Below are positions 1 to 37,344 of a stretch of 37,344 bases of DNA, piece by piece (positions within the stretch are counted from its first letter, which is position 1; each line of letters begins with the position of its first letter). The notes under the pieces were generated by a model. The model ran no database searches. It saw only the letters and a program-made list of their open reading frames with translations, and was not told the origin of the DNA. Source of the stretch: an uncultured Gammaproteobacteria bacterium (lineage in GTDB: Bacteria > Patescibacteriota > Microgenomatia > UBA8517). The position numbers were made by a program, and so were the translations under genes. The stretch is taken from positions 1-37,344 of the forward strand of contig CAYNFU010000004.1 of NCBI GenBank assembly GCA_964396785.1, read 5' to 3'.

Positions 1-433
1 TAAACAGCGGATAAATTTCTGAATAATGATAAGTTCTCTCATATCTGTCATTTTCATTTGAATCGTGGATGATAACATAATTGGCGAGGTTGGCAAGTCT
101 TTTTACCGCTACGACCCTCTCGGAGTCGGGAGTCTGGTCAATCAAAACCACATCCCAGGGTCTGTCGATCTTGGCATCAGCGTAGTTTTCAACAAAGTTA
201 ATCTCGTGGTTGGGACATTCGTAGTGGTAGTCAATGAAGAATTGCAGCCAATTTCGGAAGTTCTCGTAGCTCACCAGTTTGCGGTTTGAAAGGATGCACT
301 GATAGTGCAGGTAGGGGGTAGAGAACACCCCCATCCCTAGCTCTAAAACGTCGCCCGTGGTTTTGGACATAGCTTTAATAAGGGCGGGCAGGTGAGTGCC
401 ATAGTTGCCTGATACGTTCATTCTATATGCCAT
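1..433 (-). CDS. Class I SAM-dependent methyltransferase-like protein, 3'-truncated by the window edge (missing from the ORF track)
   Basis: Hand translation from ATG at 433 gives MAYRMNVSGNYGTHLPALIKAMSKTTGDVLELGMGVFSTPYLH...WDVVLIDQTPDSERV...YVIIHDSNE..., open to base 1. VLELGMG is motif I, with acidic VVLID and IIHD strands. Starts 1 nt after the upstream GT2 stop. Confidence 0.7.
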   Translation of the reverse strand, partial: MAYRMNVSGNYGTHLPALIKAMSKTTGDVLELGMGVFSTPYLHYQCILSNRKLVSYENFRNWLQFFIDYHYECPNHEINFVENYADAKIDRPWDVVLIDQTPDSERVVAVKRLANLANYVIIHDSNENDRYERTYHYSEIYPLF

Positions 434-434
434 G

Positions 435-1346
435 TTATTTGTTTTCCTTGCGGTAGTTTACCAAAAGTTCCCGCCAGTTCTCAGGCCAGGTCGGCATGGG
501 CATAAATCTTTCCAATATCCAGTCGATATTATGGATTCTCTCAGCCCACTTGTCGCCCATCCAGTAGTGGGCAAAAAGGTTATATGTGTATTCGGTCTGC
601 GCGTTACTCATGTGGAAGCCCCGTCTGTTGGCGTCCTGGTGCATATGGGCATACCAAGTCTTTTTATTGACCATTATTTTGCCCTCCCACGGGCCCAACC
701 AAGTCTTGAGGGTCAAATAGACACTATCTTGGCCGTGTCCGAACGGGTCATAGTTAGGAAATCCGCCCAATTTATTCAGGAAGAAGTCCCTATCCACAAA
801 CCAACCCGATCCATGCAGCGAGAGGGTTTCATCAATCATGTATTTGGGCTTATTTTCCCTTTCTAGGGTTCTTTCCGGCCAATGACCGCCTGCTTTGAAC
901 CTAAACCCTTTAGGGTCGGTGAAAGGGCAGCATAGGTAGAAGTAATCATAGTGTCTGTCATCTTGCCAGGCCCATTTTATGGGGTCGAGGACGTAGAAAC
1001 GGGGAGTAACTATCCAATTATCCTGCATATCTGCCTGCAGGATCTCGTCAAAGCCTTTTCCGAACGTGCAGTGTGCGTCGGTCTTATATATATACTTACC
1101 CGTTGCCATAATCGCCAGGATATTGATCAGCGTTTTTAAACCTACGTTATCCGGCAACTTCACTGTCTTAAAATTTGGATAGTCCGGAAAGTCTTGATAG
1201 GCGGGTCCGTTGAAACCGACAATTACTTCAAACTCTCCCGTTGCTTTCTCGTAGATTTCCTTGACCGTCCTTTGCAGAACGCTAACGTCGGGAGAAACTT
1301 CAAAAATTTCGTTGCAGCTTGGTACGATGATTGATACTTTACTCAT
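435..1346 (-). CDS. Family 2 glycosyltransferase
   Basis: N-terminal VSIIVPSCNE, EVIV strand, KTDAHC at the DxD position. Clear paralog of 4714..5604. Confidence 0.85.
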   Translation of the reverse strand: MSKVSIIVPSCNEIFEVSPDVSVLQRTVKEIYEKATGEFEVIVGFNGPAYQDFPDYPNFKTVKLPDNVGLKTLINILAIMATGKYIYKTDAHCTFGKGFDEILQADMQDNWIVTPRFYVLDPIKWAWQDDRHYDYFYLCCPFTDPKGFRFKAGGHWPERTLERENKPKYMIDETLSLHGSGWFVDRDFFLNKLGGFPNYDPFGHGQDSVYLTLKTWLGPWEGKIMVNKKTWYAHMHQDANRRGFHMSNAQTEYTYNLFAHYWMGDKWAERIHNIDWILERFMPMPTWPENWRELLVNYRKENK

Positions 1347-1407
1347 GATGTTTTACCGTTTTCTTAAAGTCTGCGAGATTGGCCGAATTATAGAAAATAC
1401 CGCTCAT
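1339..1407 (-). pseudogene. 22-codon relic of a transaldolase N-terminus (MSGIFYNSANLADFKKTVKHHE*)
   Basis: ATG overlaps the upstream TGA (ATGA, 1404-1407). 11 of 15 residues match SGIFYDSANLVGLKK of the intact transaldolase near 11347-11391. Confidence 0.75.
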
Positions 1408-2231
1408 GTTAGTTCTAGGTATAGCTTTGAGATATTATCAATGTGGTATTTTTCTGCTTTTTTTAAACATACTTTCGCTATGTCGTTATATAAGGTGGGA
1501 TTACTCCTAAGCTCGTCTATTTTTGCCAAGCACTCCTCTGGCGTGTTCACTCCTATATAACAACCTTCAACCTCCTTAAAAGAAGGTTCGTCAAACATGA
1601 GCGCTATGGTGGGAACTCCAAAAGATGCGGCATTGGTTATTTTCAGAGGGCTGGATAGCTGTTTTTTCCAAGGTCTCCACTCAAGATGAATGTCGATGTT
1701 CTGGTGGAATTTCGCAACAGACGTCCTAGGGTAAAAATGAGACCATTCCAATAACTGCATACCCCTTTCGGCCAAGCCCTTCCTTATTACCTCCGGAATA
1801 AATTGAAACGCTGCGGGCGAACCAGTTACTCCCACTCTGGTTACTACATTCCTGACGTCTGCTCTTTTAGCCCTTTCAAAATTTAGGTGATGATGAGGAA
1901 TCGTAACAATCTTGTTTTTTATGTACTGGACGAGAACTTCAGTGGAGTGGTCTGAAATTGAAATACATCCTACCTCGGGGTACTTCCTTAAGGTGTGTCT
2001 AAGTTCAAAACCATCATGGATGTCTATGTACGAGTGTTTCTCGAACTTGTAATCTTGTCCGCGTCTAATCATGGGTTTTACATAAATGCAAATGTCGTTT
2101 TCGTAGCCGCTTGGGGGATTAAGCCTGGCATTGGGCATATAGGCGGCAAGCTGTTCACCACGAATTATTGAGGATACCCTCATTAGATGTCCCTTTGCTT
2201 CAAACGCTGGTTTGGCAAAAATACTTATCAT
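1404..2231 (-). CDS. Putative GT-B fold glycosyltransferase-like protein
   Basis: C-terminal LSSPLKITNAASFGVPTIAL...YHIDNI resembles the GT4-type donor-binding region. Start moved to ATG 2231 (ATGA overlap, GGAGG upstream). Confidence 0.6.
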   Translation of the reverse strand: MISIFAKPAFEAKGHLMRVSSIIRGEQLAAYMPNARLNPPSGYENDICIYVKPMIRRGQDYKFEKHSYIDIHDGFELRHTLRKYPEVGCISISDHSTEVLVQYIKNKIVTIPHHHLNFERAKRADVRNVVTRVGVTGSPAAFQFIPEVIRKGLAERGMQLLEWSHFYPRTSVAKFHQNIDIHLEWRPWKKQLSSPLKITNAASFGVPTIALMFDEPSFKEVEGCYIGVNTPEECLAKIDELRSNPTLYNDIAKVCLKKAEKYHIDNISKLYLELT

Positions 2232-2887
2232 TGTAAACCTCCTTGTTTCACATAAAACCAACTACGGTATCTATCCCGCTTTAACTCTCCGTGTCTGATT
2301 CCCATGACAGCGAAGATGGGTATCATCTGGTAACACCTTGCATAAGCGATTAGACATCTTTTTACATGGTTAAACTTTTTGTAAGAGTAATAAACGTAGT
2401 CATGTCCAGAGATAATTCCTCCCGGCCTGACTTTCCTGAACCAATACTGCAAATCCATAGCAAAGTTGGTAAAATCATGGTTGGCGTCAATATAAACGAA
2501 GTCTAGCGAATTGTCCACAAAGTCCGTAAGCGCGTCCATTGAGAACTTCCTTATAATCTTGTAGTTGTCGCCGAACGGAGTTAATCTTTTAACCGCTTCT
2601 TCGTAGCATCCTTCAAAATAGGTTTGCGGTAACTTATATGGGTTGTAGTCTTCATAACAAGTATTTGACCAGGGGTCGACGCCGAACATTTTTACACTAG
2701 GAATGGTCTTCATCATATATTCCGAGAACAGCCCTCTGTCTACGCCGACTTCCACGCCCAATTTGAAACCCAGTTCCGCAAAGAGTTTTATCAAATCGGC
2801 GCTTCCCTTCATCCCTTCAACGTCAACCTGGTGTTGCCTACCAATGTTTATCTTGTATTTCTTAATTATGTAGTCGAGCGTTTTCAT
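2228..2887 (-). CDS. Class I SAM methyltransferase (Methyltransf_24-like)
   Basis: GVEVGVDRG, GVDPW, LDFVYIDANHD, VRPGGIISGHDY motifs. Start at ATG 2887 overlaps the fnlA stop. Confidence 0.85.
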   Translation of the reverse strand: MKTLDYIIKKYKINIGRQHQVDVEGMKGSADLIKLFAELGFKLGVEVGVDRGLFSEYMMKTIPSVKMFGVDPWSNTCYEDYNPYKLPQTYFEGCYEEAVKRLTPFGDNYKIIRKFSMDALTDFVDNSLDFVYIDANHDFTNFAMDLQYWFRKVRPGGIISGHDYVYYSYKKFNHVKRCLIAYARCYQMIPIFAVMGIRHGELKRDRYRSWFYVKQGGLQ

Positions 2888-3906
2888 TTTGTAAGCCACT
2901 TTTTCCTCTCCTCTCTAATTTTAGGAACCGTTAAAAGCAGATCTACTGTTTGAGCGACGTCCAACCTTCTCGTATTCTCCGAGGTAAAAGGCGTCGGAAT
3001 CTCAATATGTTTCTTTTTATCCGAGGGAAGGTATCGATTGTAATCAAGCCCTTGGCTTTCGGGGGGAACGGCAAAGTAGTTCTCAAGGTCAAAAGCTCGT
3101 TGAGTCTCGCCTGAGGAAACAAGGGTTTCGTGTAGTTTCTCCCCGGGCCTTATTCCAACCTCGACATATCCTTTCTTGAAATTGAATATCTTGCACATGG
3201 CCTTCGCCAATGTTTCTATCGTGCAGGCGGGAGACTTCCGAATATACATATAGCCTCTCTCACCTTTAGCAAAGGCATACAAAACAAGGTCAATAGCATC
3301 ACCAAGGGTGAGAAGAAACCTTGTCATGCCAGGATGGGTAATCCTCAACTTCTCGCCCGCGTGAATCTGGGAAACAAAATAGGGAAGAACCGACCCTCTT
3401 GAATACATAACATTGCCATACCTAACCCCACAAAGGAGAGTGTTTATGTTTTTTGAAGAAGCAATCATAACTTTTTCCATAAGTGCTTTGGTCATTCCCA
3501 TGGCGTTAATAGGATAAACTGCCTTGTCTGTACTTAAAACTACCAAGCGTTTTACTTCGTGTTTAATGGCAAGGCTAATAACATTCGAGGCACCTAGGAC
3601 ATTCGTCTTAACAGCCTCAAGTGGGAAAAACTCACAGGCGGGAACCTGTTTTAAGGCGGCGGCGTGGAAGATGTAATCAACTCCTTCAACCGCTCTTTCA
3701 ACCGCCTCTTTATCCCTGACATCCCCTATAACAAAACGCAAAAGACTACTTTGATATTGATTACGCATATCTTCTTGTTTTTTTTCATCCCGGCTGAAGA
3801 TAATTATTTTCTTTGGACCAATGGGCAACAATTTATCTGTAAGGGTGTTACCAAACGACCCTGTTCCTCCTGTTATTAAAATAGTTTTACCTTTTAGGTG
3901 TTTCAT
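2884..3906 (-). CDS. fnlA: UDP-GlcNAc 4,6-dehydratase/5-epimerase, FnlA/CapE/WbjB type
   Basis: TGGTGSFG, IFSRDEKKQEDMR, FHAAALKQVPACEFFP, STDKAVYPINAMGMTKALMEK, RYGNVMYSRGSV, GIRPGEKLHE. Confidence 0.88.
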   Translation of the reverse strand: MKHLKGKTILITGGTGSFGNTLTDKLLPIGPKKIIIFSRDEKKQEDMRNQYQSSLLRFVIGDVRDKEAVERAVEGVDYIFHAAALKQVPACEFFPLEAVKTNVLGASNVISLAIKHEVKRLVVLSTDKAVYPINAMGMTKALMEKVMIASSKNINTLLCGVRYGNVMYSRGSVLPYFVSQIHAGEKLRITHPGMTRFLLTLGDAIDLVLYAFAKGERGYMYIRKSPACTIETLAKAMCKIFNFKKGYVEVGIRPGEKLHETLVSSGETQRAFDLENYFAVPPESQGLDYNRYLPSDKKKHIEIPTPFTSENTRRLDVAQTVDLLLTVPKIREERKKWLTK

Positions 3907-4717
3907 AGAAATTCCTATTCTTGATATATTCTGCTAGTTCTCCAACCATCTGTTCTATTGATAAAGGAGATTTATAGCCCATATCCTTCCATAGGCCGTT
4001 ATTAACCTCACCGTGTATCGTATGTAAAGACCTGTTAATTCCAACGTCTGTTTGAAACTCTTTAATACGAATATCCTTCCTATCGAATTTATCGGCAAAG
4101 ATTGTAAGCAGCTCATGTTTGCTTACGATATCTGCGGGAACGAAATGAAGATGGTTTGGAATACGTCGCTTTTTCTTTATGAGTGCGTAACACAATTTCG
4201 CAAAGTGCAAGGTCGTTATACCATTCCAAAAGTGATAAACATAACCTTTTACGGTTGCCCTCTTTTTCTGAGATAAAAACCATTCAAGTAGAGAAACTTT
4301 ACTATTGCGGTCAGGACCGACGATGGAAGTCCGGATGTTATAAAAATTCTTTGCTTCAACTTCTCCAAGACTGCTCGTTTTTCCGTAAATATCTGTGGGG
4401 TCAAATTCGTCATCTTCTGTATAATTTCCTTTTCTACCTGAATAAACACAATCGGTGGCTATCTGAATAATTTTGGCTCTGGGAGCTTTCTCGGCAATCG
4501 TATAAGGAAAAAGTGAGTTAATGAGTATCGCTTTCTTCGGGTCGGTCAGTTTCTGCTTTATTATTCCTATGCAGTTTATTATGTAGTCGTACTTATCAAA
4601 ACGGACTTTGTCTAAATCTTTCCTTAAAGGCGCGGTTATGTCCAAGCTCTTTGTGGAAAGATAGTCCAAGACCATTGACCCCAACATCCCTGTAGAACCT
4701 AATATGAGAACTTTCAT
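3887..4717 (-). CDS. RmlD-like NDP-4-keto-6-deoxyhexose reductase (SDR)
   Basis: MKVLILGSTGMLG, INCIG, IATDCVYSG, YGKTS (YxxxK position altered to S), RTSIVG. Start 4717 by ATGA overlap. Confidence 0.82.
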   Translation of the reverse strand: MKVLILGSTGMLGSMVLDYLSTKSLDITAPLRKDLDKVRFDKYDYIINCIGIIKQKLTDPKKAILINSLFPYTIAEKAPRAKIIQIATDCVYSGRKGNYTEDDEFDPTDIYGKTSSLGEVEAKNFYNIRTSIVGPDRNSKVSLLEWFLSQKKRATVKGYVYHFWNGITTLHFAKLCYALIKKKRRIPNHLHFVPADIVSKHELLTIFADKFDRKDIRIKEFQTDVGINRSLHTIHGEVNNGLWKDMGYKSPLSIEQMVGELAEYIKNRNFYETPKR

Positions 4718-5604
4718 TGTTGCGAGTTTGCCCAGACTTCCTTCCAGTTCTTTTCCCATGTCGGCATGCCCGGAAACTTCTTTTCAACCAACCAAGCAAT
4801 ATCGTGAATGCGCTCTTTCCAGCGATTGTTCATCCAATACTCAGCCGACCAATTGGTGCTGTTGATAAAACTTTGATTTTCCTTCCGGCTTATATGATAC
4901 ATTCTTCCATAATGCTTGCCTTTATGAAGATGGGCATACCAGGTTTTCTTGTTCACCTTCAATGCTCCGCCGCCAAGCCACGTTTTGTTGCCTATTTCCT
5001 GGGATTCTTGGGAAAACTGTCCGTAACCTTCTTCGCTTAAGCCATGCAAGAAGTTGTCGAAGTGATTTTTGGTCATAAACCAACAAGAGCCCTGCATGCT
5101 TGGAGTGTCGTCAATATCATATTTCGGTGCTGTTCGCTTTCTTTGTCTGTCCCACCACTCAACTCCATGCATTCCGTCGTCGTGGGCTTTGCCTTTTTGA
5201 GGATAACAAAGAAATAAATAATCTCTATACGGTCTTGTCTTGTTTATTTTCCAGTTTTCAGCATCTAATGAGTATCTGCGGGGGATTTGTACCCAATTGT
5301 CTTTAAGATGATTTTTGATTAATACTTTGTCAAAGCCGGGGGCAAACATACAATGGTCGTCTGTTTTCATTATGTATTTGCCCTTGGCCAAGGCCACAGC
5401 CGCATTTATTCCCCACCTCATGCCTTTTACGGAACCTGGATGAATATAGGTAACTCTCTTATCTTCTACCAGTGGATCAGGCCAATTCTCACCTACGGTT
5501 ACGATTACTTCAACAAAGGTAGCCACCTTTTCCAATACATCTTGGATTGTTTTTGTTGTAAAGGGACTATTTCTATTGGGTATGATTACAGATAATACCG
5601 GCAT
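4714..5604 (-). CDS. Family 2 glycosyltransferase
   Basis: LSVIIPNRN, KYIMKTDDHC, QGSCWF, KKTWYAHLH. Confidence 0.85.
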   Translation of the reverse strand: MPVLSVIIPNRNSPFTTKTIQDVLEKVATFVEVIVTVGENWPDPLVEDKRVTYIHPGSVKGMRWGINAAVALAKGKYIMKTDDHCMFAPGFDKVLIKNHLKDNWVQIPRRYSLDAENWKINKTRPYRDYLFLCYPQKGKAHDDGMHGVEWWDRQRKRTAPKYDIDDTPSMQGSCWFMTKNHFDNFLHGLSEEGYGQFSQESQEIGNKTWLGGGALKVNKKTWYAHLHKGKHYGRMYHISRKENQSFINSTNWSAEYWMNNRWKERIHDIAWLVEKKFPGMPTWEKNWKEVWANSQQ

Positions 5605-5654
5605 TTAATTTTCCTTATTATATCTAATCTCAAGAAGATTTCTAGAAGCGATAG

Positions 5655-6329
5655 TTATGCCCAACTTGCTGCATTTCGAACAACCAGGAGTTTGTCGTCA
5701 CGATATCGTCTGCCGTTACTAGCCCTAAGCGATATTAAGTGTGTATCGAATTGCCTAAGCTTTTTTTCGATACCCAGATCAATAACGTCCTCAATGACAT
5801 AAACAACGTCCTTTTTAACTAGGGGCATTAATCTTAAACAAGTAGAAATCTGATCTTGGGGGAGATGACTGCCGTCATAAATTAAAAGATCAATATTTGC
5901 GCCTGTAGTTTCAATAAGATTTGTAAGATCTCCCTTTTTTGATTGATCAGCCAAAACTGTTTTTATCCTTCCATCTTGAAACATCACTTGAGGGTCAACA
6001 TCGGCCCCATAAATTTTGGCGAAAGGGAAAAAATCCTTCCACATATAAAGACTCGGTCCAGTTATGTGTTGAAAGTGAGACCCCGGTCTTTTTATCTTAA
6101 CTCCAATCTCAAGAACTTTTCCAACAGACCATCGTTGTGAGTTTAGTAAATCATAATAAAATGATGTAAAGGGGTGCTTAATTTTCTCGCATTTGTCAGT
6201 TCTGTATTTGAAAGCAAGCTTACAAAGTGGCGTTTCCTCAGCTGGAACCTGATAACCCATTCCAGCAATATTAGCTAGAGTATATTTGTCTAAGACAGCG
6301 TTTATAGTGTTTTTGGTGGCTTTATTCAT
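5655..6329 (-). CDS. Sugar O-methyltransferase-like protein (MycE/TylE-like class I SAM fold)
   Basis: YRTDK, VLEIGV, SLYMWKDFFPFAKIYGADVD, ADQS, DLLIYDGSH, YVIEDV. Confidence 0.75.
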   Translation of the reverse strand: MNKATKNTINAVLDKYTLANIAGMGYQVPAEETPLCKLAFKYRTDKCEKIKHPFTSFYYDLLNSQRWSVGKVLEIGVKIKRPGSHFQHITGPSLYMWKDFFPFAKIYGADVDPQVMFQDGRIKTVLADQSKKGDLTNLIETTGANIDLLIYDGSHLPQDQISTCLRLMPLVKKDVVYVIEDVIDLGIEKKLRQFDTHLISLRASNGRRYRDDKLLVVRNAASWA

Positions 6330-6376
6330 TTAGTAAAATACTAGCACAGTCTAAATAAAAATTCACTCTCTCTATT

Positions 6377-7069
6377 CTATCTATAATTAAAGTTTCTAGT
6401 CTTGAGAATGTTTCCAACCCTAACTAAGTCACGGGGTGTCGTAAGATCTCCAATAAAGCTCCGAGAGTTTACAGGAAATACTTTATAGTCGCGGACGAAT
6501 AACCCAACCATTGTACTTAAATAATACTCACCCCTTGTAAGTTCCAGAGTGTAATTAAAAATATCTGTATTTAACACCATCACCCCGTCAACGGCCAAGT
6601 TGAATTTGGGGTTTTTTGGCTTCTCAATAATTTTTTTAATCGTACCGTCTTTTCTCAAATAAACCATCCCGTGAGCTTGAGGATTGCGCGATTTAAAAAC
6701 CAGAATACTCAAATCTTTAGTTAAACAATTTTTAACATCTTTGGGGTTCGGAATTTCATCGCCATAAACAAAAAGAAATCTTTCGTTGCCTAGGTATTTC
6801 TTCGCAGCCATAAAACTATATGCGCTTCCTTTATCAGACCCCAAAACATATCTGATGCTCCTGTCGCGGTTTTTCTTGCCTATATATTTTTTTATTTGAC
6901 TACCAAGATATTTGACCACAATAATAACTTCATCGATCTCGGGGCCTAAAGACTCTAAAACATAATCAATTATCGGTTTGCCGTTCACTTTAAGAAGGGG
7001 TTTTGGAGTTCTTAGCGTTAGGGGTTTCATCCTTTCTCCCTTACCCGCAGCAAGTATCACCGCCTTCAT
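6377..7069 (-). CDS. Sugar-1-phosphate nucleotidyltransferase (candidate HddC-type heptose guanylyltransferase by context)
   Basis: MKAVILAAGKGERMKPLTLRTPKPLL, YGD, IIEKP. Start 7069 by ATGA overlap. Nucleotide specificity cannot be read from the sequence. Confidence 0.85.
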   Translation of the reverse strand: MKAVILAAGKGERMKPLTLRTPKPLLKVNGKPIIDYVLESLGPEIDEVIIVVKYLGSQIKKYIGKKNRDRSIRYVLGSDKGSAYSFMAAKKYLGNERFLFVYGDEIPNPKDVKNCLTKDLSILVFKSRNPQAHGMVYLRKDGTIKKIIEKPKNPKFNLAVDGVMVLNTDIFNYTLELTRGEYYLSTMVGLFVRDYKVFPVNSRSFIGDLTTPRDLVRVGNILKTRNFNYR

Positions 7070-8211
7070 TGTTTTAATAACTTCTGCTTTCGCATCGTGG
7101 TGTATGTCTTTTTCCAATAGTTTATGGCTTCAGGATAACTTCGGACCCAGTTAACATACTCCCTCACACTATCTTCCAACGTACGCTTTGGCAACCAGCC
7201 GAGTTTCTTAAGCTTATCGATATTCATTTTTGAATTACGTGGGGAGTTAATTCTGAACTCTCCGGTAGGTTCTAGTTTAGAGGGAGTCCCAGTAACCCTG
7301 CAAACGGTTCTGGCTAATTCAATCACGCGGGTTTCTTTACCACTTCCCACATTGAATACTTGATAGTCGGCCTTTTTGTTTCGCAGTACAAGCAGGTGTG
7401 CGTCTACGACGTCGTGTACATTCACGTAGTCGCGAATCTGCCCCGCATCCTCCTGCATCACTATCGGAAGCCCCGCGAGAGCCCTGACGCAAAAGTCTCT
7501 TAGGGCTCCCGAATAAAAGTGCCTGAAAGATTGCCGGGAACCCTGAACAATGGAATAACGTAGGGCCACGGTAGGTATCCTGTAGGTTTTAGCGAGTGTA
7601 AGACATAACTTTTCAGAAGCAACTTTCGATATGGCATACGGAATTTGCGGTCGGAACTCATCTGTTTCTTCTTCAGGCAAGATTTTTGCAATTTTATTAT
7701 CCCTAGGACAGACTACCTCCCACTGATGCTTCGTGAGTTGAGATTCACTCCTGGGCTCGGCATAAAATACTCCGTGCTTGGTACACAAATATTTGCCTTC
7801 ACCATATGGAGATTGAGAAGAGGCGACTATGATCTTTTTAACCGGAAGTTTATTCTGAACAACAATCTCATAGAGTAGAGCCGTACTCTTAACGTTCACT
7901 TCAAAATACTTGCTAAAATCCAAGTGATAGTCCATATAAGAGGCCAAATGGAAAACATAATCAACTCCTCTGAGCGCTCTAATCCAGTCTTTCTTTTTTC
8001 TCACATCCCCTTTCATAAATTCTGCCTTTTTATTAAACCAGTCAGGGAGTTTGCCGTTGTGGGTGGGAGCAGAAAGATTGTCCAAAACGCGTACCCGGTA
8101 GCCTTTATCAATTAGACTGTCCACAAGATGGCCGCCAATAAAACCCGCCCCTCCGCTGACCAATGCCACCCTTTTTTGCTTCATATTTTGTATGACATTT
8201 TCCATTTCCAT
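7066..8211 (-). CDS. NAD-dependent nucleotide-sugar epimerase/dehydratase (extended SDR)
   Basis: GGAGFIG, VFHLA, ASS, YAISK, RDYVNVHD, FNVGSG. The start could be a slightly downstream Met. Confidence 0.9.
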   Translation of the reverse strand: MEMENVIQNMKQKRVALVSGGAGFIGGHLVDSLIDKGYRVRVLDNLSAPTHNGKLPDWFNKKAEFMKGDVRKKKDWIRALRGVDYVFHLASYMDYHLDFSKYFEVNVKSTALLYEIVVQNKLPVKKIIVASSQSPYGEGKYLCTKHGVFYAEPRSESQLTKHQWEVVCPRDNKIAKILPEEETDEFRPQIPYAISKVASEKLCLTLAKTYRIPTVALRYSIVQGSRQSFRHFYSGALRDFCVRALAGLPIVMQEDAGQIRDYVNVHDVVDAHLLVLRNKKADYQVFNVGSGKETRVIELARTVCRVTGTPSKLEPTGEFRINSPRNSKMNIDKLKKLGWLPKRTLEDSVREYVNWVRSYPEAINYWKKTYTTMRKQKLLKQ

Positions 8212-8219
8212 GGTTAATA

Positions 8220-8248
8220 TTGCAAGAGGGAACTTAAATCTATATGAT
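8220..8248 (+). promoter_or_regulatory. Sigma70-type promoter for hddA, probably leaderless
   Basis: TTGCAA(8220-8225), 17 bp, TATGAT(8243-8248); ATG follows after 5 nt. Confidence 0.55.
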
Positions 8249-8253
8249 GAGGC

Positions 8254-9240
8254 ATGATTTTTGTCAGGGCACCTTTTCGCATTCCTCTTGGGGGGGGTGG
8301 AACAGATCTCCCGTCTTACTATTCAAAATTCGGCGGCGCTTTAATTTCGGCAGCTATCAACCGTTATATGTTTATAACAATAAATAGACTGATTGTGGAA
8401 AAACAGATAAGAGTAAAGTACGCTCAAACGGAAATTGTTAACCATGTTCGCGAAGTGAAACACGACTTGGTTAGAGAAGCCCTGCGACTGACCAATATCA
8501 CAGATTCTATCGAAATTAATTCAGTTGCCGACCTTCCCGCGGGCGTTGGAATGGGCTCCTCGGGAAGCTACCTGGTAGCCCTTTTAAAAGCCCTTCATAC
8601 GCTTAAAAACGAATATGTCTTAACAAAAGACCTCGCCGAAGAAGCTTGTAAAATTGAAATAGAGAAACTGGGCAGGCCCGTCGGAAAACAGGATCAGTAT
8701 ATTGCAGCTTTCGGCGGTATTACCAAGCTTAATATAAGAAAAAATGGGGGAGTTAGAGTGAAACGCTTAGCTCTAAAGCCGGCTTTTGTCAGAGATTTGG
8801 AAAATAGCCTTCTAATTTTTTATACAGGCATAAAGCGTGAGGAAAAACAAATACTAAAAAAGCAGAATAAGGCAACCCGCCACAACAATAAAAGAGTTAT
8901 AGAGAACTTGCATCTTATCAAGTCCATTGGCCTTAAGATTGAGAGGGCTTTAATCAGGAATGATATTGATGCTTTCGGCAGGCTAATGCACGAGCATTGG
9001 ATGGCCAAACGCAATCTGTCCTCAGGGGTAAGTTCTTCCCGAATCGACCATCTCTACCAATTGGGTATCAAAAACGGGGCTTTAGGTGGTAAAATTATGG
9101 GAGCCGGAGGAGGAGGTTTTCTTCTTTTCTGCTGCCCCGAGGGCAAGACACAAGTTAGAAAAGCCATAGAGAAAGAGGGCCTAACTGAGCTGTTTTTCCA
9201 TTTTGACATGGAAGGAACAAAAGTTATCGCCGATTTCTGA
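8254..9240 (+). CDS. hddA: D-glycero-alpha-D-manno-heptose-7-phosphate kinase (GHMP family)
   Basis: RAPFRIPLGGGGTD, PAGVGMGSSG, GKQDQY, GGKIMGAGGGG; lies next to gmhA and gmhB. Confidence 0.88.
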   Translation: MIFVRAPFRIPLGGGGTDLPSYYSKFGGALISAAINRYMFITINRLIVEKQIRVKYAQTEIVNHVREVKHDLVREALRLTNITDSIEINSVADLPAGVGMGSSGSYLVALLKALHTLKNEYVLTKDLAEEACKIEIEKLGRPVGKQDQYIAAFGGITKLNIRKNGGVRVKRLALKPAFVRDLENSLLIFYTGIKREEKQILKKQNKATRHNNKRVIENLHLIKSIGLKIERALIRNDIDAFGRLMHEHWMAKRNLSSGVSSSRIDHLYQLGIKNGALGGKIMGAGGGGFLLFCCPEGKTQVRKAIEKEGLTELFFHFDMEGTKVIADF

Positions 9241-9258
9241 TTGATATGGAACTTGAGC

Positions 9259-9288
9259 TTGACAACTTAATAAAGAAAACTATATATT
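9259..9288 (+). promoter_or_regulatory. Sigma70-type promoter upstream of the HD gene and gmhB
   Basis: TTGACA(9259-9264), 18 bp, TATATT(9283-9288), 12 nt before ATG 9301. Confidence 0.5.
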
Positions 9289-9300
9289 TCGCAAAAGAAT

Positions 9301-10044
9301 ATGTGCGCTGAAACGATTCATCAAGATACTGAGTTCCAAAGAAGAAGGAGAGCGTATTTTCAAGACTTTATGATACGCCACCGTCCTCAAGCTCGCATTT
9401 ACAAGGAAAAGGGACTCTTAAACGAAGAAGGTTCGAAAGGATGGAGAAATGTGGCGAGACACCAACTTTTATCGGCAGTGATGACAGAAACAGTGTTGGA
9501 ACTTTTAGGAATGCCAAGAGATGAGAGCGAGCGGCTAATCAATCTGTCTCTTACCCACGACGTTGACAAGCGAAGACAGCAGGAAAGCTTGTCTAGAGAA
9601 GGGGTGATTAGCGATGAACTCAATAAGAGCCAGCGGCCTCTTGTTGCTACAAGCACAAATTTTATAGGTTTTAGCGACTGGGAACTTCCGGAATTTATTC
9701 TCCGCTATGTTGACTCAAGTATTGGTGAAAATCCTAAACAAAGTAGTGCTGGTCACTGGTATGGCGTCCGCGATCCGAAGAGCTTACCCGAAGTTGTAAT
9801 TTTGCCGTGGAGGCAGAGAGTCCAAATGTTTAAAGCAAATAAAGCAGACGAAGGAGAAAAAGGAATGCCCTTATATGGAATGACAACTTGGGATAAATTA
9901 GAGCAGATAATGGTAACTATAGAAAGCGATTTGTTCAGAAGGATAATAGAGAAAAATCCCAATTTAGCTAAAAAATATACCACCCCATCCCAGTTGACTG
10001 GGTTAATCGAAGACAGAATCCACGAGAAGATTCTAAACTCATGA
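9301..10044 (+). CDS. HD-domain-like phosphohydrolase of unknown substrate
   Basis: H...HD...D pattern: ARHQ, LSLTHDVDK, LRYVDS. Stop overlaps the gmhB start. Confidence 0.6.
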   Translation: MCAETIHQDTEFQRRRRAYFQDFMIRHRPQARIYKEKGLLNEEGSKGWRNVARHQLLSAVMTETVLELLGMPRDESERLINLSLTHDVDKRRQQESLSREGVISDELNKSQRPLVATSTNFIGFSDWELPEFILRYVDSSIGENPKQSSAGHWYGVRDPKSLPEVVILPWRQRVQMFKANKADEGEKGMPLYGMTTWDKLEQIMVTIESDLFRRIIEKNPNLAKKYTTPSQLTGLIEDRIHEKILNS

Positions 10045-10631
10045 AAGAGGCATTATTTCTCGACCGTGACGGAGTTATAAACAGGATGGTTAAATATAAC
10101 TACGGCTGGGATTCACCGCAAAATCCCCAAGACGTAGCCCTTGTAAATGATATAGAAAAAGTTATTTCCTGGGCAAACAAAAAGGGGATTACTCTAATTG
10201 AAGTTTCAAATCAGCCGGGTGTTGCCAAAGGCAAAATGGATCAAAAGACCTCTGACGCTATTGAAAAAAGGGTTCACCAGCTCTTAGGGGATAGAGGGGC
10301 TTTTGTCGATAAGGTCTACATTTGCCCGCACCATCCTGAGGCTGTAGTTGCTCAGCTTAAGGCAGTATGTGACTGCAGAAAGCCAAAGCCGGGCTTGCTG
10401 ATTAAAGCGGCCGAAGAGTTAAAAATCGATCTGGGAAAAAGTGTTTTTCTTGGCGATAAAGCCAGTGATGTCCAAGCCGGAAGGGGAGCGGGGTGCAAAA
10501 CCATTATTTTCATTCACGCCGAGGATGCGGGCGATAAAGTGGAAGAAGCCAAGAGGGCAAAAGCCGATTACAGATTGTTTGAAATTAGAAAAGCCATCCC
10601 GATTGTAGAAAAAATGCTTAAATCAGCGTAA
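10041..10631 (+). CDS. gmhB: D,D-heptose 1,7-bisphosphate phosphatase (HAD-IIIA)
   Basis: FLDRDGVIN, SNQPGVAKG, CPHHP...CDCRKPKPG, GDKASD. Confidence 0.92.
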   Translation: MKEALFLDRDGVINRMVKYNYGWDSPQNPQDVALVNDIEKVISWANKKGITLIEVSNQPGVAKGKMDQKTSDAIEKRVHQLLGDRGAFVDKVYICPHHPEAVVAQLKAVCDCRKPKPGLLIKAAEELKIDLGKSVFLGDKASDVQAGRGAGCKTIIFIHAEDAGDKVEEAKRAKADYRLFEIRKAIPIVEKMLKSA

Positions 10632-11418
10632 TCTTACCCTTTACGCTACGGTAGGCTTGATTGAATTCTTCGACGGTTTCTACTCCTCTTTGGGTAAACA
10701 TCCACTCGCTAAGTAAATTTGGCGGAATGGTAACAATATCCGCTCCCGCCGTGAATGCTTTCTCGATCTGGTCGATATTTCTGATACTGCCGACAATAAT
10801 GCGTGTCGGCAGATTATGAGTAATAAGATAGTTCAATGTCATAATTATGCTTTGAGCCGCATCTGGAACTTTTTCCAATGCTTCTTTCCTTTTCATACCG
10901 CCCCTTACCAGCCCTTTTACTATTTGCTGCTTGGCCTCGTCGCGCCTTGCCCAAAACAAACTGACGTAATTATCACCATCTGCGCGACTTAGGCGAAGGG
11001 CCTCGGCAGCCCCAACCAATTGTCCCACGCCAAGCCCCAAGGTGGCATTTACTCTGATTCCTTCTCGGCCTAATTTGTAGATAACTTCAAAAGCCTTCTC
11101 GGGATTCCTCGGGTCCATGGGAATTTTGATAACAGCGTTTCCCGGGAATCTTTTGGTGTATTTCCTTGCCAGATTCAACATTTCGTTCTGGGTCATGTCG
11201 GAGTCGGGGATCTCAATTGAAATTGGAAACTTCTTGCCGACTATTTTTACCATATTTGAAATATGCTCGGGTATATTCAGAATGCCTTCCTTTTGTAGAA
11301 TTAAGGGGTTGGTTGTAGCGCCTCCCAGAATATGGGCATCAAACCACTTCTTTAGGCCTACAAGGTTAGCAGAGTCATAAAAAATGCCGGAGGAGTTAAG
11401 CGGTTTTCTTTCTGCCAT
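10618..11418 (-). CDS. tal: Transaldolase (short FSA/TalC-like class)
   Basis: FYDSAN, GATTNP, ISIEI (Glu), VIKIP (Schiff-base Lys), VNATL, YVSLFWAR (Phe), GSIR, GADIVTIPP. The Glu+Phe pair favours transaldolase over F6P aldolase. Start taken as MAERK at 11418. Confidence 0.85.
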   Translation of the reverse strand: MAERKPLNSSGIFYDSANLVGLKKWFDAHILGGATTNPLILQKEGILNIPEHISNMVKIVGKKFPISIEIPDSDMTQNEMLNLARKYTKRFPGNAVIKIPMDPRNPEKAFEVIYKLGREGIRVNATLGLGVGQLVGAAEALRLSRADGDNYVSLFWARRDEAKQQIVKGLVRGGMKRKEALEKVPDAAQSIIMTLNYLITHNLPTRIIVGSIRNIDQIEKAFTAGADIVTIPPNLLSEWMFTQRGVETVEEFNQAYRSVKGKITLI

Positions 11419-12037
11419 TAATGTTTTTAATCCTTTCTTTAAGATCAAAAATTATCGGGTGATGCAGGGCTACATGCATAGCCTCTATTACTGGGGTTCC
11501 ATATGGTTCAGTGTTTACCCCAATTACAACCGAAATATCTGCCATCGTTGCCATTGCGCCTCCATCAAAGCCAGAAAAACCGATGATTTTAGCTTTTCTT
11601 TCCTTTGCGAGCTTCATAGCAGCAACCAAATTTTGAGACCAAGGCCCTGCCTCGTCTCCCTGCTTAGATCCTCCGTGTACTGAAAATCCTACCAATACAT
11701 CGTCCTTTGTAATCCATTGTTCAAGCTGGCCCGCGAATACAGATCCCCAGCCTTTATCATTAACCCAAGCACTGACAAGAGGGATGTTATCTACCAGAGA
11801 AATTGCTTTAAATCCGGGCTTACCGTCAACCATTGTCGTTTTGGCCAAGTCTGCAGCAAAGTGCGTCGCGGTTGATGCGGACCCGCCGCAGCCCATTGTA
11901 AACACAGTTCCTCCTCTTTTATAACATTCAAAAAGTGTTTCTACTACTTTCTCGTATTGGGAAGAGTCTACAAAATCAAGGGAGCACTTTGCAATTAAAC
12001 CGAAATACTTACCAGGGGAGAACACCTCGTCTTTCAT
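11396..12037 (-). CDS. gmhA: Phosphoheptose isomerase (SIS domain)
   Basis: GCGGSASTATHFAADL, AWVND, FAGQL, SVHGGS, SGFDGG, IEAMHVALHH. ATG 12037 lies 7 nt after an extended -10 (TGTTATTAT). Confidence 0.88.
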   Translation of the reverse strand: MKDEVFSPGKYFGLIAKCSLDFVDSSQYEKVVETLFECYKRGGTVFTMGCGGSASTATHFAADLAKTTMVDGKPGFKAISLVDNIPLVSAWVNDKGWGSVFAGQLEQWITKDDVLVGFSVHGGSKQGDEAGPWSQNLVAAMKLAKERKAKIIGFSGFDGGAMATMADISVVIGVNTEPYGTPVIEAMHVALHHPIIFDLKERIKNINGRKKTA

Positions 12038-12072
12038 GGGCACCATAATAACACAATACTCAAGTTTCTTGT

Positions 12073-12498
12073 CTAGGACACATTATTGGAAACAACCAGT
12101 GTCGGCTCTTCGGTCACGATTAAGTCGTTAGTTGGGGCTATCATCATGATTGTTTTATGTACTTTAGTTCCAACCCTCTTTTCGTAACCGAAGCAATAGT
12201 AGCGGATGCGCTCCTCTTCCTCGGTTCCTGCATTAAGAACTTTATTGCGGTAAAAATGGATAAGCTTCATATTGGGGTCAGAAAACAAAAGGGTATAAGT
12301 TTGGGGGTTAAAAGGAGATACCATTTTAAAGAGAGCCAGCCTGTTCTGGTCGATTTCGGCAAATTGGTGGAAGACGCCGTCGTCCCCGAATTGTTTTAAT
12401 ACACCCCCGTCCTCGTAAGTTACTTCCCACTGCCAAACTTCGGGGGGAGCACTAATCCATTTTTTTAAGTCTTTGCGAAAGAATTTGTGCTTAAGCAT
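12073..12498 (-). CDS. Hypothetical beta-rich protein (phage-like)
   Basis: 141-aa ORF in a compact 3-gene unit; WEVTYEDGGVLKQF...LIHFYRN...YCFGYE. Confidence 0.7.
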   Translation of the reverse strand: MLKHKFFRKDLKKWISAPPEVWQWEVTYEDGGVLKQFGDDGVFHQFAEIDQNRLALFKMVSPFNPQTYTLLFSDPNMKLIHFYRNKVLNAGTEEEERIRYYCFGYEKRVGTKVHKTIMMIAPTNDLIVTEEPTLVVSNNVS

Positions 12499-12508
12499 TG
12501 TATCGCTA

Positions 12509-12748
12509 TTAAATAGTCTTGTGCTGCCTTTTGGTTTGTCGTGCCGCTCGAATAGCTGTTAAGATGTCACTTTCGGACAGCTTGGTTATCTTTTTTTCGA
12601 CAGCAACTCCTTGCGGGGAAGCCTGAGTTTCAACGCTGAAATGTTCAGCTTGTTTGGGAGAGTGTCCGGTGGCGGGACAGCGATGGGTTAGGTAAGCCGA
12701 CTGACTTTTGAATGTTTTTGAGCATTGACCACAAAGATGTTTAACCAT
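12509..12748 (-). CDS. Small zinc-finger protein (C2H2/C2HC-like)
   Basis: CGQCSKTFKSQSAYLTHRC = C-x2-C-x12-H-x-C; 3-nt and 10-nt gaps to its neighbours. Confidence 0.7.
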   Translation of the reverse strand: MVKHLCGQCSKTFKSQSAYLTHRCPATGHSPKQAEHFSVETQASPQGVAVEKKITKLSESDILTAIRAARQTKRQHKTI

Positions 12749-12751
12749 ATT

Positions 12752-13261
12752 TTAGGCAGTCTCGTCGAATTGATAATTCATAACGGTGGTGCTTCCCGCC
12801 AAAGCGGCCTCGGTGGTTTGAATCTGGTGCACCAGAAAGTCGGAATAGCCGCTTTTGGTTAGGCTGCCAGTTAGGCTACCGCCTATTCCCAAATTGGCAG
12901 ACCCGGGGGCGGTTGTGGGCATGCTGAAAACGGCGGCGGTTGATGTGGAGTCTGTCGGAGTGCGGTACTTGGTCTCTCCGCCATATGAAGAACTTGTTGC
13001 ATTGGTTAGGTGTATGGCATTGGCTCCCAGGCTCCCGGAGCGCCATACCCGGATATTATTTATCATACTTGAAGTACCCATATCTATAACATGGATAAGC
13101 TGCCATTTTTCAAAGGAATTCTTTCCTGGGGCTATAGGGTTAGCAATTGGATTTAAATTGGAGGCGTCTACGCTTCCCATGTTGGAATTGGAAACGTTAT
13201 GGGTTAAGGCAGGAGAACTTGATTTTCCGTTTTCTTCGTCAACTTCGACTGTAGAAGCCAT
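12752..13261 (-). CDS. Hypothetical Ser/Thr/Gly-rich protein resembling phage virion-module proteins
   Basis: 169 aa, no signal peptide, ends YQFDETA; extended -10 (TGCTATTAT) 9 nt upstream. Confidence 0.7.
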   Translation of the reverse strand: MASTVEVDEENGKSSSPALTHNVSNSNMGSVDASNLNPIANPIAPGKNSFEKWQLIHVIDMGTSSMINNIRVWRSGSLGANAIHLTNATSSSYGGETKYRTPTDSTSTAAVFSMPTTAPGSANLGIGGSLTGSLTKSGYSDFLVHQIQTTEAALAGSTTVMNYQFDETA

Positions 13262-13305
13262 TCTTTATGTATAATAGCAGTATTCTAGGAAGCCGTAAAC
13301 TGATC

Positions 13306-14121
13306 TCAAAAAACACCGTCAAAGTAATTGTATTTCAGCTTGGCTCGGTTTGACCAGTTTATTGTGAAGTTACTGTCCCCTTTGGTGTAAAGAAAAGCCT
13401 CATCTTCGCCTTCCCTCATAATAAACCACCCCCCATCCTTGTTGACAAAGCCAAAGTAAGAGGGTATCGAATCATCTATTTGGGAAATATTGTAGCCCTC
13501 AGTGGGGGAGCTTTCAGCTGGATTGATAATGTTTCCTGAAGTATTTTTAAGGGTTACTGATTCAAGACTATCTACATTACCCAAAAAAGAAGGGATAGTC
13601 GATCTTTTGCTAAATATTCCAAGAATAACTGCCAAGATTCCTGCGGAGCCTATTAGTTTGAGGAAATTTCTGCGGTCAACGTCTAGTTTACCTGTCGGCG
13701 CTAGCAAGGATTTAGATTCAGACTGTTTGTATGCGGTTCTTCCGCCTTTGGATAGAAGTAAAGCTTCTTTACGACGTGGCCAGACCAAAAGTAGAAAGTA
13801 AAAGGCCATGGGAGAGAAAATCAGGGAACTCACAAATTGGGGAATATTTAAGGAAGAAAAAAAGCTAAGGCTGACAACGGTTGTGGTAACAATGAAACAA
13901 TAATAGACAATTACCCGCCGGAAGCCGGTTTTCTGATCAAAAACAGGGGTCTTGTGTAAAATATGCTCCACCAAAACGTAGATCAAATAGGCCGTAACCG
14001 GGAGAAAGAGTGTTTGTAATATTCTCGCGGCTAAATCAATTTTGGCAACTAGTCCCGTAATCGACACAAACAAAGAAAGTAAGATGACCAAAATTAAGAA
14101 TAAGGATCTGAAAGTTTTCAT
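13306..14121 (-). CDS. Membrane protein: 4 TM, internal twin-arginine-like segment, aromatic C-terminal domain
   Basis: Four hydrophobic helices, then DVDRRNFLKLIGSAGILAVILGIF, then YFGFVNKDGGWFIMRE...WSNRAKLKY. ATG at 14121. Confidence 0.75.
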   Translation of the reverse strand: MKTFRSLFLILVILLSLFVSITGLVAKIDLAARILQTLFLPVTAYLIYVLVEHILHKTPVFDQKTGFRRVIVYYCFIVTTTVVSLSFFSSLNIPQFVSSLIFSPMAFYFLLLVWPRRKEALLLSKGGRTAYKQSESKSLLAPTGKLDVDRRNFLKLIGSAGILAVILGIFSKRSTIPSFLGNVDSLESVTLKNTSGNIINPAESSPTEGYNISQIDDSIPSYFGFVNKDGGWFIMREGEDEAFLYTKGDSNFTINWSNRAKLKYNYFDGVF

Positions 14122-14202
14122 ATAAGAACAGGAAAAAAGCCTCAAAAACTGATTACTTCAGTTTACCATATGCTAGAAATGTTTTTGCAAATCAAAAAAA
14201 AG

Positions 14203-14231
14203 TTGCAAACCCCGCAAAGTGGAGATATTAT
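14203..14231 (+). promoter_or_regulatory. Sigma70-type promoter with very short leader
   Basis: TTGCAA(14203-14208), 17 bp, TATTAT(14226-14231); ATG at 14240. Confidence 0.55.
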
Positions 14232-14239
14232 TCAAGTTG

Positions 14240-14629
14240 ATGTACGAACATATTCTTTTTCTTCTTTACTGGCTTTTGAATTCTCTGGCGCTGTATCTTT
14301 TAGGATTAATCTTTCCCTCCTCAGTTGTTTTGGGGAATTTCCGCCTCCTTCCCTTCGAAGCCGCTATTTACGCTGGTTTCTGGCTCACGTTTTTTGTTTG
14401 GACGATGTGGAATTTTGTGTCAACCCGTAAAGTAACACTTGAGCCGTTTTTATTAAGATTCCTTTTTTTCTTTTTTGTGAACGGTCTTGGGATTTGGATA
14501 ATTTCCCGATATGCGAAGTATACGGGATTGGGGATAGCAAGTTATTGGTGGGCACTGCTTTTGGGGGGAGTTACGGATTTACTCCAAAGTGCTGTTTGGA
14601 ATCTTTTTGGAAAGAAGCTTAAGGGTTAA
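14240..14629 (+). CDS. Small 4-TM membrane protein (distantly YvlD/phage-holin-4-like)
   Basis: Four hydrophobic segments; LLNSLALYLLGLIFP and FFVNGLGIWI...GLGIASYWWALL pattern. Confidence 0.6.
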   Translation: MYEHILFLLYWLLNSLALYLLGLIFPSSVVLGNFRLLPFEAAIYAGFWLTFFVWTMWNFVSTRKVTLEPFLLRFLFFFFVNGLGIWIISRYAKYTGLGIASYWWALLLGGVTDLLQSAVWNLFGKKLKG

Positions 14630-15275
14630 CTTCCGTAAACCATCTGGCTTCGACCCAGCCTTGGGTAATTTTATACCAATCACCGCTTTTCTCATAAAAA
14701 GGATAGACAACGCCATATTCAGCCGATCCAACCGATTTACTTTCTGGGTTGTTCGTTTCATAGATTGCGATTCTCGTTAGGTTCGCATCTTTCGCAGTGA
14801 TTTGACCAATAGCTGCTTCCGGAAGAGCCGGATTTTCAGATGGCGTTGTGACGCCAATCACATTCAAATCTCGGTTTCCCAGACTGTCAATCTTTATTCT
14901 TAAAATGCTAATTTCATTTTCAAGATAACTTCTAAATTCCTTCTCATCTGCATTTGACTGGTTAAGACTTTGCTTGATTTCACCCAGGCTCGTATTAGAG
15001 ATAGGGGTGCTTGGGAAGTATCTGGTAGAGAGGAAATAGGAAAAAATTCCAAGAAGGGATAGCATAAAAACAACAATTACCAATCTTTGGGACCATTTAG
15101 GGGTAGGCAGAGAGCCGGGGTTAGCGGCATAAATCCAGAAAAGAAAAACAACAGGAATAAGTAAAATAGTATTGGCTATATTTTGGGGTTTTGGGAGAAA
15201 AAAATAGGAAACTGGAAGAAGGACGGTTGTTGCTATTAGACTGTAGTAGAAAAGAAATAATTTAAAAAGCTTCAT
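14619..15275 (-). CDS. 3-TM membrane protein with short coiled coil and C-terminal bacterial SH3-like domain
   Basis: Hydrophobic N-terminal third; C-terminus IAIYETNNPESKSVGSAEYGVVYPFYEKSGDWYKITQGWVEARW matches the SH3b pattern. Confidence 0.72.
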   Translation of the reverse strand: MKLFKLFLFYYSLIATTVLLPVSYFFLPKPQNIANTILLIPVVFLFWIYAANPGSLPTPKWSQRLVIVVFMLSLLGIFSYFLSTRYFPSTPISNTSLGEIKQSLNQSNADEKEFRSYLENEISILRIKIDSLGNRDLNVIGVTTPSENPALPEAAIGQITAKDANLTRIAIYETNNPESKSVGSAEYGVVYPFYEKSGDWYKITQGWVEARWFTEVNP

Positions 15276-15304
15276 ACGAAATAAGTTTACATACGCAACT
15301 AACG

Positions 15305-15538
15305 ATATACAACTGGGTTTGCGTCATTTTCCAGGGTGAATCTCTGGTCTCAACCCATAATATACAAGTCCATATCCTATAGATATTACTTAATTGATAT
15401 TAGCCTCGACTTTACAACATTATACAACTATGTACTAGGTGGGTAAATAATCCAATGACGTCCTCTTTGCTCTTAAGAGCGGAGTTTCCCCTTAAAGAGG
15501 ATAGGCATCTTAGTATAACTTGGCATTGGTTGTATATT
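15305..15538. repeat. Dispersed TATACAA(C) motif copies in a long intergenic region
   Basis: TATACAA at 15306, 15361, 15421; TTTACAA at 15411; inverted TTGTATA at 15530. Confidence 0.45.
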
Positions 15539-15871
15539 GCCAGCTTTAGATTCAGCTCCGACATTTGCTGGGGCTTTCCCGAAAGTTGTTGGGAGCGAAT
15601 TATGCTAATTAAAAAAGATATGGAGTAACAGTTGGCTTAGTATTTTTCCCCACCCACTTTTTTCTGCTTGTCATAATCAATATGTATAGCTCTGATACAA
15701 AATATAACCTTTCGATGCAAACAAGATCAGGACTCGCTTATTATTAAAAAAAGGGTTTAATGTAAGCGAAAGTGGAAGGAATACCAGGCGACTTTGAAAC
15801 TACCGGAGTGTAGAAGAAGTATCATAATTTGGATATCGAAGATTAACATTTTTTGTGCATATACTATTTAT

Positions 15872-18070
15872 ATGCCCAGGAAAGTCCTTTTTGCTTTGTT
15901 CCTTGTATTGTTCTCGTTAATAACTATTCGTTATGCGCTAAACCCCGATAAAACCCAAGCTGCCATAAGTGCCTGCAGCGTTACCGTAGGCCCTAATTTT
16001 CAGAATGTTGGCTCCTCTGGTACTTTGTCATTTGGAATAACTAATAATGACGAGTCTAGTAATTCGATCCGTTGGATTAAAATAACGGCTCCATCCAGTA
16101 ATTTTGTAATTACAAATGCGACTGGGTTATATCAAAGCTCAGCTGAGATAAACTCTTCTGCGACTGAAGTAACAATTAAGCTTTCTGGTTTATCGCCAGC
16201 GGAATATGGTGAGTATTATCTTAGTATAACGACTGGGGACAACATAATGCCTGCCCAGTCGTTTGCAGTTCAAGTTTCCGACACAGACGCGGGGGACAAC
16301 CCGGTTAGTTGTTCTGGAGATACGGGGGTTTCAATACCTTCGCCGGGACAAGAAATTATTAATATTTCAAACTTGTTGGTTTCTTTTACCGATACGTCAG
16401 CTGTTATTAGTTGGAATACGGATGCAAATGCAACCAGCCAGGTAGAATATGGAACCACCAATCAATACGGCAGTACGAAAACGGATTCCAGCTTGGTTAC
16501 GACGCATTCTGTAAACTTAACCGGACTTTCCTCAAGTACCGTTTATCACTTTCGGGTTACAAGTGTAAATGCTGACAATGACACTGCCCAACTTACAGAC
16601 AACACTTTCACGACAGCTACGGCGGGGACAACCACCACATCAACCGTGACGGTAACTGCTACGACTACTAAGACTATCAGCGACACAACTTCGCCCGGAA
16701 TTTCAATAAGTACAATTTTTTCCGAGCCATACGAAACCGCTCCGGTTATTTCCGGAGTTGCAACAGATAATTCCGGGGTCTCACAAGTTGAGTATTCGAT
16801 TGACGGGGGGAAAAACTGGATTCCTGTTGATGACTTTGGGAAAACTGGTGCAAAGTCGACTACCTTTAGCTTTCTACCATCCATTATTGATGACGGCAAC
16901 TACGATATTAAAGTTAGGGCGACTGACTCTTCTGGAAATAAGACCGTTTCCAAGACTTATGCTTTGGTTATAGATAGACTTCAACCTAGAGTCGGGGGTG
17001 TACTTTTTTCTTTGGGCCCGATGGTTCTTTTACCAGATGTCCAAGGCAATATTTTTACCATCGAAGGACTGGATACTAAGGTTACTCTTTCAGCCGTAGG
17101 CGGACCGATAAAACTGGATATCTTATCAGGTAATCAAACCTTTTCTTTTGTCAGAAATATTGAGTCCGGACTTTGGAGTGGGGTGCTAAGTTTTGTCAAA
17201 CACGGCATCTTTAGCCTCGCTACTAAATCTGTGGACGGTGCCAATAATTCCACAGAAGGAACTTTAGGAACAGTTATTTCATTGGAAGCGGGGAGAGTAG
17301 TAAGCGGCGAAACCCCCTTAAAAGAAGCAAAAGTCTCCGTTTATGCCTTTGAGTCTGGACTGGGGGAGTTTTTGGCTTGGAATGCCGCCCCTTATGGCCA
17401 AGAAAGTCCCCAAGATGTGGGTAGCCAAGGTGAGTATAAACTGATTTTGCCTCCTGGAAAGTACTATCTTGAAGTTTCTGCCCCGGGCTACTCGAGAGTA
17501 CGAACCAGCATCTTTGAAATTAGCCGTCCTACCCCCATTACTCAGAACTTTAGCCTTAATAAAAGGATCGGGCTTCACCTTGGTAGAATATTTATCGGTC
17601 TTCCAGACTTTAAAAATAGGGTAGTTGATATTCAAAACGATCTCCCTGAGGCCGGGGAAAAAGTCTCGACAAAGGCTGGAGCCGCCTTGCCGGACTTCTT
17701 ATTTGAGTCGGAGGAGCAAGCAGTCTCCAACATTTCACTTCTAGGGAAACCTACCGTTCTTACTTTTATTTCTACTTGGGCGCCGGAGTCGTCAGATCAA
17801 TTATCCGCCCTAGAGGCCTTTGCAGAAGAATTTAAAGAAATAAATGTCTACGCCGTTGCCGAGCAGGAAGGAAAGGGTAAGGTTGAAACTTTCAAGAAGG
17901 TGGGCGGTTATGAAGTTGAAATCGTGGCCGATTCCGATGGAGTTCTGATTGAACCTCTTTCTCTGAGCTACTTTCCCAGCCACGTATTTGTAGACAGAAA
18001 AGGAGTAATTCAAAAGGTTGTGGTTGGCTTTTTATCTAAAGAAGAGATTGTCCAAAACCTGCTAAACTAA
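15872..18070 (+). CDS. Exported multidomain protein: FN3-like, Ig-like, carboxypeptidase-regulatory-like and C-terminal TlpA/thioredoxin-like domain lacking CxxC
   Basis: Signal/anchor MPRKVLFALFLVLFSLI; HSVNLTGLSSSTVYHFRVTS; VEYSIDGGKNW...KVRATDSSGN; LPPGKYYLEVSAPGY; GKPTVLTFISTWAPES...FPSHVFVDRKGVI. ATG 15872 is 6 nt after TATACT. Confidence 0.8.
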   Translation: MPRKVLFALFLVLFSLITIRYALNPDKTQAAISACSVTVGPNFQNVGSSGTLSFGITNNDESSNSIRWIKITAPSSNFVITNATGLYQSSAEINSSATEVTIKLSGLSPAEYGEYYLSITTGDNIMPAQSFAVQVSDTDAGDNPVSCSGDTGVSIPSPGQEIINISNLLVSFTDTSAVISWNTDANATSQVEYGTTNQYGSTKTDSSLVTTHSVNLTGLSSSTVYHFRVTSVNADNDTAQLTDNTFTTATAGTTTTSTVTVTATTTKTISDTTSPGISISTIFSEPYETAPVISGVATDNSGVSQVEYSIDGGKNWIPVDDFGKTGAKSTTFSFLPSIIDDGNYDIKVRATDSSGNKTVSKTYALVIDRLQPRVGGVLFSLGPMVLLPDVQGNIFTIEGLDTKVTLSAVGGPIKLDILSGNQTFSFVRNIESGLWSGVLSFVKHGIFSLATKSVDGANNSTEGTLGTVISLEAGRVVSGETPLKEAKVSVYAFESGLGEFLAWNAAPYGQESPQDVGSQGEYKLILPPGKYYLEVSAPGYSRVRTSIFEISRPTPITQNFSLNKRIGLHLGRIFIGLPDFKNRVVDIQNDLPEAGEKVSTKAGAALPDFLFESEEQAVSNISLLGKPTVLTFISTWAPESSDQLSALEAFAEEFKEINVYAVAEQEGKGKVETFKKVGGYEVEIVADSDGVLIEPLSLSYFPSHVFVDRKGVIQKVVVGFLSKEEIVQNLLN

Positions 18071-18074
18071 AATT

Positions 18075-19646
18075 ATGTGGAAGCCGTTTATTTTTGAAAA
18101 CCTACATTTTGCCATAAATACTTTTGGTGCCCTTTCCCTATTTTCTATTTTTTGGCTTTATTTAGACGTTTGGCTTCCCAAGAAAACCCTTAAGGAAGGC
18201 TTAAAGGTAGCAGGATTTCTACTGCTTTCCCTCTCTTTTTTACTGCAGGCGACCAGGCTTGAGGCAAGTATTATTGTTAACCCTCTAACCAGCGGGAAAC
18301 TGGTCCAGGTTATCCTACTTTTTACAAGAATAGCAGGTTACATATTGGTTGCGGCTGGTCTTGCTATTGAAAATATTGAGGTCCATCCTGAGGTAAAACC
18401 TAAAACTGGAGCAATATGGTCTTTGCCGGTTGCGTCCATGGCCCAGCCACTTCTTGCGGGAGCTATCGGGTGGCTTTACCTTAGAAAAGTTGCAGTTGGC
18501 CTTGAGCACCATCTCAAAAGGGTAGGTATTGGGTTTTTTGTGCTCGCCGTATATGAGCTTCTGGCTCTACGGGGCCTTTTTGTCGGAACCTCCAATATAG
18601 CAATTTATAAGACTACGGCCCCCTTCGGGGTTGTCTGGGGACTCGAACAGCTGGTTGAGCTTGCGGCTTTTGTAATCTTTTTCTCTTGGGCATTTTCCTA
18701 CCTTCTAAAAAGGATTAATACCCAGCTTTTTATTATTTTTACCTCCACCGTTCTTGCTATCTTTCTTCTTACGGCTGTTTCTTTCAGCTTCCTTCTTCTT
18801 AAAAACCTTCAGGACGAGACTCTTTCTAGACTTGATACCGACGCTTCCGTCTTGTCTTTTGCACTTGAAGCCAAGAAGTCTGAGGCAAAATCTATTGCTC
18901 TTGGCCTTTCCCAGAACCCTGCAGTTATTGAGGCAATTATTGGGGAAGAGAAGGGAACTCTTTCGGATTTGGCTCAAAAGACCCTTGTTGATGAAAAAGC
19001 GGGAAGCGTAATTGTCTTAGACGGCAGTGGAAAGGTTTTGGCCAGAGGTGAGGAGAGGGAGAGAGTAGGAGATTCGCTCTCTGACGACTCATTGGTAAAA
19101 AGGGTTCTTTTGGGTAAAGCTGAAACCTCGGTAATTACCAAAGACGGGGTTTTGGCCCCAACCGTTATCGTCAGAGCAGCTGCACCGATTGTCTCGGGCG
19201 AGGAAGCCATTGGAGTGGCTCTTGTAGGAATACCCATAGACAATGCGTTTATGGACGGGGTTAAAAAAGGAACTGGGTTGGAGGCTGCGGTTTTTGGGAA
19301 AGACAGCCTTTCGGCGACCACAATTACTGATTTTACGGGTAAAACTCGCCCGATTGGAATAAAAGAGACAAATAAAGAAGTATTAGAAACGGTTCTAGGA
19401 AAAGGAGAGAAAAAAACTGCACTGGTTAGTCTGCTTAATGGGCAGTATTTTGCTTCGTACCATCCCTTAAAAGACGTTGACGGAAGCGTTGTTGGTATGA
19501 TATTTACGGGCAAACCCGCTTATTCGGTCTTGGCAACGGCAGGACGCTCAATTGAGATAACCTTTTTGGTTTCTGCCGTTTTAATTATCTTTTCGATAGT
19601 CCCTACCTATTTAATCTCAAAATACATAGCCCAACAGCTTAAATAA
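18075..19646 (+). CDS. Polytopic membrane protein with Cache-like sensor domain and no cytoplasmic output
   Basis: About 7 N-terminal TMs; VIVLDGSGKVLARG...AAAPI...YFASYHPLKDVDGSVVGMIFTG; final TM then stop. Confidence 0.78.
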   Translation: MWKPFIFENLHFAINTFGALSLFSIFWLYLDVWLPKKTLKEGLKVAGFLLLSLSFLLQATRLEASIIVNPLTSGKLVQVILLFTRIAGYILVAAGLAIENIEVHPEVKPKTGAIWSLPVASMAQPLLAGAIGWLYLRKVAVGLEHHLKRVGIGFFVLAVYELLALRGLFVGTSNIAIYKTTAPFGVVWGLEQLVELAAFVIFFSWAFSYLLKRINTQLFIIFTSTVLAIFLLTAVSFSFLLLKNLQDETLSRLDTDASVLSFALEAKKSEAKSIALGLSQNPAVIEAIIGEEKGTLSDLAQKTLVDEKAGSVIVLDGSGKVLARGEERERVGDSLSDDSLVKRVLLGKAETSVITKDGVLAPTVIVRAAAPIVSGEEAIGVALVGIPIDNAFMDGVKKGTGLEAAVFGKDSLSATTITDFTGKTRPIGIKETNKEVLETVLGKGEKKTALVSLLNGQYFASYHPLKDVDGSVVGMIFTGKPAYSVLATAGRSIEITFLVSAVLIIFSIVPTYLISKYIAQQLK

Positions 19647-20497
19647 TGAAACCCACTGCCCCAAAAGAGCTGAATGTCTTTCTTAAGTTGTTAGCGGTTC
19701 TTGCTCTGGGAGGAGTCTTCTTTCTTCTCTTCTTCTCGTTTTTTGCCCGGGTGGGCAGTGGAATCTTTCTTTTTTCCGGAATTATTCCGGTCTCGGCCGG
19801 CTACTTTTTTGGCAGTTGGGGAGGCTTAGTAGGGGGGTTAGTTATCTTTCCGCTAAACTTTCTTTTGTCTAGGGCAGTTACGGGAACAAGTGTTGAAGAA
19901 TTCTTATGGCCAAATGTTGCGCCCAACCTAGGTCTTATTCTTATCGGAGTGTTTGTGGGAAGACTTAGGGAAACACAAAGAAAACTGTTTGAAGCAAAGC
20001 TAATCCAGGAGAGGCTTCGAGAGTCCGAAGCCAAATTTTCTCTTTTTATGAACAATGCCCCGATTGTCGGTTGGGTAAAAGATCCGGAAACTTGGAAATA
20101 TCTTTATATAAATAAGACCTTTCAGACCACTTTCAAAATTAAAATGGAGGAGATTACCCAGAAAAGAGATTCTGACCTTTGGCCAAAAGAGGTAGCGGAG
20201 ACTTTAAGGAAAAACGACTTTGAGGTCTACACAAAAGGGAAGGTATTCAGGATTTATGAAGACGTTCCAACGCCTGACGGTGTTATGCACCACTGGCTCG
20301 TTTTTAAGTTTCCGGTTGAGTCCGAAGGTAAGCGCCTGGTCGGGGGAACGGCGATAGACATTACAGCCTTAAAAAAATCCCAGGACGAGTTGGCGGAAAG
20401 AACGGTTGAATTAGAGAGAATGAACGAGCTTATGGTGGGAAGAGAATCTAAAATGGCCGAGTTAAAAGAGCAGATAAAAAAGCTTAAAGCTAAGTAA
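19646..20497 (+). CDS. Membrane PAS-domain protein ending in a coiled coil; no kinase domain
   Basis: 3-4 TMs; SEAKFSLFMNNAP...YINK...WLVFKFPV...GGTAIDIT (PAS/PAC); ends LERMNELMVGRESKMAELKEQIKKLKAK. Confidence 0.82.
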   Translation: MKPTAPKELNVFLKLLAVLALGGVFFLLFFSFFARVGSGIFLFSGIIPVSAGYFFGSWGGLVGGLVIFPLNFLLSRAVTGTSVEEFLWPNVAPNLGLILIGVFVGRLRETQRKLFEAKLIQERLRESEAKFSLFMNNAPIVGWVKDPETWKYLYINKTFQTTFKIKMEEITQKRDSDLWPKEVAETLRKNDFEVYTKGKVFRIYEDVPTPDGVMHHWLVFKFPVESEGKRLVGGTAIDITALKKSQDELAERTVELERMNELMVGRESKMAELKEQIKKLKAK

Positions 20498-20499
20498 AA

Positions 20500-23187
20500 A
20501 TGCGTGTAACCGCTTCCATTCGATTCAAAACTCTTCGTGTAATGCTTCTTTCTATGATTGTGCTTCTGGTTGGCTTTTCTTATTACGCCCTAACTTATTT
20601 GTCTGAGGAGTTTCATAGTATAGAAGACAGAAGAATCGGTGATAACCTCGAAAGAATTCTGGATACCCAGAAATTTAATCTTGATAACCTAAGTATTAAG
20701 CTAACTGGTTGGGCCGCTTGGGACGATACTTACGAGTTTACAGAAGATAAAAATCAGGAATATATAGATTCCAATCTCACGCCGTTTGCCGTACAAAATC
20801 TAAGGGTCAACTTCATGGTTTTTATGAATAATAAAAGCGAGATTGTTACTAGTTTGGGATACGACTACAACAATTCTCGAGAGGTTGACCTTCCGGAGGG
20901 CCTCCGTGCCCTTATCTACCCCGGAAGCGAAATTATTACTCATAGTGAAGTTAGTGGAGAAAAAAAAGGCATACTTAGTCTCGAAGAGGGTCCTTTAATG
21001 TTTGTCTCTCGCCCGATAATTACCTCCGACGGGGAAGGGCCGATAAAAGGGACACTAATTTTTGCGAGGTTTTTGGATCAGCGGGAATTAGAACTTCTTT
21101 CTGGTGTTGTTCATTTTCCTCTCCAGCTTATTAAAATAGACGACAAGCTAGGGGACGAGTATAAAGAAGCTTTCCAGGTATTAAATAGAGGGGAGAAATA
21201 TCATGTCCATAATGCAGACAGAAAAACCTCTCACGGCTACGCTTTAGTCAAAGACTACTTCGGCAAACCCGCTTTTCTTTTAAGGATGAGTTATCCCAGA
21301 GATATAACCCAACAGGGAGTCAGAAGTATTAATATTTTTATAGCCTCTTTCGTTATAGCCTCTATCGGTTATCTGGTACTAATTATATTTTTCGTGAACC
21401 GCTTTCTTATTAAGCGGGTAGAGGTTTTGTCCCGCGAGGTAGTCAAGATAGGAGAAAGCGGCTCGATGAAACTAAGAATTAACGTCGACCCTAGTCGGGA
21501 CGAAATAGCTTCTTTGGGTACAAGCATTAATAACATGCTTGAATTTCTGCAGATTGCCCAGAGGGAAGTTTCCGAGAAGAAAAAGGAGCTGGAAGGAAAA
21601 GTGGGACAGATTCAAAAACAGAACGAGTCTCTTACAGAGACCAAAAAAGCCATGCTCAACCTTCTCGAGGATGAAAAGGGGCTTGAGCAAGCCCTCAAAT
21701 CCGAGCGTGACAGAATAGGCCTTATCATCTCCTCAATGGGAGAGGGACTTTTGGTTGTTGATAACGAAAAAAGGATAATAATGCTAAATCCTGTTGCCGA
21801 GAATCTTTTAGAAACCAAAGGACAGGTGGTTATCGGTAAAAGCTGGTCGGAAGTAGTAAAAACCCTTAAGGAAGATAAAGAAGTTCCCGTTATGGAGCGT
21901 TCTTTCACCCAAGTGGTAGCCAAAAGAAAGCCGATTATTACCAATCTTGAGGACGACCATTACTATCTAACCAAATCCGGCAGGAAATTCCCGATTGTTT
22001 CAATTACAGCCCCCCTTATTTCTGGCGGTAAGTTAGTCGGGGCAGTCAAGGTATTTAGGGATGCGACAGTCGATAAAGATGCTAAAGAAAATATCGAAAA
22101 AGAGGTGACAGAGCGTACCAAAGAACTCGCTGAGGAAAAGGCCAGACTACTTGCTTCAATTGAGAGTCTTCCGAGAGGATTTATCTTAACCGACCCCGGA
22201 GGAAATGTTATTTTAACCAATAAACTATTAGTTGATATTTTCGGAAAGATTCCGAGAGAAGGCTGGACTCTTGCAAGTCTTCAGACCGTTTTAGGTAAAA
22301 GTTTTGACCTGATGGGGAACTTTAAAAAAGTTATCTCACAAGTGGAAAAATCCGTCTATGTAGGAGCCTTATCGTGGGGTACCAAATTTCTTGAACTATT
22401 CATAGTACCGGTTACTCTAGCTAATGGAAGTGTGGTTGGGACAATAATACTTATAGGAGACGTTACTGAAGCCAAGGTTTTAGAGCGTTCCAAAGACGAG
22501 TTCTTCTCAATTGCCAGCCATGAGCTTCGAACTCCATTAACTGCCATCAGGGGCAATACCGCTCTAATTAAGGATTACTTTGTCAAGAAAGTCAAAGACC
22601 CTGAATTTGTAAATATTGTAGATGATATTCACACATCAAGCATTAGACTAATTGGAATTGTTAATGATTTCTTAAATCTCTCCCGCCTGGAGCAGGGGAG
22701 AATGGAGTTTAAGAAAGAAAAAGTAGATGTTGCGGCCGCGATAAAACAAGTTTTTGAGGAGCTCGGAGAGTCGGCGAGTGCGAAGAGTCTTAAACTTGTA
22801 TATATTGAGTCAAAGACGAAAGTGCCGCTAGCCTTGGCAGATAACGAGAAGGTCAAAGAAGTTTTAGTCAACATTCTTGGAAACGCAATCAATTACACCG
22901 AAAAAGGAGACGTGACAGTAAGTCTCACTGCCGAAGGGGGTCAACTTAAAGTAAAAGTGGCGGATACAGGGAGGGGAATTCTCGTTGCCAATCAAAACCT
23001 TCTTTTCAGGAAATTCCAACAGGCAGGCTCAAGTCTCTATACCAGGGATACGACCAAGGGAACGGGGCTCGGGCTTTACATTAGTAAGCTTATGGTCGAG
23101 GGAATGGAGGGAACAATTGGCCTCTTGGTGAGTAAAGTTGGGGAGGGTTCAACTTTTTGTTTCACACTTCCTATTGCAAAGAGTTAG
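20500..23187 (+). CDS. Sensor histidine kinase (CHASE4-HAMP-coiled coil-PAS-PAS-HisKA-HATPase)
   Basis: WAAWDDTYEF and SRPIITSDGEGPIKGTLIFARFLD (CHASE4); DEIASLGTSINNML (HAMP); ASHELRTPL, NILGNAINYT, DTGRGI, GTGLGL. Confidence 0.93.
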   Translation: MRVTASIRFKTLRVMLLSMIVLLVGFSYYALTYLSEEFHSIEDRRIGDNLERILDTQKFNLDNLSIKLTGWAAWDDTYEFTEDKNQEYIDSNLTPFAVQNLRVNFMVFMNNKSEIVTSLGYDYNNSREVDLPEGLRALIYPGSEIITHSEVSGEKKGILSLEEGPLMFVSRPIITSDGEGPIKGTLIFARFLDQRELELLSGVVHFPLQLIKIDDKLGDEYKEAFQVLNRGEKYHVHNADRKTSHGYALVKDYFGKPAFLLRMSYPRDITQQGVRSINIFIASFVIASIGYLVLIIFFVNRFLIKRVEVLSREVVKIGESGSMKLRINVDPSRDEIASLGTSINNMLEFLQIAQREVSEKKKELEGKVGQIQKQNESLTETKKAMLNLLEDEKGLEQALKSERDRIGLIISSMGEGLLVVDNEKRIIMLNPVAENLLETKGQVVIGKSWSEVVKTLKEDKEVPVMERSFTQVVAKRKPIITNLEDDHYYLTKSGRKFPIVSITAPLISGGKLVGAVKVFRDATVDKDAKENIEKEVTERTKELAEEKARLLASIESLPRGFILTDPGGNVILTNKLLVDIFGKIPREGWTLASLQTVLGKSFDLMGNFKKVISQVEKSVYVGALSWGTKFLELFIVPVTLANGSVVGTIILIGDVTEAKVLERSKDEFFSIASHELRTPLTAIRGNTALIKDYFVKKVKDPEFVNIVDDIHTSSIRLIGIVNDFLNLSRLEQGRMEFKKEKVDVAAAIKQVFEELGESASAKSLKLVYIESKTKVPLALADNEKVKEVLVNILGNAINYTEKGDVTVSLTAEGGQLKVKVADTGRGILVANQNLLFRKFQQAGSSLYTRDTTKGTGLGLYISKLMVEGMEGTIGLLVSKVGEGSTFCFTLPIAKS

Positions 23188-23210
23188 GGTTGACATTTAA
23201 AATGTAAAAT

Positions 23211-23579
23211 ATGTCGAAGATTCTCATTATTGAAGACGATCCATACGTTCTCAAGTTTTACGCTAGACTTTTTGCCCTGGGTAAATACGAGGTCGAAATG
23301 GCGGGAAGCGGCAAGGAGGGACTGGAAAAAGCAAGGGCGTCAAAACCCAGTTTGATTCTTCTTGATATAATGATGCCCGAAATGGATGGATTTGTAGTCC
23401 TTAAAGAGCTCAAGGCCGACCCTGAAACAAAAGACTCTGAAGTCATTATGCTTACAAATCTAAGTGATACGGAATCATATAAAAAGGCAATTGAGTTGGG
23501 GGCAAATGGCTATTTGATCAAAGTAAATAACCCGCCCGAAAAACTCATTGAGGAGATAGAAAAACACATTCATGGCTAA
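23211..23579 (+). CDS. Single-domain response regulator (receiver only)
   Basis: ILIIEDD, LILLDIMMPEMDG, MLTN, YLIK; 122 aa. Confidence 0.92.
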   Translation: MSKILIIEDDPYVLKFYARLFALGKYEVEMAGSGKEGLEKARASKPSLILLDIMMPEMDGFVVLKELKADPETKDSEVIMLTNLSDTESYKKAIELGANGYLIKVNNPPEKLIEEIEKHIHG

Positions 23580-23988
23580 GATATTAATTATTGAAGACGA
23601 CCCCCTGATGAGCAGGATGTATCAAAAGATATTCTCCTTTGAGGGCTACGAGGTAGACGTTGCCGAAGACGGGGAGGACGGCCTGGCCAAGGTAAGGAGT
23701 TGGGGCCCCAACCTCATACTTTTGGATATTATGATGCCCAAAATGAACGGTATGGAGGTTCTGGAGAGGCTTAAAAGTGACCCTACCACAAAAAAACTTC
23801 CTGTTGTGATTTTGACCAACCTGGCTGGTCAAAAAGACGCAGAAACTGCAATGGGCAAAGGAGCAGTAAAATATATAGTAAAGTCCGAGTACGAGCCCAA
23901 AGAAGTCGCCAATATGGTCAAAGAGATTCTGGCCGGCTATACCAGAGAAGAGGTACCCCAAGTTTCGGAAGATAAACAACAAGGTTAA
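23572..23988 (+). CDS. Single-domain response regulator (receiver only)
   Basis: ILIIEDD, LILLDIMMPKMNG, ILTN, YIVK; short acidic tail. Confidence 0.92.
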   Translation: MAKILIIEDDPLMSRMYQKIFSFEGYEVDVAEDGEDGLAKVRSWGPNLILLDIMMPKMNGMEVLERLKSDPTTKKLPVVILTNLAGQKDAETAMGKGAVKYIVKSEYEPKEVANMVKEILAGYTREEVPQVSEDKQQG

Positions 23989-23990
23989 AA

Positions 23991-24260
23991 ATGCCCCAGT
24001 CTCAAAAAACTTCAAATGCTAAAGTTCCATACGTTCCCCTTAATTCACCACTTAAAATAGAAGGCGCCAAAGTCAGGTCCGAGTCCGTACCCTCATATTC
24101 CGGCTCTCCACTAACTTATGAAAGCGCTCTTGCCCAAGCAAAGGTTCGTGATGGGAAAGTCAGAAGGGACGACAATCTTTTTGTTCTGGGAAGTGTAGTT
24201 ACCATTCTCATGCTCCTCGGCGTTGCCGCTATTTACTTTTTCCTCTTAAAATATACTTAA
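23991..24260 (+). CDS. Small protein with C-terminal transmembrane anchor
   Basis: 89 aa, polar N-terminus, single C-terminal TM; fills the operon gap (2 nt after the previous stop). Confidence 0.65.
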   Translation: MPQSQKTSNAKVPYVPLNSPLKIEGAKVRSESVPSYSGSPLTYESALAQAKVRDGKVRRDDNLFVLGSVVTILMLLGVAAIYFFLLKYT

Positions 24261-24281
24261 TAGGGGAGTATTATTTAATTG

Positions 24282-25097
24282 ATGCTAGGGTTTAATAAAA
24301 AGACCACGGCAAGGCGCAGACTAATTTTTGTATTTTTTATTCTGGGAGCTTCCTTAGCCACATTATTCTTGGGTAATATAAGCTGGCCTAAAGATATTTC
24401 TTTCCAAAATCTCTGGGGTGTGGCATCTGTATGTCTTGCAGCTACAGCTGGGGTTTTAGCCCTTATAAAGCTTATGACCCGCAAGAAAAATAAGTACGCA
24501 TTTATCGCAGGAGGTTTTTTTGGGGTTGCCGTAATTGAGCTTTATAGCCTATTTAGCCCCCTTGGCCCCTCAGCGCTTCTTTGGCTCCTATCTAAAATAC
24601 TTCTTTCAGGGTACTTACTTCTATCACTTAAGGCTTGGCGTGAGGGAGAAGGGGAACAGAAGGGCTTAAAGCCCAGAGTTTATGTCTCCGCTGCAGTTTC
24701 GGCCGTACTTATTATAATTTTGGTGAGCCTGCTTCCCTCTTACGACCCATATAATCCAATGGGTCCTTTTGGTCGACCGATTGAACTGACCGCCGTCTTT
24801 TTATTCGCTGCGACGGCAATCGGATACTATTCCAAAGGCTATTGGGAGTTTAAATACTTTGAATTCTGGTTTCTGCTTTCACTTGTTTCCGCTATTTTTT
24901 CCCAAACCTATATGGCTCTCTCGCAATCATATTTTGATGGAATATACTGGGGGGCCATAATCTTAAAGAATTTGGGTTACTTATTTGCTCTTATTGGGCT
25001 TTTAGCAAGTTCATGGGCGGCATTCCGAGAAGTTGAGGCTGAAAAGAAGTATTTAGCAGGACACACTAAGGGAGAAGCCTACCTTAAAGAGCAATAA
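24282..25097 (+). CDS. Stand-alone polytopic membrane sensor (MASE3-like) with no catalytic domain
   Basis: About 8 TMs; YAFIAGGFFGVAVIE, GRPIEL, WFLLSLV...SQSYFDGIYWGAIILKNLGY resemble MASE3 segments of kinases (from memory); GGGGAG upstream. Confidence 0.62.
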   Translation: MLGFNKKTTARRRLIFVFFILGASLATLFLGNISWPKDISFQNLWGVASVCLAATAGVLALIKLMTRKKNKYAFIAGGFFGVAVIELYSLFSPLGPSALLWLLSKILLSGYLLLSLKAWREGEGEQKGLKPRVYVSAAVSAVLIIILVSLLPSYDPYNPMGPFGRPIELTAVFLFAATAIGYYSKGYWEFKYFEFWFLLSLVSAIFSQTYMALSQSYFDGIYWGAIILKNLGYLFALIGLLASSWAAFREVEAEKKYLAGHTKGEAYLKEQ

Positions 25098-25133
25098 CCC
25101 TTTACAATCTCTCATGCGTGGAGTTACTGATTC

Positions 25134-27119
25134 TTAGGGGGTTGGAGAGGGCGATGGTTCACCTTCTGGAGGTTGAGACTCTTCGGGAAGTTCAAGTGGA
25201 GGTTCAAGCGGCGGCACTGTTTCTTCTCCTTGAGGAGGTGTAAGGCTTTCCCCGCCTTGAGCTTCAGCAGATTTCTTGGCCTGTAAATCCTCAAGTTCTT
25301 TCTGGGCGGTTAAAAAGTCTTGTGAATTTTTGTCTTGTATTAAGGATAGTACCAATGTCATCTGGGTTATGGCTTTATCAATTTCCCCATTATCCCTGTA
25401 GGCAAATGCCAAATTATAATGCCCATTGGCTAGATCCGGTTTGGTAGCAACTGCAAGCTCCATCACCCTTACAGCCTCTCCATACTGCTTGAGTCCATAA
25501 TGTACTCCCCCCAGAGAAATTCTTAAGTTGGGGTTTAGTGGGTCAAGAGCAACAGCCTGTGAATATGTTTGGACAGCGAAGTTATCGGCTCCTTCAGCAA
25601 TGGGCATAATTGCCCTATAAATTCCAGCCAAAACCTCCCAGTTTCCCGCCCTGGCTGGATTTAGCACAACCGCAGCTTTTCCTTCGTTTATTGCTTGCTG
25701 GACGAGCTGAGTGAGAGTGGTTCTTTCTGCCTCTGTTAAGTCAGCCTTTTGAGCAAGATTTCTGGCAATGGCTAGGTTTACTTGTGAAAATATCGAATGA
25801 TACCTGTCAACCTGGGGATTTAGCCTTATAGCAGTTCTTACTTTGTCATAAGTAGCCTGTCCGTCACCACGAGCAAGTGCATCAATTCCCTCCTTAAATG
25901 TGTATTCAGCGACAAGGGTTCTTCCCATATAGAATGTAAATAGAGCGACAGCCAAAATAACGGGTAGACTTACTATTAATGAGGGAAGTCGAGAGCTAGC
26001 TCCAGAAACCCCTACGGAGGTCAAATTAAGCGAGGTGTGTGTAGTTTTGGCAAATAATGAAAGAAGGATAAATAAAAGAATGCTCACAAGTATGGTTACC
26101 GGGAAGAAGGCCAAAAGGATAAGTAATAGGCATAGAGAAATCGTTTCTGGGTAAGAGCGAAGACTTGAAAGCTCTCCCTCTTTCATTTCGCGTCTAACTA
26201 CCCTAAAGACCGAGTAGACTAAGATTAGGAGTGCAGCAAGCCCAAGCAATCCTATTTCTGTTAGGGCCGTTAGATAGAAATCCCTACCTGTTGCAAATCT
26301 CACAGGCCAAAGGTCTGTCGAGTTATATGCGATCGGCTTAAATCGGGAAAAAGCAGTTATATAGTTACCCGGCCCTATTCCAAGTACTGGGGATTGCTTA
26401 AGGGAGTCGACTGCTACATTCCAGGTTACTCCAAAACTTGGGAATCGGGGAGAGAAAGGTTTTCCAGGAAGCATTTGATAAATTGACGCTGAAAGCGCAA
26501 GGCCGGTTAAGATTATAAAGACAATTGCTACTCCCTTTTTAAGCATAGCCTTTTCCCTCAAAAATTCTGAGATACCCAAGGGAAGAAGGGCTCCAAGAAA
26601 TATTGCGGCGGGCAAGTATCCTCCGTCTGGCGTAAATCCTGCGCTTCTTACTGCTGCCGGAAGGCCAGAAATTGAGGAAAGTGTCCCCGATACTCCCAAA
26701 AGGAGAATTAAGGCGAAAATACTCGATGCGGCAAGAAGTATTGTCAGGAGGGCCTTCTTCTCAGATGCCCCCATTTGGTTGATTAGGTAATAAAGAAGTG
26801 CCCCGCCAACAAAAGCAGTTGCCGTTCCCGGAAGTAAGTAAGCCTCCATCTTATTGGGGGTTCTTAAGATCGCGCTTAAAAGGTAGGAAGCCGCCAGTAG
26901 TAGAACCGGAAAGTCAAGGCTTCCTACTTGAAATTCAAGCTTACCGCTTAAAATAACCCTTACTGCCTTTACCAGGAGAAGAAGTCCAACACCTATGGCC
27001 AGAACCGCCAACCTTCCGGGTGTAAATATATTAGGCGAAATGGGAAGAAGTGCGAGGGGGAGTAAAAATACCGTCGCATATACCAAATACTTCTCAAGTT
27101 TTTCCAATAGAACCTGCAT
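25134..27119 (-). CDS. O-antigen ligase/oligosaccharyltransferase-like (Wzy_C) membrane protein with TPR repeats and Pro/Glu-rich tail
   Basis: About 12 TMs; SPVLGIGPGNY, YLTALTEIGLLG; TPRs AVVLNP, AVALDPLNP, KPDLANGHYNLA. Confidence 0.8.
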   Translation of the reverse strand: MQVLLEKLEKYLVYATVFLLPLALLPISPNIFTPGRLAVLAIGVGLLLLVKAVRVILSGKLEFQVGSLDFPVLLLAASYLLSAILRTPNKMEAYLLPGTATAFVGGALLYYLINQMGASEKKALLTILLAASSIFALILLLGVSGTLSSISGLPAAVRSAGFTPDGGYLPAAIFLGALLPLGISEFLREKAMLKKGVAIVFIILTGLALSASIYQMLPGKPFSPRFPSFGVTWNVAVDSLKQSPVLGIGPGNYITAFSRFKPIAYNSTDLWPVRFATGRDFYLTALTEIGLLGLAALLILVYSVFRVVRREMKEGELSSLRSYPETISLCLLLILLAFFPVTILVSILLFILLSLFAKTTHTSLNLTSVGVSGASSRLPSLIVSLPVILAVALFTFYMGRTLVAEYTFKEGIDALARGDGQATYDKVRTAIRLNPQVDRYHSIFSQVNLAIARNLAQKADLTEAERTTLTQLVQQAINEGKAAVVLNPARAGNWEVLAGIYRAIMPIAEGADNFAVQTYSQAVALDPLNPNLRISLGGVHYGLKQYGEAVRVMELAVATKPDLANGHYNLAFAYRDNGEIDKAITQMTLVLSLIQDKNSQDFLTAQKELEDLQAKKSAEAQGGESLTPPQGEETVPPLEPPLELPEESQPPEGEPSPSPTP

Positions 27120-27247
27120 TTAAGTTAGTTTATTTACGCCCTTACAAATAGTCTTGTCAAGTGCCATTTTAGAACAAAATACAACTCTGTATATAAAAGT
27201 ATATAGTAAGGCATATATTGATATACATATTATAAATAGTATATCGG

Positions 27248-30200
27248 CTAAGGCGGACCAGTGGCAGATCCGAAAAAGACCGCACCCTCGTTATATGCCT
27301 TTTTAACCTGAGCCTGACTTAAGGGGTAACTGTAAATACGGACATTGTCAATTTGACCATCGAAAGGATTGCCCTCATCAGACTCCGAACCTATTTGAAA
27401 AGAAACAGCCGGGTCTGAAGGTAAAGATCCTACGGTACTTCCGGCAGTCACAATTCCATCGACATAGACGAAGATCTGTCCGATATCATTATCCCAAACG
27501 CCCACGATATGGTGCCAACCTGCCGCCGTAATTGTAATACCCGAGCTATTGACAATGTCTCCGACCGATCCGTTTCCCACATTGAAAACAGATAAATCTC
27601 CTACATTAATATACAGAGCCCAACCGTCAATGAGTGTGGATGAAATATCATCTTTTTTCGAAGCAATTACGTCAAGTGTATTAAATGTTGCCCGATTTAC
27701 CCAGGCTTCGACTGAAAAACCAGAATCAACTATGTTGAATTGACTTTGGTCACCCATATCTACATAGTCCGCGTTGGCTGCCGTAGCGTCGCCGTCAAAA
27801 TCCAAAGAAGCATTTCTTTTGCCGGTTGTTCCGTTATTCCACATCTCCGTTGTCGTTCCTGAGCTACAGGAGCCTACAGAAGTATTACTTCCTCCGGAGC
27901 CTGCCGAAATTGTTCCGTTTAAACCGAAAGCCTCACCACTACTGTTAATAGCAGAATTATAGGCAGTTGTGCCCGAACACTCATCGAGCTTATACCAAGC
28001 CCAAGGTGCCCCACGGTTATATGTATAAACTGTTTGGGCGTCGGTAAGTGTATAGTTATAAAATCGAACATCGTCGATTGTTCCATCCCAGCCGTCGCTA
28101 GTTCCGTCTCTGTCCATTCCGATATATAGGGCATTAGCATTTGTTAAGGTAGCCAACGCAGCTCCTCCCGACGCAACCACTCTTCCATCAACGAAAAGTT
28201 TTAAACCTTCCGATGTATCGCGTTTTCCAACAACGTGGTGCCAGAGGCTATCGTCATAGTCAATCCCGCTAGTACAGGCAAAGGCATCCGGAGTCCAAGT
28301 TGTATCATCATCGGTTGCAAAACAAAAGTCGCCGCTGTCGTCCATATAAAGTTTGTAACCCCCGTTTGTGGTATCTGCCTTAGTCATAATATAGTCGTTG
28401 CTTGTCGAGATGGCGCCATTATGTTTAACCCAGGCCATTATGGTAAATCCCTGATCGTCGGCAACATCGAATTCGGAATCGTCCGCCCAGGAAAGATATT
28501 CGTTGGAGCCATCAAGAGTCAAAACGGAGCTACTTTTATTAAGATACATGGATTTGGACCAATCTGTTTCCTCGATGTTGTTCATGGTCATATTATTTTC
28601 ACCTCCCGAGGAATCACTTACAGTTGTTGTACCCGTTCCTTCGCTTAGTCTCCACCAGCCGTTAGGGGGATTTCCTCCAAGACCACCGTCGTCATAGCCG
28701 GTGATATCCCCGAGTACGGCGCTGGATCCGTAATTCATATCAACCTTAACCTCAGAAGAGAAGAGAGCAGAACGGAAGATTTTTACCTCGTCAAGGTCGC
28801 CATTAAAGTCGTCCGTATCGTTGGTTGCGTTTCTATCGCCAATTGTCAAAGAGTCAGTGTTTGACAGGTTTCCGGTTGCGGTAAGTGTAGCGTCAGCATC
28901 AACTAATTTCGCGTCTATATAAAGCTCAAGACGCCCAGTTGTGGTATTTCGTATGCAAACCGCATGATGCCATGTTTGGTCGTAGTAGTCTGTATTTGCG
29001 GCTGTATCTCCGGCAGAATCTTCGGGGAAAGTAGTTGCATCATCGTCAATTCCACAGACGATCTCTGCATTTGTGGCAGTTGCCCATATGGCATAACCCG
29101 CTGATGCGGCCTCTTTACTTACAAGGTACTCGTCGTTTGAGGGATTTGTCAGGGAATCCGATTTAAACCACAGACTTAACGAGAAATCTTCGGCTGTATT
29201 AAAGTCGAAATCTGGATCATCTGTCTTTGAAAGCCAATTGGCCCCCGTTCCATTCCAGGCACCATTAAATTTACCAGACGGGGTCCAAGATGAGCTGTTT
29301 AAAGTCAAATCATTGTTATTGGTTGTGGTATCTTGGGCAGTAGTACCGTATTCATCGTCCATTTTCCAGCGGGCAACATATGAACCAACGGGGGAGCCGG
29401 GGGAGGGGTGGCCGGCATTCATATCTGTGATTAATTGAGTCGAGTTACGGGCATAGGCGTAGACTTTAACATCGTCGACCCTAGAATTTACATTAAAAGG
29501 AGAGCTTGCACCTCCCATAATTGAAAAGAGTTGAGTGTTTGTCATGGAATCTACACTTGAAATTGTTCCGGCTTCGGAAGTCTTATCTTTAACCCCATTT
29601 ATATATACTGCCGTATTTGTAGTGGAGTCACGATCAAAAACCGCGGCAATGTGATACCAAGTATTGGCAGTGAGCCTCGTAAAAGCGGTACAGGTCTCGT
29701 ATTTGTCCGTACCATCCGCGACATATAGGCAAATGTTGCCATCGTTTGGATTGGACCATGCCAGCAAAGCATATCCGGCTCCGGTATCAAGTGCGTTGGC
29801 CTTTTTACGAATTAGTAATAAATCGTTGTCAGTATCTTCCCGATAAAACCAACCTTCAATTGTCAGGTTCTCTCCCTTTATGTCAGTAATAGTGTTTTGG
29901 GTAGTAGTAATCGCGTCTGATGATTGTCCAACTCTTACTCCACTTCCAAATTTTGCAGTTGTCCAGCTAGCTCCGGAGGCTAAAGTAAGCGTATCAATTC
30001 CTGCGCCGCCGAATTCTAAAGAGCCGCTGGTATCATTTGCCGAAGTTCCCGTATTTTCGTCTAGTTGGTAATAGGCAATTGGAGCAGGTCCCCAGGAATA
30101 GAGTTTTTCGATTTCGGCTGAGGACATTGCTCGGTTGTAGATGCGAACGTCGTCAATTTTACCGGTGTAGTCGTATAGCCCGTACGCGGCACTTCCACCA

Positions 30201-31582
30201 TTACCCAGAGAGACATCATCGTTATTAGCCGTAGTTGCTGTAGTAGTATCAGTGACTGATCCGGCTTGAATTCCGTCAACGTATATGAATACCTTGTCTC
30301 CGGTAACATCTCGAACTCCCACGATGTGGTGCCAAACTCCATCGTTAACATTTGGTGCGTAACAGGCAGTCGGAGTATTTGTGCCGTCGGATAATTTGAA
30401 ACATGCGTCCGAGCCGTTATTTAAATTGAGGAAGTAAGGATAAGCACCGGAGCTACTGTCATTTTTCATAGCAATTGCCGCCTCAAATCCCACAAAAGTA
30501 GTGGTATTTATCCATGCACTTATCGAATACGAATCGGTTGTTGCACCCAAATCTACGGGTGCAACTTCAGTAAATCGAACGACATCATCTGTACCGTCAA
30601 AAGTAAGGCTAGGTCCGAATTTACCTGTAGTCCAGGTAGTTTGACCCGTAAATGTTTGGCTGGTAATTCCGTTTCCGCTTGAATCACCTGTAGTCGTTCC
30701 GGAATTTTCATCCAGTCTCCAATATCCGACAAGACCATTAGAAAGATAAGATGAATCCGAAATTCCAAAAGAGGCAGAGGTTCCACCGGACGGGGAATTC
30801 TTGGCAAAATCTCCTTTAATACCGCTGGCCGAGCGTGCCAAGCGGTATACTTTGAGTTCGTCCAAAAAACCCACCCAGCCGTTACTTGAGCCATCACCGT
30901 CCATGCCCAAATAAAAAGTGTCCGAATTATCAACATTGCCCGTAGACGTAAGGCTAGTTGTTCCGATTAAATTTGCGTCGATGTAAAGAGAGATACTTGA
31001 AGAGCCGCTTTTAACAGCTTCTACTTGATGCCATTGGTTGTCGTCGTAATTTGCGGCGGTTGATGTAACGGAGTCCTCGGGAAAAGAAGTTTGGTCATCG
31101 TCTATTCCAAAAGTAATATCGCCGTCGGACTCCATTAGGATTTTGTAGCCGCCATCCGTGCCAGTGGCGGAATTATATTTGGCTACCAGCACTTGTTGGC
31201 CGGAAGTCATCGGGGTGTGCCTAAACCATAAAGTAATTGTGAAGCTCTGGCTGCCGGTGAAATCAAGGTCTACGTCGTCGCCGAAAGATACCAAATCTCC
31301 AGTGCCGTCAAAATAGAGACATTTTCCGTCGAAACATAGATCGTCAGTTTTCCAGACGGCATTTGTAATAGTTCCTGTTACATTACCCTGCTGATCGCCA
31401 ACCGATTCACCGTAACCCTCATCGAGTTTTACCAGGGTATCTGCTAGGACCATGCTGGGATCGCGAAGTGTCAGGTAGGCGATAGGTAGTATGACTATAA
31501 TTACTATAAGAGAGAAAACAAACAATATTTTCCTAAGTTTCCTGGTTCTTTTGAACAAAGAACAAACACCCTTAGGAGTCAT
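27248..31582 (-). CDS. Membrane-anchored/secreted protein with six LamG (ConA-like) domains
   Basis: N-terminal basic region plus TM; six repeats of (W/Y)xLDE.G...WHH/WYH...YIDG/YVDG...G.(I/L)D(D/E)V(R/K).Y. Start taken as MTPKG (31582). Confidence 0.88.
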   Translation of the reverse strand: MTPKGVCSLFKRTRKLRKILFVFSLIVIIVILPIAYLTLRDPSMVLADTLVKLDEGYGESVGDQQGNVTGTITNAVWKTDDLCFDGKCLYFDGTGDLVSFGDDVDLDFTGSQSFTITLWFRHTPMTSGQQVLVAKYNSATGTDGGYKILMESDGDITFGIDDDQTSFPEDSVTSTAANYDDNQWHQVEAVKSGSSSISLYIDANLIGTTSLTSTGNVDNSDTFYLGMDGDGSSNGWVGFLDELKVYRLARSASGIKGDFAKNSPSGGTSASFGISDSSYLSNGLVGYWRLDENSGTTTGDSSGNGITSQTFTGQTTWTTGKFGPSLTFDGTDDVVRFTEVAPVDLGATTDSYSISAWINTTTFVGFEAAIAMKNDSSSGAYPYFLNLNNGSDACFKLSDGTNTPTACYAPNVNDGVWHHIVGVRDVTGDKVFIYVDGIQAGSVTDTTTATTANNDDVSLGNGGSAAYGLYDYTGKIDDVRIYNRAMSSAEIEKLYSWGPAPIAYYQLDENTGTSANDTSGSLEFGGAGIDTLTLASGASWTTAKFGSGVRVGQSSDAITTTQNTITDIKGENLTIEGWFYREDTDNDLLLIRKKANALDTGAGYALLAWSNPNDGNICLYVADGTDKYETCTAFTRLTANTWYHIAAVFDRDSTTNTAVYINGVKDKTSEAGTISSVDSMTNTQLFSIMGGASSPFNVNSRVDDVKVYAYARNSTQLITDMNAGHPSPGSPVGSYVARWKMDDEYGTTAQDTTTNNNDLTLNSSSWTPSGKFNGAWNGTGANWLSKTDDPDFDFNTAEDFSLSLWFKSDSLTNPSNDEYLVSKEAASAGYAIWATATNAEIVCGIDDDATTFPEDSAGDTAANTDYYDQTWHHAVCIRNTTTGRLELYIDAKLVDADATLTATGNLSNTDSLTIGDRNATNDTDDFNGDLDEVKIFRSALFSSEVKVDMNYGSSAVLGDITGYDDGGLGGNPPNGWWRLSEGTGTTTVSDSSGGENNMTMNNIEETDWSKSMYLNKSSSVLTLDGSNEYLSWADDSEFDVADDQGFTIMAWVKHNGAISTSNDYIMTKADTTNGGYKLYMDDSGDFCFATDDDTTWTPDAFACTSGIDYDDSLWHHVVGKRDTSEGLKLFVDGRVVASGGAALATLTNANALYIGMDRDGTSDGWDGTIDDVRFYNYTLTDAQTVYTYNRGAPWAWYKLDECSGTTAYNSAINSSGEAFGLNGTISAGSGGSNTSVGSCSSGTTTEMWNNGTTGKRNASLDFDGDATAANADYVDMGDQSQFNIVDSGFSVEAWVNRATFNTLDVIASKKDDISSTLIDGWALYINVGDLSVFNVGNGSVGDIVNSSGITITAAGWHHIVGVWDNDIGQIFVYVDGIVTAGSTVGSLPSDPAVSFQIGSESDEGNPFDGQIDNVRIYSYPLSQAQVKKAYNEGAVFFGSATGPP

Positions 31583-31593
31583 ATATTTAATAT

Positions 31594-31621
31594 TCATAAA
31601 TCTTAAATCGTAAATCATAAT
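31594..31621. repeat. Four imperfect tandem heptamers TCATAAA-TCTTAAA-TCGTAAA-TCATAAT
   Basis: Read directly between the giant fibre gene and the LamG gene. Confidence 0.8.
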
Positions 31622-31624
31622 TTA

Positions 31625-34600
31625 TTATTGAGAACTTGCCTGTTTTGTATCAACTATCCACCAGTTAAATTCGACGTCGGATGTTGATTCTTGATCAAAA
31701 CCAACAATAAACATTGGTTCACAAGAACCCGTTGCTTCTTCACACCCATCCTGCGACTTTACATAAAGAACATTATTGCCGGTCGAAGTCGTGGGGGTCA
31801 CATAAATTAACGCATTAACTTTGGTATTTATATTTTTAATAGTTACTTCGGCAAGACCGGCAGGAATTAGACCCTTCCCTGCAGTTGTTAAGGACTCAAT
31901 TACATAATTACCGTTTAAATCATATGTTCCTTCGGCAGAATCAGTTGTAATTGCGACATGCTTTGTTGCTAGATCAGAGAAAGTGGCGGTTTCACTTGAT
32001 AAGGTGGAGGATTCGATTTTGCCAGCCACTGTGAGGTCACCCTCAATTATCATATTTCCGGAAGTATCGATTCTCACCTTGCCAGCCATAAATTCTATTG
32101 GAGCCAGGGCGAGTGCCTGTAGGCGAAGAGGGGAGGAGAGACTATCAATAGTATTTACGATTTCGCCACTACTATTTTGGGAAGATTGAATAAATAGAGC
32201 GTTTCCGACAGATATAGCAGATGTAACTGATAGGGAATTGACTGCGGCTTGCTCCGTTACGTAAAGGTTTGTTGTTGACACCTCGTTCAGATTCGCAGAG
32301 CCGCTTGCAGTGTCTATTTGCCAATCGCCGCTTGATGTAAGTAGCGATTGGTCGACCTCAACCTCTGCAAGCAACGCCTCTATCTCTTCTCTTGTAATTC
32401 CTGAAATATTAGCCGATGTCAGATCTGCAAAGTTGCCTGCTCTTGAAACTATCTCATCGGCGTAGATTTTACCTGCCCTTAGTTCTCCAGAAACTGTGGC
32501 ATCACCGGCGAATTCGGCATTACCCTGTGCGTCGATCGAGGCTACTTGCTTTCCCTCTTCTCCTTTAATTGAGAGTTTTCCGTAGGAGGTAGTTGAGCCG
32601 GGTTGCGTATTTTCAAGGTTTATGACCAAATTACTCTTACTAACCGGCGAGATTATCTGGGTTTTAACAAGCGGCGAAACAAGACCCGAGCTTATAAGAA
32701 GGTTGTCGACTCTTGCCGTAGTGGCCTCAAGGACTACGGTTGCAAGTTTCTTGCTTTCGATTACCCCGGCTTTAATATTGGCGGCAACAAGATTTGCCAA
32801 AGCATCAATTTTTGTTATTAGCTCACCGGCATTTAGGACTTGGTAGGTGCCCTCGGGAGTTTCGGCTATTTCAAGATCGGGGAGGTTTAGATTACCCTCG
32901 CCGTTTAGAGCAATTTCAGAGCCGGTATCGTACCAGGAAAGGTTTACAAAAACTGTAATAGCGGTTTTTGGCTGACTAGGATCCCAAGACTCGAGGGCTT
33001 TCCCAATGACCGGACCGCTATATACAGCCTTCATCGCCTTACCAGGCTCAGCACTTGAGGTTAAGTAGTCTCCGACGGCAATTGCTTCTGAGCTATGAGA
33101 GATTAGAACCGGAACTCGTCCGGCAAGGGCTATTGGGAAAGCACCGCCAGAATTCTCTCCTAGCGTGATCCCTGGATTTGTTGAGACGACCCCGATGGTT
33201 TGGACTTGATAGGCGTTGCTACTTCTTAAGACCTCATCGCCGTTATTATTTGAAATTTGGACAACTTCACCGGGGGCAAGGCTATCCGGGCTTTCAAAAA
33301 ACTCTGCCAAGTCAGCCCCCCCAGTTTGGTCGCCGTCCAAGTCCAAAAACTCAATCATATTCCAGGTGGTGCCGTCATATATAAACGAAATCATATCTCC
33401 CGCTGTTCCTCCTGTAATGTTTGTACTTCCGCAGTTTAGGGTAGAGCAGTCAAAGTCGGTACCCGTGCCGTCTATTTCGATAAAAATAATCTGACCCGCG
33501 CTTCCATTGGTGAAGTTGGTTATTGTTCCATTGGCGTTTCCGATAAAGTGAGAGCCCCCAGCAACAGACGGGGTAGTCCCCGAAGGAAGAGTTTGCTGGG
33601 TATCCAGAGCAAATGCACCTTGAACAACCATTTGTCCGGTTGCGGGCAGGTCAAAGACGATATCTCCGGAATTGTAGGTTTTAAGGGTCAAATTATTCGA
33701 CTCAGCGGGTTCTCCAGCCTGAATGGTCAGAGGGCCATAACTATCTATTAAGGAGGCGGTTTGATTGGTAAAGACGAGGTCATAGGCAAGAGATACGTCG
33801 CCCGATGCCGTAAAGTTATGAGGGAGGTTTGAGTTAATTTGATTTTCGGATACGTTAAATAGGGAGGTTGAGCCGTCAACGATATTTAGGATATATCCGG
33901 AGGATAGGGTACCGTTTGTACCTATTCCTACCTGTAAAATATCTCCAGAGGTTGAGGTAGAAGATGACCCCGGATCCCATTCTATAAGGCCGATATTGCC
34001 GGTAAAGGTGGTACTGGCCAGAGTCGATTCTATATGCAGCAAGTTGCCGCCTGTAAGGGAGCTTGAATTAAGATACATGCCTGTTCCCGTAGTCAAAGCA
34101 TTGTCCGTAAATACCCAGGCCGATGAGGAGGTAGATGTTGATGCAACCGAAGAGGTAAATGTTTGGGAGCCGGTTCCGGAAGTAAGATTAAGAGCCGTAG
34201 CACCCGTTGCATTTCCGATGTTTATGGTTTTGGCGATTGCATTTCCGATTGAAATTGCACCCGTTCCTGAGTCTATTTCTACCGATGAAGTTGAGGTTTC
34301 ACTTCCTATGACTACTGTTTTTGCTGCCCCTCCAGTTCCTACATTTACGGTTTCAGCCGAAGCATCGTCTCCAAGGGATAAAGTACCGGTTGTCCCAGAG
34401 TTTATAGATAGGGCGGTTGCTGCCGGAGTATCTATATTTCCTCCCACAACTGTCAAATCTCCCGTTAAAACGGCATTGCCACTCGTAGTTAGGTAAAGAA
34501 GTTCGCTAAAGGTAGCTGCGGTATCCCCAGTACCGGGAGCGGCTCCTTGGAAGCTAAGCGTATCATTGCCGACATCATGCCAGATCTCATAAGCCGATTC

Positions 34601-37344
34601 ACTAAACCAATATTTATCCCCGGCACCTTTATTAAATGAGTTCAACATAAAGGCTCCTCCGCTAGGTATTGAAACATTTCTGTTCGAAAACATTGCCACT
34701 TCGCCGAATATTGATTGTTGTACGTCTCTTAGTACAAAAAAGGAGTTTTCCGAAGAATCTGCACCTGAATCCCAGACCACATCCAATCTTCCGGCCTGCT
34801 GTACGTTTGAGCCTTCATCCTCGAGGTAGAAGTCTATCGCTGTTCCAAGGCCAGCTATTCCTGGTGTATCAGAATCTACCCTTTGTAGCCTTAGGGAGGT
34901 AAGGACATTACTTGAAGTATCTGTAACTGCAATATGAAGTGCATCGGAAGGCGTAGCTGTTCCTATTCCTACATTTCCATTCAGGAAAGCTGCTGCATAT
35001 TCGGTCCCTGCACCCGTTCCTGCATCTATATATAGTCCTGTAGCGGTTGAGGAGACATCGTTATTGGTTAGGGTAATATATTGGCCGTAGACAGAATGGG
35101 ATTGGACAGCATCCGTATCTACGGTTATATCTGTTCTTTGCCCGTACATCGTTAAGTTTCCTGCTGCAGCAAGAACTTGGAGGTTTAAGTTAATTCCTGA
35201 GGCAGTATCAGTAAGGCTGTCTACGTCTATGTCAAGTAGACCCGCTGTTGCAGTTGAGTCAACTGCCGCTCCGTCTATAACAACCCTTCCCGCGGCAGTA
35301 GTTGCATTGGCGGGAGTAATATTGATTATCGAGTCATCTCCGAAATTAACAAGGTTCGCCGCGTTGTCCTGGATTATGAAGTCTCCTGTTGTGTTCATGT
35401 TGAAAGTAAGCCCAGTCGTACTATCAATCTCCATGGTCAGTTCTCCATCTGTTATCGACTCCGCATACACCTCATCGAAATTCGGGGTTCCACCAGAACC
35501 TATACAGTCAGTCCAGCCGGTGTTCTGGTAGCACCTAAACTTATTGGAGAAGTCGTTGTAGTACATGTATCCTTCAGCCCCGGCTGCTGCAGGGTCACCA
35601 GTTGTACCTTTGACATCTAAAGCAAGATAATCAAGAGTATCAGAGCCTGCTCCACCCGCCCCTATCTGAATTACCCCTGTCGTTGCGGCCCCGGCTGATT
35701 CCAAAGTTAGATTTCCCGCCGAAGTTGAAAGGCTCTGAGCCCCAATGAACTGCAGGTCTTCATCAATGCCTATGACCGTGTCTGTACTTGAGGTTAAGGT
35801 GGGAATGGTATTGGTCTCAAGATCAATGGTTAAGGCCCCGTTATTGGTCTGGCCGACTCCAGTAAAGACAATTGATCCGTTTGAGGTATTATCGATGGTT
35901 TCTGCATTCTGGAGAGAAATTGCAGTTCCGACTCCTGAGCCTATGTTAAGCCCAGTCGTAATTGTTCCGGCTGTTTCAACGATATTTATGGCATTAGTAA
36001 TCGTTCCTCCCGCTGTTGTGTTTTCAATTTGTAAAGCGTCTGTTAGGATTCCCGAGGCTGCATTGTGTCGGATGATTACTCCGTCCGCTAAGGTCTCGGT
36101 TGCCTGGTCGTTAGAGAATAGTGCCAGAGCGTCAATTACGCCTGTATTTCCGGCGTTGTCTGCATTTACCAGGTTCAGCCCGTACTGGGTTCCAACTACG
36201 GTTGAAAGGTTATATGTGGTGGTTATCGCCAGGGCGTCTGCGGAATTATCGGCAGTCCAGGTGGGGGCAATTGAGACCAAGTCAGTAGCTCCCTGGGTGG
36301 TATTGGCAATATCCAGGTTCTCAGTTCCCGCCAGGGTTAGGGTAACGTCATCGTTAAAACTGACAGCTCCCGCAAAGTCGCTTCCGTCGCCTCCGTTGAC
36401 GTCCAGGATTCCGGTAATCGCCGTTGTTGCATTGTTAATGGTGCCCGTCCCGGTTGCCGCTCCTATGTCCCAGGTTGCGGCTACTGCTCCGATATTTAAG
36501 GTAGTTACTGTTGCGTCAAAAAGCGAGGCTACGGTATTCGAAGAGGTAATGTCGGCCGAGGTGGCTCCATTAACTGCCAAATCTCCCGTGACCGTAACAT
36601 CACCCTCGGAAGTATCGTCTGCAATGGAAAAGAGGGTATTTGTCCCGTCGGTTACGGTTAAGGTCCCGCCATTTCCAATGGTTAAGCTGGGAGTGGTATT
36701 AAAGGCAATATCTGCCCCTGTTCCCGAATTGGCAAGGTTAAGAAGAGCCCCAGAGGCTGTAGTATAGTTCTGGGTAAGGGAAAGGACACTTCCCGTATTA
36801 GCTAGGGTTCCCAGTGTTTGAGTACCCGTATCTGATATTGAAACAACCGCCCCCGAGATGGTGTGGGTATTGCCCGAGTTATTAAGTTCTATGGCCCTTG
36901 AGATATCCAGGGTATTTCCGGTTGAGTCTAAGCCAACTCCTCCGTTAAAGATCTGGGAGTAGGTGATATTGGCAACGTCTGAGGTAAATGCAGTTGAGCC
37001 CGAAGCTCCTGTTTTATTTAAGACCAGGAGCTCCCCGTTAAAAGCAGTTGCCGTTGAGGAAACGTCAACGGCTGAGCCTGTTGTTAGGGAATTGGCGTCT
37101 ATATCAAATATATTCTCGGTATCACCAGTTGATTTGATGGCGACATTGCCGCCGTTTACGATATCAATGAAGAACTCGCTGGTTGCGTCAGTTCCTCCTA
37201 CGGCCAGGTTATCGGTCTGGCTGGTTAAGTAGGTTATGGCTCCGTCGTCTGTCCATTTGCTCCCTCCGGCGCCTCCGGCACAGTTACCCGAGGAAAGACA
37301 GAAAGTGCCGTCTGTTGTATCGGGTAGGGTGTAGACCCTATCAG
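31625..37344 (-). CDS. Giant (>1905 aa, 5'-truncated) Thr/Gly/Ser-rich phage-tail-fibre-like surface protein with internal peptidase-G2-like domain
   Basis: I translated 37342 to 36581 with no stop (DRVYTLPDTTDGTFCLSSGNCAGG...DVTVTGDL), so the track's start at 36580 is internal. Motifs EGYMYYN..NKFRCYQNTGWTDC, GNVGIGTATPS, GADLAEFF...IGVVST...LAGRVPV...GDYLTSS...IGKALE, C-terminal FNWWIV. Confidence 0.88.
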   Translation of the reverse strand, partial: DRVYTLPDTTDGTFCLSSGNCAGGAGGSKWTDDGAITYLTSQTDNLAVGGTDATSEFFIDIVNGGNVAIKSTGDTENIFDIDANSLTTGSAVDVSSTATAFNGELLVLNKTGASGSTAFTSDVANITYSQIFNGGVGLDSTGNTLDISRAIELNNSGNTHTISGAVVSISDTGTQTLGTLANTGSVLSLTQNYTTASGALLNLANSGTGADIAFNTTPSLTIGNGGTLTVTDGTNTLFSIADDTSEGDVTVTGDLAVNGATSADITSSNTVASLFDATVTTLNIGAVAATWDIGAATGTGTINNATTAITGILDVNGGDGSDFAGAVSFNDDVTLTLAGTENLDIANTTQGATDLVSIAPTWTADNSADALAITTTYNLSTVVGTQYGLNLVNADNAGNTGVIDALALFSNDQATETLADGVIIRHNAASGILTDALQIENTTAGGTITNAINIVETAGTITTGLNIGSGVGTAISLQNAETIDNTSNGSIVFTGVGQTNNGALTIDLETNTIPTLTSSTDTVIGIDEDLQFIGAQSLSTSAGNLTLESAGAATTGVIQIGAGGAGSDTLDYLALDVKGTTGDPAAAGAEGYMYYNDFSNKFRCYQNTGWTDCIGSGGTPNFDEVYAESITDGELTMEIDSTTGLTFNMNTTGDFIIQDNAANLVNFGDDSIINITPANATTAAGRVVIDGAAVDSTATAGLLDIDVDSLTDTASGINLNLQVLAAAGNLTMYGQRTDITVDTDAVQSHSVYGQYITLTNNDVSSTATGLYIDAGTGAGTEYAAAFLNGNVGIGTATPSDALHIAVTDTSSNVLTSLRLQRVDSDTPGIAGLGTAIDFYLEDEGSNVQQAGRLDVVWDSGADSSENSFFVLRDVQQSIFGEVAMFSNRNVSIPSGGAFMLNSFNKGAGDKYWFSESAYEIWHDVGNDTLSFQGAAPGTGDTAATFSELLYLTTSGNAVLTGDLTVVGGNIDTPAATALSINSGTTGTLSLGDDASAETVNVGTGGAAKTVVIGSETSTSSVEIDSGTGAISIGNAIAKTINIGNATGATALNLTSGTGSQTFTSSVASTSTSSSAWVFTDNALTTGTGMYLNSSSLTGGNLLHIESTLASTTFTGNIGLIEWDPGSSSTSTSGDILQVGIGTNGTLSSGYILNIVDGSTSLFNVSENQINSNLPHNFTASGDVSLAYDLVFTNQTASLIDSYGPLTIQAGEPAESNNLTLKTYNSGDIVFDLPATGQMVVQGAFALDTQQTLPSGTTPSVAGGSHFIGNANGTITNFTNGSAGQIIFIEIDGTGTDFDCSTLNCGSTNITGGTAGDMISFIYDGTTWNMIEFLDLDGDQTGGADLAEFFESPDSLAPGEVVQISNNNGDEVLRSSNAYQVQTIGVVSTNPGITLGENSGGAFPIALAGRVPVLISHSSEAIAVGDYLTSSAEPGKAMKAVYSGPVIGKALESWDPSQPKTAITVFVNLSWYDTGSEIALNGEGNLNLPDLEIAETPEGTYQVLNAGELITKIDALANLVAANIKAGVIESKKLATVVLEATTARVDNLLISSGLVSPLVKTQIISPVSKSNLVINLENTQPGSTTSYGKLSIKGEEGKQVASIDAQGNAEFAGDATVSGELRAGKIYADEIVSRAGNFADLTSANISGITREEIEALLAEVEVDQSLLTSSGDWQIDTASGSANLNEVSTTNLYVTEQAAVNSLSVTSAISVGNALFIQSSQNSSGEIVNTIDSLSSPLRLQALALAPIEFMAGKVRIDTSGNMIIEGDLTVAGKIESSTLSSETATFSDLATKHVAITTDSAEGTYDLNGNYVIESLTTAGKGLIPAGLAEVTIKNINTKVNALIYVTPTTSTGNNVLYVKSQDGCEEATGSCEPMFIVGFDQESTSDVEFNWWIVDTKQASSQ

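Follow-up and report, generated by a model that had tools for sequence, protein, structure and literature searches.

Most descriptions treat a sensor kinase as a single chain, and it is still an open question how signals from more than one sensor are integrated. The locus analysed here raises it directly: packed around a single kinase are sensor proteins that end where a transmitter would begin, and it must be asked how they could reach that kinase. The window, a stretch of 37,344 nucleotides, carries eight co-directional genes (g1 to g8, forward strand) with gaps of 23 nt or less, or overlaps, as predicted earlier and as the open reading frames and their junctions confirm (spacings in order +4, -1 (TAATG), +2, +23, -8, +2 and +18 nt). 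We consider it probable that these genes form one conserved signalling cluster, a Woesebacteria-like (Microgenomates/Patescibacteria) two-component system whose kinase is fed by separate kinase-less sensors.

Patescibacteria have very few regulators, and the cluster contains one of the two HisKA-type kinase matches and two of the three receivers of its host genome (G000; 0.84 Mb, completeness 91%). All three receivers are single-domain, and Trans_reg_C, GerE and GGDEF have no match in this 91% complete genome. At least 16 genomes of the family (designated by G numbers, G001 being a sister species in the same genus) share the neighbourhood, and the arrangement is therefore more than chance. Cluster genes are under purifying selection, with dN/dS of 0.06-0.19 against G001; the ratios are only rough because dS is saturated, and for g1, g6, g7 and the downstream TPR gene no dS could be computed. 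Read-through or an alternative genetic code linking g2, g3 and g4 was rejected, because their frames all differ, the stops of g2 and g3 are TAA, and the long reading frames are intact under translation table 11. Rfam and tRNA scans of the window gave no matches.

At the centre of the cluster lies g4 (20500-23187, forward strand), the only kinase in the locus, with the architecture CHASE4-TM-HAMP-coiled coil-PAS-PAS-HisKA-HATPase. Pfam matches CHASE4, HAMP, PAS, HisKA (E 2.5e-18) and HATPase_c (E 3.9e-22); the H-box SHELRTPL lies at aa 673, the N, G1 and G2 boxes are visible, and full-length orthologs at 41-43% identity occur in G051, G052 and G068. We would expect g4 to be catalytically competent and to receive an extracytoplasmic input of its own through CHASE4. 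It is followed by g5 (RRa; 23211-23579, forward; 122 aa) and g6 (RRb; 23572-23988, forward; 138 aa, with a conserved tail LAGYTR), both receivers that match Pfam Response_reg only and have no output domain. In the receivers D9, D10, D52, T82 and K104 are invariant (alignment A2); g5 is 91% identical to its G001 counterpart and g6 68-73% identical across genera. Judged by kinase and receiver residues, g4 with g5 and g6 is a HisKA-type two-component system. Adjacency and conservation predict that phosphate would pass from g4 to both receivers, and these single-domain proteins would then have to act through contact with putative protein targets, surface or pilus machinery being the candidates named in the original prediction.

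Directly ahead of the kinase, its stop 2 nt before the g4 start, is g3 (19646-20497, forward), which comprises a membrane module (aa 1-127, with 3-4 TM segments), a PAS domain (aa 151-243; Pfam PAS_4, E 6.5e-11) and a coiled coil ending in a conserved C-terminal helix. Pfam and NCBIfam find the PAS domain only, and no kinase or other output domain. The 90%-identity cluster of g3 has 24 members, of which the full-length ones listed are all 283 aa, alongside three shorter fragments, and a homolog of the same architecture occurs in G049. We conclude that the g3 stop is real.

The most informative feature of the locus, missed by the original prediction, is a conserved tail in g3 together with a motif in the kinase. 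The tail, which we call the plug, occupies aa 255-277 of the 283-aa protein (ELERMNELMVGRESKMAELKEQI; 20408-20476, forward), 6 residues before the stop, and has the consensus ELERxNxLMVGRExKMxELK, with L, M, R, E, M, E, L and K invariant (alignment A1). A full-library profile search, used after a word-indexed search for the tail among longer proteins had scored 0 of 35 candidates, matched 15,814 representative proteins (protein clusters) with E<=1e-3, of which 2,049 reach E<=1e-10. The core motif is present in 148 of the 150 best matches, and in 140 of these 148 it ends no more than 30 aa before the C-terminus (median 7 aa). Its residues R, E, M, E, L and K are invariant from Patescibacteria to archaea. 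PAS domains occur in 99 of 105 plug proteins scanned with Pfam, and kinase, cyclase and DNA-binding families are absent from the 25 most frequent Pfam families among the 105; a kinase core was found in none of the 148 top matches and none of 110 plug ORFs. The sensors that bear it are diverse, including TM, PAS, CHASE4-HAMP, FNR-like-PAS and REC-PAS types; g2 and g8 lack it. No Pfam, NCBIfam or PDB entry for the class and no solved structure containing the plug was found. We also found no description of the tail, the kinase motif or such Patescibacteria sensors in a literature mostly outside subscription journals, which is weak evidence of absence. The idea that the plug is a degenerate DHp (HisKA helix 1) H-box helix was rejected: hhalign gave it a probability of 0.56%, and in the comparison of 120 plug sequences with kinase DHp regions only the columns at the end of the PAS domain aligned.

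The corresponding motif in g4, the socket, is AMLNLLED at aa 385-392 (21652-21675, forward), in the coiled coil between HAMP and PAS1, with the consensus KxAMLNLLED and A, N, E and D invariant (alignment A7). We surveyed gene order at 80 loci from many bacterial and archaeal phyla, containing the 110 plug ORFs; 12 of these reach a contig end, and of the 98 assessable plug genes 78 lie directly upstream of a kinase gene and 20 do not. Of 58 plug-kinase junctions, 38 lie between -17 and +33 nt. The socket was detected in 33 of 58 kinases that follow plug genes, versus 1 of 32 other kinases at the same loci. Nine of the kinases after plug genes are at most 400 aa long, start their socket within the first 115 residues and have no sensor match with four models. 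In the family genomes 16 of 22 assessable plug genes, arranged in tandems of 1-3, have a kinase directly downstream, and socket matches occur in only 2 of 105 plug-less genomes, both weak; these counts are to be read with the reservation that the plug and socket models were built partly from the same family genomes and that related genomes are not independent.

Coiled-coil helices are common at the ends of PAS dimers, and the tail could accordingly be a mere homo-oligomerisation or stability helix of PAS proteins that does not dock on the kinase, its bearers acting otherwise (for example by binding receivers or sequestering ligands) and sharing the kinase operon for co-regulation. That tails are near-identical within one operon fits this explanation, as does the absence of a detectable socket from 25 of the 58 downstream kinases; some plug genes are orphans, among them a second one of G000, on contig C2, which has no kinase next downstream. 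A receiver ORF of at most 175 aa also follows the kinase in 33 of 58 arrays, which makes receivers an equally constant neighbour. A generic dimerisation helix, however, would not hold six residues invariant all the way from Patescibacteria to archaea, and one would not expect to find it missing from all polypeptides that bear a kinase (0/148 and 0/110). The socket moreover tracks the tail specifically, and several downstream kinases have only the socket helix before their catalytic core. We therefore regard the oligomerisation helix as unlikely and prefer docking on the kinase. The near-identity of plugs in tandem sensors does mean that the plug alone cannot give partner specificity.

The action of g3 in trans on the kinase is thus well supported by comparative genomics, as far as gene order and shared motifs can indicate it. 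In our model g3 is a membrane-anchored PAS sensor whose sole "output" would be the C-terminal plug helix. This helix would dock on the socket helix of g4 between HAMP and PAS1, and the state of g3 would modulate g4 autophosphorylation in trans, summed with the CHASE4 signal; we infer both the docking and the direction of regulation. As G068 and G001 run an orthologous kinase without any plug protein, g3 is accessory and not essential.

The sister species provides a natural case of cis/trans rewiring. In G001 a deletion of ~1.6 kb joins the g3 membrane module directly to the kinase half of g4, giving a fusion gene of 628 aa composed of the g3 TM module (65% identical across the first 127 aligned codons) and g4 residues 390-895 (76-79%); the PAS domain and plug of g3 and the CHASE4, HAMP and socket of g4 are missing from it. 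Other families of sensors exist in both states or as separate proteins: in G135 and G130 a CHASE4-HAMP-PAS-plug protein and the kinase are encoded separately, and the FNR-like-PAS module is a separate plug protein in G016 and G102 and fused to a kinase in G008. The closest relatives of the CHASE4 kinase, in G051 and G052, have a plug gene directly upstream, and so the G000 state is ancestral and G001 a deletion derivative. The original prediction had held that full-length kinases among close homologs would mark the sensors as recent truncations; such a homolog does exist for the g3 membrane module, but the polarity is the opposite, and g3 in G000 is not a truncation.

Could the sensor-only genes nevertheless be remnants of truncated kinases in a reduced genome, non-functional or being lost? 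Cache, PAS and MASE3 domains are usually fused to transmitters, this genome is small at 0.84 Mb, and fused relatives exist, namely the G001 fusion and, in G084, MASE3-PAS-kinase and g3-TM-PAS-PAS-kinase proteins. Remnants would not be expected, however, to keep one architecture of g2 across 16 orthologs that share 30-70% identity, as well as in 118 of the best 120 homologs listed, to form a class of thousands of clusters as g3-like proteins do, to be 271-303 aa long in 13 of 16 proteins at 53-100% identity as in the g8 search, or to have dN/dS of 0.08-0.19 against G001 (g2, the g3 TM module and g8). Together with the ancestral polarity of the G000 state, these observations already largely refute decay, which we consider very improbable, and we retain the reading of functional, separate sensors.

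The first two genes concern a different kind of sensor. The g1 product (15872-18070, forward) is a secreted or surface protein with a signal peptide, fn3, Ig-like (Pfam Big_13) and CarboxypepD_reg domains and a C-terminal thioredoxin-fold domain (Pfam AhpC-TSA) that has TWAPES at the CXXC position; CXXC is absent from 16/16 orthologs. It always adjoins g2 (18075-19646, forward), a stand-alone 8-TM protein with an extracytoplasmic double Cache domain: ~7 TM segments are followed by dCache_3 (Pfam, E 6.6e-18), an eighth TM segment and a stop 7-9 residues later, leaving neither a cytoplasmic domain nor a plug tail. The AF2 model (pLDDT 81) has the two-lobed PDC fold of dCache domains between two TM helices and retrieved the sensor domains of DctB, Tlp3, LuxQ and KinD from the PDB (Foldseek, E 1e-7 to 1e-5); the transmembrane part had no match in Pfam, NCBIfam or, by Foldseek, the PDB. 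Its stop, like that of g3, is real: the gene is present on 7 contigs. The end point is identical in 16/16 orthologs (alignment A6), which keep the architecture constant, and the dN/dS of g2 against G001 is ~0.08 (dS saturated). Among the best 120 database homologs listed, 118 are full-length at 511-555 aa and two are shorter; their Pfam domains are sensor-type only (Cache or CHASE4), with no kinase domain.

The g1-g2 pair lies within ~3 kb of a kinase in 16/16 assessable genomes. The cluster is flanked by further conserved neighbours: upstream a 3-TM + SH3-like protein (14619-15275, reverse strand; Pfam SH3_3 weak, E 3e-4), with homologs adjoining the cluster in G102, G091, G084 and G045, and beyond g8 a convergent membrane protein with TPR repeats (25134-27119, reverse; Pfam TPR, ~9 hydrophobic segments), whose homologs in G051, G135 and G102 follow the receivers in convergent orientation. 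Giant LamG proteins are a further type of envelope neighbour.

These surroundings suit another explanation, in which g1-g2 is a separate surface module of adhesion or the envelope, a regulatory target of the system or a mere neighbour, and the g2 Cache domain, which would bind g1 or a surface ligand, sends no signal to the kinase; g2 has no plug or cytoplasmic domain for such signalling, and the g1-g2 pairing is constant while its order and strand relative to the kinase vary. Against this, Cache is a signalling sensor in all solved relatives found (DctB, Tlp3, LuxQ and KinD), and the kinase stays beside g1-g2 in all 16 genomes through these rearrangements despite only 1-3 HisKA matches per genome in the five genomes checked. 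We judge a separate module to be quite unlikely. On this neighbourhood evidence a role of g2 as a trans-acting sensor on the kinase is moderately supported: g2 would be a further accessory sensor that, together with g1, acts probably through membrane-helix contacts. Its link to surface proteins makes the cluster a good entry point to how episymbiont-like Patescibacteria cells sense their surroundings.

The g7 product (23991-24260, forward; 89 aa) has one C-terminal TM segment and belongs to no known family, with homologs seen only in G001 (43% identity) and G075. The g8 product (24279-25097, forward) is a stand-alone MASE3-like 6-TM protein whose match to MASE3 (PF17159) is marginal, at 32.4 bits against a cut-off of 31, and which also matches an oligosaccharide polymerase model weakly, below cut-off. 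Sixteen database proteins match g8 with 53-100% identity, including one that is identical to it, and those with a named source are Woesebacteria; the three that fall outside the common length range measure 155-257 aa, and PF17159 is found in 11 of the 16. The dN/dS of g8 is ~0.10 (against G001; dS saturated). It was found in only 3 of 121 family genomes, and its G001 ortholog lies on another contig beside the TPR gene. Because g8 is not syntenic with the kinase, its link to the system is unsupported, and we conclude that it is a neighbour and not a cluster member. Pfam thus bears out every domain named in the original prediction, from Cache, PAS and (marginally) MASE3-like to the CHASE4 kinase and bare receivers; its proposal of sensors acting in trans fits g3 and, less firmly, g2, and is not supported for g8.

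We tentatively suggest, with somewhat less than even confidence, that plug and socket may be a universal non-covalent connector of Bacteria and Archaea, by which any type of separate sensor, alone or with as many as three or four in tandem, could feed into one kinase, and which would make cis and trans arrangements easily interconverted, with G000 and G001 as a natural example. If true, the pair would make thousands of function-less "PAS domain S-box" annotations readable as kinase inputs and explain the sensor-less kinases behind such sensors, and it could give a small natural connector for synthetic multi-input kinases.

Several known systems separate sensing from output. YycH and YycI are membrane-anchored extracytoplasmic non-catalytic proteins, encoded with the kinase WalK, that act via transmembrane contacts, and an integrative WalK-YycH model (PDB 9a5d) came up in the g2 Foldseek search. 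By analogy, such action is the likely mode for g2, with a putative contact; g2, with its 8 TM segments and double Cache, is not homologous to them. PpSB1-LOV is a short LOV, PAS-type sensor without an effector domain that has a helix at its end and acts on partner proteins; the Caulobacter single-domain PAS protein MopJ reportedly shares these properties. Because the GRExKMxELK tail has no sequence match in the PDB, proteins of this type appear to be without it, and unlike plug sensors they are not known to be encoded systematically ahead of a kinase.

Closest in logic are H-NOX/HqsK of Vibrio harveyi and NosP/VpsS of V. cholerae, in which a separate, co-cistronic sensor controls by contact the autophosphorylation of a kinase that has no sensor of its own (PMC6769237). 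The nine short socket-only kinases here would fit the same logic. The H-NOX and NosP sensors are haem proteins, each type with a fold of its own, and have no docking helix in common, in contrast to the varied sensors here that share one C-terminal helix; the kinases here also share a second helix, and g4, unlike its counterparts, keeps its own sensor. The H-NOX/NosP haem domain is absent from g2, g3, g7 and g8 in Pfam and NCBIfam, and we place the cluster beside these systems as one that works alike and not as a member. VtrA/VtrC and ToxR/ToxS likewise distribute input and output over two adjacent, often overlapping genes, with obligate protein contact and no phosphotransfer (PMC9214523). The split over two adjacent genes resembles the arrangement here; there, however, a lipocalin-like sensor acts on a membrane transcription factor as output, with no kinase and no coiled-coil docking. 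Split histidine kinases are said to divide kinase function over two polypeptides within the catalytic transmitter, whereas g4 has an undivided transmitter, and it is the sensor that is split off from it. The pairing of helix-tailed sensors with a kinase may be a so far undescribed means by which one kinase is joined to separate sensors.

The eight plus-strand genes g1 to g8 (15872-25097) are separated by +4, -1, +2, +23, -8, +2, and +18 nt. By Pfam, g1 has a signal peptide followed by fn3, Ig-like, CarboxypepD_reg, and thioredoxin-fold domains; g2 has about seven TM segments, a dCache_3 domain, and a last TM segment, after which the protein ends; g3 has three to four TM segments, PAS_4, and a coiled coil; g4 is a CHASE4-HAMP-PAS-HisKA-HATPase_c kinase; g5 and g6 have a receiver as their sole domain; g7 is without a Pfam family; and g8 has a marginal MASE3 domain (32.4 bits against a cut-off of 31). 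Open reading frames, spacings, and domains thus bore out in every point the layout described in the original prediction, which had proposed that kinase-less sensors act in trans on the CHASE4 kinase.

Several features of the cluster's edges and single genes are worth recording. Between g1 and a divergent SH3-like gene lie 596 non-coding nt (15276-15871) with no Rfam or tRNA match; G+C around this stretch is low (0.37 in the 15001-16000 window). The C-terminal domain of g1 (17670-18067) has an AhpC/TSA, ResA-like thioredoxin fold with W-A-P-E-S in place of W-C-x-x-C; because the CXXC cysteines are absent in 16 of 16 orthologs, we read it as a surface-protein thioredoxin fold that is conserved and redox-dead. 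The receiver gene g6 (23572-23988) is the cluster's most conserved gene across genera, at 68-73% identity, and its product carries a conserved C-terminal extension, KEILAGYTRxEVP, which is absent from g5 and is possibly a partner-binding tail.

The g3 protein ends in a conserved helix, here called the tail (ELERxNxLMVGRExKMxELK; C-terminal sequence ELERMNELMVGRESKMAELKEQIKKLKAK). The same motif ends all the kinase-less sensors that were found to precede the kinase in related loci, regardless of the domains that precede it: TM-PAS in genome G049, PAS-PAS in G051, PAS in G052, CHASE4-HAMP-PAS in G135 and G130, CHASE4 in G102, FNR-like-PAS in G016 and G102, and TM-HAMP in G130 and G110. Against 1.84 billion representative proteins the tail profile gave 15,814 matches at E<=1e-3, of which 2,049 reached E<=1e-10. 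The core motif was present in 148 of the 150 best matches and ended within 30 aa of the C-terminus in 140 of these 148 (median 7 aa); none of the 148 had a kinase core, and eight had an N-terminal receiver. A Pfam scan of 105 of them, those of up to 1000 aa that fitted its size limit, found PAS in 99; the 25 commonest families included none of the kinase, cyclase, or DNA-binding type. Source names are generic (e.g., “PAS domain S-box protein”), and no entry in Pfam, NCBIfam, or PDB covers the tail. The tail as a mimic of the DHp H-box helix was tested and not confirmed.

Tail genes are typically found beside kinase genes. Among 121 sampled genomes of the same family the profile had 29 matches in 16 genomes, with one 28-aa fragment dropped and two identical G052 copies taken once. 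G052 carries the whole cluster twice, on contigs C3 and C5, with identical scores; the genome is listed at 8% contamination, and the second copy is likely a duplicated or co-binned contig. Of 22 assessable tail genes, 16 immediately precede a kinase gene, singly or in tandems of up to three; contig ends cut off another five. The six assessable genes that no kinase follows include one in the window's own genome, G000, on the minus strand of contig C2 (locus L044 5936-6535), flanked by glyoxalase-like and VIT1 genes. Its product is a soluble PAS protein of 199 aa that bears the same tail at its C-terminus (…ELERMNKLMVGRELRIAELKERLKKL…), and it is an orphan because no kinase lies nearby.

The same arrangement recurred in an independent set of 80 loci, where 444 of 599 candidate stretches proved to have the tail pattern. 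These loci come from bacteria, including Patescibacteria, Bacteroidota, Gammaproteobacteria, Acidobacteriota, Geobacter, Myxococcales, Nitrospirae, Planctomycetia, Chloroflexota, and Bdellovibrio, and from archaea, including DPANN lineages, Thermoplasmatales, Methanomassiliicoccales, and ANME-2. HMMs built here for the kinase core, receiver, tail, and socket (a kinase motif described below) were applied to all 80. They identified 110 tail ORFs, none with a kinase core in the same ORF; in 108 the motif ended within 30 aa before the stop codon. A kinase followed, directly or via further tail genes, in 78; 12 reached a contig end, and 20 had no kinase following. Junctions between tail gene and kinase numbered 58, of which 20 overlapped, 13 of these by 4 nt and one an ORF-calling artefact; spacing was -17 to +33 nt in 38. 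The 58 arrays comprised 40 single, 16 double, and two triple arrays, and a receiver ORF of up to 175 aa came after the kinase in 33.

A second conserved helix, the socket (KxAMLNLLED), is found in the kinases. In g4 it reads KKAMLNLLED (aa 383-392) and lies in the coiled coil that links HAMP to PAS1, and it is common to family kinases downstream of tail genes. It is degenerate (AMVKLLQDE) in G068, whose orthologous kinase has no tail gene, and missing in G001 and G008. Within the 80 loci the socket profile matched 33 of 58 kinases after tail genes versus 1 of 32 other kinases; a REC-tail gene lies 1.3 kb ahead of this lone exception. Nine of the 33 socket kinases are at most 400 aa long, with the motif starting 12-115 residues from the N-terminus; nothing else was found ahead of their catalytic cores by the four HMMs, which cannot detect sensor domains. 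Of the 121 family genomes, 15 had the socket. The tail is present as well in 13 of these; the other two, both with weak matches, are the only ones with a socket among the 105 tail-less genomes. This co-occurrence is partly circular, as both models were built from these genomes, and it counts related, non-independent genomes.

Kinase-less sensors might be recent truncations of full-length kinases, and the history of g2 argues against this. Its orthologs occur in 21 of 121 family genomes as open frames of 469-561 aa, never fused to a kinase; the exceptions are a weak match in G104 and the G135 gene, which is split in two. All 16 aligned orthologs (30-70% identity) end 7-9 residues past the last TM segment. 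Among the best 120 homologs listed, Pfam domains are exclusively of sensor type (Cache or CHASE4), and 118 measure 511-555 aa, the other two being shorter. An AF2 model of g2 (pLDDT 81) has a double Cache domain of the DctB/Tlp3/LuxQ type. Gene order was likewise conserved: locus maps placed a histidine kinase within ~3 kb of g1-g2 in 16 of 16 assessable genomes (four loci truncated at contig ends and a single weak match were left out), with the order and strand of g1-g2 relative to the kinase differing among genomes; the five genomes checked have one to three HisKA matches each. Two neighbours are also conserved, a TPR protein with multiple TM segments and an SH3-like protein with a TM part. 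Rough dN/dS values against G001, of the same genus, with dS saturated, were 0.06 (C-terminal part of g4), 0.08 (g2), 0.10 (g8), and 0.19 (g3 membrane module). By these comparisons the cluster is conserved and no collection of recent truncations.

G001 itself offers a natural rewiring. Its g1, g2, g5, g6, and g7 are collinear with those of G000 (43-91% identity), and a single 628-aa gene replaces g3 and g4. The first ~127 residues of its product are 65% identical to the g3 membrane module and the remainder 76-79% identical to g4 residues 390-895, the join running from just before the g3 PAS to just after the g4 socket; G001 has no CHASE4 or tail match. The refuting condition named in the original prediction, close homologs that are full-length kinases, is thus literally true of g3, but what it reveals is the opposite of decay. 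CHASE4 is present in each of the nearest full-length g4 relatives, those of G051, G052, and G068 (41-43% identity across residues 13-894), and in G051 and G052 a tail gene lies directly upstream, which indicates that the G000 arrangement is ancestral and that G001 arose by an in-frame deletion of ~1.6 kb. On this comparison, one and the same membrane module drives the kinase core in cis in G001 and stands in G000 as a separate protein with its own tail. Other fission/fusion pairs point the same way: CHASE4-HAMP-PAS-tail is separate from the kinase in G135 and G130 and fused in G000, and FNR-like-PAS-tail is separate in G016 and G102, with FNR-like-PAS fused to the kinase in G008.

The original prediction also counted the MASE3-like g8 among the inputs to the kinase, and this part was not supported. 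The G001 ortholog (71% identity) is on another contig, again beside the TPR gene, indicating that g8 travels with that gene and not with the kinase. Present in just three of 121 family genomes, g8 retrieved 16 database proteins at 53-100% identity (one identical), 13 of 271-303 aa and three shorter, the named members being Woesebacteria. It is a conserved stand-alone membrane protein, with nothing to tie it to g4. Homologs of g7 are limited to G001 and G075. The TPR gene (25134-27119, minus strand), which is conserved beside the cluster and accompanies g8 in G001, encodes ~9 hydrophobic segments ahead of the TPR repeats and a proline- and glutamate-rich tail, a layout that may resemble that of O-antigen-ligase-type membrane proteins. 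Adjoining it on the same strand are two giant ORFs, 27248-31618 (1456 aa) and 31625-37342 (>1905 aa); six Laminin_G_3 (ConA-like lectin) repeats in the former suggest that both are likely large surface proteins. Elsewhere in the family, a signalling island (G084 contig C3, locus L166 4497-17000) combines g2 with three kinases and six single-domain receivers. Of the kinases, two, a MASE3-PAS-kinase and a g3-type-TM-PAS-PAS-kinase, carry in fused form membrane modules that are separate in G000; the N-terminus of the former is a 30%-identical relative of g8.

The G000 genome (0.84 Mb, 73 contigs, 91% complete), of which the window is contig C4, has two HisKA and three receiver matches, the receivers all keeping their phospho-acceptor residues. 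It has no Trans_reg_C, GerE, or GGDEF match at this completeness, consistent with the earlier suggestion of a system with no transcriptional output. Its second two-component system, on contig C10 (locus L043 2423-6490), pairs a 252-aa soluble, sensor-less HisKA-HATPase core with a 149-aa single-domain receiver; its position directly downstream of PilM-like and prepilin-type (N_methyl) genes makes it a candidate pilus-linked module. One recorded hypothetical protein, from a Candidatus Woesebacteria bin, is nearly identical to g3, and named g2 homologs come from Shapiro-, Davies-, Gottesman-, and Levybacteria, placing the host within the Microgenomates group of Patescibacteria.

We suggest that the g3 tail docks on the g4 socket helix, so that the signal from the g3 membrane and PAS module would add to the CHASE4 input of g4 itself; g2 would be a further accessory sensor, probably together with g1, acting via membrane helices, and the receivers g5 and g6 would act through protein contact. 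This reading as a whole is the best supported, and we consider it somewhat probable. Physical docking taken by itself is a more tentative proposal, close to evenly balanced, and is suggested by the conservation of the two motifs and their co-occurrence, the absence of the tail from kinase polypeptides, the order of the genes, junctions of the translational-coupling type, and the fission/fusion events.

Auxiliary sensors of kinases have precedents, one being YycH/YycI with WalK. Others are H-NOX with HqsK and NosP with VpsS (PMC6769237). No shared connector pair, conserved in sequence and serving many kinds of sensor in two domains of life, emerged from the literature searched or from Pfam, NCBIfam, or PDB. 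The window adds the cluster conserved in Microgenomates, including g1 and g2, and the cis/trans pair of G000 and G001.

What the first reader, a model, noticed from the sequence alone, without database searches (positions are those of the whole stretch)
20380..21680. Possible complementary coiled-coil docking pair: MVGRESKMAELK (orphan PAS sensor) and TKKAMLNLLED (kinase)
Seen: the PAS protein ends in LERMNELMVGRESKMAELKEQIKKLK (about 20410-20494). The adjacent kinase has an extra helix QNESLTETKKAMLNLLEDEK (about 21620-21680) between HAMP and the first PAS. From memory, both motifs recur in CPR-type signalling proteins without a named function. Inference: the basic GRExKM and acidic LNxLED helices form a hetero-helical bundle that couples kinase-less sensors to kinases. 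This would be a general plug-and-socket module and the mechanism behind the split-sensor system.
Basis: partly seen in the sequence, partly recalled or inferred. Interest (0 to 1): 0.78.

Follow-up and report, generated by a model that had tools for sequence, protein, structure and literature searches.

The report
Paired helix motifs linking sensors to kinases
A sensor protein with no output domain ends in a near-invariant helix motif, and the kinase encoded next to it carries a matching motif in its stalk helix; the two motifs are inherited together across bacteria and archaea, which suggests separate sensors plug into kinases through them.

Summary
Motif A (MVGRESKMAELK) lies in a 43-residue helix that ends a membrane-anchored PAS protein. 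Motif B (AMLNLLED) lies mid-way along a 78-residue stalk helix between HAMP and PAS in the adjacent CHASE4 kinase.

Motif A marks a large family with no Pfam or NCBIfam model: 4743 protein clusters. It sits at the C-terminus of sensor proteins that lack any known output domain.

A and B are inherited together:
- In 301 genomes of the window's phylum, A occurs in 38 and B in 35. 32 have both, although 257 have histidine kinases.
- In 27 of those 32, A lies upstream of B on the same strand, 0.2-2.5 kb apart.
- A B search that uses only the core motif gives 23 of 27 B genomes with A.
- A gammaproteobacterial sample gives A in 4 and B in 3 of 151 genomes, with all 3 B genomes carrying A.
- 44 of 74 A genes from many phyla have B within 4 kb downstream. 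No B site lies on the opposite strand.
- One kinase carries A, a 22-residue linker and B in a single chain. Another pair is split exactly between A and B.

Direct helix-to-helix docking is the best reading but is not shown. No prior description was found.

The parts
19646..20497 (+). Gene for the output-less sensor: hydrophobic N-terminal membrane region, one PAS domain, and a C-terminal helix that ends the protein (283 aa).
   Evidence: ORF list; Pfam PAS_4 at 151-243 and nothing after it; its ATG overlaps the stop of the upstream gene by 1 nt.
20363..20491 (+). C-terminal helix of the sensor (residues 240-282), which carries motif A.
   Evidence: AlphaFold2 on alignment A5 gives one helix at fragment residues 123-165, with block pLDDT 96-98.
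20432..20467 (+). Motif A core MVGRESKMAELK (M263-K274). R266, E267 and K274 are invariant; N260, G265, M270, L273 and L280 are nearly so.
   Evidence: Invariant columns in 107 full-length family members; 4743 clusters match the profile.
20500..23187 (+). Sensor histidine kinase: CHASE4, TM, HAMP, stalk helix with motif B, PAS, PAS, HisKA, HATPase_c (895 aa).
   Evidence: Pfam; it starts 2 nt after the stop of the sensor gene.
21502..21735 (+). Continuous stalk helix of the kinase (residues 335-412): HAMP AS2, stalk and PAS N-cap.
   Evidence: AlphaFold2 on alignment A6 gives one helix at fragment residues 40-117, pLDDT 93-97.
21649..21672 (+). Motif B core AMLNLLED (A384-D391). A384, N387 and D391 are invariant and E390 nearly so.
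   Evidence: Alignments A4 and A6; it is the only match to the broad B expression in this genome; it is also hit by the flank-free DNA pattern.
18075..19646 (+). Upstream operon gene: membrane protein with a dCache_3 sensor domain and no output domain and no motif A. It belongs to the same split-sensor operon but is not part of the A/B pair.
   Evidence: Pfam dCache_3 at 251-477; the sequence ends right after a hydrophobic segment.
23211..23988 (+). Two overlapping single-domain response-regulator genes (23211-23579 and 23572-23988), the likely phosphoryl acceptors of the kinase.
   Evidence: Pfam Response_reg, E 4e-25 and 6e-26.

Best explanation
Motif A and motif B are the two halves of a signalling junction that is normally split between two polypeptides.

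Sensor proteins with no output domain end in a long helix carrying motif A, the plug. A dedicated kinase, usually encoded just downstream, carries motif B in the stalk helix that leads into its PAS domain or directly into its DHp domain, the socket. Most likely the dimeric A helices pack onto the B segment of the dimeric stalk, roughly a 2:2 helical bundle. What the accessory sensor detects would then change the conformation of the stalk and so the kinase output.

In this window, the TM-PAS protein (19646-20497) would feed the CHASE4-HAMP-PAS-PAS kinase (20500-23187). That kinase would phosphorylate the two receiver proteins downstream. A second, cytosolic A-ended PAS protein on contig C2 would use the same single socket.

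Shown: the motifs, their helical context, their strict C-terminal (A) and stalk (B) positions, and their co-inheritance and gene order. Inferred: direct contact, stoichiometry and direction of signal flow. The confidence given (0.55) is for direct A-on-B docking; functional coupling of the two motifs I put at about 0.9.
For: (1) A is a terminal module.
- 4743 clusters match the A profile.
- In 133 of 154 stored proteins that match the expression, the last A starts 18-70 residues from the C-terminus.
- 119 of 125 genomic A sites have a stop within 60 residues.
- Of 107 members of 200 aa or more, 94 have PAS. The others have CHASE, HAMP, dCache, REC, GAF or MASE1. No kinase, cyclase or other output family is among the 25 families listed.

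(2) Co-occurrence.
- Phylum sample of 301 genomes: A in 38, B in 35, both in 32, A only in 6 (3 of them weak hits), B only in 3 (1 weak, 1 at a contig start).
- HisKA is present in 257 of those 301 genomes.
- A flank-free DNA pattern for the B core gives 28 hits in 27 genomes and 0 hits for the reversed-pattern control. 23 of the 27 have A, against 15 of the other 274.
- Gammaproteobacterial class sample of 151 genomes: full-length A in 4, B in 3, and all 3 carry A.
- B occurs once per genome, beside A, in a 3.6-Mb Methylococcaceae, a 3.2-Mb Nitrospiraceae and a 0.9-Mb Altiarchaeales genome.

(3) Polarity and adjacency.
- In 27 of the 32 genomes with both motifs, A and B lie on one contig and one strand with A upstream, 0.2-2.5 kb apart.
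- Of 74 A genes with at least 900 nt of downstream DNA, 44 have B within 4 kb downstream on the same strand.
- There are 43 distinct B sites downstream, 1 upstream (L075) and 0 on the opposite strand.
- All 11 HisKA kinases directly downstream that missed my first expression carry variant B, such as AKIAARNVLEDL or AALLNVLDD.

(4) The kinase architectures differ: dCache-HAMP, CHASE4-HAMP, TM only, REC, GAF, or B at the very N-terminus. The B core stays the same.

(5) Natural fusions and splits.
- G101 has TM, coiled coil, an A-like motif, a 22-residue proline-containing linker, B, PAS and HisKA in one 497-aa frame.
- G136 is split exactly between A and B, with B about 20 residues from the kinase start.
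- P0028 and P0039 have A, a PocR domain, then B-like AALSVAEDA or AALTLAEDA. P0044 and P0101 have B, PAS domains and a terminal A.

(6) Both helices carry a second hydrophobic seam beside the a/d core. In A this is V+1, L+5 and I+8. In B it is L at heptad position b and L at position e. The invariant polar residues line one face: A has N, E and K all at e and R at d; B has N, E and D. This step is inference from heptad counting.
Against: - No direct evidence of contact exists.
- The A core was fixed by my search pattern, so inter-protein covariation could not be tested.
- 30 of 74 A genes have no B within 4 kb, and this genome's second A gene has no kinase neighbour. Docking would then have to work in trans and many-to-one.
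- One full-length A genome in the gammaproteobacterial sample (G387) gave no B hit.
- The B profile A4 was built from A-linked loci and includes flanks, so part detects one kinase lineage. removes that bias only for the exact core pattern.
- Related genomes are not independent, so the counts overstate the number of independent events.
- The two helices share a weakly similar leader (hhalign probability 43.8%). They could be paralogous coiled-coil segments that each pair only with themselves.
Confidence: 0.55

Rival explanations
1. Fission relic without helix docking. A and B are the two sides of an ancestral covalent linker that was cut by gene fission or by insertion of sensor domains. They stay linked because the operon is inherited as a unit. 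Each helix forms only its own homodimeric coiled coil, and any coupling between sensor and kinase runs through other surfaces, such as PAS-PAS or membrane contacts.
For: Fused and exactly split forms exist. Both helices have a similar coiled-coil leader, with an S-helix-like ERT signature in a minority: 30 of 126 A sites and 9 of 46 B sites. In multi-PAS kinases, PAS domains are normally joined by such helices (established knowledge).
Against: The 12-residue A core and the 8-residue B core stay nearly invariant from Patescibacteria to Gammaproteobacteria and an archaeon, while the surrounding domains are swapped. Plain synteny does not explain this. A genes unlinked to the kinase persist in genomes that keep exactly one B. 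A is almost never followed by a domain, which is odd for a mere linker remnant.
Confidence: 0.25
2. Third-party target. Motif A binds something other than B, for example the DHp or catalytic domain of the kinase, a receiver protein or another operon product. B is an internal switch motif of this kinase family that is needed for responding to that input.
For: The invariant polar stripe of A (N, R, E, K) would suit any specific partner. The operons also encode receivers and further sensor proteins.
Against: A shows no likeness to a DHp helix (hhalign probability 3.5%). The only feature found to track A across different kinase architectures is B. In G101 and G136, B follows A directly.
Confidence: 0.12
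3. Ordinary coiled-coil sequences with no special relation: the resemblance and the adjacency are chance.
For: Both segments are charged amphipathic helices of a common type. PDB profile searches return only generic coiled coils.
Against: The broad B expression gives 1 hit in 333,070 residues of this genome. 43 of 44 distinct B sites lie downstream of A on the same strand. 32 genomes have both motifs where about 4 are expected from 38 x 35 / 301. The reversed-pattern control gives 0.
Confidence: 0.02

Closest known systems
Signalling helix (S-helix) of Anantharaman, Balaji and Aravind 2006 (PMC1592074; I read passages through the 'find' function only)
   Same: Both are long coiled-coil helices joined to sensor domains, with a polar arginine at a core 'd' position. 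ERT sits at heptad positions c, d, e in the S-helix, and GRE sits at c, d, e in motif A by my heptad count. The window's sensor has ERT 8 residues before MVGRE (residues 252-254, MVGRE starting at M263). ERT-like triplets precede A in 30 of 126 sites and B in 9 of 46. B lies between two signalling domains, as an S-helix does.
   Different: The S-helix is described as a 40-45-residue segment between two domains of one chain. Motif A ends the protein with nothing after it. The MVGRE..M.ELK and A..N.LED cores are not the ERT signature. The paired, two-gene inheritance is not described in the passages I read.
HAMP domain (PF00672)
   Same: Both are two helices joined by a flexible connector in a dimeric transmitter upstream of PAS or DHp. 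The G101 fusion (A, 22-residue linker, B) has that outline.
   Different: Pfam HAMP matches only residues 298-348 of the kinase. It does not match B or the sensor's C-terminus. The A and B helices are longer, and the two halves normally lie on separate proteins.
Docking domains of modular polyketide and non-ribosomal peptide synthases (recalled, not searched)
   Same: It may work like them: a short C-terminal helical element of one subunit would recognise an element of the subunit encoded next, so that consecutive genes assemble in order without a covalent link.
   Different: The sequences, enzymes and purpose are unrelated. This is a functional analogy only, and binding is not shown here.
Accessory or auxiliary proteins of histidine kinases, and 'split' kinases (PMC3591291 seen in a search listing only)
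   Same: A separate polypeptide modulates a kinase.
   Different: The known cases I recall are individual systems without a shared, phylum-spanning pair of sequence motifs. The 'split kinases' of that title divide catalytic functions, not sensor from stalk; I judge this from the abstract start only.

Membership tests
PAS-domain sensor protein | PAS fold | tested here: met
   PF08448 at residues 151-243, E 6.5e-11; the AlphaFold2 model has a PAS-type helix/strand order at pLDDT 95.5.
Class I sensor histidine kinase | HisKA (DHp with a phospho-accepting His) followed by HATPase_c | tested here: met
   PF00512 at 665-733 and PF02518 at 781-893 in the 895-aa protein. The sensor 19646-20497 has neither.
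S-helix (signalling helix) | 40-45-residue coiled coil lying between two signalling domains of one chain | tested here: not met
   This applies to motif A: the helix at residues 240-282 ends the protein, and 119 of 125 genomic A sites stop within 60 residues. For motif B the feature is met, since B lies between HAMP and PAS.
S-helix (signalling helix) | ERT signature at heptad positions c, d, e | tested here: inconclusive
   The window's sensor has ERT shortly upstream of MVGRE. The window's kinase has GQIQKQ at the matching place. ERT-like triplets are at the modal offset in 30 of 126 A sites and 9 of 46 B sites.
HAMP | Match to PF00672 over the segment | tested here: not met
   The HAMP match covers residues 298-348 only. 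There is none over B (384-391) or over the sensor's C-terminus.
HisKA / DHp helix 1 (degenerate) | Profile similarity of motif A to the H-box helix | tested here: not met
   hhalign of A2 against HisKA alignment A9: probability 3.5%, with only the PAS-end DIT aligned.
Any curated family for motif A or B | A Pfam, NCBIfam or PDB entry covering the motif | tested here: not met
   Pfam finds nothing beyond PAS in the sensor. NCBIfam has no model for the B segment, and only the sensory_box PAS model and one weak sub-threshold match cover the sensor, none of them over motif A. PDB profile searches return only generic coiled coils with E of 0.007 or more.
Proposed A/B plug-and-socket pair | Physical binding of the A helix to the B segment | not testable with these tools
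It needs binding assays or a structure.

The most novel reading that the evidence does not exclude
A and B form a general docking code, conserved across phyla, that lets bacteria and archaea assemble multi-sensor kinases from separate polypeptides. Any number of A-ended sensor proteins plug into the single B socket of a kinase. Proteins that carry both B and A (P0044, P0101) would allow sensors to be chained. This would be the signalling counterpart of the docking domains of assembly-line synthases. It would give a function to thousands of PAS, CHASE, Cache and GAF proteins that have no output domain.
Probability: 0.45. Interest if true: 0.88.

Novelty: new variant of a known kind. Interest (0 to 1): 0.8.

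Why it matters
Sensor proteins with input domains but no output domain are common and mostly unexplained. These results give one large class of them a recognisable C-terminal tag: 4743 clusters at 50% identity. They also give a predicted partner motif in a specific kinase, usually encoded next door.

If the two helices dock, this is a simple portable rule for wiring extra inputs into a two-component kinase. It would help with reading signalling networks from genomes, and it matters most in the tiny genomes of Patescibacteria, where the whole genome has one socket and one or a few plugs. It could also be used to build modular synthetic sensors. The claim can be tested directly with two short peptides or two small fragments.

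Tried and rejected
- Complex prediction. I ran a 2:2 prediction of the kinase fragment 296-530 (alignment A6, 2 copies) with the sensor fragment 118-283 (alignment A5, 2 copies). Scores were 0.09 and 0.04 against a mark of 0.32, controls were not run, and the verdict was 'no answer'. This counts neither for nor against binding.
- Word-index protein searches. The A tail against longer proteins gave 29 candidates and none scored. The B region gave only 3 near-identical orthologues. Neither was informative.
- The search for related loci with alignment A2 returned a technical error (no stretch conserved enough). I used a back-translated DNA pattern instead.
- 'A is a degenerate DHp helix' is rejected: hhalign probability 3.5%.
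- Folding the natural A-linker-B fusion of G101. MAFFT twice placed the A rows at the end of the PAS domain.
- Inter-protein covariation was not attempted. My A sites were selected with a fixed core pattern and most pairs are close kin.
- My recollection that A and B usually lie in tandem in long multi-PAS kinases did not hold for the top 150 hits: 2 of 107 proteins of 200 aa or more carry a consensus B.
- Literature. Motif strings MVGRE, VGRELRM, VGRELKM, LNILED, LNLMED, LNVLED and LNLLED gave only unrelated papers. Two topic searches showed no description of such a pair in their listings.
The protein atlas gave only sub-threshold leads.
Full report
**The observation**

The window is contig C4 of an 842-kb, 73-contig genome. 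On the + strand, six genes are packed with overlaps or gaps of a few bases:
- 15794-18070: a secreted multi-domain protein.
- 18075-19646: a membrane dCache_3 protein with no output domain.
- 19646-20497: a 283-aa protein with a hydrophobic N-terminal third, one PAS domain (PF08448, residues 151-243) and nothing after it.
- 20500-23187: an 895-aa kinase with CHASE4, HAMP (298-348), PAS (409-523), a second PAS, HisKA and HATPase_c.
- 23211-23579 and 23572-23988: two single-domain receivers.

The PAS protein ends in LERMNELMVGRESKMAELKEQIKKLKAK. The kinase has QNESLTETKKAMLNLLEDEK at residues 374-393.

AlphaFold2 with my alignments gives two results:
- A PAS fold followed by one unbroken helix over residues 240-282 of the sensor (pLDDT 95.5).
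- In the kinase, HAMP AS1, a connector and then a single 78-residue helix over residues 335-412, with AMLNLLED (384-391) in its middle (pLDDT 94.2).

One correction applies: B is a segment of the continuous stalk from HAMP AS2 to the PAS N-cap, not a separate helix.

**Motif A is a large, unnamed, C-terminal module**

A profile of the two A tails of this genome (alignment A1) found 4743 clusters at E of 0.001 or less among 1.84 billion representatives. In the stored proteins (the 150 listed hits plus four from an earlier search), 133 of 154 match a loose A expression. In all 133, the last A begins 18-70 residues before the C-terminus. The long form reads ELERFNxxMVGRELRMIELKxEINxLxxxLGQPPRY. 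The short form, as here, ends in a few lysines.

In 107 members of 200 aa or more, R266, E267 and K274 (window numbering) are invariant. N260, G265, M270, L273 and L280 are nearly invariant. Their Pfam content is PAS (94 of 107), CHASE, HAMP and dCache (8 each), REC (6), GAF, MASE1, CHASE4 and SBP. No kinase, cyclase, phosphodiesterase or DNA-binding family appears among the 25 families listed; 13 further families, each in at most one member, were not shown.

Pfam and NCBIfam have no model for the tail. No solved structure contains it.

**A and B are inherited together, in a fixed order**

These gave 125 distinct A sites, and 119 have a stop within 60 residues.

Of 74 A genes with at least 900 nt of downstream DNA, 15 have a first, narrow B expression in the very next open frame. 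With the broader expression A..N[VIL][LMFA][ED]D, 44 of 74 have B within 4 kb downstream on the same strand. There are 43 distinct B sites downstream, one upstream (L075, where the kinase comes first in the same operon) and none on the opposite strand. The same expression hits once in 333,070 residues of open frames in the window's genome.

Every one of the 11 HisKA kinases directly downstream that my narrow expression had missed has a variant B, such as AKIAARNVLEDL, AALLNVLDDQ or AVLNLADDV.

Genes lying between A and B encode further sensor parts: NMT1 or SBP binding proteins, dCache, FIST, PAS and HAMP.

The loci come from Patescibacteria, Gammaproteobacteria, Nitrospiraceae, NC10, Omnitrophota, Acidobacteriota and an Altiarchaeales archaeon, according to the record titles.

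**Whole-genome test**

I searched 301 genomes drawn evenly from the window's phylum. One of them, G154, is flagged unpublished and counts only as a genome without A or B.
- The A profile (A2) hits 38 genomes and the B profile (A4) hits 35.
- 32 have both.
- 6 have A only, three of them with E above 1e-4.
- 3 have B only, one of them weak and one 24 bases from a contig start.
- About 4 genomes with both would be expected if the motifs were independent.
- HisKA is present in 257 of the 301, so kinases as such do not explain the overlap.

In 27 of the 32, A and B share a contig and strand with A upstream, 0.2-2.5 kb apart. The other five are fragmented assemblies or weak hits.

Alignment A4 was built from A-linked loci and includes flanks. 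I therefore repeated the test with a bare DNA pattern for the B core. It gave 28 hits in 27 genomes, and none for the reversed control pattern. 23 of the 27 carry A, against 15 of the remaining 274.

Outside the phylum, three genomes of 3.6, 3.2 and 0.9 Mb each hold exactly one B, beside A. In 151 genomes of the class of the Methylococcaceae locus, full-length A occurs in 4 and B in 3, all three among the four. One of these has B 2.7 kb downstream on the same strand. The other 19 'A' hits in that sample cover only the PAS-end and leader part of the profile, and I do not count them.

Related genomes are not independent, so these counts are not probabilities. The pattern does recur across many families and three distant lineages.

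**Anatomy that bears on mechanism**

- B always sits in the helix that leads into the next module. It usually lies 15-20 residues before a PAS domain. In L053 and L055 it lies directly before the H-box.
- The part before B differs between kinases: dCache-HAMP, CHASE4-HAMP, bare TM segments, REC, GAF, or nothing at all.
- In G101, one 497-aa frame holds TM, coiled coil, an A-like motif (LTVERELRLAELKK), a 22-residue proline-containing linker, B (AMLNILED), PAS and HisKA.
- In G136, the A protein's stop overlaps the start of a kinase whose B begins about 20 residues in.
- P0028 and P0039 have A, then a PocR domain, then a B-like motif. P0044 and P0101 begin their PAS array with B and end with A.
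- Several genomes have two or three A genes and one B. The window's genome has a second, unlinked A protein on C2.
- Heptad counting on 126 A and 46 B sites puts the R of GRE at a core 'd' position and N, E and K all at 'e'. Both helices have extra hydrophobic residues outside a/d: V, L and I in A, and L at b and e in B. That is, each has a second hydrophobic seam, as expected for helices that pack into more than a two-stranded coil. This last step is my inference.

**Best explanation**

A-ended sensors and B-bearing kinases form one functional unit. The simplest mechanism is that the A helices dock on the B segment of the stalk and so bias the stalk's conformation. I put the functional coupling at about 0.9 and direct A-on-B docking at about 0.55.

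The rivals are:
- A fission relic in which each helix pairs only with itself and coupling runs elsewhere (0.25).
- A third-party target for A (0.12).
- Chance (0.02).

A was tested and rejected as a degenerate DHp helix (probability 3.5%). A and B share a weakly similar leader (probability 43.8%), which leaves open that they are paralogous helices.

**Comparison with what is known**

The nearest described element is the S-helix. From passages of PMC1592074, it is a 40-45-residue coiled coil between two domains, with ERT at heptad positions c, d, e and R at 'd'. The window's sensor has ERT upstream of MVGRE, and GRE occupies the same heptad positions. But A ends the protein, the cores differ, and ERT-like triplets are present in only a minority of sites.

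HAMP does not match either motif. Docking domains of assembly-line synthases are a functional analogy that I recall; I did not test it.

Searches for the motif strings and two topic searches (listings only) showed no earlier description. I did not consult supplementary files.

**Verdict**

The finding is real and not ordinary. The physical bundle remains to be shown.

Noticed in passing
window 15794-18070 (+): The first gene of the same tight operon encodes a 758-aa protein with an N-terminal hydrophobic segment, fn3, Big_13 and CarboxypepD_reg-like repeats, and a C-terminal AhpC/TSA-Redoxin (thioredoxin-fold) domain. This is an unusual partner for a sensor-kinase operon.
   Followed up: no
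window 18075-19646 (+) and 24279-25097 (+): There are two more sensor proteins without any output domain and without motif A: a multi-TM dCache_3 protein directly upstream of the A protein (1-nt overlap), and a MASE3-only membrane protein after the receivers. How, or whether, they feed the kinase is open.
   Followed up: partly
G000 contig C2:54935-55690 (-), = L001 7936-8535: This is a second motif-A protein of this genome: a 199-aa cytosolic PAS protein ending MVGRELRIAELKERLKKLGG.... It has no kinase nearby; its neighbours include genes resembling primase and sigma factor, and small hypothetical ORFs. I named the neighbours by eye from the translations, not from a family search.
   Followed up: partly
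L013, L024, L047, L125, L126 (A proteins with tails of 93-105 aa): A subset of A proteins continues for about 70 residues after motif A with a shared pattern (W..KFQE.V.LEE ... H..F..L). This may be a small extra domain of unknown kind.
   Followed up: no
L129 (G136:C1), kinase starting about base 2690: The kinase that begins with B (ALLNILED) has a second, degenerate B-like repeat about 35 residues later (AALLNMLKD) before its PAS domain.
   Followed up: no
G000 contig C6:4612-4635 (+): This is a second match to the bare B DNA pattern in the window's own genome (it reads AVLNFFED). It does not fit the protein expression and lies in no open frame of 100 aa or more that matched, so it is probably chance.
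   Followed up: no
window 27248-31618 (-) and 31625-37342 (-): Two very long open frames (1456 aa, and at least 1905 aa running off the window) lie downstream on the other strand. I did not examine them.
   Followed up: no
L016, L036, L053, L072, L038: In several operons a periplasmic solute-binding protein gene (NMT1/THI5-like, SBP_bac_8 or ABC_sub_bind) sits between the A gene and the B kinase. This hints at a three-part sensor.
   Followed up: no
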